Shown piece after piece: positions 1 through 64,000 of a stretch of DNA of 64,000 bases. The position numbers and the translations under genes are program-made. The stretch spans positions 2,170,001 to 2,234,000 of the forward strand of contig NW_027117339.1 of NCBI RefSeq assembly GCF_038025025.1, in the 5' to 3' direction. Under the pieces are notes generated by a model, which did no database searches, was not told the DNA's origin, and worked only from the letters and a program-made list of their open reading frames with translations. The first letter of the stretch is position 1, and each line of letters begins with the position of its first letter. The DNA comes from Phyllosticta citribraziliensis (taxonomy: Eukaryota).

Positions 1-439
1 AGGAACGCCTCCAGGTCAAACTTGGGGTCCTCGGGGTTCGTGATGACTACGAATCAAGAATCAGCGATCCGATGGTCGAGCAATGCTGACTTCTGTGCCG
101 CAGATGTGCGACGCCACGGGGCCACTTACGTCCGCTCGACTTGCCCGAGAATGCAGCCTGCCTTCTGCTGTATTCCTCCTTCGCCTTCTTGATCAGCTCC
201 TCCTTGTGCGCGTATTCCTGGTTGATCTGGTCGAGCTTGTCCTTTGCGGAAATCTTGGACTGGTGGTAGATGCCGTAGAAGACGCCGAGTCCGAGCGCTG
301 ACCACCGAAGGACCTGGCAAAGCTTATCAGCGGGCTGCAATCATGGCACTGGAGCCGTCGGACGAGTTGGAAAGCGTCGACGGGGCTGCGGGAGCGGTAG
401 CGGAGCGGGAAAGCGTACGTTGACCCCCGTGGATGCCAT
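1..439 (-). CDS. TIM11: Mitochondrial ATP synthase subunit e (3' end runs off the window)
   Basis: Exons 439-419, 313-130 and 46-1 with GTACGC..CAG and GTAAGT..TAG introns splice to MASTGVN-VLRWSALGLGVFYGIYHQ...-LITNPEDPKFDLEAFL, the typical fungal subunit e sequence with a GxxxG transmembrane motif. Confidence 0.93.
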
Positions 440-863
440 GGTGACGAAATCGCGCGAGAAAAGACGGACGAGAGGGAGCCGACAGGTCAATTGAAGGGCC
501 CGCGGTGTGTGTCGGCGGAGCAGGTGACGGGAGAGAGGAGCGAGGATGTCGTGGTGCTGTTGATGCAACGACGAGCAGCTTTTCCAGCGCGTGGGCGGCA
601 GAAGTTCAACGCAGCATGCGACTTTCGCGGTCTTTCCCGAGCCGGATGCTTAGCGGCTTAATCATCCGTGGGCTCATCCTTGTCACCGCCGCGAGACCCT
701 CTCTGAGCTGTTTACTCGCACCCAACCTGTCCACGACCACCATTATTGCCAATTTATTCCCCTCGGGCCCCGAATGAGTCGCGCGTCGATGCGCCGCCCG
801 CTTGCCCACCGCCAGCCCACCTGAACACGCCAACGACCTCTCATCGCCCGACAAACGGCCACC

Positions 864-3108
864 ATGTCGGATCCTTCGTCGACGATGCAGCAGCGCCGGG
901 ATGAAATCCTGGCCAAAAAGGCCAAGCTGGCTGAGCTTAAGCGGCAGCGCGAGATGCGCCAGAAGGAGTTTACCCAGAGCCGCCAGAGCATGTCGGACGC
1001 GTCTGATGTACGGCATTCGCGTCAGTCCTCTACAAACACAGCTAATGTAGTGTTTCCCAGCTAGTGTCGCCTACGCCAAGCCGAGCCGACAGCAGACGCG
1101 AACTGGACCATCTGATTCAAAGCTTGGTCGGAGAAAGCAGACCAGGCTCGGGAGGTCCAAGAGACCCATCCTCACCAACTGGTGGAAGAAGCAGGCCCAC
1201 GTCGGTCGTCAGCGCAAGCCAGTTGTCGAGCGCCGTAGGGGACGCCATCGAAACCGCCAGCAGTCCCGCAACGGTCCAAACGACAACAACAGTACCGCAG
1301 CCGCTCTCGATTGCCCCGCTCACGACCGTCTACGAAGCACCGTCGACGCCCAAGCCCGAAATCATCACCTACAGTAAAGGCGTGCAGACTACAGAACCAT
1401 GGTCTCCGCCGAAAAGGCGCCAGTCGGAGTCGGACGGCGAGACTGAAAGCCATGTTCCTGACTGGTCTCCGTCAAAGGCAAAGAGGTCGAGCAAACGTTG
1501 GAGCAGGATAGACCGCCTCCGAGACGATGATTTGCGCCAGAACATTCGGAAAGAAATCGAGGAGGAACTGAAGGCCTTACAAGATGGTCAGGACTCTGGA
1601 GCAGCAGCCTCGACCGAGCCAAAGTTCCCCGCAAGACAATTGACGGACGAGGAGCTCAATGCCGTCACTGGGTCCGACGACTTTTTTGATTTTGTGGAAA
1701 GGTCGACAAAGGTGATTGAGAGGGCTTTGGAGGAAGAGTATGATCTTCTTACCGACTACGCCATGGCTGGCATGGAGGATGTGGATGAAGACGAAGACGG
1801 GTTTGGCAACGCAAAGGGCAAAAAGGGTCGGAGGATACGCGAGGTCACCCAGTTTTACGACGAACGGTGGAGCAAAAAGAGAATGATAAGTGACCTGAAT
1901 TTCTCTCAAAAGGTTTGTATCTTTGCTACAAGCACCGAATTACAACAGTGGCTGACTGCCTTCAGTTCCCCGAACTCGTCCTGGCATCCTATACCAAGAA
2001 CCCCTCCGCACCTCACGACCCCGATGGACTCGTTCAAATCTGGAACATGCACATGCAAGACCGCCCAGAGTACATCTTCCATGCGCAGTCCGACATTCTC
2101 ACGGCGCAATTCTCACCCTTTCACCCCAATCTCATCATTGGCGGCGCCTATAGTGGCCAAGTGCTGTTGTGGGACACGAGGGCAAAATCCGCGCCGGTGC
2201 AAAAGACTCCCCTAACAGGATCTGGTCACACTCACCCAGTGTACAGCATTGAGATTGTAGGCACTCAAAACGCCAACAACATCATCTCGTGCTCGACCGA
2301 CGGCGTGGTCTGCGGCTGGACAGTCGACATGCTCTCACAGCCCCAAGAATTCCTCGAACTCATGTCTCCTCCACCCGCCAAAACCGAAGACCTTGCGCCC
2401 ACGTGCATTGCATTCCCGCACGCAGACCCAACCTACTTCCTCGCCGGGACCGAAGAAGGTTCCATTTATCCTTGTCACCGTTACGACCGCGCAGGTGCCA
2501 AGGCTGGTGTCGATACGCGCGTCCTCTACCGCGGGCACGCGGCGCCAGTCATGAGCCTCGACTTCCACCCCGCCCGCGGACCCATTGACTTGGGTGACCT
2601 GGTCCTCTCTTCGAGCTTGGACTGGAGCGTCAAGCTGTGGAAAGTGCGGCCACCGGCGGCCACGGCTTCGACCGTTAGCATCACCGGGGCTCCGGCACCA
2701 CAAGCGCCCCTGTACGAGTTTGTCCGCGAGGACTTGGTCTACGACGCACGATGGAGCCCGGTACGGCCGGGTGTGTTTGCGCTCGTCGACGGTGCGGGCA
2801 GCGTCGAGGTGTGGGATATCAACGTCGACGTCGAAGTGCCCGTGGCAAAGACGACGCCCAGCGACAAGCGCGGCGCCAGCTTCATGGCGCGCAGTCTCAA
2901 CAAGGTGGCGTGGGAGAAGAACGAGGGCAAGCGCCTGGCAACGGGTGGCCTCGACGGCGTCGTCACCATGTTCGAGGTTCGTGGCGACCTGGGCGGCCAG
3001 GACAACTTGCGCCAGGAGGAGTGGACCGGCGTCAAACGGTTCGTGCAGCGCTTGGATACCGTTGGTGGTGGTATGGGCGCAAATGCGAATGGTGTTGCTT
3101 CGAAGTGA
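864..3108 (+). CDS. PAC11: Cytoplasmic dynein intermediate chain (WD40), ~712 aa
   Basis: Exons 864-1007, 1061-1912 and 1966-3108 join in frame. N-terminal coiled coil (RRDEILAKKAKLAELKRQR), light-chain-binding ITYSKGVQT motif, FFDFVERSTKVIERAL dimerisation segment and C-terminal WD40 repeats (GHTHPVYS, SSLDWSVKLW). Start could be the ATG at 885. Confidence 0.95.
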
Positions 3109-3599
3109 GGCGTGACTGCGGCCGAAGAGACGCTTCATGACAAGGCAGAGACGTGACGGATGGAAACGAGTTGGTACGAAATGGTCTTGATGAATTTTTT
3201 CATGTACAATGAATTGGACGGATTGATGTACGGGAGCCCTCCCACCTTTTTTCTTTACCCCTTCCCCCTTCTGCTGTTCAAACTTTCCTTTGCTTCGTTG
3301 TACTGTATGCATGTACGCCCGCGATGAATGTCGCATTATCATTCTGTTCCTCGATGACAGGGGCAATAGACAGATGAGTGGTAGTGGATTTGTCAGAATC
3401 ATGATGCTTTCATGCTTGTCCTGTGCTGTTAAATGCTTTGGTATGAACGACTAATAGGCTAAGCTACCGCCAGCCATACTCCACCATGGACTACCTACAG
3501 TACCCGGCAAGCAGCCTGCGATGCTAGTTCTGACAGTGGACATGAATGCTCCCTCATCATCGTCCTTGAATCTCTAGACGTCCAATCCTACCCGAAAAG

Positions 3600-4240
3600 C
3601 GCCGTGATTACGCCATTCGGCCTCACATCTGCCAGATTACCTCATTCGGCCACGCGCCTGCCGTGACAAGTGGTGATAGATTTCGCCAAGCCCAGCGTAG
3701 ACGTTGGAAAGTCGTCGAGAGGCCGGAATTACGCCATACGGCCACGCAGGCGGCTGTCGTGATAAGTGGTGACCACCATGGAAATGCCAAGAGCTGGCAT
3801 AGACGTTGGACAGTGGTCAAGAGCCGGGATTACGCCATACGGCCACGCAGGCGGCTGTCGTGATAAGTGATGACCGGGAGCAAATGCCAAGCACTGGTGT
3901 AGACGTTGGATAGTCGTCTCAGGGCCGGAGTTACGCCATTCGGCCATGCAACTGCCGTGATGGATGGTGATGGAACTGCCAAGCCCTGCCGTAGACGTTG
4001 GACAGTCGTCAAGAGAGCCGGGATTACGCCATTCGGCCTCGTAGGCGGCTGCCGTGATAAGGTAAGTGATGACAGGGAGGGAATGCCAAGCATTGGTGTA
4101 GACGTTGGATAGTCGTTAGGAGCCGGGATTACGCCATTCGGCCACGCAGCTGCTGTGATGGATCCCTCATGATAGAACTGCCAAGAGCTGGTATAGACGT
4201 TAGACATTCGCCGGGGGCCGAAGTTACGCCTTTGGGCCAT
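3600..4240. repeat. Degenerate ~92-105 bp tandem repeat array (about 6.5 units), intergenic
   Basis: Core TTACGCCAT(T/A)CGGCC or a close variant recurs at 3608, 3637, 3729, 3830, 3931, 4024, 4129 and 4224. The full units also carry TGCCAAG, TAGACGTTGGA and CTG(C/T)CGTGAT boxes. Confidence 0.95.
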
Positions 4241-4935
4241 CTTCATGCTGTTTGTACAGTACAGGTATGGGCAGCAGGGATGTAGAGACGGAAGAGCATT
4301 GGGAGCGTGATTAATATGGCTGTCTAGGTGTTTACCCACATGCCTTCACTGCAAAGTGCAATGAGGGAGGCCTAGCAGGTTAATGTGAGCACTTTCTTAA
4401 TGCTCATAGGTACATGTACAGAGTCAAAGCAGCCTTTGCATTTTGTTCGTAGCTGAAAAGGAAGTTTTAGGGGTGTATCAATCATTCAGTGTAAACAGCG
4501 CAGTTCTGGCCAAGGTATATCCAAACAGCACAACTTTTGCATCATCATCATCCTCCTCGTCATTTGCTTCTTGCTATTCGCCATCATTATCAAGCAGTGG
4601 GCAATGAGAGAGAGGACCAACAACAGACGGACGAACGGACAGACAGACAACGAGATAACTCGACTCTCCGGACGCCAACCCGAAGTCCTGTCTTGGAGAC
4701 GGACTGACACATCAAAGACGAAGACGACTCCCGCCAACTGATCAATCAATCACTGCTTTCGATCAAAGCAAAAGTCTACCACACCCCCATTCGGCTCCAT
4801 CGCTGATCCACTGACTGACTGGCTAAAAATACCACCACGGATGGAATCACCAGAACGACAAGAGTGACAACAGATACTTTGATTTTGGTTTACCTACCCA
4901 ACCGAGGTACTCACGGCAGTGCCCAATTTCCTCCT

Positions 4936-7555
4936 CTACTCGTTCAACTGGACGTAGTTGGCAGGGAAGAGACCGGACTTGCCGCCGTACTCGCCAAACC
5001 ACCAGTCCTCATCGGGAAATTCCTGCATTGCATGTCAGTAAAATGATGCAAGACGATAGGGGAAACAGAAAGTCTTACAATTCCTTGGATGGTCGCGCCG
5101 TCGGGGAAGCTCAACTCATTGTCCTCGGCTGCCTCGTAATCGTACAGTGCTGTCGCAGTGGCGCCCTTGCTGGCCGCCGCGGGGGCAGCTGGCGCAGCAG
5201 GAGGAGCGGCGGGAGCGGGAGCGGCAGCGGGAGCCGGCGCAGCCGCTGCAGGCTCTGGCTCGTCCTCAACCAACTCGACATAGTTGCTTGGGAAGAGACC
5301 AGTGTCGCCGCGCGAGTTCTGGCCCATCCACCAGTCCTCATCAACCATGTCAATGTTGGAGATGACTTCGCCTTCGTGCAGCTCCAGCTCGTTGTCCTCG
5401 GCTTTTTCGTAATCGTATTGCGCAACGGCCCGCTTGCCGCCGCTCTGACCAGCTGTGTGGCCTGCGGCACCGCCAAAAGATGCTTGAGCAGCCGCCTGGC
5501 TTGCGCCACGAGCGGGGTCGTGTTCTTCCACTTGCGGTTCTTCCTCCATATGGTGCTGCGCAGCGGAGGCGGCTGCGGAGATGGACGCTGCAGGGACAGG
5601 ATCCGGCTCGTAACGCTCTTCCGGAGCCTCATATTCCGGCTGAGCGGTCCTCGCAACTGGCTGAACAATGCGGATAGGAGAGCTTGGACGCAGCTCTGGC
5701 TCAGGAGAGGGGCTACGGGGTTGCGGCGGTGGCGGAGGAACAGCAACGTGCTCTTCCGCAGGCCTCTCCTCGGCTTGCTGGGACGGACGGTGAGGCAGAC
5801 CGGGAATGGGGACGCCAGCACCAGCGTTGGGCTTGGTAGAGAGGTCCATTGGCGGCGGTGCAGCCTGGAAACGATCCCGAATAGAGCCGAAGCCCCCGCC
5901 TGGGGAAGTTGGCTCTTCCCGCTGCGGCTCTTCCTGACCTGTGCGCTGCGCGCTCAGATTGCTGGCTCCTGTGTGTGTGGTCTGAACGGGAGCCCACGAC
6001 TTGCCGGCGTATCCGCTCTTCCAACCACCAGAGCCACTGGCCTGGCTTGCAAGAGGCTGGGGGGGAGGCACGGTCTGTCCAGCACCACTGTTGCCGCGTT
6101 CGCGCGCCTTCTTCTCAGCCCAAATCTGGGCAGGGGTCTTTCCACCCTCATCGGCGAATGTCTTGCTGGCAGCTCCAATGATTGGCGCAGGGGTGGAGGG
6201 CTTTGGTGCAAAGGCAGGAGCTGGGGGCTTGGTGCCAGTAAACGAGTTGCCACCGCCAAACTTGTTGGCAACCTTTGGTTTGGGCAAGGTAGTCAATCGT
6301 TCAGACTGGTTGAATGCCGCTGAGCGCTCAGAGAGAGGCTTGGGTGCCTCAGATTCCGCACCTCCTGAAGAGCCAGTAGCAGCGGGTGACAAGTTCGCCG
6401 CGGGAGAGCCGGAGGGACCCTGAGCCTTGGCACGGATGGCGGCAATGTCTACTTTTCCAACAGGTTCATAGGAGCCCTTGACAGGAGCTGGACGATCATC
6501 CTTCGCGCTTCCAGATTCAGCGGCTTGCTTGCGGATGGCGGCAATGTCAACTTTGCCGACCGGCTGGTAAGCTCCCTTGACTACATCAGGAGCGCCCTCG
6601 CCCCTAGGTCCGGCAGAGCGGCTCGCGTCTGCGTTCTGCTTGGTGATTTCGGCAAGATTGACCTTGGTGGGCTTGTAGGCCGACTCGACCTTTTCCAGTT
6701 GTGTCCTGGTCACGGGGGGAGCGTCTGCGCCCCACCCATCGTTGTCCACGTTGTTGTTGGTGGCAGGAGCACCGCGAGACCGGGCTAGAGGGTTGAAGCC
6801 ACCACTGACGGCTCCTCCGGTCCTTGTGGGGGTGAAGACGGGCTTCGAAGCAACAGGAGGCGTGGGCCTGCTCGCCGCAGGTGCAGATTGAGCGTCTCCG
6901 GCTGAGTACTTGGCGCCAGACGCGTCGGCAACCTTTGAGATGATGGCTTCGGGGTCCAGGGCGCTCTCGTTGCGCGCGGTTATTTGGACATGGTAGCCCT
7001 GTGGGACAAGTCAGCAACGTGCCATTGGTTGACAGTCGGGGGACAAACATGGAGCAGCTTTGAGACTGCAGCCAGATGGCTTGTAAAGTAGCCCTTGGTC
7101 CTCTCTGGTACACCTTCTCCGCACTGCCTTGTGGTTAGTGGAGCTTTTGAGGCTGGTGCTATGCGCTACACACCCATGCTATCAAGACATTCTTAGGAAG
7201 GCCAGTGTTGGGGTCCTTGACCTTGACAAAGGCGAACTGGATGCGTCCGTCGGAGAAGTCTTCGATCAGGTCGACCAATTCACCCTCTGAGAAAGAATCA
7301 CGACGTCAGCCGGGGCAAAGAAGGTCTTGCGACGGAATGGAAAAGCTCACCTCCAGTGCTCTGGACCTTCAAGACGCTCTCCTTTCCCGTGTCTGCCTGA
7401 AAAGCATTGGCCAGGGGAGCAGAGACAGAGAAGACAGCCCATTGTCCGTAGGTGGGGGAGTTGGCGGAGGGACCAGAGGGCGGAGGGGCAGAGACGACGG
7501 ATTGGTAGCTCCGGGAAATGGTGGGACCGTTGGTGGACAGATTGAGGGTAGCCAT
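4936..7555 (-). CDS. ABP1: Actin-binding protein Abp1 (ADF-H domain, proline-rich region, two SH3 domains), ~799 aa
   Basis: Exons 7555-7351, 7286-7174, 7123-7049, 6998-5079 and 5022-4936 sum to 2400 nt. ADF-H motif ([34 protein letters not shown]), YxPVGKVDIAAIR repeats and two SH3 domains (YDYEKAEDNEL..WWMG..GLFPSNYVEL; YDYEAAEDNEL..WWFG..GLFPANYVQL). Confidence 0.95.
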
Positions 7556-7707
7556 GATGGCGAGCTACGTAGCGTAGCAGGGCAAGCCGCTCGACGAGGG
7601 GCAGCCGGGGAGCTTTTGGAGCGCGAGGGCGGGCGAGGCTGGGAGGCGCCGCGATGAAGGGATGAGTGGAAATGGAGACGGCACAGGAGGATTGCCTGAT
7701 TGTGCAG

Positions 7708-7734
7708 CAGAGTAGAGCAGAGCAGAGCAGAGCA
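7708..7734. repeat. (AGAGC)n pentanucleotide microsatellite in the ABP1 upstream region
   Basis: cagagtagagcagagcagagcagagca read directly. Confidence 0.8.
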
Positions 7735-8210
7735 GGGCGCGGGAGGATGCGGTGGTGTTGGGCGGATGTGAGCGTGGCCGTGGTTGGCGCTGTAGGGCAA
7801 GGCGTGCGGTGCGGGCTGAGGTGACATGGGCGCCTGCGCCTGTGCAGTGCTCCATGTCCGGCTTGGCCTCCACTCGACGGGGGCCCCGGGACAGCGTCAT
7901 CAGCAGACATCGCCGGGTAACCACCGCACCGTCGGTGGACTGCATGTGGCAGTGATTGGTCGCTTCGTCTTTTGGCCCGCCTGAGCTGCACCTTCTGCAC
8001 CTGGGAACCATGATCGCCCTCTTGTTCTTTTGAACCCTCTCTCCTTCTCCTCACCTCTCATCCCTGTCCACCACCTCTGCTCCCCTCCATATCAACCACC
8101 ATTCCTCCACCCTCTTTTTCTAGCCCGCACCGCCGCCGCTCGCCATCTCGACTCTCCTCTCCCTCCCCCCTCACAGATGCAACTCTAACGCCACCGAGCG
8201 AGCCCAAGGC

Positions 8211-11200
8211 ATGGAGCGGCTGCCAGCCAACGCTGAGAGCTACAGCTCCTCCCGCTCTCGCCGCGACTCGTCGCCCACCCTGGAACATGTAGTCCCCTAC
8301 GCAAAGCGCAAGGCTGATGGCGCCCATGTCGCGTCGCAAAAGAGACGTAGGCTCGACCTGCCTACGTCCCACGTTCCCTCTGTCGCTCGTCTGCCCGGGC
8401 ACGTCTGGCAGCATATCTTTCTTTACCTCCATCCCCTCACCCTTGGTCGACTGCTGCGAGTCAACCGTGCTTTCTATACCCTCCTCACAAGCGTTGATGA
8501 ACCCTCCAGCGGTTCACAGCATCTTTCCGCCCTCCCAGTCCTCACCTCCAACTTCATCTGGCTTTCTGCGCGCAAAATTCATTTTCCTACTTTTCCAAGA
8601 CCCCTCATGGACATGTCCGAGCTGGCCATGTGGCGCTTGCTGGGGGGTCGCCGCTGTCAATTTTGCGCCAAGACTTCGCGCCATGATCAGTCTTGGGCAG
8701 TCAAGTCTGCGTTTGAAGATGGGCCCGGCTTGGATGGTGTCCGCATAGTCTGGTCGTTTGGAGTCCGCGTCTGTGGTAGATGCTTGGAGGCACACTCCCA
8801 GACGGTTTGTCGGCTCGCCCAAACTAATTTGTACCCACCCCGTCTGACTGTCTTGCAGGAACAGTCTCTGCTTTTTGCCGTCAACAGTGCTCTTCTCGCC
8901 GCTCTGCCCTATGTCTTTGTCACTCAGCAATTCCACGTCGTCCCATCCACCGTCATAAGCTCAACGTCTTCCATCCCTCCAACCGTCAAAATCTCTAAAT
9001 GGTATTGGCGGGATCATGTTCGCGACATTCAGCGGCAATTTGACGAAGCTCGCTCCCTTGGTCCCGCAGCAGGTGAAGAATGGTTGAAAGGGCTCGAAGA
9101 TGTGGGAAGACAGAGGCTCGTCGACGCCGAACGATGGGAACGCTGGGAACGCACCAGAGGTATGCAAGAGTCGGGTACGAGCAATAGCAAAAGCAATTCA
9201 CCCGCACCACTACCGGCAAATGGCCATCAGAGACAACCATCGCCGTACCAAGTGCCGCGGCAACTTCCAATGAATGGTGTCCCTAGGGCTGTCACAGGTA
9301 AGCCATGTTTTTCATTGGTACTCAAATCATCTCCGCCCGGATGGTCATTTCCTACAAGAATATTTCCTACAAATCTTCAAGTTTCAGTGCTCTGCCCGGA
9401 CACTAACCAATCTCGATCAAGCTGCCCAATATGCGCAACAGTACTCTGGCCCTTCTACAGACCGTAACATGTCCCCTCAATATGCACCTCCAGGCGTCAC
9501 TCAACGTTTTCGGCCCGAGAGGAACATTCGCGATGCAAATGAGGCGAAAGCGGCTCGTAAAAGCGAAATTGAGCGCAGGTGTCAAGATTTTGATCCCCCG
9601 CTTCTTCCCAATGTGCTTCGCCACATGAAAGCTTTCCAAGCGGCCTGTCAGATTTCTGCGCCATTGACCGAAAAGGCATGGGAAATGCTCAAGCCACGCT
9701 TGGAAGCCGAAAGAAAAGGAGCCGAGGACGTCGAACACGAACGCGCAGCTCAGATGGCTACTTTGCAAATCAAACTCGAGGATCGCCGCCACCAGGACGC
9801 CAGCCTCAAGGAAGTGCGGGAGGTACTTGAGCGTGAGTGGGAAGAAGTCCAACGCCCAGTTCGTGAACGCCTTGGAGCATATGCCGATGAAATTATCCAG
9901 CGAGACTGGGCTGAAGGACGCGGAATCACAAAAGAAAATTGTCCGCAGTTTGCAGCTGAGCTTCTTATGGAGGTTCGCAGTAGGTTCGACGCCGATCAAG
10001 CCCGGGAAGACGACGCCACGCTTGCTGCAGGACAGGACATAAAGGATGACCCGCCCACCGGACCCCCAACCAGGCGGCTCATACTGGAGAATATGAAATG
10101 GGTATTCGATAACAAGGTCAAGCCGCGAACTGAACAACATCGCAAGGAACTCTTCTTGTGCCGTGGCGACGGTTGCGAGGGAAATCCGAAGTGGTACGGC
10201 TTTGAAGGGATTATCCAGCACTTTGGGGCAAAACACACCACCTCTTTCAGTGTCGGCAACGTTGTTGTTTGCTGGAAGGAGGCTGATTGGCCAGAGGAGC
10301 CACCTTTCCATCCAGACCCTGCCAGAGCTCGCCACGACTTTCACAACAACGGTATTCCCCCACCTGGTCCAGCCCATTCGTTGCCGCATCCCTACTCTTA
10401 CCAATACCCTGGCTACGTTGCAGGTCCCGTTGGGGCACCTGCCATGTCCCATACACCGCATCCACTTCCTCAGAACAGCCCGGTGCCGTTTGGGCAATAT
10501 GGTCATCCTTCTGGACCCTTTCCACCACCTCAAGTGCCCCCTCCTGCTCCGTTCTACGTTCCACCGGTTCCTCAGTCGCAATCCTTTGCTCCGCCCCCAG
10601 GACCGCTGCCCGCGTATGCCGGTCCCCCTCAGGCCCCATGGCAAGATGGCTCATACTCTCACGATGTTCCTCAGCAGTTCCCAAGGCCCGGCTATTCTCC
10701 AACTGGCGCAAACTTTGTGCCCCCGACTGGTCCTGCGACATATGCTGACCCTGACTCTATGCGTTATGGTGCTCCTCCAGCAGTCGTTCCAGGTCCGTAT
10801 GGTTCATTTCAGGGTAGGCCTCCGTACGATACCCTAGCTCCCTCTGTTGCCTCAACTGGCGGGCCATCTGCTCCAAAAATCTACCAGGATCAAATCCAAG
10901 CATTGGTCGATGTTGCAAGGGATCTTTGGACTTCCACATCAGGTATCAAACACTTGAACCCAAGTGTGAGGCTCTCAGTGGTGATCCACCATATTTTGTA
11001 CCATTTCAATCTGCGGTTCGGCATTGAGCCAAGCTTAGATCTCTTCGCTGATGCGCTTGATGCCCATCATTCCATGTACCCGATCAATTCGGTTTCTGGT
11101 CTTCGCTGCAGAGCCTGTGCGGCGGGACATCAGAACCACGTTCCTCCTTTTGCTTCTTCCTCTCGTGAATCGGAGAGGAACTTTCCAACTCTTTTGTCTT

Positions 11201-13521
11201 TGATCCTCCATTTCAAGTCTGAGCACATTGGCGGAGTTGCTTTTAGTTCCCGTGAGCATAGTCCGGAATCCAGGCTCGACTGGAAGAAGGATATGATTGA
11301 TCTTCCGGAGGAAGGGGCAATTTCTGCACTCATTCAATCGCCAGGAATGGACGATAACAAGCTTCGGATTATAGCAGAGGCCTTTCCGAAACTGTTCCCA
11401 TCTCCTTTGCCGCATGTTGGCGTTGTTACCGAAGAGGAGCACCCAGAGGCCACCCGTACGGCTGAAAACCTCAACGTTCACCAGCCCTCTCCAAGACCTG
11501 CGCTGGAATCAGACAGGATTACCTCCCGTCATGATGTTCCGCAAGGATCGCACTTGCGGTCCGCTCCTGCGGCAGGACATGATCTTTGCCGGTCACCCGT
11601 TTCTCGGTCTTCAACCCTCGCTCCTCTTCCAGTGTCCCGCGGTGTCTTCGAGCAACACGATAGCCAGCCACGGCTCCAAGAAGCTCGAGGTGAGTCGAGG
11701 CCACCCCGGAGATACCATGAGCGTTCCTTCAGTCCTTCAGCTCGAGACCTAAGGACACGGGTGTATCTCGAGGAACCTGGCTATTACGTAAGTCGAAATT
11801 TCTGTGATTTTCCCGATGAACCCAAAGTAACCGTCTTTCAGGGTTCAAGAGACTACCGAGACATTAGGGACCGGGACTATGATGGGGCTTGGCGAGATCC
11901 CTATGGTCCCTTGAGTTCAGCAGCCGTGCGCAGATATTCCCACTATGGTCGCATGTACGAAGATGATTGGGAAAGGTCTCATGCATCAGACCGCTATTAT
12001 CTCGAGCGAGAAGATGACCCTCGGGAGCGCGCGCCAACAAGGAGTGGACTTCGCTATCTGGACAGGCCAGAATTCAGCACTGGACCATCACAAGTTGGGA
12101 ACCACGAACCTCGCCCAAGAGATTCGGAGAGAGCCGATGCGCGCACAGTGTCTCGAGAGCCTCCAGCTAGAACATCTGCAGCGCCTAATGTAGAAGCTGA
12201 TGCTGAGCGTTTCCTGAACGACCTCGATAGAGACCAGGACCAGGCTCGCGGATACGTTTCTAGGGCCGCCCGAGATGAAGCGCGGGAAGATGCTGAGGAT
12301 AGAATGCGCCAGCCTCTACAAGCTCCAGAAGAGCCAGCAGCCCATCCTGTCGAAGATTCGAATGCAAACGGTTCCAATCCTAGCGCCACAAGGCCTGGCA
12401 CCTCCGGTCAGAACCGCGCAACCTTGGATCCAGATTCAACGGCAGGACGTGCACAAGCGCCATTGGAGAGGTACTACCGGGACGAGGAATACAGACCATC
12501 TGCGCAGTACGACCCTGAACCACGGCGTTATGCCTACGGCCCATCGCGCTATCACAGGTACAGCATGTACCATGAAGAGCCTTACTATGAGCCTGAGCGT
12601 CTTGCGCGAGCGCGCGGCAGTCGCTTCAGCCGCTACGAAGCCACCCGCAGACGTCTCGAGCAGTCCAAGTCGCCTACACGAGAAGCAACCTCACAACCGG
12701 AGCGTCTCCCAGGATCTCCCTCTCTGCCGCCACCTCCTGAGAGAACTCGCGATGAACCACAGCCCCACGTCCATGGAGTACCTCCGCGCGATTACTATCA
12801 CCCGTACGACGAGCATGACCGCTACTCCCACCGTCCATCTCCACTCCTCGACTACGGCTACACTGGAATGGCGCCTAGGCATCGTTCCGCCAGACCTGGC
12901 CCCGCCTACATCAACGAGTATGGCGAGTATGTCGAGTACGTCCGCGTTCGCGACCCGTACCGCGACCCGTACCGCGACCCTTACCACTCTGAGCACCGTC
13001 GCCGCTACCTTCCCGAAGCACCAGCTGCTGGGCCTTCTGCGCCTCCTTCGCACCGAGGTGGTGACCCACGTCTTGCCAGATACTACGATTATGCTCAAGA
13101 CGACTTGCGTGACCCCCGCGACCCCCGCACCGACGCCGACCGCTACGACTACCACCGTGGCGTTGTCGAAGACGAAGTGCGCTATGCTTCTTTTGAACGT
13201 GACCGGGAATACCACGACCGCAGTGGCGCGTATTACGGGAGGCCAAGGGATGCGGATGCCTTACCTGTACCAAGAGGAAGGGAGAGCATTGTCCAAAGGG
13301 ACTTCGAGCGTGACAGGGACCGAAGGTCGGAATTTCATGGGCAATCGGTTGGACCGCCCGAGGCTGGACCGCTCGCCGATAGTCAAAGGGAGCGAGAGGA
13401 GAGGAGAGAGAGCGTCGCGGTGTCGATGGCACCACCACTGGCGCCACCGCCGCCTGCCACGGAGAGGGAGGGTGGTGCGGCCACAGGAGGAAGGGAAAGA
13501 GAGGAGGGTGGAGACGAGTGA
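8211..13521 (+). CDS. Large F-box-like protein with zinc-binding (CxxC..CxxC and C2H2-like) domains and a long Pro/Arg/Asp/Tyr low-complexity tail, ~1692 aa
   Basis: F-box-like ARLPGHVWQHIFLYLHPLTLGRLLRVNRAF; CQFC...CGRC; CRGDGC..FEGIIQHFGAKH; CRAC..LILHFKSEH. Introns 8805-8858, 9298-9421 (CTAAC branch at 9403, AAG acceptor) and 11788-11841 give a continuous frame. Confidence 0.82.
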
Positions 13522-14396
13522 GTAGGGAGTGCGTGGAACTAATTCGAGGAAAAACAGTGAGGTGGGATGAAACTGCATTGGCATGGCATAGCACAGCATG
13601 GGAGCATTGCATGGCGTACGAATGATGCAAGAGCATGGCGCGGAGCATGTATGTATGTTTTGTGATTGCTGGGCACTTTCTCATTCACTCGACATGAAGA
13701 AGACAGGAGAAGAGGGGGAGTAAGTATGAGACGAAAGGCAGGGACGGGTGGTTTACGACAACCGACGATGACGACGATGACGCTGACGCCGACGCAGATT
13801 GTGGCATTTTCCCTACTTTCCACTGTCTCCTTGCACTTTCCCATTTGTCTTCCTCCTTGTACCAAATTTCCTTTTTTCTCCTATCATCCTCTCTTTCAAT
13901 CAGTGCCATTTTCTTGATCATCGGAGGTGAAAAGGAGAAGAGGGGCTTGAGTTGTCAATATATGGTAGCATAACATAGGTAGGTATGTATGTAGGTATGT
14001 AGGTAGGCTTCATCAATACGACTAATGACCATCGGACTTTCTCTGGGCCAATGCCCGCTACGCGGCCCGGTCGATCGCTTCCGCGTTGTTTTTGCGTAAT
14101 GAAGGCAGGCCATCAAGAGCAGCGGTAGAGCGGATACGAGGCCTTGGTCCACTCAGGCGTCTGTCGGCTAGGCACGTGTAACACACCTTGGTTGTTGACG
14201 TCCGGTCCGGGGAATGACTGGCTCGAGTTCTGACTCTAGCTTTCCGACGCGTTGGTGAACAGTGCATGAACGCTCCCTGCAAGCTCGCTTGGCTTGGGGC
14301 GCAGATTTTCGGACAGACTTGCCTCGAGACCGTTCAGATGTGCTGGCGAGAGAGGGTTGTACTTTGTGGCTATATTGAGCCACCGTCAGTCTGATT

Positions 14397-15048
14397 TTAC
14401 CTTTCCACAATTTCGCTCCGAAGGCGGATGCGAGAGGTTGAACTGATGTCCCGCTCAAAGCGAACAGTCGAGCTGCACTATCCAGTCCTATGACATACCA
14501 GTCTATTGTCCTTCGAGAGAAACGCCTCCAAATTGCGAGCAGATCGAGCATCAGCCGCCAGGAAAAGAGCAGCAAGATTCTGGAGTTTGATATCGGGAAG
14601 AAATCGAGGCGCAGGTCGTTTTGCAGTCCTCAGACGGTGCAGCTTTCGGTGGCCTTTTCCAGTTTGATGTTTGCGAAGTGGAACAAACTCTCCTTCCGTA
14701 CCACAGGTCATGTCGAACAAGTATTTGAATACTGCGTTGACCGCAAGCGCTAGCCAATGTTTACCAAGTGTCTTCGCTACGTGCCCAGGTGCGCACTTCG
14801 TACAAGAATCGTTGATGTGTCCCAGAAGCTTCAAAAGTCGACACGAGGACCTCTCGCCTGGATGCAATTTGTACGCAGGCTACTTGTTAGCAAGTTGGCG
14901 AAGGCGCTTCAATCCCCTGACTGACGTGGGACCACAGAAACACGCTTCGGTTCGGTCGTCGGCGCCCACCGCTGGTACGAAAAGGTCTCGTTTCTTGTCT
15001 CCGAAAGAGGGCTTGCAGTTGAGACAGCTTTGAAAGTTGCAGTGCCAT
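14397..15048 (-). pseudogene. Decayed paralog of the Cys-rich gene at 53957-54712
   Basis: Collinear motif similarity by eye: MALQLSKLSQLQALFRR vs MALIEKLRQLFRR; SCTKCAPG vs SCASCDPS; GKHWL vs GKNHL; FVPLRKHQ vs LLPIKRIQ; FLPDIKLQNL vs ICPHIRFCDL; CHRTG*CSSTVRF vs CKTRYCRTEFEF. In-frame stops at 14880-14882 and 14478-14480. Confidence 0.5.
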
Positions 15049-15359
15049 TTTTCCGCCAACGAGCGAGGGGCACCAACCAATCAAAACCCACTGCTCAAAC
15101 AGCCTTCACCTTTCCACAAGCCTCTGCCCAACATCAGAGGCCAGCGTCTACAGATCTCAGCTGAGCCGCCGCCTTGGTCAAATTCTGCGCCCGGGCTGTG
15201 GCTTTCTGCAAGGGTCAAGCATCTCACTTTCAGCTTCCTCGTTCGCCTCTCTGCTTTTCATCGCCGCCATCACTACCAACCTCGACCTCACCCGCACAAC
15301 TGAGGCTATCGATGCCCAATTAGTCGAAAGTCCAAATACAGGAAAGGATACTGACGACC

Positions 15360-16305
15360 ATGACAAGGGCAATTCCCAAGCTGAAGGGCCGAAGAAATTT
15401 CAACTGCTGGCGTAGGGCCGTCGTGTCCGCCTTGGCCGAACGCGAGCTTTGGGATTATGTGAGCGGAAGGATTCCAAAGCCTCCAGGGCCTGCATATGAC
15501 GACGTGTTCAACCTCAGCGTGAAGAATTACATGGACGCCGAACACGACCTTTCAGAATGGATCAAAAACGACAACAAGGCAATCGAGCAGATCACCAACA
15601 CTGTTCCGTCGTGGATGATCAACATGCTGAACGCCGAAGAGCGTAAAACATCGAAGGCCATGTTCAGTGGATTGAGCAACCGCTACAGCCCGAAGGAAGA
15701 CGACCACTATAATCGAGTGACGCGCTGGACAGTTCTGTGGTGGGATGGAACGTCAGACTTGTCCAAGTTTCTCGAGGAGTGGACCGCGGCACTTGCGGAT
15801 TGTCTTGACAAGAATGGATCAATTACCCCAATCTGCCAAGCCAGCCAGCTCGCGTTCGCAGTCAGAGATCAGGGCAGCAAAGAAGTCGATACCTGGGCTT
15901 CCGCTGTTTTCGGGAGATGCGCGAAGGACACAGTCTCGCCGCTTCACGAACTGCTGGAAGAATTGGTTGAAGTGGTGGAAAAGCAGATGGAGAGAGAAGC
16001 GACGATTCCATGAAGAAAGAAAGAGTCAGGTATGGAAGAGCAAAGATGCGAAAGGTGCGAGAGATCACGACATACCAAAGTTGGAGGCGATGGGGGAGAG
16101 GACCGCACCTTGCAGCTTGTGCCAGGTCATCAGCCCAGACATAAAAGAGCGACATGACCAACATCATATTCTCAAAAGGCAAGAAAGCTTTGAAATCGGG
16201 AAAGGAGAGTCAGATAAGGAGGAGAAAAGGTCGGCATGGCGGACAATGCAATCGGGTTTGCTCAAAGGCCGGAAATGGGTTGGAAGGTCGTGGATACAAA
16301 AATGA
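15360..16305 (+). mobile_element. Ty1/copia gag-like gene, copy 1 (intact 217-aa ORF 15360-16013; degenerate knuckle and tail beyond the stop)
   Basis: IPKLKGRRNFNCWRRAVVSALAERELWDYVSG is a classic copia gag N-terminus. After the in-frame TGA at 16011 the frame reads RKKESGMEEQR-CERCERSRHTKVGG (CX2CX4HX4, last C lost). No pol motifs follow. Confidence 0.75.
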
Positions 16306-17054
16306 GTTAGTGGCAGCTGGATTCCGAAAAGCTGGTGAATGCTCCCAGCCAACAGATTAGCAGAATCTTCTTGACTTTGTCTCCGTGTCGTGACGATGCT
16401 AGGTGCCTCTCAGGCATGTGGTTGCAGGGGTAGTTAGGCATTGGCCCGTCGTAGAATCAGCAAACAAGTGAGAGCTGCTTGCGCTGCCGTAATAGCCCAT
16501 GAGTACAGATACTCAGTCAAGTCTCCAAGTGCAAAGAAGCTTCCACTACGTTCAGGTCCAGAAGCGCATCATCTTTTGAGCAGTAGTTTGCCGGCGCTCG
16601 CGTAAATTACCCAATTGGGATTAGGGCGGGCGCGTTTGGTCGTCGCGTCGCGCTCTGCAACACCATTCGCTCTCCATCACCACTATCAATCCTGCGCATG
16701 AAGGCTCCCCCAGCTCAAGGTCCGCGACAAAACTTGTCGAGGCCAGAGCGCTAGCCGTTGCGTCATCGGACTCTCACCAAAAACCTCACCTGTTTCTTTT
16801 CAGCGCCCGGCTGCGTTTTCGAATTTCACGAATCACCTCCAATCGTCGTTGGCCTGGACTTCGCCTGGCGTCAATGCAAATTCGCGGAGCGGCGCTTCGA
16901 ACACTCCCTCCACTACCCAGCTTCACTTCTTTTCCATTTTCTCGCTCACGGCGCCTTTGTCTTCCTTCAACTCCAAAGGACCACACACGTTGCTCCACTC
17001 GCCCACGCTGCGCCCTGCGACCTCACCCAGCACAATCATTTGCAACGCTCCAGA

Positions 17055-20000
17055 ATGGTTGGTCTCACGAGACCCCATGGGGCCATCCTTGAAAGATTGA
17101 TCTTCCACGTCGTCCTTCCCGAAAAGCTTCCAGGCCGACAAGAAGAAAGCAATCCAGAGATAGCGGCCGCTCTCACCGAGCGTCTGCTCCAAGCCAGCCG
17201 CACGCTCAGAGATCACGCACCGCACGAGGACTTTCAGCTGTGGGATGACCTGCGACGCATCATCATTACGGCGGAGGAAGTCAATCGCAATGGTCAACCA
17301 AGCAAGGCTGCCCTCATCAAAGCATTTCATGAGCTTGAGCCCGGCGGTGTGATCATTCTTCACGTAAGGGAGCAGAACGCAGGAGTCCTAATCAGCAGAC
17401 CCTCAAAGTATGTGGTCTACTTGAGTGAATTTTCCTCCCATTTCACTAATGTTCAATCCCAGGGAGCGTTCCTCCGTCTTCTTTGAAGCCTTTGAGGCCT
17501 CACCGCGATCCGAAGATGTTCTTGCAGCTCCAGACGCTCTACAGTGGGACTTCCCAGGCGCCGCGGCGGTCATCCCGTATACGGAATTCTCGAATGAGGC
17601 ATTCCAAGACAGCCTAGCACATTTCCTCCAACAAAGCACCACCCAGGCCCTAAAGCAGTTCGCAGCACGTGCACGCAAGTCTGGATCCTCTGTGGTTGAG
17701 ATTCGCGACACACCTGATCCTGCCATCATCACACACATGCTGATGACTTTGTTGAGGTCATACGGCGTCCCATCCAATCCTCCTGTCCTGCGGAAGCGCG
17801 TGCGGGATGATGTGTGCTGGTCCGACGGCGCTGAGATGCCTTGGCGGCGATGCCCTGACTGGCTCGTGCTGCGTGTCGGCCTCGCAAGATATCTGTGCAA
17901 TACATACGGTGGTGAGGTGGGACGAGCACGCTACAAGTTTCTCATGTGCGTAATCCTGGCAAACCTCCTCCGCGATGCCGTCGGTGTTGTGAGCTTGCAG
18001 CCACTACACAATCTGAGGGCAAAGCTTGCGCGTCGCCTTGCGAAACTTGAGACTCACAGAAGGCAATGCTCGGCCGCGACTGAAGCAGTATACCAATCCT
18101 TCTTCTCAAAACTTGGGCCGCTTTTTCATGAGTCGCTCCAGACGGCCAGCGGCCATATCGAATCAGAGTGGGCTGCCTTCAAAAAAAAGAACCAGACACC
18201 CGTGAGGCCTCTTCCACTCCGAGCTGAACCTGTCAACCTCACCTTGTCTTTGCCGAAAAGCAGCGCCTATTTGAACGCTATATTACTCGACCCTCTTCCC
18301 AACGATCGCCACTCCCTTTTTCCGACTCAATTCGATGGCTATGCGGTCAACCAAGCTTTTCAAGCCTTTAGCGAGCTTTACCACGGCCTTAATGAGGTTG
18401 AACATGAAATCGAAGATGGCAGCTTCAGCAGCTCCATAAAGCACCTTGATGATGAGGACGCTTGCGCTGAGATATCGAGAAAGATTGAGAGCTACATGCA
18501 AAGCGTGGGGCCAGCTTATGATGGCATGGCCACTCAAAAGAGCCTCATGATACTGACATTACTGGAATTGTGGACGATGATGGACAAACACGCGATCAAA
18601 GAAATACCACTCTTGTCTAGCTACCACCCAGGATTCTACTCTAGCACCCTCAGCGTCCTGCACCTCCCTCGGTACGCCGACATGTGCCGGCTGCAGCGCA
18701 TCCAAAAGTATCTCGACGAACGCTCCCAGAACGCGGACTTTCAGGAGAGGACCATTTTTGAGAATCCAAGCGTTGGATGCTTTGCCGAAAGGTACTACGA
18801 CGAGTATGACGATTCTGGGGAGCTGAGGGACCTCCATGAGTGCATCGAAGAGCATGCCCAGACTATGCGCGAGCTCAAAGCGGAGGAGCTGGCGATTGCC
18901 AACAAGGAGTTCGAGGAAAACGAACGCGAGATCGCCCAAAGCTCCTGCATCTACATCCAAAGCGTCACCGGGAGCATTCCGTTTCATGACAAACGCAATT
19001 GTAAAAGATGCGATCTGTTTCGTAAAAAAAGCGAAATGGAAATTGAAGTTTACGAGCATCCACTGCCATCAGACTCGGCGTCGAGCAAAGCGGCAGTGTT
19101 TGAACTGTGTTGTCCAGCGGCCTTTGCGATTTACCGCAGCACGACATGGAGAGTTCAACATTTCCTGGTCTACCCCGGCGCCAGCGCCTCAGTTGAACCA
19201 CGCGTTTTGCTCCAAGACTACCTCCCGCTTCGCCCATTTGTGGAATATTCATTTGGACCCGTCACATTGGCTTCCACTACGAAGTCCTTCCTAGGCACTC
19301 ATTTTCGTTGGGCAAAACGACTCCCAGCGAGCGAGAGCGAAGTGTGCCAGCCCAGCGGTCTCACCGGACTCGGCTATTACGAGCCATCCAGCAAAACCTG
19401 GCCTGGTCGGCAGACGACCAGGAAGCATTCGTTGGCACATCACTTTCAGTGGGCGACACCACCGAGCTCCGCTTTGTCATGCCTCAAATCTTCCCCCACT
19501 TTCGCTGTCGACTCCAACGGGCCTTCCTCGCACGATATTCTCGCCAGCCAGACCAAGTGCCCGGCTGGTGTGAATACACAAGAGTTCATGGCGTATCAAA
19601 GCCTTTTCGCTGGCAAACATCGCCGTTGGCCTTCAATTCTGATTGAGTTAGGGTCCTCCAATTTAAATTTCAGCAAAGAAGAAACAACTGCAATCATAGC
19701 CCAGCTAGCTGTTCAGGCAGGGCCTGCAAAAGGCACAGATCCGCTGCGTCTCACGCACGGTATCTTCCGCGATGAGGCCTTCTGCACGAGGCTGCTGTCT
19801 CAAATCGAATGGCGACTAGATTCAATCTCTTTGAACTGGCGTGAGACGAACTTGATGGAGCTGCTCATCACGCTGCTTCTTCGCACAGCGACGCTGGCTC
19901 ATAGATCTACCGCAGTGAAAGCGCTCGATCTCCTTGATTCAGCCCGGCGCGTGACTGGTCATTGGATCAGACAGCTACGCGACGAGATCCACCAAGCAAA

Positions 20001-23000
20001 GGACTCCGAAGCCTCCCGAAGATGCTCCAGGTACGCTCTTTGGGCAGCCCTGCTCTGTCGCAGGACATATGCTACTCTGATTGATGAGATTGGCCAGCCT
20101 GGAAGCATTCAGCCCCAAGCAGTTCAGTGCTTCGTTGAAGAATCTATCGCGCTTCAAGACAATCTTGTCAGCAATCCAGCGACGCTGCCAGCATCTCTCA
20201 AGCAAGCGGTGGTCCGCGATTTCCGAATGCGTTTCTTGATGAAGGCGCTTGTTCGAAAATCCATCGAATGCTCCCCCGGCAGTGTGACCACCGCAATCGA
20301 CACGGTTTGGCCAAGACCGAACGGCGGCCATCCAAGGATCTACTCAAGCCCCAAATTTTTGAACGCTCCCCAGGACAACGCACAGTGGGTCGAATTCGAA
20401 GTGGATGGGAACGTCGAGGAGAAGGGACAGACCGTGCATTACGAGATGCACGACGGCCATCTCCTCATCGACCAGAATCCTCTTGGCAGACTTCCCATTG
20501 AACTTAGAGGGTCTGTTGTGCTTGAGGAACTGTTTGGCACACAACGATTGCGTACTTATCCCTCGTCGTTGCGCGGGATGACGCATATGCTGAGCTGCAC
20601 CCCGAAAGGCCATCAGATCCATATTGGCTTGCGCAATGGCTTGTTGTTTGTTCGCGCGTATCACTGCGGCAATATCCTTGAGCTGATTCCTAGGACCTTG
20701 TTCGCAGAGGATCTGCCAGCATCTCTGGTAGAGAATTGTCTACACTGGCTCAATGTGCAAACAGGACAAATGGAGGTCCGTCAACGCCCGGATATCTGGA
20801 TTTGTAAGCCGAGCAACTGGATTGTGGATGTACCTCTTCGGCTCGCACGTCGCCGCAAAAGCACGCTGGTTGATCCCCACAGTTCGCTGTTTCAGAGAGT
20901 CGCACGAATGCTCCTTGGGTTCGAGTATCCTTCGCAACTGACGGTCTACCAGCCCGAAAGTTTCAGGCTTTCGGTTGAACTACGCCGTCTTGAACTGAGC
21001 TTCCACGTGAACCACAATGGCCTCCTCTACTGCAAGGAGCTGAAAGCCGAGATCGATCCTGATCAGGATGCTGGAACATGGTACGGCCTCGATTCCAAAG
21101 TTGTCGTCAGGGACCCAGACAACCCACGACGAAGGAGCATCCTCGTTCCCATGGGGCCATTATCTTGGACGCGCAACGGCTGTCATGTGGCTATCAGCGT
21201 ACAGAACATTGGCGAATACGGCATTTTCACGATCAACGACGTGTTAGGACGTATTGACTGTCAATGTGAGGGTCGACTTCTCTACATGAAGGCCCAGTTG
21301 CACGCTTTTACCTCTTTCGTGCTGCCCGACCCTCTTACCCGGCGGACCGGGACGGAGGAAGCTCTCCATTGCCTGAGGTCGAGTCTCTGCCAGCCTTGGA
21401 CGCCGCTCAACCCTGCTTGGTCGAAAATGCTTGACTCCATCGCAAAGCTAACTCCCAAGAGGGTGTACTATCCGAAAGGTTTGAAGAGCATGCAACAGGT
21501 CTTTTGGGACCCGAATCTCACCACAAGCATTCAGAACGACCAGTTCTGGTCCGTCATTACTGCAATCTATGACAGTTCTTCGGCCCTTTCTATTTTCTCC
21601 CCAAAAGAAGTCATCATCCAGTGTCCCGAACGTGGCGGCAGTGGACACCTGTCCAGCCGCAGTCAAAGAAGGCGGCGCGCTTTCTGGCGGCGGAGCGACC
21701 GCGATGAGCAGCATTCAAGGACGCCAGACACACCCTATAAATCACGAGATCGTTCGAAAAAGATGGAAGAGTGCGCCAGAGTCTATGAGGCCGTTTCACT
21801 CATACGCTCATGGGATGCGCGTTTGCCCCAGCGGCCACATCTCGTTGCTCTGCTCAATGGCTTACCAAACATTCAAGGACACGGACACCAGTTTAACGAC
21901 ACACTTTTGAGCGACCTGCTCGATGTGAATTTCGGCCTCGAATGGGGCTCCCTGGTGGATTTGTGTCGTCGGTCAAGCGAGCGAGAAAAGCACTCTCTCA
22001 GCTTTCTGTTCGGAATCATGTCATTCCACCAGGATGTAGACATTGAAATCATCAGAGTTCTTATCGCCTTTGCGGTTTCCAAAGATCTCAAAGCCATCAA
22101 GCCTCCAATGTGGCAATCCTACTCCCACTTCAGGCACGGCCAGGTCCCATCAGTCAATTACATCTCGCAGATCATCGGCAGCTTCCGCACTCCCTACATG
22201 TGTGACGGAGAGAGGGCGTTCATCCCCAATGCGAAGCTGAAGCGGAAGAAAGAGTTGGAGCATCACCAGAAATCAGAGCGCGATGTCAGTCTTCTCGCGA
22301 AATTCTTCGTACAACAATGGCCATGCGCTGAACCGACCGTTGACAAGCTCACCAGCAGCCAATCTCTCCTCGTAGACGTCTTTCGGGCCTTGGAAGTGAT
22401 TCGGCCGGAGTGGGTACGTCTGTTCCAAAACTGGGAGCTCTCCGAATACATCGCACGTGTCCAGCAGGTGCTGGATCAATTCAGCTTTGGGGGTGAACTT
22501 TTGGTGCCGGAGGTTTGCCCTGGGAACCCCGATGTCCTTTCAAGAAGCTTCAATCCCATCGACGTCCCGAGCCTTGGTGAACTGCTACGGAAGCGATGTA
22601 TTTTGAGTAAAGAGGGCGCAGAATCACCTACAAGGGAACGACAGGATCTGCAGCATCGACGCATTGACTTACCAATCTCCGAAATCAATTGCCAAGCGAA
22701 GAACGATGATGTTCTCACTCCAGAGGTGCAGGAACTGGAAGCAGTGGTTTCCAGGCTTGTTTCTTCAAGCTCGACCGTTCGGCATGAATATGGTAAAGAC
22801 CTACAACGGAGCTTAGATGCGCTCAAACTCGGCCAAACCGCATCCCGGCACCAGAAAGAGAAGCCCTCAATCACCGTCAACACTTCCTCCGAATCGGTCG
22901 TCAACGCCCGCTTCGACCGCATCTGTAAAGGCCTACACTCGCGCGATGCTCGCGCTGCGTGGCTCGACGCAGGTGGCTTGTGGCCATGTATCAGTCCCAC

Positions 23001-26000
23001 CACGCTCCTCGAATTGCTGCGATCTACCTCTAGAACCAAACTGGGATTCGGTTGGAGGGAAGCAATCATACAGTATGCGTTGTCCATTACAGAGCTTCAG
23101 AGACTACTAAGAAGCATTCATGCCGGTTTGAAAAACAATCCGAGGGGAATGGAAGAGGAACGAAAAAACCTTGGACACGAGAACTGGAACCCCGCGGAGC
23201 ATCCCGACTGGCTTCTTCTAGAGATTGACGCCAATATCCTGATCCGACCAGACCAAGTCGACGTCGCTCTTGCAACCATATCTCCAGCTTCCAGCGGTAA
23301 TTCTGTCTTGCAGATGAACATGGGTCAAGGCAAAACATCGTGTATCATGCCCATGGTTGCAGCTGTCCTTGCAGATTCGAAGAGACTGGTCAGAGTCATA
23401 GTCCCGAAAGCTCTGCTTCTCCAAACTGCGCAAACCTTGCAGGCGCGGCTTGGGAACCTCTTAGGAAGAGATGTGAGACATGTCCCGTTCTCACGAAAGA
23501 CTCCAACGGCGATCGACACCATCAAAACTTTCCTGAATATCCACAGGGATGTACTGGAATGCTCCGGCGTCATTGTCGCCCTGCCAGAACATGTAATGTC
23601 GTTTACGCTGAGCGGAATACAGCGCCTTTCGGACGGTCGCGACGCAGAAGCGGTCCCAATGATCAATGCGCAGAAATGGATGCGCAGGATATGCAGAGAT
23701 GTACTTGACGAGTGCGACTTTACGCTCGCTGTCCGAACGCAGCTCATCTACCCCTCGGGTCGACAAACCCACGTTGACGGGCATCCCGACCGCTGGGAGC
23801 TTCCCGAGGCGCTACTAAAGCTCGTGGAGGGTCACTTGTGGAACCTACGTCGAAAATTTCCACGAAGCATCGAGGTCGTGTACAGGCAAGGGGGCGGTTT
23901 CCCCTGGATTTTCTTCCTCCGCAAGGACGTAGAAGAAGCCCTGGTATTATGCCTGGTAGAGGATGTCATTCGTGGCCGTGTGCGAACAATTCCTCTGCAG
24001 GACAGCGACGCTGAGACCTTGAGAGCAGTCAGGAGCTTCATCAGTGGACCTCAGGTGGATGCGTCTGCTGCGGAACAGGTGGATGCGCTTCCAAGTACGA
24101 CCAAAAAGGGCGTCTACCAGCTTCGTGGTCTACTAGTTCACCGCATTCTACTCTTGACGCTCAAAAAGAGATGGAACGTGCAGTATGGACTGCATCCATT
24201 GCGGGACCCGATTGCAGTGCCGTACTACGCAAAAGGCGTCCCATCAGACCAGTCCGAATGGGGTCACCCAGATGTCGCCATCTTGTTCACCTGTCTCTCC
24301 TTATACTTCGCCGGCTTGACACTTGCCCAGCTTCGAGAATGTCTGCAAAGCGTTCTCAAGGCTGACGACCCTTCCAGCAGGTACGATCGTTGGGTTGAGA
24401 GCGTGGGGAGCCTCCCTGGCCCGCTTCGAGAGTGGAACATCATCAACGCCGACGATGAAGCCCAACTGCTCGAGCTCTGGGGTCATTTCCGCTACAGTGT
24501 GGTTGTTATCGATTATTTCCTCAACCATTCCGTCTTTCCAAAGCATGCGAAGCAATTTCGAACGAAGATTCAGGCCTCAGGATGGGACATACCGTACTTT
24601 GAGCCGCAGTCGTCGAATTCATCCAAGCCAACAGCAAAACCTTGTCGGGCTTTGACTACAGGGTTTAGCGGGACTAATGATAATCGCACCATGTTGCCGC
24701 TGACAATCAAGCAAGACGACCTGTCGGGGTTGATGCACACGAACGCCGACGTCTTAACGTACCTGCTGCAGCCACGAAACCGAGGCTACTTCCTAGCGGC
24801 TGACCACTCTGGGAAGCGGGTATCAGAGATGGGGTTACTTCAGCGACTGCACGACCGGAGCATTCGCATGCTAATCGATGCGGGAGCCCAGATATTGGAG
24901 ATGGACAACAAGACGCTAGTCAAAGCCTGGATGGATGTTGATACTCAGTCGAAAGCAGCTCTCTACTTCAAAGAGAACAAGCCATTCATCCTGTACCGAA
25001 ACGGCACCGAAGTTCCTCTCTTAGCGTCCCCGTTCATCGACGACTTGAGGGAGTGCCTGGTCTATTTGGACGAGGCCCACACCCGTGGCACAGACTTGAA
25101 GATGCCTGGCGACGCCGTAGGTGCTCTGACCCTTGGACTCGGGCAGACAAAAGACCACACCGTACAAGCTGCTATGAGGTTGAGGCAGCTGGCTTCAACG
25201 CAGTCCATCGTGTTTGTGGCAACGCCAGAAGTGCATCAGAGCATTCTGGACCACAATCAAAAGGCCGAAGGCTCGTCCGTCGACTCCTGCGACGTTGTTT
25301 GTTGGCTTCTTGAACAAACGTGTGCTGGGATCGAGCAACTTCAGCCACTCTACCATTCCCAAGGTATGGATTTCTGTCGTCGTGCGCAAGCTGCAGTCGA
25401 CAACCCGGACTACTTAAGCGACACGACCGACTTGGAGGCCTATCTGAAGGAAATGCGCCGCAAGGAGCACCAGACCGTTGAAAAGATGTACCAGCCGAGA
25501 TCTACTAAGGTCAAAGATGTCGACGCGATCGAATATTTCCACTCTGCCAATATTGCTTCTTTCAGGACTGAGCTGAACCGCCGCCGCAAGGCCTTCCAGG
25601 ATGCTGGTTCCGCCGTTCAAGGCGTAGCCCTGCAAGAAGTCGAGCAGGAGCGTGAGGTCTCGCAAGAAGTTGAAGCTGTCAGGGAAGTTCAAAAGCCGCT
25701 CCGTGTCACGCCTCTGAGGTATGGCGGCCTTCATGGGGACATCGCAAAATTTGCTCGAACTGGCAAGGTTACTTTTGGATCTCCTAGCTTTGAGCATCTC
25801 TCTGTTGTCCTAAGCTGCACCGCGACAGGCCGGAAGCATCGACTAGGTGACGAGTGCATTCGCACCAGGTTACTGGTATCTAGAGAGTTCTTGAAAACGG
25901 TGGCCTTGGGTCACCCTGACGACCGCTTCTTACGTCCAGTAAACTGGTTACTCTGGTGCGAGGCAACAGAGACCGCTCTAGTTGTGACACCGGAGGAAGC

Positions 26001-26541
26001 CGAGGATCTTATTCCACTGGTCAAAAGGGCTGAGAAGAAGAGCTCAATAACGCACCTTCTCACATACGCGGCGCCAGTGACCAGAAAAATGCTACAATTC
26101 AATGGCCTGCGATATTACAGCATCCCAGAATTGCCCGAAAGCTGGGCTCCCCCACAATGGACAACTATCGAACTGGGTCTCTTGGCCGGACGGCTGTTTT
26201 TCGAGTTTGACGAGTACGTCAGCCTCGCCAATTACTTCGGCCTTTCTGTCAAGGAGCAGGTAGGGGAGCATTCAGACGGTATCCGCGAAGCCGTCGAAGG
26301 GGAAGAGAGTGAGTATTCGGATCGTCACGAAGACACAACCACCGAGGACCAACGTGACCGCCACGTCCAAGCATGTTTGTCGATTCGAGATTCAACCATC
26401 AAAACGCTCGAATTTTTGCAAGAGTGGCTTTCAACCAGACGCAGGGGCCAAGAGATTGGCAATACGCCCATGGGATTCGTCTGTCACGGCATGCTGCTAT
26501 CCGCGGATCATCCCTTTTTCAATCCAGCCAAGAGTGACTGA
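17055..26541 (+). CDS. Giant DUF6606/DUF3638/DUF3645-type protein with SF2 helicase-like P-loop NTPase motifs, ~3143 aa
   Basis: Exon 17055-17407, intron 17408-17462 (GTATGT..CTAAT..CAG), exon 17463-26541. N-terminal LIFHVVLPEKLP; Walker A-like QMNMGQGKTS; DECD; IAVPYYAKGVPSDQSEWGHPDV; GFSGTND; LIDAGAQ; YLDEAHTRGTDL; KDHTVQAAMRLRQL; EVEQEREV. Confidence 0.88.
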
Positions 26542-26611
26542 ACCTACAGATGAGCGATTTGCCACACTTGCGGCGAACAATGCTGGCTTTTCAGTTGCCT
26601 TTCGACTAACA

Positions 26612-26686
26612 ACTCTGCGACGACTGACTCTGAGACGACTGACTCTGCGACGACTGACTTTGCGACGACTGACTTTGCGGCAACTA
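26612..26686. repeat. 15-bp minisatellite (ACTYTGCGACGACTG) x5
   Basis: Units start at 26612, 26627, 26642, 26657 and 26672; the last is degenerate. Confidence 0.9.
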
Positions 26687-27663
26687 ACCTGTACAAGCTA
26701 CAGGTGAGCAAGATCATGAACGTGTCGTACACACAACCATGGCTGGCCCCCGTATCCGCGCTTCGAGTCATTGGAGTATCAATGTCTCAATGATCTGTCT
26801 CGTTCATCCGCTGGAAACTTGAATGCTTCCTCTTTCCACGACCCGAGTGAGCTTGGCTACACTATCACTGACGACAAAACTCGTCTCCGTGGAAGCTCCG
26901 TATTTGCGTAATCTGTCAGGACTGGAAACGGGTTGGATGATGAACAGCGAAGAGAGGAAGGGAGCTGTCTGGGAATACGTAGGTAGTTCAGACTTGGTTA
27001 GATAGAACATGCAATGCATGAAACTCATGCTCCGTCACTGCTGTGTCCTGATATAGATGCGTAGACTTCGTCGAACTCGTGAGGAAATTATGGCTGCAAA
27101 ATTTTGGGGCTGGTGGGCATTGCGCGTAGGTGCAACGGGCAGTCACCCAAACGTCCCTTCTGCTCTAGGCAAAACTATACATCATCGCGCCACGCACCCA
27201 CAAGCTGGCCATGGCCTTCAACCCACATTCATCGATTTGAGCCCTTCGGAAAAGTGACAAACAGGCGGCTCGCTTGCGCCGCACATCGCCTACTGTTGCC
27301 AACGCCCTCTCTCTCGCCGTCGCCAGTGCCAGCGCCGTCGCCGCCTCTTTTTTGTCTTGCAAAGGCAAAAGAAACCTCATCCTCGACCCCGGGCTTAGAT
27401 CTGCAAGACCATCCATCCCACGCCATCATTTGATCGACAGCGTGAGTGCGCTGCTGCCGTTTCTTGTCAACATCACTTCTGACCAGCCTTTGCGCAGGAA
27501 TCTTACCTGAGACCCATCCGCCGCGGGTGATCAGCTTGCTGGGCGCGTTTGTCTGCCTGTCGCCTTGGCTTCCTCCGCCGTTTTCCATCACCGAGCACAG
27601 ACTTAGCCTCGTCACTGAAGCTTCATCCAGCCCCATCACCGCCGCCACCAACCGGAGCACATC

Positions 27664-28697
27664 ATGCCAACTCAAAGAATTACGGAAGTCCCAATGCTGC
27701 AAGGAGACAAAATTTACTTATCTTGGCGTGCTGATGTTGAAGCCCGCTTTAGAGAGTTAGGTTTCTACGAACATGCTATTGCCGACCAGGACTTCGACCA
27801 GGAGGTCTACAAACGTTGTCCGAGCGAACCTGACTACTCGACATACAAAGAAGATAATCGGATGGACAAATATGACCAATGGAAGTCTCAAGAAGCCAAG
27901 GCCCATCGTGTCATCCGAAATTCAATCTCAGGCTGATGTGTGAAACAATGACACTCAAAGAAGGTGGCGGATCCGCTTCTGCCTGGACCATCATGAGCGA
28001 CCTTCAGAAGCGATACACCAGACTGAACCACGCAGAAACCCAGTACATTGTCCATCAACGCTGGCACACGATAAAATGGGACGGCGACTACATTGGGTTC
28101 TTCATTTCCAAATGGAGCGCTGCTCTGACAGACTGCCTTGACGCCGGCATCGAAATCTCTGAAGACACAAAGTTCTTCACGCTAATGTCCGCTATCGACG
28201 TTCAAGAAAAAAAGGTCTTCAAGAATTGGGTGCGCCTGACATTGGCTGAAACACAGATCAAGGGCTACAAGACCCTGGGTGTCTATTTCCGTGAGCTTAT
28301 CGACACTTGCACCTTTGAATCAGAAATTAGAATGGCACAGGTCGAAGGCGACCCAAAAATGATCACTAAGAGAAGGTGTGGAGTGTGCGGAGTGACGGGT
28401 CATGTGTCGCGTGGATGCTGGCATCTGCTCCCGGAAATTGCTCCAAAAGAGCTCAAGTTTGAACCTGACAAGAGGCTTGTTCAGGAATTCTTCAAGCGGA
28501 AAGCGGAGGCAGACAAGCGCAATGACAAGACCAAGGGCAAAGAGCTGGGAGAGGAAGGTGATATTGAAGAGATCATCAACGAAAATTCAGGAGAATGGGA
28601 AATGGTCATGGGGGGGATGGTTTGGTACAAGGACTACCCGAAAATTGCAAGGGAAGAAACAGAGTGGTGGCAGGGAGTCCAAGGCAGCAATGATTAG
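27664..28697 (+). mobile_element. Ty1/copia gag-like gene, copy 2 (single frameshift near 27934) with intact CCHC zinc knuckle
   Basis: VPMLQGDKIYLSWRADVEARFRELGFYEH N-terminus in one frame. The rest continues in the -1 frame with RWHTIKWDG..DCLDAGIEI and CGVCGVTGHVSRGCWHLLPE (CX2CX4HX4C). No pol follows. Confidence 0.8.
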
Positions 28698-29225
28698 GAG
28701 TGCAGAGGTATCAGAATAACAACACCAAATGAAATAGGTTTAGCAAGCTTGTCCTGTGGGTGGCACCAGATCAAGCAGGGGTAGTCACCGGGTGTTGAGC
28801 GTTACCTGACCAGCTTTGAAAAGAGAAGCTTGAGAATGGCAAAGTGACAAGACCGTGTGAATTGTCGATCAAAATGACATCTAGCTGACCAGCTCAATCG
28901 CCGTGCCTGAATTTGAGCAATGAGGTAGTCCGTCTAAACAAGGACTCCGCCACCACTAATCCGCTTTGTGACGGAACTCCGTGTTTTCACGGAATAGTGT
29001 AGCTGGCGTTTGCAAAGCAGATTCGCCAATCCTCTCCTAGTAAAAGGAATTGCTAAGTGAGCTCAATGAAATCCTAAGCATAGGCCGTCCTTCGGATACA
29101 GCAAAACACCTTTTGAACGCAGCCATTCCGTGTTCTGGTCGCGCCAATTTCCTCGACAGTTTCGCCACCGAGCCCACCGCCATTCGAACCACAGCTTCAC
29201 GAAGACCACACAAGCAGCGTCCATC

Positions 29226-30041
29226 ATGTCGGACTACAAATGGCCAAAATTGGAAAGTCCCTATGACTTCAAAGCATGGATGCGAGGTCTGAAGACCAGT
29301 CTCATGCTTGAAGGATTTTGGGAACACGTCCACGACGGTACGCCTGCAGTATGAGACTCTCCCAGTCCCACGGCCATCTAATTGGATACCTTCCCAGACT
29401 CAAAGGTCATCGAAAATGACAACGCCTGGCTGGCCAAAGATTGCGAGGCAAAAATATTGATATGTGCGTCGCTGGCAAATTGGTACATGGCCGTTGAGGC
29501 AGGATTTGAAACAGAAAACGCTCATACCATGTACAACAATCTGGTTGAGAAATTCAATATCGTCAACAAAGTCAGCAAGTACAGGCTTTACCAATCCTGG
29601 ATTGGGCTACAGTGGGACGGGACCTATCTGGAAGATTTCCTGGCCAAGTGGATCATGGCAGTTATGGACTGCCGCGACGCTGGCATCGAAATTTCCAACG
29701 AAGTCGAGGTCCTGACTTTTGTCGCCATGGTCGCGAAATGTGGCAATGAGACTTTTGAGCAATGGGCTCATTTGAAGATGCTCCAAGCGCCTAAACGGGA
29801 GATTCCGGAGGACGTCGAATTGTTCCGCGAGCTTCGCGAGCTCTGGATTTGACAAGTGTACAGGTGTGGAGATCAAGAGGAGCGGAAGAAGACCTGCGGT
29901 GTTTGTGGAAACAGAGGCCACACTCCTGATGGATGCTGGCATTTACATCCTGATCTTGGCCCTGAAAAGTTTCGACAAAGGAAACAGCTTGTCAGAGCAT
30001 GGAAGCTGAGGATGGAGATGCCCATCGACGAAGACAAGTAG
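29226..30041 (+). mobile_element. Ty1/copia gag-like gene, copy 3 (one frame, three in-frame stops) with intact CCHC knuckle
   Basis: MSDYKWPKLESPYDFKAWMRGLKTSLMLEGFWEHV; SWIGLQWDG..DCRDAGIEI; CGVCGNRGHTPDGCWHLHPD. Stops TGA 29352, TAA 29379 and TGA 29850 are all in the same frame. Confidence 0.8.
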
Positions 30042-30448
30042 AATCATCATAATATCGAATGCGGCGGCTCTCATCGCGCGTACGGCGACACATGATTAGA
30101 CAAGGAGTATTTCCCTTGAGTCTTGCTCGGAGAAATAAAACAGGAAATAAAGACGAAGTTGGTGGCCTACACATAACCGACAAACCCTTCCTCTTAAGAG
30201 CCGATGCCATAACACCGTGCGTGCCTGCATTGAAGTCCTTCGACTGAAATTGACGCCGCGAATCGCATGGATCCTCCCCACGGGCGCGCGCGATTGCCGT
30301 TTGGCTACAGTGCGCGTGCATAAGCCGGGGGAAGGCTGAGACGACCTGTCGGACGAAACTATGCGATGGAAAGAAGGAAAGAAGTAGAATGAAGCCAGCG
30401 GGGTGTTGTTCTGTGGTGGGTTGCTGCCTTCCTAGACGCGGCGACAAG

Positions 30449-30484
30449 GCGAAATCACAAGCTTAGCGAGATCACAAGCTTAGC
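30449..30484. repeat. 17-bp tandem duplication GCGARATCACAAGCTTA x2
   Basis: gcgaaatcacaagctta gcgagatcacaagctta gc read directly. Confidence 0.8.
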
Positions 30485-32389
30485 TCTAGGCCCAAGTTAG
30501 TTAGACTCGGTCTCCCACAGCGAATCAGCGCGCGCACTTGCAACATCGAACGTAGTAAAAAACATTGCATTCATATCATATTCTGCGTGGCACGATGGGA
30601 CTGTTGAAATTGTATGAGAGAAATGGCGCCTCAAATTACTTCACCAACACGCATGCCTACACATCGGCGAGGAGCTCGGTTTGCAGCTCTCGTCTAGTAG
30701 ACTTTTCAAGTCCAGTCAGATGTGCGTGAGATGCAATAACCAGCGCACAGCAGCCAAGTGAAGGGCGAAGCTGATTTCGTCCAAAGGCTCTTCCAGCGGC
30801 AAAATTTGGGGTTTGAACAGCAGCTGCTCCACCAGATTTGAGATTTCCATTGCGAGAACACATCCAATCCAGAGTAAATGACCGATAGAAACACCGTATT
30901 GTAGTTTGAACTCCGTGCATGCAATACTCATCGTAGATAACCCCATGGGACGAGTTGAATTCTCGACTCAAATTTCAAGCCGTTGACCCATCGGGTCACT
31001 TGCGATCTTTCGTCAAAAGAGGAAGAAGTATGAGCCAAATTTTGTGCGAGCTACTTTGACTTTGGCATCATAGTCCCCGCAAGGTAATGGAATGAAGAAA
31101 ACTTGACATTCTGGGTTTTGCGAGGTTGGTTTCAGAGGCCAAGTTTCGTCGTTTTCGAGTTCTGCCGAACACATGTCCGGTCACCGCACGACTTTGGACA
31201 AAAGCGACAGAAACCTGGGTGATTGGCATTGCCTCCTGTTAGAAATTTGGCCTGTGAAATACAGCATAGGCATTTTGAGATGGCGTAATGACTTCTGAGG
31301 GTATGCAGTGCTGCTTCCACAGGCACTTCTTGGTCGCATTAAACCCCCTTCAGTGTGCCCCTTTAAGACCATTTCGGCTCCAAGAGCCAGCTAACTCGAG
31401 AGGTAACATGGGAACGGCCCGAATTATGGGACCAAATGAGTTGGAAATAGTACGATGCAGGTCTTCATCTGAAATCCGACCGACAAGGCCCGCCCAGCCC
31501 TTGGCCAAGCTGCGGAAGGCCAACGAAGGGACCGCAACATGTGGGACGGCCAACACAGACGGAGAGTCAGGAAGGGAGAGGATATACAGGGAGTATAGGG
31601 TAAGTTATCAGGCGATATCGAACCCTTTATGTTGCGTTTCCAGGGATTTGAAGAAAACCCCGAACGAGCACCACTCACGTGACAATCACATTCCAGTCTT
31701 GACCCTCCGATGTTTCCAGGAACCAACGCTACACTACTCCACGTTTCGAACCGACTCATCCTTGCTTCACCATCTGCAAGTTCCGGTGGTCTGAATCTGG
31801 GAGGTGATGGGCGACGGCTTACGGTTCTCAAAGGATCACCATGGTTTGCTGAACTTGGAGACTTCGTCATGCAATGCTCTCCGCAATCGATTATCTTTTC
31901 TTTTCTTGGTACTCCTGCCGCCACGCCTCAAACCCAACTTGCGAAGCCATCTCAGCCTCCTCTTCCATTGTGTCCACCTAAAATCGTATAGCCGACGCCC
32001 TTATCATACAGGGCGATACATTCGTACAATGCAAAGAAAATATCAGACTTCCGCACCCCTGCCGCCTCTCATCACACCGCATCGCATCGGGGTATCAGTA
32101 CAATTATATCGTGTCTGTCCCAGCCTTTGCATCCGCGTCTGTTTCCGAGCAAAGCGTAGAACGAGCCAAAAAGAAAAGTGACCAAAAGTCGTGAAAACCG
32201 AAAAGTTCAAAAGCCAAAGGAAGCCAAACGTGGCATTTCAAGGACGGATAGGCGTATGTGTCGCAATGCGCCATCGTGAAAGCAGAAGCAAAGCAGAAAG
32301 GGACAAGCGCGTTGGCGGCGGAGCCCGCATGTCTCGAAAACGAAGAGGTAAAGTCTCATGTCCACTCTCGTGAGCTGCACTTGGGTCCA

Positions 32390-33254
32390 TTACCACATGG
32401 CGGCAGCGAAGCCAGCCGCAGCAAGGACGAAAGCAGCGACGCTACCACGGGCAATGGCGCTAGCACCGCTGGTAGGTGCCGAACCGGGAGTGCTCGTAGC
32501 CGCAGCGCTCTCCTCGGTGGCACTGGACCTGGACGCAGTGCTCAACGTGGAGCTGGCACCAGACTTGGTAGCAGAGGCAGAGGCCGTGGATGAGACGTCA
32601 AGGGCGGTCACCGAGGCATCCGTCGCGGAAGTCTTGCTAGCCGAAGTCTTGGAAGCAGACTCAGTTGACGAGGCGGCCGCAGACGAAGCGGCGCTGCTGC
32701 TGACGGCAACAACATTGGTGCTTTGAATGGTAAAGTAAGGGTAGTAGTTGGTCTGCGACGTGTTCTCGTCGTTGACAATCTGGATGGTGTAGTCGGTGCC
32801 ACGGACGACGTCGGTGGGAACACTCCAAGTGTAGGAGCCGTCGTTGGGAATGTTGGCTGCAGCACCGTTAGGGTTGACTGTTGGAATCAAGGGTGGTGAT
32901 ACCACAAAGCGGAGAAGAGTGTGGGGGAAGCAAGGGGCATCCGCAGGAATGCAGACTCGTGATCTAAAGTAAACATTAAACATACCGGCAATGGTTGCGC
33001 CCGAGCCCAAGTTGCTGCTTGCGCCTTGGCGGAGCTTCAAGGTAACAGTCTTGCCTGCAGTAGGTTCCCACTGGATAGTGGAGTCCTTGCCGGCCTCGGG
33101 GTTAAAGCCACTGAAGAGAGTTGGTGAGTATAATGTGTTCAAAAGCTGTTGGTCAAACATACCTCATAGGCACGATGAAGGCATTCTCTCCGGCTGCGGC
33201 AGCAAGGGCCGAGAGGCCGGCAATGATGATGGGAATAGCAGAGGAGAAGCGCAT
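32390..33254 (-). CDS. Secreted Ser/Thr-rich GPI-anchored cell-wall protein (Kre9/Knh1-like N-terminal domain)
   Basis: Exons 33254-33163, 33110-32986 and 32856-32390. Signal peptide MRFSSAIPIIIAGLSALAAA; TIQWEPT..VTLKLRQG..NDGSYTWSVP..YTIQI..NYYPYFTI; Ser/Thr stalk; hydrophobic GPI tail (GASAIARGSVAAFVLAAAGFAAAMW). Confidence 0.88.
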
Positions 33255-35675
33255 CTTGCTGTAGATGGAGGAGTCGTGTTTGGAAAGTAGGTGCGTTGTA
33301 AAGTAGGCAAGAATCCAAAAGCCGGGGACTGCGGTGGTGATGTATAAATTATGGGCAGGTAGGGTAGCAGTGGTACCGTGCCACAGGACACAGAGCAGCT
33401 GGTCTGAGCAAATGAACGAGTGACGAAAGGGTGGAGAGGTGGTCCTGTGGATGATTGGCTGGTGACTAGCGAAGCAGTACACACAGTTGCTGCACAAGGG
33501 AAAGAGTGACGAAAGTAGGATTGGAGCTAGCCAGCAAAGGAGTGAGTGGACAGGCTTTCGAGGGAGTGGATGTGCGGACAGAGGGTGACGGAGGTGCAAA
33601 CGGAAGGAGGTCGAACTTCGGACAGCAGAGCGGAGGACTTTGTAGTTTAGCCAGTGATTCCTGGGCACAGTGATCGACGCAAGGATTAAAGAGGTTAGAA
33701 GGGTGGGCGATTGGGAAATTGGATGCGCGCGATAGAGCCTCGACCTGTTTCCTCTCCCATCGTTGCCGGCTTGCCCGGGATGCTCTATCCGCCGAGGGAT
33801 GCCTTGTACTCCGTAGACTGCGTTTTGCGCCTTCCTTCTTCAGCGCCTTCTTTCTTCTTCTTCATGCTCGCGCAAGCTGTGTGGGTGACAGGCGCCATGC
33901 TGCGGCTGCCGGCATCACGCGCCAGTGGATGCCTTGCAAGGCAGGGAATGAAAAAAAAGGGGCCCGGGCATTTCACATCACAGCCAGACCTTACGTCCGT
34001 CTAATGAGCAACTCTCTCCAACGGCCGACCGCCTGTTTGCCGCAACCGTGGCGCGTTATTGTCGCCGTGGCTTGCTAGCAGCTAGCTCCAAGAGTTGAGC
34101 CGCAGCGTGGTGTCCTGAGTGTTTGTTTGATTTTCATTTGATCTTGGCCCAAAAGTCTACTCGAGGCGAGCCGGCGGTGGTCTTTCGGCAACGCCCGGCC
34201 AGGGCTCAAGGGGTAGACCGAATCTAACGTGACCTCGGGCGCGGACTTTTCCGCCCAATTCCTGCGATTGAGTGCGCAAACTTTGGCTTTAGAGTTGAAA
34301 AATTTGATTCAAGCTTCTTTGCAGTGTTTGCAATACTCGCCGTCGGATCGAAGGATGCGCGACACGAGCGATGGTTGACTCGAGGTTTGCGCCATTCGGT
34401 GCGCCTCGACTTGTCCCGCGGTGCACCCGCTGTTTGTCTAGGCCACCCTCCGGATCCGCGCAGACCTCAGGCTGATCGCACATCAACAACCACCATTGCA
34501 ACAGTGCCGCATCCGTTGTGGGCAAAACCAGCGAACTTCTCCGGCCGTCGGAGATAATCCAGGCCCCCGACTCATACCGCTCGTCTGCTCCGGCTATTCG
34601 GTTTTGGGGTGGTCGAGGCGCAACAGCGATGCGGGGACCAAGGGTCCGAGCGGTGGACTACGGTTTCCTCAGCCACTTGACGATAGATGGAAGCATTGTC
34701 AGGGAAGTATCGAAAGACGGCCTCCTTTTGACCAATAGTTCCAGTCAAGTCGAAGCTCTGGTTGGGCTCGGGGCTTTTGGTGCCTTTAACGCTTTCGCCG
34801 TTGATAAAGCCCCAGCTGCATCAGCGTTATCCAATGCTTCCAACCAAATGTCGCCTCGTCCACCTGGCCAACCGTTCGTTCCGCTGGTCGTTCTCAAATC
34901 TCAAGGCTGCGCGGGCCGTTCCGCAGCCCCGCTGTTAAACTCTTTGGCAGATATGGTTTGGCGTCGCTGCGAGGTGACAAACTTGCGGGTTGAAATTTAG
35001 CGACAAGCTTCGAGAAAAGGTTTGACGCATCGACGTCAACGATAGGGAACCGCTGTCTATGGAAGTGGCATATACTTCAATGGCCAAGGCGATAGCGGCT
35101 TAAAAAGCCTGCAAGGTGATGGTGATGTATGTCGTGGTAGAGTGGAGATGCTGGAGTCTTTGACTGGGGCTTTCAAAGACGGGAAAGTCGCATTGTCGAG
35201 TCGCCATGTATCTACCGGGCTGGCATTGGAACAGGTCTGTTAGTTGCGCGCATTTTCTCAACTAGCATACCAATGGAGCTGTTCCATTCTCCAGGCACTC
35301 AATCAGAGAGATACGGAATTGATTGGACGAGGAATTCTGCTGCGTTTTTGAAGACAGATGAATTGCAGAGAACACGGTGTGTCGCGCCTGCGCAGTGCGC
35401 GGTTGGAAAGTTGGCCAGTCTTGTTTCAAAGTAACCCTCAAGACAAAGGATGGTGACATTTCGAAGAATCGTTCAACAGGTGAAATGCAGCAAAAGGTGA
35501 GAAACGCGTCGAGAAGATGTTGAGGGCGCAGAAGGAAGATGCAGGATTCCCCATCTAGGCTCGATGCGGAAGTATAAGCGAGGCTGGTGATGAGTAAGCA
35601 AACCGCGGCGAACCGCTCTGGACGGAAACAACAACACCACGTCCTTGCAACAAACGTGCCTCCTGCGCTCCGCCA

Positions 35676-37714
35676 TCAAAATGTTACGTTTCCCCACTTG
35701 CTCTGCCTGATTTTTTCTCCATACTTTCTGAAGAGAATCGGCACTGGGATCATTGCCGTCGCAATAAAGGCAACCAGACTGTTCCCCCAACCGAGGCCCA
35801 GTGTGTCGTACATGCTGAGCCCACCAAGCGGCAGCAGTGCCCCGAAAAGCGATCTCAGAAGCGTGTTGGCTGCCATGGCGGATGCAGAGTGCACGGTAAA
35901 AGCGTCGACGAGGTACGTCATTATGCACAGCTGAAGCACAGTTTAGAAAGAAGTCTTCGGCGTCGAAAGCCAACGGCAAGGCCAGCAGCGCTGGTTCGAG
36001 CCGACCGTTCCGCAGAAAATCTAGGATTACTCACCGTGGTTATGATCATACCAAAACCCAGGAATGCAGTGCCAATGAGCGGTGCCATCCATTGGACGTG
36101 GTGCTTGGTCGTCCAACCATAAAGGAACAATCCAATTGGCATGGCACATGCCCCGGGTATGACAAGCCGATTGTCGAGTCGATCCTCTGGCTTGAGCTGC
36201 AAGCCTTTTGCTTTTCGCCTTTGCAGGATGATGTCTGTGCCCTTGCCTGCGACCGGCAGCCCCAACATCATGCCGATCCCAACGCCCAGGTATGCGAGGC
36301 CGACCATGCTGGACGAAAATCCGTAAATGTCCTCAAAAACGAAGGTAATTGTGGTAAAGAGGAGGTAGAGAGTGCCGTAAATGATGGCGGTGTAGAGCGA
36401 CATGATTGCCACGATGGGACTGCAGAACAGCATTTTGGCTGGACGCACGATCGCAAGAGCAAAGCGTTCCTTATGGCTCAGCCCCTGGTCAAGAGCGTTG
36501 CGTAAACGCAGATTGCCCGTTTCCTTGCGCAGGCGAGTTGTTTTGCGACCCAGAAGGACGGGACCGTACGTCTCAAAAAGAATGAAGGGGGATGTTACGG
36601 CAATGGCAGCAGCCTGCAATGCACATCAGCTGGAACCTCAGGTGAAACGAGATGGATTGTGGATGGTGGATGGTGAGTGGCCAACGACTATCCCATTTCA
36701 TTCACCGCATGAGAGCTTTGCAAACTCACCAGTATTGCCAGGAGCCAGAACACCCAACGCCATCCTTTGTGTTCTACGAGAAAGCCACCAGCGATAGGAC
36801 CGATTATCCTGCGTGTTGTGAGCATGACTCCAGGACTCGAGTTGAAAAGCGGTTTCGTACGGTCCCAAGAGCGGCCCCATAGCCCAAAGGGCCATCGCTC
36901 CTCCTCTTTCTTCAGGGGGCATGAAGTCTGAAATTGTGCCGGCTCCCAATGTCAGTACGGCGGAACCAAACACACCAGCCAAAAATCTGAAGCCGACTAG
37001 CATGTCCATGGAATTAGACACAGCACAAGCTACCAGGAAAATCAGAAATCCAACATTGCAAAGGTGATAAACCGGGACACGTCCGTACATCTCAGAAAGA
37101 GGGGCAAAAACAACTAGGCGCTGTCAGCTCAACGTAATGGACTTTTGTCGGCAGTACTTACGTGGTCCAAACGCAAAACCCAGAATATAAACGCTGACGA
37201 CGAACGTGGCCATCAATTTATTTTGCGTCCCAAAGGCCTTCAGAATTTGCGGCACGCCAGGCGCAAACATGGACGAAGCCAGTGGAGTCACCAAAGTGGT
37301 CAAGGAAAGCAGAGCAATGTTTCTCCATTTCGTCGACGCCGGCCAATTCATTGGGTTCTCGGGATCGTCCTCGCCATTCCAGGTCACAAGGTTAGGATCT
37401 CGTTGGTCTTCCTCTTCATCTTTTCTGGGGTATTCTTCTGCGTCCACGTCTTCGGTTGTGTTTATGGCGCATCCATCTTCTTGATTGGCACCAGAAACTA
37501 GGCCTTTTTCGAGATCTCGTCCAGGGTTCTGCGACGTCGATCCCGCCTCATTGGTTGCCTTAGGGCCGAGAGCGTGAACGTCCTGCTTTTCTTCTGTGGT
37601 GCTCTCTGTGACGACGCTGATGTGGCGAGATTCTTCAGGCGTGGAAGGTTTCTTCTGAGCGTGGTCGACGTCGTAAACGTTCGAAGAGGCCGAGTTGGAC
37701 GCTGGACTGCCCAT
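35676..37714 (-). CDS. MFS drug:H+ antiporter (DHA1 family)
   Basis: Exons 37714-37162, 37113-36861, 36808-36730, 36613-36035 and 35930-35676. Motifs [59 protein letters not shown] and YLVDAF. Confidence 0.93.
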
Positions 37715-37790
37715 GGCGACTTGGCTTTGTGAAAAACACGATGAGTAGTCTATCTACAACAAGCAGTGCTTGCTTCAGATCAGTAAAAGC

Positions 37791-37828
37791 TTGAAGCCGT
37801 CAGCGAGGGTTGAAGCCGTCAGCGAGGG
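37791..37828. repeat. Perfect 19-bp tandem duplication TTGAAGCCGTCAGCGAGGG x2
   Basis: Units at 37791-37809 and 37810-37828, just upstream of the MFS start codon. Confidence 0.9.
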
Positions 37829-37879
37829 GCATCAGTGGACTGGAGCAAAGTTTTGAGTCTCCCGGAGAGCATTCAATCC

Positions 37880-37907
37880 GGGGGGGGGGGGGGGGGGGGG
37901 GGGGGGG
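37880..37907. repeat. Poly-G tract (28 nt)
   Basis: Uninterrupted G run between the divergent MFS and HET genes. Confidence 0.95.
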
Positions 37908-38658
37908 AACAAAGGACCATGAGAACACATCTCGGAAGCGAATCGACATAAAACAAGATGCAATTTCGACGTCTAGCCGGAACTATAGGAGCCGTTCAAC
38001 GCTAAGTCGACTCATCAAAGGGAGTGTACTAATCACTGCGTATGGCAAAGGATACGGCGGCGTTGTTGTCGACCAGCGCCGACTTCTTGCGGCCGAGATC
38101 CTTGTATATCCAGCCATCCATCAATCTTGGCTCGATGAATATGGTATTAGTGTGGTGTCGGCGAACGGCTGATGCAACCCGAGCTTGATTTATGCCATCA
38201 TTTGTGCATTTGGCGGTTATGCTAGCACCCGAGCCGAGCCGTGCCCTGTTTTTCTAAAATATCGGTTCTACAAGAACATTATTGGACACCCATGGAGGCG
38301 GCTCCCTGTATATTTCAGTATGTTGCCCGTTCGTACTCGGACGTTAACAGCGACACTGCCCGTGTTCGGACAATCCACTCCGGGGGCCGTCTCCGAAACT
38401 TTCTGGCGTATTTACCGTCACTTGAAGCCCGACGAGCCTCTCTTGCTTCTATGGCCGTTCAACGGATTTTCTTTTACAAAGATGCTCGAAGTGGGTTTGA
38501 AGAATGACCCCACCTACTCGTCCAGCTGACTGTGCGTAAGCGACAAGGATGATGGGGCCAAGGCCACGTGGTCCTCGAGGACGAGGCTGAAGGAAAGGTT
38601 TGGAAAACAGACGCGGATCCATGCCTTTTTTACCACGCACTACCGTCCATACACCGCC

Positions 38659-41178
38659 ATGGCCCATTGCGAACTCTGCCAATCAGTCTTCGAAAATTCT
38701 GAGGGCTTTGACGGAGTAGAGACCGTCTTTGAGTGGTTGCACGCACAGTGTTCGTCATGCGGACCGCAAAACAAACCAGTCGAGAACCTCTGCCCCTACT
38801 GTCAACATCTCAGACTCCCTCATCTGATTCTCTGTCTACTGAATACAGAGAGAATCACCGATCAATTTCCTACGGGAGTCAAAGTCCCTTTCCTTCGTTT
38901 CGACCAAATCTCAGTAGAGAAGTGCGATGTCTGTTGTATGCTGACCAGAGTTCTTGATGCTGAACATGAGCGGATACCCGCCGAATCCCCTGACTACGTC
39001 GGGGCTCTTCTACTCCTTCCTCAATGCTGGAGGCCTCGACTTGCAAAACGACCTATTGGCAATCGTGTGGCGGCCATACAGCTCATCTCGCCAGACGGAG
39101 ACTCCGGTCGTAAACCACAATGGCGCACTATTTACAACGACTTGGGGTCTGATCACGACTCTACGGCTCACTCACGAACACTTTATCTGCACCAACCAAT
39201 GAGCCAATCTCAGACTCTACTTTCAGCACAGCTGCGACCGACGATCGATTGGGACCGCATCAGGTGGCTACTTTTGACGTGTCGCTTAGGACACCCGAAA
39301 TGCAATTCGACAAGCGCAAGCCGTCTGCCGGAAAACTTTCGGGTTATCGATGTCCTAAAACGTTGCATCAAAAAGGCAGATCAAGGATGCCACTTTGTTG
39401 CACTAAGCTATGTTTGGGGAGAAAAGCCCGACTTCACCAAACTGATGGCTACGAAGGATTCGCTCCGCATGCTGGAGAGAGAAGGCAGCTTGACTGAGAC
39501 GAAAACTCCCAGGACAATCTCTGATGCGATGGAGGCCTGTATCCAACTCGGCGAACGCTCCTTGTGGGCAGATCGCCTCTGCATTATTCAGGATGATGAA
39601 GTCGGCAAGCAAAAACAAGTCGACTCGATGGCAGCAATATTCGGATCCGCCAGGTTTACGATTGCCGCCACGACTGGCACGGTCGATACTGGTATAATTG
39701 GAATCAGTTCCCAAAGGACGTCGTATCCGCACATGGGATGCAGGATCAACAACCTGGAGATGGTGGTCCTTAGCATTGTGCCACAGGATTTTGCAGACAC
39801 GAGCATGTGGGGCAAGCGGGGCTGGACACTACAGGAGAAAGTTCTGTCCAAACGCGTGTTGTACATCACACAAAATCAGGCCTTTCTCGGATGCCATAGG
39901 GATCTTCGATACGAGGATGTTCGCCTGCGATCAGTTGGACGCTATCGCCCCGATCAATTAGACGTTGGTGGCTCCGTCAGATCTTGGGGATGGCACCTCA
40001 AGAATTACATCGTTCGCAACCTTAGTGATACGGGAGATGTCTTCAACGCCTTTGCTGGAATCGCCTATACGCTCTATCCTTGCCCAAGAAGACCTTTGTA
40101 TGGTTTACCTCGGCCAGATTTTGACCGCTGCCTGCTGTGGGGGCTAGGCGAAACTATCAACAAGGAAACCGTGGGGAGTCCTCAGCCTTTGCATCAGATT
40201 CCTACCTGGTCTTGGGCATATGCCAAGAACTTTCCCAACCAGCCCTTCGATGTCTCGAAGGGATTCAACCACGAGCAGTGGGTGGAGACCCTGGTACGAT
40301 GGGGATGCTTGGCGGCCGACTCGGAGAGCCATGCGTTCGAATGGACAAGAATGCCCTCACGAGTAAAATCAGACCTCATCTCGTTCGCTCCTCTCATCTC
40401 GGAGAATGAGTACTGGACATGCGCTCTTATCGCAGTTTCCTGGAGGTCTGGCTGCATTGAGGCCGAATATCCATTCAGCAAATCGACTGAACTTTCATTC
40501 TCTACAATGACGAGGGACCTACAAGGGCTGTTTGGTAGCCTGGAACACTTACCTCAAGCCTGGCTCGACTTGGTCGGGAAAGGCTTACATGCACGTGGCC
40601 CACAGGGCACCGGGAACAGTGACGCCACAGCGGAACCCTATCTGTCCAAAGACCATCGGCAGCTCTTGAGGCCTGGTATTTTGCTTGGCCGCACACAGGC
40701 CGCCGTTTTCAATGTCTTTCGTGACACTGTGACACCACAAAAGCTTTTCATGAGTCGTACGAAAATCCGCGATCATCACGAAAACATCGTGGGGAGCTTG
40801 GGATGCTTCCCGCGCATGGAAAACCACGACGGTGTCGCAGCGACTATTTATGATGATCAGTTCGACGTTGAGCTAATCTCTCTCTCGTTGGCGGCTTCCC
40901 TGGAAGTGCACATTTTGGAACATTGCATGGAGATGACAGTCCTTGGAGAGATTTGCGGCGAAAATTCTTACTTGTTCGATGCCAAACATCTCTCTGGATG
41001 GCTCAAAGATTTCACCATCTTCGACGGCGAAGGCAACCACATGCCCTTCATCCCGTTGGTAAACGTCATGGCAATCGAATGGAATGGGCCGTACGCTCGT
41101 CGGCTCACGGTTGGCTGGATGCTTCTCTCAAGTTGGATTGAGGCAGAGAGGGAGTTCAAGACGATTCTTTTGGAGTAG
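38659..41178 (+). CDS. HET-domain (heterokaryon incompatibility-type) protein, 839 aa, intronless
   Basis: HET motifs FVALSYVWG, PRTISDAM, LWADRLCIIQDD, QVDSMAAIFGSARFTIAA and WGKRGWTLQEKVLS; downstream RNLSDTGDVFNAFAGI and IPTWSWA; Cys-rich N-terminus. Confidence 0.92.
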   Translation: MAHCELCQSVFENSEGFDGVETVFEWLHAQCSSCGPQNKPVENLCPYCQHLRLPHLILCLLNTERITDQFPTGVKVPFLRFDQISVEKCDVCCMLTRVLDAEHERIPAESPDYVGALLLLPQCWRPRLAKRPIGNRVAAIQLISPDGDSGRKPQWRTIYNDLGSDHDSTAHSRTLYLHQPMSQSQTLLSAQLRPTIDWDRIRWLLLTCRLGHPKCNSTSASRLPENFRVIDVLKRCIKKADQGCHFVALSYVWGEKPDFTKLMATKDSLRMLEREGSLTETKTPRTISDAMEACIQLGERSLWADRLCIIQDDEVGKQKQVDSMAAIFGSARFTIAATTGTVDTGIIGISSQRTSYPHMGCRINNLEMVVLSIVPQDFADTSMWGKRGWTLQEKVLSKRVLYITQNQAFLGCHRDLRYEDVRLRSVGRYRPDQLDVGGSVRSWGWHLKNYIVRNLSDTGDVFNAFAGIAYTLYPCPRRPLYGLPRPDFDRCLLWGLGETINKETVGSPQPLHQIPTWSWAYAKNFPNQPFDVSKGFNHEQWVETLVRWGCLAADSESHAFEWTRMPSRVKSDLISFAPLISENEYWTCALIAVSWRSGCIEAEYPFSKSTELSFSTMTRDLQGLFGSLEHLPQAWLDLVGKGLHARGPQGTGNSDATAEPYLSKDHRQLLRPGILLGRTQAAVFNVFRDTVTPQKLFMSRTKIRDHHENIVGSLGCFPRMENHDGVAATIYDDQFDVELISLSLAASLEVHILEHCMEMTVLGEICGENSYLFDAKHLSGWLKDFTIFDGEGNHMPFIPLVNVMAIEWNGPYARRLTVGWMLLSSWIEAEREFKTILLE

Positions 41179-41253
41179 GCTCGAGTGAGGTCTCTTCGTT
41201 AGCTTTACTCACTCTCTCCCGGTCGTTGTAATGCACGCGGACGACCATCCCAG

Positions 41254-41276
41254 GCAAGCAAGCAAGCAAGCAAGCA
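41254..41276. repeat. (GCAA)n tetranucleotide microsatellite
   Basis: gcaagcaagcaagcaagcaagca read directly. Confidence 0.85.
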
Positions 41277-42135
41277 GAAAGACATCAAATTCAGTCCATC
41301 TCATTCTACCTATATCCTTCTCAATCTTGTCAACTCCGTGCAAACATCATCAAGTCATTTCGTTTCGTTTCATGTCGCATTTCATGTGCAATTCATCCGC
41401 GTTCCAAACCCCCATTTCCCCTTCTCTCCCTGTACCCACCACCATTACCGCCACCACTGGTCTACTGCCTTACTCGCCGCACCAGTCACCCAGCCAGTGC
41501 CACACGCACCAATTCACCGCATCCACCCGAGCATCCACCCACAAAAAGTTGATTGAAGAAAAACCACAGCAGGACAGAAAAAACGCAGTAAGAAAATACA
41601 AAAAGACACATGCAGACGTCGGAGGCGGTCGGCAATCGTAAAAAGCGTCGACTTCGTAATCGTAATCGTAAGTGCAAATAGAAGGCGGAAGCGTCAGCAA
41701 GGAGTAGATACAACGAAATGACTTGCCTCGCCTCGCCTCGTCGATATGACAGGGAGATTGGCGAGACTGGCGTGGCGAGGCTAAGAGAGATAGATTGACG
41801 GAGAAAGGAAAGGGGAGGAAGAAAAGGAAGGGGAAGGGAAACGTGTGTTGATGGAAGGATAATGTGGTGGTATCAACAAGGACAAGTCCAGCTTCTGAGA
41901 GCGCCAATGGTGTGGAAAAGAAGAACGTAAGGGGAGAAACAGGGGAAAAGTCTGCAAATATGTAAATGGAAGAGAGCAGAAAAGAAGAAGATGCAGACCC
42001 CCAGAGTCTGGGAGCATTCAACCCGTCAATCGCCAAGTCAATCTACCAATAGATCTGTAGTCCGTCTTCGGGGCGACTCCTCCCTTTTGCAATCCCGACT
42101 GGCTCGACTTTTCCTGCCTCTTCAAATCCTCCCTC

Positions 42136-44166
42136 TCAGAGCCCCTTCAAAATCTCCGGCAAGCCCTCCAACAGCGTTGCAATGCCACCGTACCGCGCCA
42201 ACGTGCCAAATGTGCTGCTCCCTTTAGACTCCTTCCGTCTCCTCTTGTCCTTATCCCAATGCCGGCTCGACTCCCTGCTTTCGGTGCCGCGGCGGCGGTG
42301 GTGGCGGCTGGTCGAGCGCGCGCCGTCCGAGTAGTCGTCGTCCGAAGATGGTTCGGTCGAGTAGTAAGAGTTGTGACGCGAGTGGCCGCGGCGCTGCTGC
42401 TTGGAGTCGCTGAGGATGGGGAGCGAGAAGGACGGCGTGGCGGGGCCTGTGCCGGCGGATTCGGTGGTTGCGAGGCTTGGGGGGTATTGGGTGGCGCGGT
42501 AGATTTCAATCGAGCGGTCGACGAGGCGGCGGACTTCGGCCTGGTAGGATGTCAGCGAAAGCTCCCGCATGCGATGGATGTGTTGATGTAACTCACATAT
42601 GTCAAGGGCTTGCCTATGCAAAAGCACGGCTCGAACCGCGTGCGACCTCCGTCCTGCACCTCCTTTTGCACCTGGTTGAAACTGAGGCGCGCTTCTTCTA
42701 TCGCTTCTCGGCGGACCCAGGTCTGCATGAGCTCGGTCCAGCCGTTGCGATCCGTGTAGGCCTTGTCCAGAGGTACTTGAGAATTGGTGTTCATGACCTT
42801 GTCGTCTGTAAAGTCCCAGTGGTAGCTCTGCAACCAGAGTCGCCATGGAATGCCCAGCATTACTTCGGTGCTAGGACGATTGTCGGCCACGGCGGTAGGA
42901 CGTGCTTGAGGCTGCGGCTGGTAGTAGTTGCTGAACCCGGTCCGAGGGGAGGCAGGTGAGTAGGCCATGGACGGAGGACGACCGGGTTGTACAGAGTACC
43001 CAGCAGGCAAGGAGTTGGACGACCCTGGGGAAAAGGCCTGTCCAGCTCGGGCAGTGGGAAGGGGCGTAATGGGGATGGGGCGAGTGCTGTGCTCCATGGC
43101 TCCGACAGGGCTTACTGGGGGTCTCGTCGGCTTGGGGGACTCTACAAGGCCGGCACCTGTGCGCATGATTCCTGGGATTGGATCGTCCCTGTGGTCTACT
43201 TCGTAACTCTTGCTGCGCCCAAGCGTTCCGAATCGTTGTTGCGCCGGGGTCAGAGGTTTGTAAATTTCGTCTTCGGGAACAGCCAATCTTTGCTCAATCT
43301 CCTGCAAGAGAGTCCACCTCGTGAGAATTTGATTGCTGAAGCGTGGTGATGATCTCCTGACCAAGGACGAAATTTCCGGTAGAGGTCTGTTTGGCTGAAC
43401 ATCGATCAAAGAAGGATCACGATATCTGTCCAGGCTGGCAGGCGGGGGCGTCTTGTCCTGATTGGGGACAAAATCCTTTTGCTCAAAGTGCACTGAGCTC
43501 GATGGGGAATCAGAAAAATCGCAACTTCGTCGATAGCTCGCGTATGCATCAGAGAGTTCAAGTAGCAAGAGCTGTTGCTCTACTATGAGGACTTCTAGCT
43601 GCGAGCACTCATTTGCGACGGCATCGGCTGCCGATGCAGGCAGCCTTGTCTGGCGGGATCTGAGGCCCGGTCAGAAGACCTATAAACATGAGAATGACTA
43701 ATACCAAGGCTCACCTCGACCAAGCTATGACTCTAACCGTGTAGAGAGCTTGGAGCATGACTGAAAGGGTGGAGTTGAGGGTTTCGACATAGGTGAGGAG
43801 ATATTGCATGTTGTCTGTTGAAACGAGGTCCCATTTTCGTCTTTGAGCAGCTGGAACATCACTCTCCACTGCGGCAGCCTCGAGGTGAAGGTTCACTGGG
43901 ATGAGAGCCTCGATGGCTGCAAAGGCGTTGTTTGTATGGACCACAATGTCCCCTACCGTGTCTACGGCTTCGTCGGACGGGGTGGTGTTGTCTTCCTTGA
44001 GCAGGGTGCCGACTTGTTTCAACATGAGAGTGAGCATACTGACGCTCTTTGCGATCTTGTTTGCCTGGCGCGTCGCGGCAGCATTGGCGATGCCGAAGTC
44101 GTACAGGCTGAGCGACAGCCTCGTGCCCCAGGCAACGACGTTGATGACTGAGGTGATTTCTGCCAT
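42136..44166 (-). CDS. Protein with fungal HeLo-like/STAND N-terminal helical domain, disordered middle and small conserved C-terminal domain
   Basis: Exons 44166-43715, 43659-42597 and 42540-42136 (GTGAGC..CTGAC..CAG; GTGAGT..CTGAC..CAG). N-terminus SVINVVAWGTRLSLSLYDF...LETLNSTLSVMLQAL-like pattern; C-terminal WTELMQTWVRREAIEEARLSF. No NTPase motif seen. Confidence 0.75.
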
Positions 44167-46922
44167 GGTGTTTGAGGACGGATGGAGTTGTCGCGGAGAA
44201 TCATCAGCTACATGTCAGGTGGAGGGAGAGTCGTGCAGTTGGGTTGAGGTGGTGAAGCGGCAGCAAGGCTCGCGTGGGCACCGGGTGCTGGTACACGGCA
44301 GGTCAGGTCGGGTTAGGTGGGCAGCCGGCTGGGGCTTTGGAGGGCAACGTCAGTGGTGATGGTGCGTCATTGGCGGCAGTCCGAAACACCTAGGCAACGC
44401 AGCGGGATGGATGGAAAGGCTGAGGATCCGAGACTTGAGAGTCGCGAAGCGAAGAGAGAGGAGCGTCCTCACGTGAATGAGCTTGTTGGCGGACCGGGAA
44501 GGTGTTTTGAAGGCCGGTGACGTAGCCTCGCGGCCCCTGTCAGCGCCAGCCACCCTTGACAACCCCGCCCTCCAGTAGAAGCCGGCAGTGAGAATATAGC
44601 CACCCGGCGAACCAGGACATGCCCCTTCGAGCAATGGCCACAACGCTCGCATGTACAGCAAACACATGTTGTGATTCGTTCAAGGTGGCCATGGACGCTT
44701 GGCAGCCGAAATACACGCATTTTCGAGCGACGCTTTGAAGGGAATGGATGGAATGAGCACTGGCTAACCGGCTTCTGGAATGTCAGCGCGTCAGATATCT
44801 CCAGCCTTGTTCTTACAGCCAATGAGCGCGCTTGCGTTGGCAACAAGGCTCGCTTCCGTTCCAGCACAAACGCCGTTGAATTCTGCCTTGGATCACTGAT
44901 AGCATGTCGTGTTGCAAAGGCTCGGGCGTCAGTCGGACTCTGCGCATCTTTGGCTGAATGTCGTGGACAAGCGAGCAACAATCCAGGATGGCGCCAACAG
45001 TCTCAACTATTGCGTCAAATCTTTCTGGTCTCGTATTTGACCATCAACGAACCATCGGTGGGTGACGAATTACAAACGCCGAGAGCAACGGAGCACTCTT
45101 GGGGACTAGGAGACTGGGAAAGGGCTCTCGCCGGGTCCAGCGCTGAGGTGCTCTTAAGCTCATGTGCAGCTAGACGATGATAAGAATAGCGGACCAGCAA
45201 CGAGCGGAGAGCGGACCGCTGGCCTTGTGGGGCGATCTGCCGGTGGGGCACAAAGATTCCAAGTCTTTTGTCGTGCTGCAGCTTTGGCGCTGGCCTCGGG
45301 ACAGAGGAGACCAGTCGTCGCAACCGTTGCAAGACTTGCAAGCCTGGTCAATGGTCTTGGTGTCCGAATATCAGTTGGAGGCCAGAAACGAGGTTGCATT
45401 CAGCCCTCCTGCATGCAAGCCAAGCCAAGCCAGGCTTTGGGTTCGGTTGCAGAACAATAGAAGATAATCGGAGCTGACGGAATTGATTGAGCAGGATGAG
45501 GAATTTGCTTTTGGAAAGATAGCCAGGCGAGGGTCGAGTTGTCGACCTGAGTGTTTTGCCTGCCGTGGGTGGTGATAAAGAGGTCGGCCATGATTGGCGC
45601 CGGGATCCTTTGGGAGGGAAGCGAGGCACGGACCGGCCGAGAGAGGCTTCCTTCCACAATCCACACTTCCTCCACACCCACCCGCCGTCGTAACGAACTC
45701 ACGATACCGCTACATGTCCGCTCTCTGGCTCTCGATCATTCGTGATCCGCCGATCACCGCTGTCATGTCACTCTCTCCGGCCATCAGACCTCTGTCGACC
45801 AATCTGTGCGTTGCCACAGACCTGGGATCCGGCCGAAAGCTGCGCGACCGGCAGAAAAAGCGCCGTCGATGGTGCAATTCGGTAGCCAACACTGCGGATA
45901 CAAACGGCCGATGAATTTTTGTTGTACGAGGCGCCCCTCCCGCCGCCTTGTCTTTACTCCTTATGCCGGAGACGGGACCTGATTGAGTCGCCTCGCCGCC
46001 AGCCACTGCGGCAAACCACATCTCTCGCCCCCACAAATCGTCTACGACGCCGTCGCACGAAATGTCGAAAAACGACGCCAAAGCTATATGGCTGCGCCTG
46101 CCTCTTTGGTTGTAGAGATTAGACTGCAAATGCCCGGATTGGTCCACTCGACGCGGCTCCGGCTTACGACCAGGACAGGGCTGGACCGAGACCAGGGCCT
46201 TGCATCCAAATCCTAGACTTTTGCCTTTCTAGAAGCAAAAGTCCACGGGGATGCCACCTCATGCAATCTGGACCTGAACGACACCACATCGCATGTCCGT
46301 CCACGGCAACCACATGTCGGCTCCACGGCAGCACGCGACCACCAGATGGATGGTGCGCCTCTCAATTGCCGACACAGGCCCCGCGGCACAGTCCGACCGA
46401 GAACGCGCCTTGGACTCCCCAGCAGATGCCTCTTGCTCCCGCCATGCTTCCCCCTTGCAGACCTTGTGTTTGACCTCGTCGACTTGTAGCGCGCCGTCGT
46501 AGCGTTGCTCTTGGCGGTCGTCAAAATCCATTCCGCTGGAGGCTGAAAAAAGACGGTTTCTGCATGTCATGACCCGAAAGCTTGACGCTATCAAAGCTCA
46601 ATTGGCGGCGGCCTCTGCACTGAATGTGGAAAAGATCCGGTCTCCAGCTTAAAGCTTGGCCGAACACCCCATTTTGATTGGGTCCAACATGTCGCCTCCA
46701 GTGCTCTTCTCGCCCGGGGAACTCACCTTCCTAATCAACGCAAATCCTGATAAGACTGTCGTGATACGGACCATTGCGACTATGAGGTTGCACGCCGGTC
46801 CTTCGGCCGCACCCGATGGTGCCATATTTAATAGGACCTCCGCCTGAACCTCTGTGCTCCTCGTGCTCCTGTACCGCTTTACCTCAACGCTTGTCTCAAG
46901 GACTTGATCATCTCGAGCGACC

Positions 46923-48847
46923 ATGCCTGGAGACGCTACCGACGCCTACGCGGCCGACAAGCTGGACCCCGCCCTGATCGACGGTAGCGGTGACCCCAAG
47001 CGGTCCCTGTCGCAAGTACACCACAGCGTCGAGCTACCTCCCATGTACGATGGTGAGGCCGTCGTCCAGACTGAGTGGTTGGACCACGACATGGAAAAGC
47101 CAACCGATGAGGACTTGGCGACCCTCCGTCGCGTCAGCGAGAAGATTCCCTTCAAGGCTTACACGGTTGCCACTGTCGAGCTGATTGAGCGTCTTTCTTA
47201 TTATGGTACCACTCAGGTAATTTACATTGCAATTGACCTCGTGCGGGCCATTGCTGATGCTGCCAGGTCTTCACCAACTTCATCCAACAGGCCAACCCGG
47301 GAACCGCTACTGGAAAAGCCTTGAACCCTAGCTCCGACGATGCTCAACCTGGTGCCCTCGGCATGGGCCAGCAAGCCGCGACCGGCATTACGACTTTCAA
47401 CACTTTCTGGGTCTATGTCGTTCCTCTTTTCGGCGCCTACGTCGCCGACACGTACTTGGGAAGATTCAAGACTATTTGGATCTCGGTACTCACAGCAATT
47501 GTTGGTCACGCCATTCTCACTGCGTCGGCAGCCCCAAGCCTTCTCAAGCACCCGGACAACTCTCTCGCCTGCTTCATTGTCGGTCTGATCATCATGGGCA
47601 TCGGAACTGGTGGCTTCAAGCCCAACATTTCCCCTCTGGTCGCCGAGCAGATTCCCCGCAAAATGTACGTCCAGACCTTGTCGTCTGGAGAACGCGTCCT
47701 TGTGGACCCTGCGATTACTACTGCCAGAGTTTACAACTGGTTCTACCTCTTCATCAACATTGGCTCTCTCGTTGGACAGCTTTCCATGGCGTACGCCGAG
47801 AGATATGTTGGATTCTACCTGTCCTTCCTCATTCCCACCGTTTTGTTCTGCCTCGCAATTCCCATCTTGTACGGCTGCCGCAATTGGTACCAACACACTG
47901 CGCCCCAAGGGAGTGTCCTCGGCCTTTCGGTGCGGCTGCTCTGGCGTGGTACGGTATCCAAGTTCCACTGGAACCCAATGACTTTCCACAAGCGCCTGCA
48001 CGACGGTACCTTTTGGGACGACCTGAAGCCCTCGCGCATTGCGCCCGAACACAGGCCACAGTGGATGGTGTTTGACGACGCCTGGGTCGACGAGGTTGGC
48101 CGTGGCTGGAAGGCTTGCAGCGTTTTCCTCTGGTACCCGTTGTACTGGCTCACCTACAACCAGCTTAACAACAACTTGACATCCCAGGCCTCGACCATGG
48201 CGCTGCACGGTGTTCCCAACGATGTCATCGCCAACCTCGACCCTTTTGCGCTCATCATCTTGATTCCCATCTGCGACGGGCTCATCTACCCTGCTCTGCG
48301 CAAGGCCGGCATTAACTTCACGCCCATCAAGAAGATTACCGCCGGTTTCTTCATGGGCAGCATGGCCATGGTCTGGTCCTGCGTCTTGCAAGCCTACATC
48401 TACAAGTACTCGGAGTGCGGCAACAACGCGTCGTCGTGCGAAAACGTGTCGATCAACGTATGGGCCCAGACAGGCGCTTACGTCTTCATCGCCATCTCCG
48501 AAATCTTCGCTTCCATCACGTCGCTCGAGTACGGCTTCAGCAAGGCGCCCAAGAACATGCGTTCGCTCGTCGCCGCCTTTGCCCTCTTCATGTCCGCAAT
48601 CGCCGCCGCTATCGGCGAGGCCTTCAACCCGCTGTCCTCGGACCCCCTGCTCGTCTGGAACTACGGCTCCATGGCCGTCATTTCTGCCCTCGGCGGCATC
48701 GGCTTCTGGTTCTCTTACCGCAAGCTCGACGCCCAGGAGGACCAGCTCAACATGCTGCCCGTCGGCCACCTGGGCACCAAGGCCCAGCAGGAGGACATTG
48801 AGCACAGGCTCAGCATCGCGCACGAGGTGCCTCACGAGAAGTCGTGA
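46923..48847 (+). CDS. PTR2: Proton-dependent oligopeptide transporter (POT/PTR family)
   Basis: Exons 46923-47216 and 47267-48847. ELIERLSYYG (ExxER motif), GAYVADTYLGRFKTI, GTGGFKPNISP, WFYLFINIGSL (FYING motif) and EYGFSKAPKNMRS. Confidence 0.95.
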
Positions 48848-50010
48848 GGCCAGATCGAGCGACGGCGTTCTTTTGCGGCGGTTGAGGAGGTAGACGGATG
48901 ACAATCATCTGGAAAAATATGGGATTTTTAACGCGCGACGATGAAGGAGCAGACGGACTGGATTGGAATTTTTCCCGAATATACCCCCAGTGTCAGGTTT
49001 TTTAATAGAAAAAAGTTCCAACGGTGTTCACGGTGCGCTGCTTGTGACATTTTCCCATGGGTCCCGTCTACTCATCACACACATTTTGCCAACTTCATCC
49101 TGCGTTAATTTGGGCATTCACCTCGTCGACCCTCTGAGCGTCCAAGGTTTGGCATCGAAATTTGTGGCACACGACTAAAAACGTAGGTGACCAGAGACAT
49201 CACATACAGCGAGCTTTGGTGCACTTGGACCGGTAAATCGCAGGGAGTATTCAAGCCCTGGAATACCAAAGTACGTTTGTTTACTTACAGGTATCCAGCC
49301 TGGTGCTTCTGATGCCTCGAGGTGGGTGCGAATCGGGTTTGGCGCTTGCCGGAAACGGGGAGGTAGCTGCGACGGCCCGTTCCCACATGTAGCTCGTTGG
49401 CGCTACTTCTTGTCGCGACTGGACACTTTCGATCCAACATCCACCACAACTCAGTGGGCGCCCTGTCGCTTTCGGGAGCTTCCTGGGCCTTCAATGGTCT
49501 CGCTGTCGTCGTGGCTGGCAGCGCAGGGCAGTTTTGGATCTTGCGGACTTCTACAATGCACCACTTCTCTGCCACCACCGTGCAGCCCCGACATGGCACC
49601 ACGGCTTCTCTGCACCCCGTCACGCCACGACGAATTCGAGCGTTCGAGCCACAGCTTCGCAGCATAGATTTTGCATCTTTGGACCTCCATCTCAGCCAGC
49701 TGGAAACTGCGCAGGAAGTCACTCTGCAAGAAAGGCCCGCGTGGAGCTGCGCGATAGAGATGCGTGGCGGAGCCGCAGCGTTTGAACCAATGGCGCGATG
49801 CCTCAGCCTTGCTTCTCCTCTTGTCTGCTGAAGAGGCTCAGCTCAGCCCCGATGAGTTGTGTTACCCATTCAGACTGCGGCCCGTCAGCATACTTGTGAG
49901 GCATTTGCTCGGTAAAAGCGGGCAGTCTCCCACTTTTGTTCAGCCTTGCCGAAACATATGGACGTTGACTTTCACATCTCTTGCTGAGCGCTACCCCTAC
50001 TCCGTCAGGT

Positions 50011-53000
50011 ATGGACAGTAGACGTTCCTCTCAAAACGATGAGGTGAGTGATTGGTCTTTCCAACCGCGGGGGAAAAGTTGACCAAACCAGCGTGCTCAG
50101 GAAGTACCCAGCCCTGTCGATTCGCATGGGGAACGGCGCGGAAACTCACCAAATCCCTTGGTGTCGGGCGCCAGCTGTCGGCCATCTCCTGAGCCCTCGA
50201 AACCATCTGGTCCATTCGCAAGTCTGGATTTCACCCTGGGTCATGTTGCTGCCTGGATGGCTGTCTCTTCCAATGAGCTTGGACATAACTACAGTGGCGA
50301 ATACGTGGATCTCCAGCCACCCCCAAAAAGCCGAAGATCCGAAGATGATGACATTCAGTGCGACTGGCCTGGTTGCACTGAGAAGTTCGCCGTGCCCGAA
50401 CATATGGAAACACACAGGGCAATGCAGTCAGTTGATCTACCTGCTTCAGAACTTCTTAAATTTGATGTTTTTGCAGTACCGTGTCGCCGTCTGTTTCCGG
50501 CATATATGATCAGACCAGGCCTCAACCATCAGATTCAGAAGATTACTCCGTTTTCAAAGGTGAGGGTCGCAAGACAACCGAGCGACTGAAAAACAAGCCT
50601 CACCACTCAGTAGCAGTCACTGAGACAGGCCCTCAAAAAGAAGTTGATTTCTCAACACTTCCACATGACAATGGCCTGGATGGCACTGCAATCCCACCTG
50701 ATCTTGAGGCATTACTTTATTCAGGTCATTTGGAACAGGCGGGAGAGTACCTGAAGGCGTTCATACAGAGAAATACGGCATCCAAATACTTTTGGATTTC
50801 AGAGCTTCTGGACATGGACTATTCGACTGCGGAGGTTGTTGAACTGCTTTGGGAGCAAGCTATCGACTCTCTTTGGATCTACTTTGATCCGCCGCGCGTA
50901 AGCTGTCCAAAGGTGAAAGAAGACTGGCACATTCCAGGTTGTCCCCACTTGGAGCACTACCAACAGAATATATCAATTTCGACAAACGAGAAAGTACAAC
51001 ATTCCGCAAGCCCTGCTGGTAGAGGACGGCACGACGAGATCAAGCATTTAGTCGAGGGACTCTGTGGGCTGGGCGGAGTGGCCCCATCATCACGAAGCAA
51101 AAAGGAATGGCCTGGAACTGTTACTTTTGTTGAACAGGGACTTGATCAGAGATATCAGAACGCCCAGGGCTCTTTTGATCTTGAAATGCGAGGCTTCGGC
51201 TCCATTGCCACGGGCCTTGATCCCAGAGAAAGTGGTCTTCGCCGGCTAGCCAAAGTCCTGTACAACATTCATGATGCTGCGAGCAGTCTTCAGAATCACC
51301 AGCTTTGCTGCGACAGCTTCACTGTACTGGTTCGTCCTTTCCAGACCAACTACGCCAAACTGGTCCAGGTGCCATTCTCATGGATCACAAAACTCCAAGC
51401 TGCATTACCACACCATCTGAGTCAACTGAGGTATGGTTTATGGCTTGAAAGGTCTGCCACTGGAGAAAAGGGGGATTTCGCTCGCGCCACCAAGGAAGCT
51501 GGTCATATTGCTCGAGAGTTTCTGTCAGGACTGAATGTCTTGCCAGGTGTAATGACGCTGCCTCTTTGGGTCACATCGCTTACCGGTTCGTATTTCTCGG
51601 ACACTTGTCTTGCCATTCAAGTTCTTGCAACTGGATTGTTGTCCTACATGCAAGCGCACATTAGTCCCTTGAAACCCTTCTTCCTGGACACAGACATCGA
51701 AACGATCTCTTTATTTGGATCAAATTCCCTGGAAGAGTTCGTCCGACCTCTCATTATCCTCCGACCATTCAAGACCACCTGCATGGACCAAATGCTTCAG
51801 GGTGAAGTTCTAGTGTTTCAACACCACTTTGAGCTAGGAAATGAGAGAAGCTTGAATTTGTCTGCGAGCCCACAAGATCTTCTGGACACCTGGGGCCCTG
51901 GCTGCTACATGAAAAAACGTGGCATAGTTGCAGGCGATCCAGACATCTGCGGTGTGCGTATTGGTGGTGGCACTATCATGAAATCCCCTGGGCAGAATGG
52001 CATCTACCACTTTTTTCCGACAACAGTCTCCTTGCCCAACGACACCTGCAATCGTCCAATGCATCGAGATCAACACATCACAATCGGAGCGCCAATATTG
52101 GTCAATGAGCACTGTGATAATGACGAAGGCATGCAGTATGGTCAATGTGACCGCTACCTAGTCAATTTGGGAACAAATCCTTGCATCTGGGAGCAATCTC
52201 AGCGCCAATTCGCAATCCAAGGTGGACAATACGTGGTCGTGCAGTTTGCTCAGACATGGAACAAAACTCCAAGCGCAACGATCAAGAAGTGTCAGCTATC
52301 ACGACAAAGCCAACTCACCACCTCCTTCTTGGAAAATTTCTGGGGCCTACAAGTCAGCTTTTGTACTGGCGTCGCTCGGCGAGTCAGGATGAGAGAGCTT
52401 TTAGCGGACGTCATGGCATTACATGTTCGCAACCAGCTCGTAGTGCCATCTGTATGGATAGAGTTGGAGCATGTAAAAATCGTCGAGGTTTTGCGCAGCG
52501 AGCCAAACTTACAGCATTGGCTGGGCCAAAGATCTGAAGAGCAACAAGTGTATCTCGACAAAATCATGCGGCAAATCCTGGAAAGATTGGGCCCCACTGG
52601 AGTCGACTGTACCGGAAGCCTCACCATCGCCTGGTATCGTCCAGACAAGGAACCTCGTTGCCTGAGGATACCGTGCGAAAAGGAGAGTGCCTGGGCGAAG
52701 ATACTAGCAGATTCGGTTGACTGTGCCACGTACGCGTACTTCAGCTCCAAGTGTTTGGAGACGGAAAGAATCAAGTGCCAAGGAAAGCACTCCGTCCTGC
52801 AAAGACAGAGCTCCATTCTCAGCACCGCCGTCTCTCCGCATCAGGACTTCGCGGGTACGACTACTGTCCAGACCACTTTTCAGCTCAAAGACAGGCAATT
52901 CTACCGCATTGGGGACTCGAATCTGGTCCGAGCACAGGCACTTGGACCGGACGAGACCAGGCTACTTTTTTATCGAACGAGTATTGGGAAGCCAATTTTG

Positions 53001-53096
53001 CGCCGGATAATGAACAAGGAACGTCATTCTAGAATTCGAGAGAGGCAAGACGACGATTCGCCAGCGCGGCCGGTCCTGGTCTTGACGGCTGATTGA
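50011..53096 (+). CDS. Uncharacterised fungal protein (~1000 aa) with N-terminal C2H2 zinc finger and large Cys-containing conserved domain
   Basis: Main exon 50477-53096 is open. Intron 50427-50476 completes CDWPGCTEKFAVPEHMETHRAMH. A probable first intron 50044-50091 (or -50100) links to the ATG at 50011, but the 5' end is uncertain. Domain-like motifs GLCGLGGVAP, LCCDSFTVL, LLDTWGPG and WGLQVSFCTGVARRVRMRELLAD. Confidence 0.7.
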
Positions 53097-53956
53097 ACTT
53101 GCGGTTGTTGTCCAGCAAGCATATCATAAGATTCCTAAGACTCTCGCCTTTCCCAGTGATGATGCTGTTCGGCATTTCCGTTCTTGTGTTCTCAACTTTG
53201 GAGTCTTTCTCCGAGGACTGCACCGTGAAGCTGAATCAGCCCATGGCCATTTAATGACGTGTTCTGAATCTTGCTTCAACAATGCCTTCCCCTGCGCGTT
53301 GTATGCTCGGTTTTGAGAGCTTCAATATTCAGGAGCCACGAAAGCTTTTTCTTTCGTTGCCTGGGGGATGTTACGGAACCGTGGTTTGAAAATTACATAG
53401 TTCCGTTGAGAGTCAACCTGACGTACCGGAGCCAGCTTTTGATACGTACCAGTCATGGCGCTCCTCGTTGAGAGTAATGAAAAGCTCCACCCATTTACTT
53501 TATTCGCTCATGAGGCCCAAAAGTCGTGGCAATCGCATCTGTGTGTGCAATAGACCGTGTATTGGTACGTATGCTCGATAGATGTTCTGGCCTGGCACCG
53601 TAGCTGTACACTTGAGGATTTCGTGTCGCTTTCCGGGTTCATCATCAACACATCCAGGCCAAACTGCAACTCAAAAATTTCTCCAGTCAAATTTGAAATG
53701 TTGCCACAACCATGGAACCGAATCGCCCGTGAAATGGAATTAAAGATAAAAGGACACCAGTCAGGCCGCAGAGCAAACTTTCTTGCTGCCTAGCTCTCCT
53801 TCTGAACCTCTCAGCACCACAAATTGAAATTGTAACAGACGAGTTGCTCCTTTTCAAGAGTAACAGACAGACAGAATCAAGATCTCCCAAGGTGCCCACA
53901 TCACAAAAGCCCCACCCCTTCAAGAGATGCACCTCGAATGCTAATTGAATTTCCAG

Positions 53957-54712
53957 ATGTCGTTTATGGCTTTGATCGAGAAGCTCCGCCAGCTCTTCCG
54001 CCGCGCAACTTCTCAGACAGCGCTTGAACCACCAGAGTATACTTTGCTGGACCCTCGCCAAAACCACGAATCATCGAAGAAGAAACGGGTGTTCCGCCTA
54101 TGCAAGCACATGGAACTGGACTACGACCAAATGTGCTCGATGAAAGACTACGGCCCCGGGATTTCGTGTGCGAGCTGCGATCCATCGGTCCGCTCAAAAA
54201 AGAACAAATCTTCCCGCGTGGGAAAGAACCACCTGCAGCGCATGGGCAGCTGCTTTGTGCACGTGAACGATTTCAAGCTGTCAGGTGTGGAGAGCGCTGT
54301 TTTGCTGCCGATCAAGCGGATTCAGGGCAGGCTGGCGAACGACACCACGAAGATCTGCCCGCACATCCGATTCTGCGACCTGGACTTCGAGCGCATGAGA
54401 TCAAAGCACGCTAAGCTGACACTTACGCCGATTCCGACGTCTTACAATAGTTGTAGACCCCAAACCGTCAGTGGCAAGTGCAAGACAAGATATTGCCGGA
54501 CAGAATTTGAATTTTCGTGGAACAATTACCCATCTGAGAAACAGACGGTGGACTTTGAAAGCAAGCGCGAATTCGGGATGGACGGTCCCAGTGGTCGTGC
54601 CTGGCTAGCCAACAGCGAGGCAGTTCCGGAAACCAGTGCTTCGCAATCCGGCAAAATTGCGCACCCGAAAGACGCGGATCTCAAAGGCTCAACAACTCAT
54701 GATCTTGTTTGA
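53957..54712 (+). CDS. Small basic Cys/His-rich hypothetical protein (~251 aa)
   Basis: Open frame with LCKH, CASC, ICPH and CKTRYC motifs. The ATG is directly preceded by GCTAAT..CCAG, so an upstream intron or exon is possible. Confidence 0.65.
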   Translation: MSFMALIEKLRQLFRRATSQTALEPPEYTLLDPRQNHESSKKKRVFRLCKHMELDYDQMCSMKDYGPGISCASCDPSVRSKKNKSSRVGKNHLQRMGSCFVHVNDFKLSGVESAVLLPIKRIQGRLANDTTKICPHIRFCDLDFERMRSKHAKLTLTPIPTSYNSCRPQTVSGKCKTRYCRTEFEFSWNNYPSEKQTVDFESKREFGMDGPSGRAWLANSEAVPETSASQSGKIAHPKDADLKGSTTHDLV

Positions 54713-55108
54713 CAGCTTCGGAACAGAATCTGCAAATTTGACGGGCAGGAAGGAGCATGGACTGGGCCAAGGCATGTTCTCTCCCATTAACGGCCCCAGG
54801 TCGTAAATCGAATTTCAGATTTCGGAGAAAGACTGAAGACGGCGCCGGGGGGTTTGTGTACTCTTCTTTTGGAGCTGTCAGTGGAATGCATTTGGTGTCA
54901 ACACGATGACTATTGGGTTCTTGGAGAGAGCGGATGGCGTGGCAATCGGCCGTCGGATCTGCCTTGGTGGCAAGACACTCGAGTTGAAATGAACATCACA
55001 TTTTGAACCATGAAGTAGAAGGAGACCGTCATCCATTGTGGTATTTTTTCGTCAGACCCATAGTCTCCAGGAACCTCCACCAACCGTACAAATCCGAACC
55101 CAGACCGT

Positions 55109-55904
<796 letters not shown>

Positions 55905-56420
55905 CTTTTCAGAGTTCGAAGGTTGGTTGGTGAAGCTTCGAAGGGTCGTCGCGGTCGGGGTTGAGAAGAGGTCGGCAGCGCTCCCCAAAAAGGCCGTCGT
56001 GGGCGGCGTTCGATAAGCGAGAACGCCAAGACTTTTCTGCCACCACCCAATCTGAGTGCAGCAAAAGGGCTGCAAATCCACAACAGGCTGCTTGCTCTGA
56101 CGCGCCGTGCTTACTGCCGTACTTTAGTCGCGTGTTGCATCACTTGGTCATTGCACGTGAAGAGATTGTTCATGGCAGGCGAAGATGGTTGGTTCACGAT
56201 TTACGAGGAATTGGTGTTTGGAGGGCACGAATGCTTTCTTCGATTGGATATCAAACGACGTTTCCGCCGCAAAATGGGAGCAGTTTAGTACACTCCCATA
56301 TCAAAGCCCGTGAACCCCCCCGTTCTTCCCATGCACGTTAGTCTTTTGCCGCCGTCCGCGTGCGTTTTACACCCGGCTCGTGCGAAATTGACCATGTTGT
56401 TGACCGTGATGGCGATGCGT

Positions 56421-56807
56421 TTAGTCGAAGAGACCGAAGCCCATGTCCTCGTCAGACTCCTCCTTCTCCTCCTCCTTGGCGGCGGGAGCGGCCTCCTCAG
56501 CGGCACCAGCACCACCAGCGGCGGCAGCAGGGGCGCCACCAGCGGCAGCACCACCGGAGGGAATGGAAGCGAGCTTCTCGGTACCCTGGGAGATCAGCTG
56601 GAGAGAGTGTTAGCGTTGTCCTCTGTGCAGGGCGTGTTCGATTCGTACCTCCTGGAGGTCCTTGCCCTCGAGCTCAGCAATGAGCTTCTCAAGGCGCTCA
56701 GAGTCAGCCTCGACACCAACAGACTCAAGGACAGCCTTGACGTCGGAAGCGGAGGGGCTGGTGTTGCCACCAAGACCGAGGAGGAGGTAGGCCGCGAGGT
56801 GCTTCAT
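56421..56807 (-). CDS. RPP2: 60S acidic ribosomal protein P2
   Basis: Exons 56807-56649 and 56597-56421. [15 protein letters not shown]...; C-terminal [16 protein letters not shown]. Confidence 0.98.
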
Positions 56808-57324
56808 TTTTTCGGTTGCTTCGCAAAGTCAGCGGTTGGCTCCCAAATAGCCCATGTTGGCGGCGCAGGCGGCGCGTGGGATGCGAGACGTACTGTTGGA
56901 GGAGGTGTAAATAGAACAAGCGTTCAATCGATTTAGCCGCGCTGGCGGAGACTGAGACGTCGAGTTCTGGAGGCGTGTCGTGCGTGAAAAGAGGAAGCTG
57001 GTGGGCGTGGATCGCTAGAATAACATTCAATGTGCGAGTGGGTTGGGTCTAACCCAATCAGGATAGCGCGTTTTCCGGGTAGCCAGGTGCCGCCGGCGCT
57101 GCGCTTTAAAGAGCGTCACCTTCAACGACGACTCCGTCCTCAACCACTCTCTCCTTTCTCCTGCGCCTGTCTCCTCGGTCGCGCCAGCGGTCGCTCCAGT
57201 ATCCGCGTTGGCCAGGCCGCATCCCTCCCGAGTCTCTGCGTCTTCTTCAACCCGCAGCATGAACGCCCGCTCTACAACTACATGTTGGTGATCTTGGAAA
57301 CGCAAAGCGGGCTTTCCTTACAAC

Positions 57325-58499
57325 ATGAGTAGTGTGAGCAGACTCTGTTCCCGAGTCATCATCACTTCTGACATTTCCCACAGTTTCTCAGCAGTGTCTT
57401 ATCGTCCATCGGAAATGGCGGCGGTCAGTCACAAGCACCATCGCAGTCTCGACCTCCAGCCCCTACGGCTACCTCTTCAGCGACTGGACCTGCAGCCCAA
57501 CCTTTACGCACAAACGGCACAAACGACCGTGGTCTTCCAGCTCCTCCGCCCAAGCGCAAAGCCGAAAGCGATGCCGAAGCTGCCAGGGCAAAAGCCCCAC
57601 GGAAGGAGGTTCCTCCAGCTCGCCCAAGTCCCGCACCCCGGACCGCGACGTCTTCCCCACTCCCGAGGCCGACGACAAAACCACCAGTTCCATCATCATC
57701 ATCTAACACGATTCCGTATCGAGGTACCGCTCAGCCGTCGGGCCCGGTGAACAACGCTCGGAAAAATGCCCCATCAGCGGCAAATCCAGCCTCGAAACCG
57801 GCTGTATCGGTCGGCGCCTCCAAGCCTGTCTTGAACAAGTCAGCAACAACGGCAGCTGTCAAGCCCGCATCATCGGCTCCTCCCAAGAAAGGCTCGTTCC
57901 AAGAGATTATGGCACGGGCAAAGGCTGCGCAGGAGGCTTCACGCTCCGTTGGGGCGATCAAGCACAAGCCTGTGGAAAAAATGTCGAAGAAAGAGAAGCT
58001 TGCCCACGAGGCGGAGGCAAAAGCTAAACAGGGAACTGGCCCCCCTCCACGGACAACCCAGAAGGGCCAGTCCAAGGTTCCTGAGTCCAAAAACACCAAG
58101 CCCAGCGAGCCCGAGAAAAAGAAGTCGGCGGACCTCGGATACCAAGGTACCATGCGTCCTTCGCCACGAGAGCCCACCTATCAAGGAACGATGAGCAAAG
58201 GCTCTGCTCTGAAGAGTCGGAGCGGGAGCTATGACCGAAGTAGGAGCGCTTCTCTTGGAGCACGGCCACCACCCAAACGTTACACTTATTACGACGAGGA
58301 CGATGACATGGAAGAAGAAGAGGATTATGATTCGGACTCAGATATGGAGGCCGGCGTTTTCGACGTGGATCGTGAGGAGCAAGAGGCGCTCCGGATAGCA
58401 AGACGTGAAGATGAGCTGGCGTTGAAGGAAGAAGAAGAGCTCAAGCGGAAGAAGCTAGAGCGCAAGAAGATCATGGATGCGAAAAAGAGGAGAGCTTGA
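57325..58499 (+). CDS. SPT2: SPT2 chromatin protein
   Basis: 9-nt exon 57325-57333, intron 57334-57383, exon 57384-58499. KKGSFQEIMARAK and C-terminal SDMEAGVFDVDREEQEALRIARREDELALKEEEELKRKK (SPT2 domain). Confidence 0.87.
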
Positions 58500-59477
58500 G
58501 TCGTTTCCACCTTTCACTTCACGTATCTATGACCAAGGAGCGGAAGTTTTGGCGTCAACCGGCAGGACTGAATTTGCTATTCTTTGAAGAGCTGGCATTG
58601 CACGGGGCATTGGGTAGACTTTCTGGGATACAGCGAGGCGTTTGCCAGTTCTATATTTTGCTACAAGCGTGCTTTCAGACTCCGCAACAGTCTTGGAGTT
58701 GTAGACCGGCGTGGCTTGTGACACTTGAGCAGTAATGCAGCTAGGCGCTTGCGGGATCTTGAACCAGACTTGTCAAACCTACATTTCTATGCTGTGCGCT
58801 GACATAGTTTCTTACGCCTACAGAAAGGCTGGCGCGCAGGCAACATCATCAACTGACTGCCAATCAACAACCGCCAATTTCAGAGCTCGAATCCACTCGT
58901 TGACATGAGTGCTTCATTGCTCCGACTTGTCATCAGAACGCCGACGAATCAGCAATTTCACTTCACTATGCCGGAGCTGCTGTATTGACCTACTTTGCCG
59001 AAAAATCATAGCTGCAACAGCCAACTGCGCTGTTCTCTCGTGATTCAAGTGTTAGCTCATACACAGCATCATCAAGTTCTCTTCAGAAGCTTTTGTCCGG
59101 GAAAGTGCAACGCCACAGTTGGAGCTCTCCAACAGCAACCCAGCATGGAGCGACAACCGGGCAGAGAAGAAAAAATAAAATAAACGTAAATATAAAAAAG
59201 CCAAAACGATGACCAAGTTGAGCCAAGCCAAAATGCGGTTGGTTTTTGGCACTCCAGGTTTCTCGGAGATGGGGGACCCCCGCCCTCCACTACTGGTCCC
59301 TCGCTCGAGACCCACGGACCTCGGCAGGATGACCCACGTCCACCGACCTCCTCCCGCAGCAACCAACTCAAAGACCACATGGCAGCCGCTCCAGCAGCTC
59401 CACCATGAAGCCTTTGTGGCCTTGAAGACCGAAGAAATCACACAGACCTTACCCACAGGAGCCTCCTGTTTTAAACA

Positions 59478-60847
59478 ATGGCTGGCGCCGTAAGACAGCC
59501 AATCGATGTCGCCTCGCTCGAGAGATACATTGACCGGAACGTGCCCGAGATCAAGACGCCCATTGACGTCAAGCAGGTAAGGTCATACGCGCTGGAACAA
59601 AAACCAGATGACAACACACAAGCCTTCCAGCCAGCCCCGAAGCCGTAGTCATCGCCATCGCACACTATCTGCCATGTTGCTAACACGCCGCACAGTTTGG
59701 ATACGGCCAGTCCAACCCCACGTATCTCTTGACAGCAGCCGACAAGGCCAAATTCGTGCTGCGCAAGAAGCCGCCGGGCCAGCTGCTCTCCAAGACGGCG
59801 CACAAGGTCGACCGCGAGTACCGCATCATCCACGCGCTGGAGAATACGGACGTGCCCGTGCCCAAGGCGTATTGCCTCTGCGAAGATGACGCCGTCATTG
59901 GCACTGCCTTTTACATCATGGAATTCCTTGATGGCCGCATTTTCGAGGACCCCAGCCTGCCCAAAGTCAAGCCGGATGATAGGACGAAGATGTATGATTA
60001 TTTCCCCCCCTTGTCTCCCTTTCCTCTTCGTTGATCGGCCGTGTCTTATGCGCATCAAGGTGGCATTCTGCCATAATCACGCTCGCCAAGTTCCACCGTG
60101 TGGATCCGACGTCGGTTGGTCTCGCATCTTTTGGCAAGCACTCTGGCTTCTACAACCGCCAGCTTAACACCTTTGCCACCATTAGCGAAGCGCAGGCCCA
60201 GACCCTCGACGTAGAAACGAAGGAGCCTGTCGGAAAACTCCCGCACTACGACGACATGGTTGCCTTTTTCAAGGACCCCAAGACGCAGCCCAAAGACAGA
60301 GGCACCTTCGTCCACGGCGACTACAAGATTGACAATCTTGTTTTTCACAAGACCGAGCCAAGAGTCATTGGTATCATAGAGTAAGTCTTCACCCAAGCAA
60401 GACTTGTCAAGCTATGGGCGTCATGATTTGCTCACATTCAAGTGTAGTTGGGAAATGTCGACGATAGGGCACCCGCTTTCCGATCTTTCCAACCTCCTCA
60501 CTCCCTTCGTTACGGCTGGCCGAAATGCTGATCTGCTTGGAAGAGTAAGCTCAAATGAAGCCTTTCTCCCGGGTCGAACGCGCGGTCTGCCCCCGAAAGA
60601 CGAGCTTGTCGCGCTCTACCAGCAGGTAGCTGGATGGGACCCCTCTACCGAACTTCCTTGGGGCGAAGCATTTGGGTTGTACCGCGGGACCATCATCTTG
60701 CAAGGGATCGCAGCCCGGTACGCGCTTAGACAAGCAAGTAGCGCTCGTGCGAAGGAGTTTGGAGGGGGGAGAATTGGCATGGCGGAGCTTGCATGGGACT
60801 TGGTGCAAAGGGCGAAGAGCGCAAAGCCCGCGAGTCCGAACCTGTAG
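59478..60847 (+). CDS. APH-family phosphotransferase (ACAD10/11 N-terminal-like)
   Basis: Exons 59478-59576, 59696-59991, 60060-60380 and 60448-60847. [35 protein letters not shown] and [14 protein letters not shown]. Confidence 0.93.
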
Positions 60848-61191
60848 TGGAAACAACTGAAATGATCTCCCAAACATCACGAAAACCTCTTGCAAGCCGC
60901 TCCATGGCTGACACGGACATTGGGGAGACGGACGCTCGTCTCCTGGAAGATGAAATTGAAGGTTGATTGAAATACTGCACCCTGGCAGCCGTGGTATCCT
61001 GTGCTCCACTAACGCCAAAAACCGCTTTTATCGTCAATGCAGGTTTTGACAGCTGAGGCGTAGTGTCTAGCGTACCAATTGATGTCGCCGGCTCATTTCT
61101 GTTCCCGCATGCTCTGGTTACGCCTGCTGTGCTGGTACCAACTTCAAAATGACGTCGTAGTTCTTGATATTCCGTCCACGCTTGGACGAAT

Positions 61192-61728
61192 CTAACCCCT
61201 GTTCTGTCGATCGTCGCCGATGCGCTCGAGGGCCTAACGGGTATTGCATTAGCAACGGTGCTTGGGGCGTAGAGATGGTGGGGTCGGCTGTGCGCGTTTT
61301 GGGCGTGCGGATTTCGTACCTCTAGCATGACCACGGAGTTACCACGGATGACCTGCGAGGTAGTCAGTATTGCGACCACTGCAAAGGAGGATGAGTCGTT
61401 ACATACACACATGCCGACGGGGACTCTCTCGCCACTGCCTCTCTCTTCGACGGCATCGTCCAAGACAATGTTCAGGAAGACCTTGGCAAAAGTCAGTCTC
61501 ATTCGTCGTCTCCGTTGGAGTTCGTTGGTGGCAGGGAGCGAATCATTCAAGTCTGCGAGGGAAACGTACGTCGTATCCACGGAGGATACCGATCACTTTG
61601 CGGGACCCGTTGAGCTGCACAAACAGTCTCTTGTCCAAGTACTGCAAGATTCACATTTCTGTCAGCGATTGTTGCGGCGAATTCCTGGATGTCCTTGCCT
61701 TCTTCAATTCCGGTTGCGCTTGAGGCAT
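61192..61728 (-). CDS. SMX2: Small nuclear ribonucleoprotein G (SmG)
   Basis: Exons 61728-61699, 61641-61570, 61481-61407, 61352-61320 and 61233-61192 give [46 protein letters not shown]...VIRGNSVVMLEALERI. The first intron has a GC donor. Confidence 0.95.
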
Positions 61729-62061
61729 CTTGAAACGCTGAGCTCGCGGAGCTTAGAGGGGTGTGAGGTAGGTAGTTGTCGGCGAAAGACGTTGCGACGG
61801 CGTGGTAGTTGTCGAGAGTTCGCCGCGGACAACAGCCGGACGCGCCAGTCGAGCTCCCGCCAAGTTCTGCCACGGGCGGTGAGCGCGCCTTCACGGCGGT
61901 AAAGCGGGGCAGAACTGTCGCATAACAGCGCGTCACATCTCAGCTCTGACATCGAACTTGCAATCCACAACTGTCCGAACCCGCATTGCCCAACACTTCC
62001 CAAAATCTGAAGGGGCTCACGTGTGCCGCTCCCTCAAGCCTTTCAAAAAGCATCCTGCAAC

Positions 62062-63462
62062 ATGAGAAAATCTTTCGGCTCGCGGCGTGTCCCCCGCAAA
62101 ATCGGCCAAGACGACGACGATGATGCCAGCACGACTGGCTCGGGCAACGAAAGCGGCGGTTCAGCACCAGGTGAGTCATCTCTCGCAAGCAGTCTTGTTG
62201 TGCAGGTCTAACGTCCTTGGCCAGACAGCTGATGGTAAATTACAGAGCCGGTAGTCAAACGCCCACCCATCGCCGCGAAAACCAAAAAGCGCTCATCCCT
62301 ACGCCTGTCATTCGGCCCTGGCGAAGGAGGTGATGGAGGAGAGGAGAAGCATTTCACCCCCAAGAAGAGCAATCTCAGCCGGATCGCTACCGAACGAAAT
62401 GCGGAGCGCAAAGCAAGCGGCGGGTTTCGCGCAAGCCTGTCATCCGACAGGTTACCTTCAAGACCAGACATAGGATCTGAAGACCGGCCCAGCTACAGCA
62501 AGGAAGCATTGGCAGAGCTTCGCGATTCGACCCCCACAACACCAAAGGATTTGAGCAGTGACCGATCAGAATCGGGAAAGGAGTTGGACATCACCGCGAA
62601 ATTTGGGACACTGTCGACGACGCGTACCCCCTCAGCCATTCCAACAGATGCCGAAATACGGGAGAAGAAGGAGCGACGAGCGCGGCTGGCACAGGAGCAC
62701 GAGTCGGGATTCATCTCGCTGGACGACAGGGACGAAGAGCACGGCACAATCTACAACGCGGGCAATGCCTACGACAGCGACGACATGGACCGGCCGCGCG
62801 ACGTGGCACTGCGCTCCAGCTTCAAGGAGAAGTATCCCGAGACCAGGCTCGTCCCGGACGACGAGGATTTTGCCGAAGGCTTCGAAGAGTTCGTCGACGA
62901 CGGCCGCATCAACCTGGGACGCAAGGCCGAGCACGAGGCCGAGCGCAAGCGTCGCAAGGAGATGGCCACCATGATTGCCGAGGCAGAAGGAGGGGCGGAG
63001 GGAGAGTCTGCAGATGACGAGTCCGACGACAGCGAGGCCGAGCGAAACGCGGCGTACGAAGCGGCGCAGACCCGCGCGGGCACGTATGGCCAGCGAGATA
63101 AAGCAAGCACGGATGATACAAGACCACGGACTCCGCCCAAAATCACGCCTCTACCAGAATTGGGCGGCGTACTGGCCCGGCTGAGGGAAAGGCTGAAGGA
63201 GCAGGAGATAATCAAGACGCAAAAAGTGCGGAGGATGCAAGAATTGGTTAGGGAACGGGCCGAGATTGAAAGCCACGAAAAATGGATACAGGAGCAGCTC
63301 AAGGAAGCCGGCGAGAGGTACGAGAAGTTGCGGATTGAGGCTGGAAGCAGTGGTCCGTCTACGACTCCTGTGAACGGGCAAAGCGGAAGCGCTGGAGATG
63401 GCGAGAAAGACCTCGAGGGCTCGGCGGCGAGCACCGATGGCGAAGATGGGGATTCTGAATAA
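62062..63462 (+). CDS. NTR2: Nineteen-complex-related protein 2 (spliceosome disassembly factor)-like
   Basis: Exons 62062-62170 and 62246-63462. Motifs SFGSRRVPRKIG, LRLSFGPG, RPSYSKEALAELRDSTP, IPTDAEIREKKERRARL, EDFAEGFEEFVDDG, AAYEAAQTRAG and PPKITPLP. Confidence 0.85.
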
Positions 63463-63690
63463 GGAGTTTCTATACTATGTGGTGGAACATTCTAATGATG
63501 CTGAACTGGAGCGAAAATCCACCAAATCCCCTTGCCTGACCCTGACGTGTTCTGTCCATTGAAGTTAATGCGGGATCTAATGCATTCGAACACTTGCTAG
63601 ATTGCTCTCATGCCACGGAGTCTCCACGTTGAATGCCATTAGATTCATGCAAAGTAATATTTACAAGGCAGCGTCAGCCTACACAGTGGC

Positions 63691-64000
63691 CTACACGGTA
63701 GTCATGACGCTAGCGTTTTGGTACCAGCTAAGAAGGGGGTTTTCTCCACTACGGACCTCGGTGTCCTCTACATACGCCCACCTGCGCATAAAGTCCTCGT
63801 GCGTAAGGACGCGGGTCAGCCTGCCAGTAATGGCGCGGTAGACGTCCTCCATGATTTGAAAGTCGGTTGGGAAGAGTATGTCAAAGTAGCCTTGCTGGAC
63901 CTGTCAGGAGTATTAGACAAAGGACTTCTGGCAATTGTCAGTCGTTGGAAGCTTACCATGGCCGTGGAAACTGGTATCGTTTTCCTCTTGTACCTCGTCT
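63691..64000 (-). CDS. 3' end of a DUF185/NDUFAF7-like SAM-dependent methyltransferase (5' part outside the window)
   Basis: Exons 64000-63957 and 63900-63691 (intron GTAAGC..CAG) give TRYKRKTIPVSTAM-VQQGYFDILFPTDF...SGENPLLSWYQNASVMTTV*. Confidence 0.75.

Follow-up and report, generated by a model that had tools for sequence, protein, structure and literature searches.

A probable Phyllosticta-lineage family of host-retained Ty1/copia capsid genes around a giant DUF3638 gene

Three same-strand (+) loci resembling copia gag, here called g1, g2 and g3, lie around a giant NTPase gene in the window, that is, the whole 64-kb stretch of Phyllosticta citribraziliensis DNA analysed here. On balance, we favour the reading that they form a Phyllosticta-lineage family of Ty1/copia capsid genes retained, and hence co-opted, by the host. 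The loci look host-kept because they are without pol and LTRs, because two of them are transcribed and spliced, and because sister species keep relatives in place. With somewhat more assurance, we regard a host gene family under selection as likely, while restriction by lattice poisoning is a tentative proposal for its function, drawn by analogy.

Organization of the locus and its reading frames

All three loci begin at the ATGs from which the sequence-only reading had started them, and the three blocks that it quoted as a shared signature recur letter for letter at 15726-15809, 28062-28142 and 29598-29678. Its view of the genes as diverged paralogs is confirmed by in-window tblastn, which pairs g1 with g3 at 23.7% identity over 207 aa (E 5e-12), g2 with g3 at 32.6% over 181 aa (E 7e-26) and g1 with g2 at 26% over 107 aa (E 2e-6). 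No fourth gag-like copy was found within the 64-kb window by in-window tblastn or the family HMM, and an Rfam search of 14000-31500 gave 0 matches.

The coding region of g1 (15360..16013, +; TGA at 16011-16013) specifies 217 aa comprising the capsid NTD and CTD only, and it follows a 67-nt 5′UTR intron at 14871..14937 (+; GTACGC...CTGAC...CAG), whose GT..AG joint, 14870->14938, is carried by an X3 contig. In frame after the TGA is a decayed half-knuckle (16047..16073, +), a CX2CX4H without the final Cys, whose match to the family HMM is not significant (E 3.1). Judged from its sequence, g1 is a stable capsid-only protein of a predicted 217 aa.

By comparison, g2 is split by a single frameshift near 27930-27950 into an N-terminal piece (27664..27936, +; 90 aa, TGA-terminated) and, in another frame, a body (27948..28697, +), which is a 249-aa ORF from an internal Met and contains the end of the NTD, the CA-CTD, a CCHC knuckle (28377-28418) and a disordered tail. 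The N-terminal piece, which was left out of the alignment behind the family HMM, matches that HMM at positions 4-78 (E 2.4e-7). A programmed ribosomal frameshift was considered and rejected, since the shift lies within the capsid NTD and not at a gag-pol junction. Upstream, a 56-nt intron at 27442..27497 (+; GTGAGT...CTGAC...CAG; GT..AG joint 27441->27498, X3) probably belongs to the 5′UTR of g2. The gene itself is probably decaying, or at most gives an N-terminally truncated product consisting of the CTD and knuckle.

The third locus, g3, consists of exon 1 (29226..29337, +; family HMM positions 1-41, E 8e-9; covered by X3 and X4 contigs), a 60-nt in-frame intron (29338..29397, +; GTACGC...CTAAT...CAG) and exon 2 (29398..29852, +), which ends in a TGA at 29850-29852. 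The reading frame requires the intron because this stretch holds two in-frame stops, TGA 29352 and TAA 29379; the spliced ORF is 188 aa long and covers the capsid NTD and CTD. In relatives P0003 and P0023, the stretch corresponding to the intron is annotated as coding, and at the position of the g3 TGA relatives read through into the knuckle. The tail after the TGA (29853..30041, +) has 62 open codons closed by TAG, contains an intact CCHC knuckle (29895-29936) and the family C-terminal motif, and matches family HMM positions 209-257 at E 6e-20. An intron excising the TGA was rejected, as RNA contigs continue straight across it. The earlier description of a CCHC knuckle following each block is thus correct for g2, where the knuckle is in frame, while that of g3 is intact but lies behind TGA 29850 and g1 has only the CX2CX4H form behind its TGA. 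Since g2 is frameshifted and g3 has acquired a TGA before its knuckle, decay is under way in part of the cluster.

Between the gag-like genes lies the giant P-loop/DEAH-box gene (17055..26541, +), the start of its exon 1 at 17055 being our inference from the ORF list, with an intron at 17408-17462 (+; GT..AG joint 17407->17463). Its three Pfam domains are all above cut-off, DUF3638 at 2e-91 (305.7 bits), DUF6606 at 5e-56 (190.4 bits) and DUF3645 at 3e-15 (55.7 bits); the translation shows a GQGKTS P-loop and a DEAH box, and over 3002 aligned aa the product matches P0037 from P. citribraziliensis with 100% identity.

Transcription and splicing

X3 and X4 are not recorded as RNA, and we treat them as such because their contigs carry GT..AG joints, four of which were found; such contigs indicate transcripts, and neither expression level nor protein production. 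Two studies contribute contigs in which the 60-nt intron of g3 is spliced out (GT..AG), one from X3 (depth 79.9, side 210) and one from X4 (depth 100.3, side 194). The g3 TGA is present in the RNA contigs with 0 differences, and the g3 tail lies within these contigs, which reach 30389 and 30144. One contig spans the whole of g1. Both g1 and g3 are transcribed and spliced as host-type transcripts, and g3 would appear, from its contigs and predicted ORF, to be an abundantly represented spliced mRNA for a 188-aa capsid-only protein. For g2, the sign of transcription is the upstream joint only; its body (27850-28917) has no cover in X3 or X4, from which we draw no conclusion. Canonical introns occur at all three gag-like genes, that of g2 lying upstream and assigned to it by inference.

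A copia capsid outside a copia element

The copia-Gag kinship claimed from the sequence holds, and it is the predicted structure that is decisive. Among the Pfam models, Retrotran_gag_3 exceeds its cut-off of 24.1 on g1, with 26.1 bits, Retrotran_gag_2 stays below its gathering score (g1 23.6 vs 27; g3 17.3) and the g2 body matches no copia-gag model at E<=0.01; relatives P0004 and P0008 pass Retrotran_gag_2. The AF2-predicted folds are confident, and the models adopt a two-domain all-helical capsid fold (CA-NTD and CA-CTD) like those of the solved copia/Ty1 capsids. The capsid interaction domain (CA-CTD) is retained, as in factors of the Drt2/p22/Fv1 type.

The three loci are not parts of a retrotransposon, as Pol remnants, LTR-like repeats and a RIP signature are all absent. 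In tblastn, four copia polyproteins match the window only via their Gag parts (residues <=306) and at the three loci; LTR-like direct or inverted repeats were not found in 12000-33000; and GC (0.49-0.53) and TpA/ApT (0.29-0.35) give no sign of AT-richness or RIP, in agreement on each point with the sequence-only reading. The GC3 of the gag-like genes, 0.59-0.65, is similar to that of the neighbouring giant gene, 0.60. Near-identical copies inside full elements were likewise not found in the 64-kb window or the protein collections.

Relatives and chromosomal place

A profile search against 1.84 billion protein representatives gave 22 matches, eight of them at E<=1e-10, namely the protein from the window itself, five that carry a Phyllosticta name and two others. 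The nearest Pol-linked gags appear at E 3e-8 or worse, and none of the matches listed is Pleosporales-named. A word-indexed protein search with a 15-row alignment returned four proteins. In the protein collections g2 has no ortholog, the word-indexed search returning g2 itself only, and a metagenome scan with the closer alignment A4 matched 72 patterns, none of them a relative. Relatives were found in five other named Phyllosticta species, at the matching place as far as accession order shows, and the family appears from these sequence searches to be genus-level as far as searched. No published description of this family was found in the literature searched. Many Phyllosticta assemblies are public.

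In the tree, all 11 Phyllosticta rows group in a single clade with moderate support (80/90), within which the g1 clade (100/99) and a clade of g2 and g3 (95/91) are resolved, g2 being the longest branch. The Pol-linked gags of Botryosphaeria, Lasiodiplodia and one further contig fall outside the Phyllosticta clade, in a comparison from whose protein sets Phyllosticta's own transposon gags may be absent.

Gene order in the relatives was read from accession numbers only. By this proxy, the accessions of a gag-like gene and a DUF3638 ortholog are consecutive or next-but-one in 12 assemblies from four citrus-associated species, and the syntenic place seems to be kept, within the one genus. In relative X5, g2 and g3 are on a single contig. 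In P. capitalensis, the accessions of the g1-like and g3-like genes directly follow each other in both of the assemblies listing the two, while in 5/5 assemblies the closest DUF3638 homolog lies on a different contig. The duplication is old, since the g1 and g3 types both occur in P. capitalensis; the local duplication proposed earlier remains plausible, but it would predate the split from that species.

Divergence and constraint

Compared with P. citrichinensis, g1 is 61% and g3 78% identical (the latter vs P0003), and the neighbouring giant protein is 78% identical; for the pair P0023/P0026 the figure is 93.8%, and the giant protein reaches 97.7%. P. citrichinensis has the same g1 stop position, and the g3 tail shares 62% identity with the tail that P0023 reads in frame. 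Under neutrality, g1 vs P0002 and g3 vs P0023 should each show about 6 nonsense hits, with P(none) of 0.002-0.003, an argument that leans on annotators' gene models, which may skip stops. Among the paralogs pN is below pS by the Nei-Gojobori method, as in the g2-g3 tail (0.30 vs 0.87), and this comparison is a weak proxy only because synonymous sites are saturated (pS 0.74-0.87). Taken as a proxy, the open frames appear to have been kept far past neutral expectation. The fast divergence fits an arms race, and also relaxed constraint.

Weighing the explanations

Transcription, introns, a kept place, a separate clade and retained frames together support the host gag-derived family that the sequence-only reading had proposed, and syntenic relatives (by accession order) and spliced contigs were both found where their lack had been held to point to transposon debris. 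Debris nevertheless deserves the most serious hearing among the alternatives, although we judge it rather unlikely: one or more ancient copia insertions would be incidentally transcribed and drifting neutrally toward loss. The frameshift in g2, the TGA that g3 has gained before a knuckle its relatives keep and the decayed knuckle of g1 are what such drift would leave, as are an amino-acid divergence 1- to 2.7-fold that seen in the neighbouring gene, Pfam scores mostly below cut-off and a family found in one genus only, as far as searched. Drift should also have closed the capsid cores, yet these are open across divergences that would be expected to bring about 6-8 nonsense hits, g1 stops at the same position in different species, and pN is below pS. 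Confident AF2 folds, canonical introns with spliced transcripts and a locus kept in several species are likewise at odds with debris, and it is the gag cores that are intact while LTR and Pol traces are absent.

The remaining alternatives accept gag-only genes and differ in what these do. A co-opted but non-defence cellular role of the Arc/PEG10/PNMA type, in which capsid-like shells or scaffolds would serve RNA or protein traffic, seems to us less likely again, given that g1 has lost its RNA-binding knuckle and that of g3 is cut off, that no unusually stable RNA fold follows the TGA of g3 (z -0.81) or g1 (0.01) to hint at readthrough, and that rapid divergence and turnover are unusual for housekeeping. 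A functional module formed by the gag-like proteins and the DUF3638 giant NTPase that they enclose, which had also been suggested, is disfavoured and very improbable. It draws on same-strand adjacency here and, by accession order, in the four citrus-associated species, but synteny of neighbouring genes is the default among close relatives. Moreover, the P. capitalensis DUF3638 gene is on another contig throughout while the gag-like genes are still consecutive in two assemblies, Aplosporella has its gag-like P0011 and its DUF3638 protein P0046 on contigs of different length, and DUF3638 proteins are spread across Pezizomycotina (1210 matches at E<=1e-20) whereas the gag family is not. A functional link between the gag-like genes and DUF3638 is unsupported. 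Finally, the coding content, gag alone, would suit gag-only non-autonomous elements of the TR-GAG-like kind that can still be mobilised, but with no terminal repeats in 12000-33000, copies that are 24-33% identical instead of near-identical, a place fixed across species and genes with introns, we disfavour this idea and give it scarcely any weight.

Proposed origin and mechanism

For the favoured reading of host-retained capsid genes, we envisage an ancestral gag, with CA-NTD, CA-CTD, CCHC knuckle and a short acidic tail, that would have lost pol and its LTRs and then given rise by duplication to a g1 type and a g2/g3 type, ahead of the split between P. capitalensis and the citrus-associated species. 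The family would subsequently have gained host-type introns and evolved quickly with gene birth and death. Most plausibly, its proteins would act by capsid-capsid interference, binding the Gag of related copia elements through their retained capsid interfaces and poisoning particle assembly, in analogy to Drt2 and Ty1 p22/p18 in yeast. A more elaborate and doubtful version would make the cluster a set of fast-evolving, tandemly expanding capsid-derived restriction factors, a birth-and-death analogue of Drt2/Fv1, with paralogs directed against different copia lineages, knuckle loss producing a pure lattice poison and a minor UGA-C readthrough isoform restoring the g3 knuckle; in the same doubtful version, a stretch of g3 that is coding in relatives would have turned into an in-frame intron whose splicing takes out two stops. 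PMC10951436 and PMC12530519 describe how an endogenised CA-CTD can poison the lattice, and copia-gag co-option in Dothideomycetes is described in PMC8321522, where syntenic orthologs and natural selection, with expression in support, serve as the criteria for co-option.

Comparison with known systems

Retrotransposon capsid co-option is well studied in animals, and Arc/dArc, PEG10, PNMA2 and Fv1 are each a single conserved gene whose role, cellular or in restriction, is known. They come from another superfamily and kingdom, Arc/dArc, PEG10 and PNMA2 being Ty3/gypsy-derived animal genes. In filamentous fungi, transposon control is usually credited to RIP and RNA silencing, and the present locus bears on whether capsid-based control exists there as well. 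Fungal examples of capsid co-option are scarce: one survey gives three deep events, and yeast adds DRT2. Stages stand side by side here, a predicted stable capsid-only g1, a g3 just cut from its knuckle and a frameshifted g2, while sister species still hold the full capsid-plus-knuckle form, and such a set thus offers a natural series for how Gag becomes a host protein.

The Drosophila copia capsid (PDB 8vvw), with 13-16% identity, comes from an autonomous element that carries Pol and LTRs. Ty1 p22/p18 (PDB 7nlg) is a restriction factor encoded by Ty1 itself, p22 arising from an internal transcript of an active element, whereas g2 is a frameshifted stand-alone locus whose body has no RNA cover seen. 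Drt2 (S. cerevisiae DRT2, PDB 9rxy) is, according to PMC10951436 and PMC12530519, a restriction factor derived from an endogenised Ty1′ Gag; it amounts essentially to the CA-CTD of a recent relic, its target, Ty1′, is known and its restriction has been shown experimentally. By contrast, g1 and g3 keep NTD and CTD and are 10-18% identical to Drt2. Closest in kind are Crtg12 and Crtg13 (Wang & Han 2021, PMC8321522), likewise pol-less copia gags that are syntenic and expressed, in a fungal class that includes that of Phyllosticta; these are reported as single-copy genes defined above the family level, in Pleosporales and relatives, and an intron in the gag-derived region is a supporting sign for Crtg14. 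Compared with Crtg12/13 by description only, the Phyllosticta family is genus-level as found, a multi-copy cluster, fast-evolving and partly decaying, and the locus adds a young, multi-copy case to the kind of event already known from Crtg12/13 and DRT2.

Three paralogous copia capsids

The three W-x4-WDG-type blocks described in the sequence-only reading are all exactly there in the window, at three gag-like loci on the plus strand with start codons at 15360 (g1), 27664 (g2) and 29226 (g3). On in-window tblastn alignments, these are paralogs: g2 matches g3 at 32.6% over 181 aa (E 7e-26), g1 matches g3 at 23.7% over 207 aa (E 5e-12) and g1 matches g2 at 26% over 107 aa (E 2e-6). No fourth copy was found in the 64 kb, either by tblastn or by the family HMM against all six-frame ORFs. 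Pfam weakly suggests copia capsid identity, with Retrotran_gag_3 over cut-off on g1 only and Retrotran_gag_2 under cut-off on all three. By predicted structure, the loci are clearly copia capsids: the g1 AF2 model, built on an 18-row alignment, has a pLDDT of 92.2, and the ESM Atlas's own g1 model also matches Retrotran_gag_2 clusters. In the capsid CTD, the block that had been singled out as distinctive makes up helix one, the loop and helix two. The absence of pol, LTR pairs and RIP mutation, noted earlier by eye, is borne out: the matches of four copia polyproteins to the window are confined to their Gag parts, at g1, g2 and g3, and no trace of protease, integrase, RT or RNase H is left; the interval 12000-33000 contains no LTR-like repeats, and the loci show no RIP signature and a GC3 similar to that of the neighbouring gene. 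The three loci are not transposons.

Reading frames and transcription

The reading frames are not simple in two of the three loci. g1 has a clean ORF of 217 codons, ending at the TGA at 16011; the in-frame continuation past it does not match the family HMM significantly (E 3.1). g2 carries a single break between an N-terminal piece of 90 codons (27664-27936; HMM positions 4-78, E 2.4e-7) and a body in a different frame (HMM positions 82-286), and the protein called for g2, P0001, begins only at an internal Met and is 249 aa long. An intron between piece and body is ruled out, the gap being too short. g3 has an in-frame intron of 60 nt (29338-29397; donor GTACGC, branch site CTAAT, acceptor CAG) with two stop codons inside, and its spliced ORF of 188 codons ends at the TGA at 29850. 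Past this TGA the frame stays open for a further 62 codons, in which the CCHC knuckle, here intact, and the family C-terminal motif are encoded (HMM E 6e-20). The claim that a knuckle follows each block thus has to be qualified: g2 has the only in-frame CCHC knuckle among the three loci (28377-28418, in P0001), in g3 the knuckle lies behind the TGA, and in g1 only CX2CX4H, lacking the last Cys, lies behind the TGA. In P. capitalensis, gene models of the g1 type (P0031/P0007) run to 475-511 aa with a long Lys/Glu-rich insert, and one of them has half a knuckle and the family tail; therefore, either the loss of the g1 knuckle is confined to the citrus-associated lineage or the models are mis-spliced.

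Transcript evidence comes from Logan contigs of two runs, X3 and X4, which carry the same organism label, belong to two studies and are flagged in type only as 'RNA?'. We read them as cDNA-derived because they carry GT..AG joints, at 14870/14938, 17407/17463, 27441/27498 (X3 only) and 29336/29397 (X3 and X4). The g3 intron is absent from one contig per run (spanning 29127-30389 and 29143-30144, with 0 differences), and TGA 29850 is therefore in the mRNA and is not removed by splicing. All of g1 lies within one X3 contig (14938-16522), downstream of a 67-nt 5'UTR intron, and for g2 only the joint of an upstream 56-nt intron is seen. Donor, branch and acceptor sites are canonical in all three gag-locus introns. 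In P0003 (P. citrichinensis g3-type) and P0023 (a g3-type relative), the counterpart of the g3 intron is annotated as coding sequence; the intron is either intronized coding sequence or an in-frame intron read through in these two models.

Relatives and genomic neighbourhood

Searching 1.84 billion representative proteins with a profile built from the g1, g2 and g3 proteins gave 22 matches at E<=1e-3. Of the 8 that reach E<=1e-10, one is the window's own P0001, five carry Phyllosticta names and two are other proteins; Pol-linked gags enter the list only from E 3e-8. The g1 type occurs in P. citrichinensis and P. capitalensis, and the g3 type in P. citrichinensis, citricarpa, paracitricarpa, citriasiana and capitalensis, with a stop-free run from capsid into knuckle and tail in most g3-type relatives. 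For the 23-row tree, Pol-linked rows were trimmed to 300 aa, and near-identical cluster members (P0004, P0007, P0024, P0025, P0027-P0030, P0034, P0035), short fragments (P0015, P0019), low-complexity proteins (P0012, P0017) and the insect protein P0020 were left out. The 11 Phyllosticta rows form a single clade (support 80/90), with support of 100/99 for the g1 clade and 95/91 for the g2+g3 clade; g2 has the longest branch, and outside lie Pol-linked gags of Botryosphaeria, Lasiodiplodia and one further contig.

The giant central ORF (17055-26541), the DUF3638 gene, matches a protein named from Phyllosticta citribraziliensis with 100% identity across 3002 aligned residues, which points to that species or a very close relative as the source of the window. 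Gene order in relatives was read from accession numbers as a proxy, on the assumption that the numbering follows contig order. By this proxy, 12 assemblies (P. citrichinensis, paracitricarpa, citricarpa and citriasiana) have a gag-like accession that adjoins that of the DUF3638 ortholog or stands next-but-one to it. The nearest DUF3638 homolog is on a different contig in all five P. capitalensis assemblies, and in the two that list both, the accessions of the g1-like and the g3-like gene run consecutively. The DUF3638 gene is widespread in Pezizomycotina (1210 matches at E<=1e-20), and the suggested functional link with it is not supported: the adjacency is clade-limited synteny and not evidence for common function. 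In contigs of a relative (X5), g2 and g3 sit together on one 3173-nt contig; in the spacer between them (29043-29055), 510 other letters replace 11 nt.

The giant protein is itself fast-evolving for 3000 aa (78% identity to P. citrichinensis, 68% to P. capitalensis) and has several paralogs in these fungi. At 25016-25107, depth is high and contigs of all four runs branch or end; the extra contigs probably represent DUF3638 paralogs in which this conserved segment recurs, since the stretch encodes the DEAH-box motif region. Some 70 nt past the DUF3638 stop is a 15-nt tandem repeat (26612-26679; 4.5 copies, 94% matches), and upstream of the cluster is a 1415-aa low-complexity Pro/Arg/Asp-rich ORF (9274-13521) with a DUF7892 domain (E 2e-49).

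Constraint, decay and possible function

The best-supported reading, and probably the right one, is a genus-level family of co-opted copia capsid genes with duplication and loss. Several proxies drawn from sequence comparison favour selection. g1 aligns end to end with P0002 (P. citrichinensis g1-type), with the stop at the identical residue. From how far the amino-acid sequences have diverged and the ratio of stop to missense mutations for these codons (0.063-0.067), ~6 nonsense changes each are expected for g1 against P0002 and g3 against P0023, with a probability of none of 0.002-0.003, a figure that leans on the annotators' gene models; between paralogs, pN is below pS, with pS saturated. 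Against selection stand the fast divergence, with protein-level evolution 1 to 2.7 times faster than in the neighbouring giant gene, the frameshift in g2, which is without an annotated ortholog, and the lost access to the knuckle in g3; plain decay of the loci is a less likely alternative.

If the family is co-opted, it may, tentatively and by analogy, restrict retroelements by poisoning the capsid lattice, a mechanism we infer from Drt2 and p22/p18 in yeast, for which it is shown (PMC10951436, PMC12530519). Three features would fit: the capsid interfaces are intact, the knuckle is dispensable, and divergence and gene turnover are rapid. An Arc-like assembling role is less likely.

Comparison with known systems

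We found no earlier description of the Phyllosticta gag family in the literature searched. The kind of event is already known, since Ty1/copia gag co-option in Dothideomycetes, as Crtg12 and Crtg13, is described in PMC8321522, and DRT2, also fungal, is a capsid-derived restriction factor described before. The interest lies in the particulars: several copies in one cluster, knuckle loss that can be seen at different stages, and an in-frame intron whose splicing takes out two stops. According to PMC8321522, Crtg12 and Crtg13 each exist as a single copy and were defined above family level, whereas the Phyllosticta family is a multi-copy cluster at genus level.
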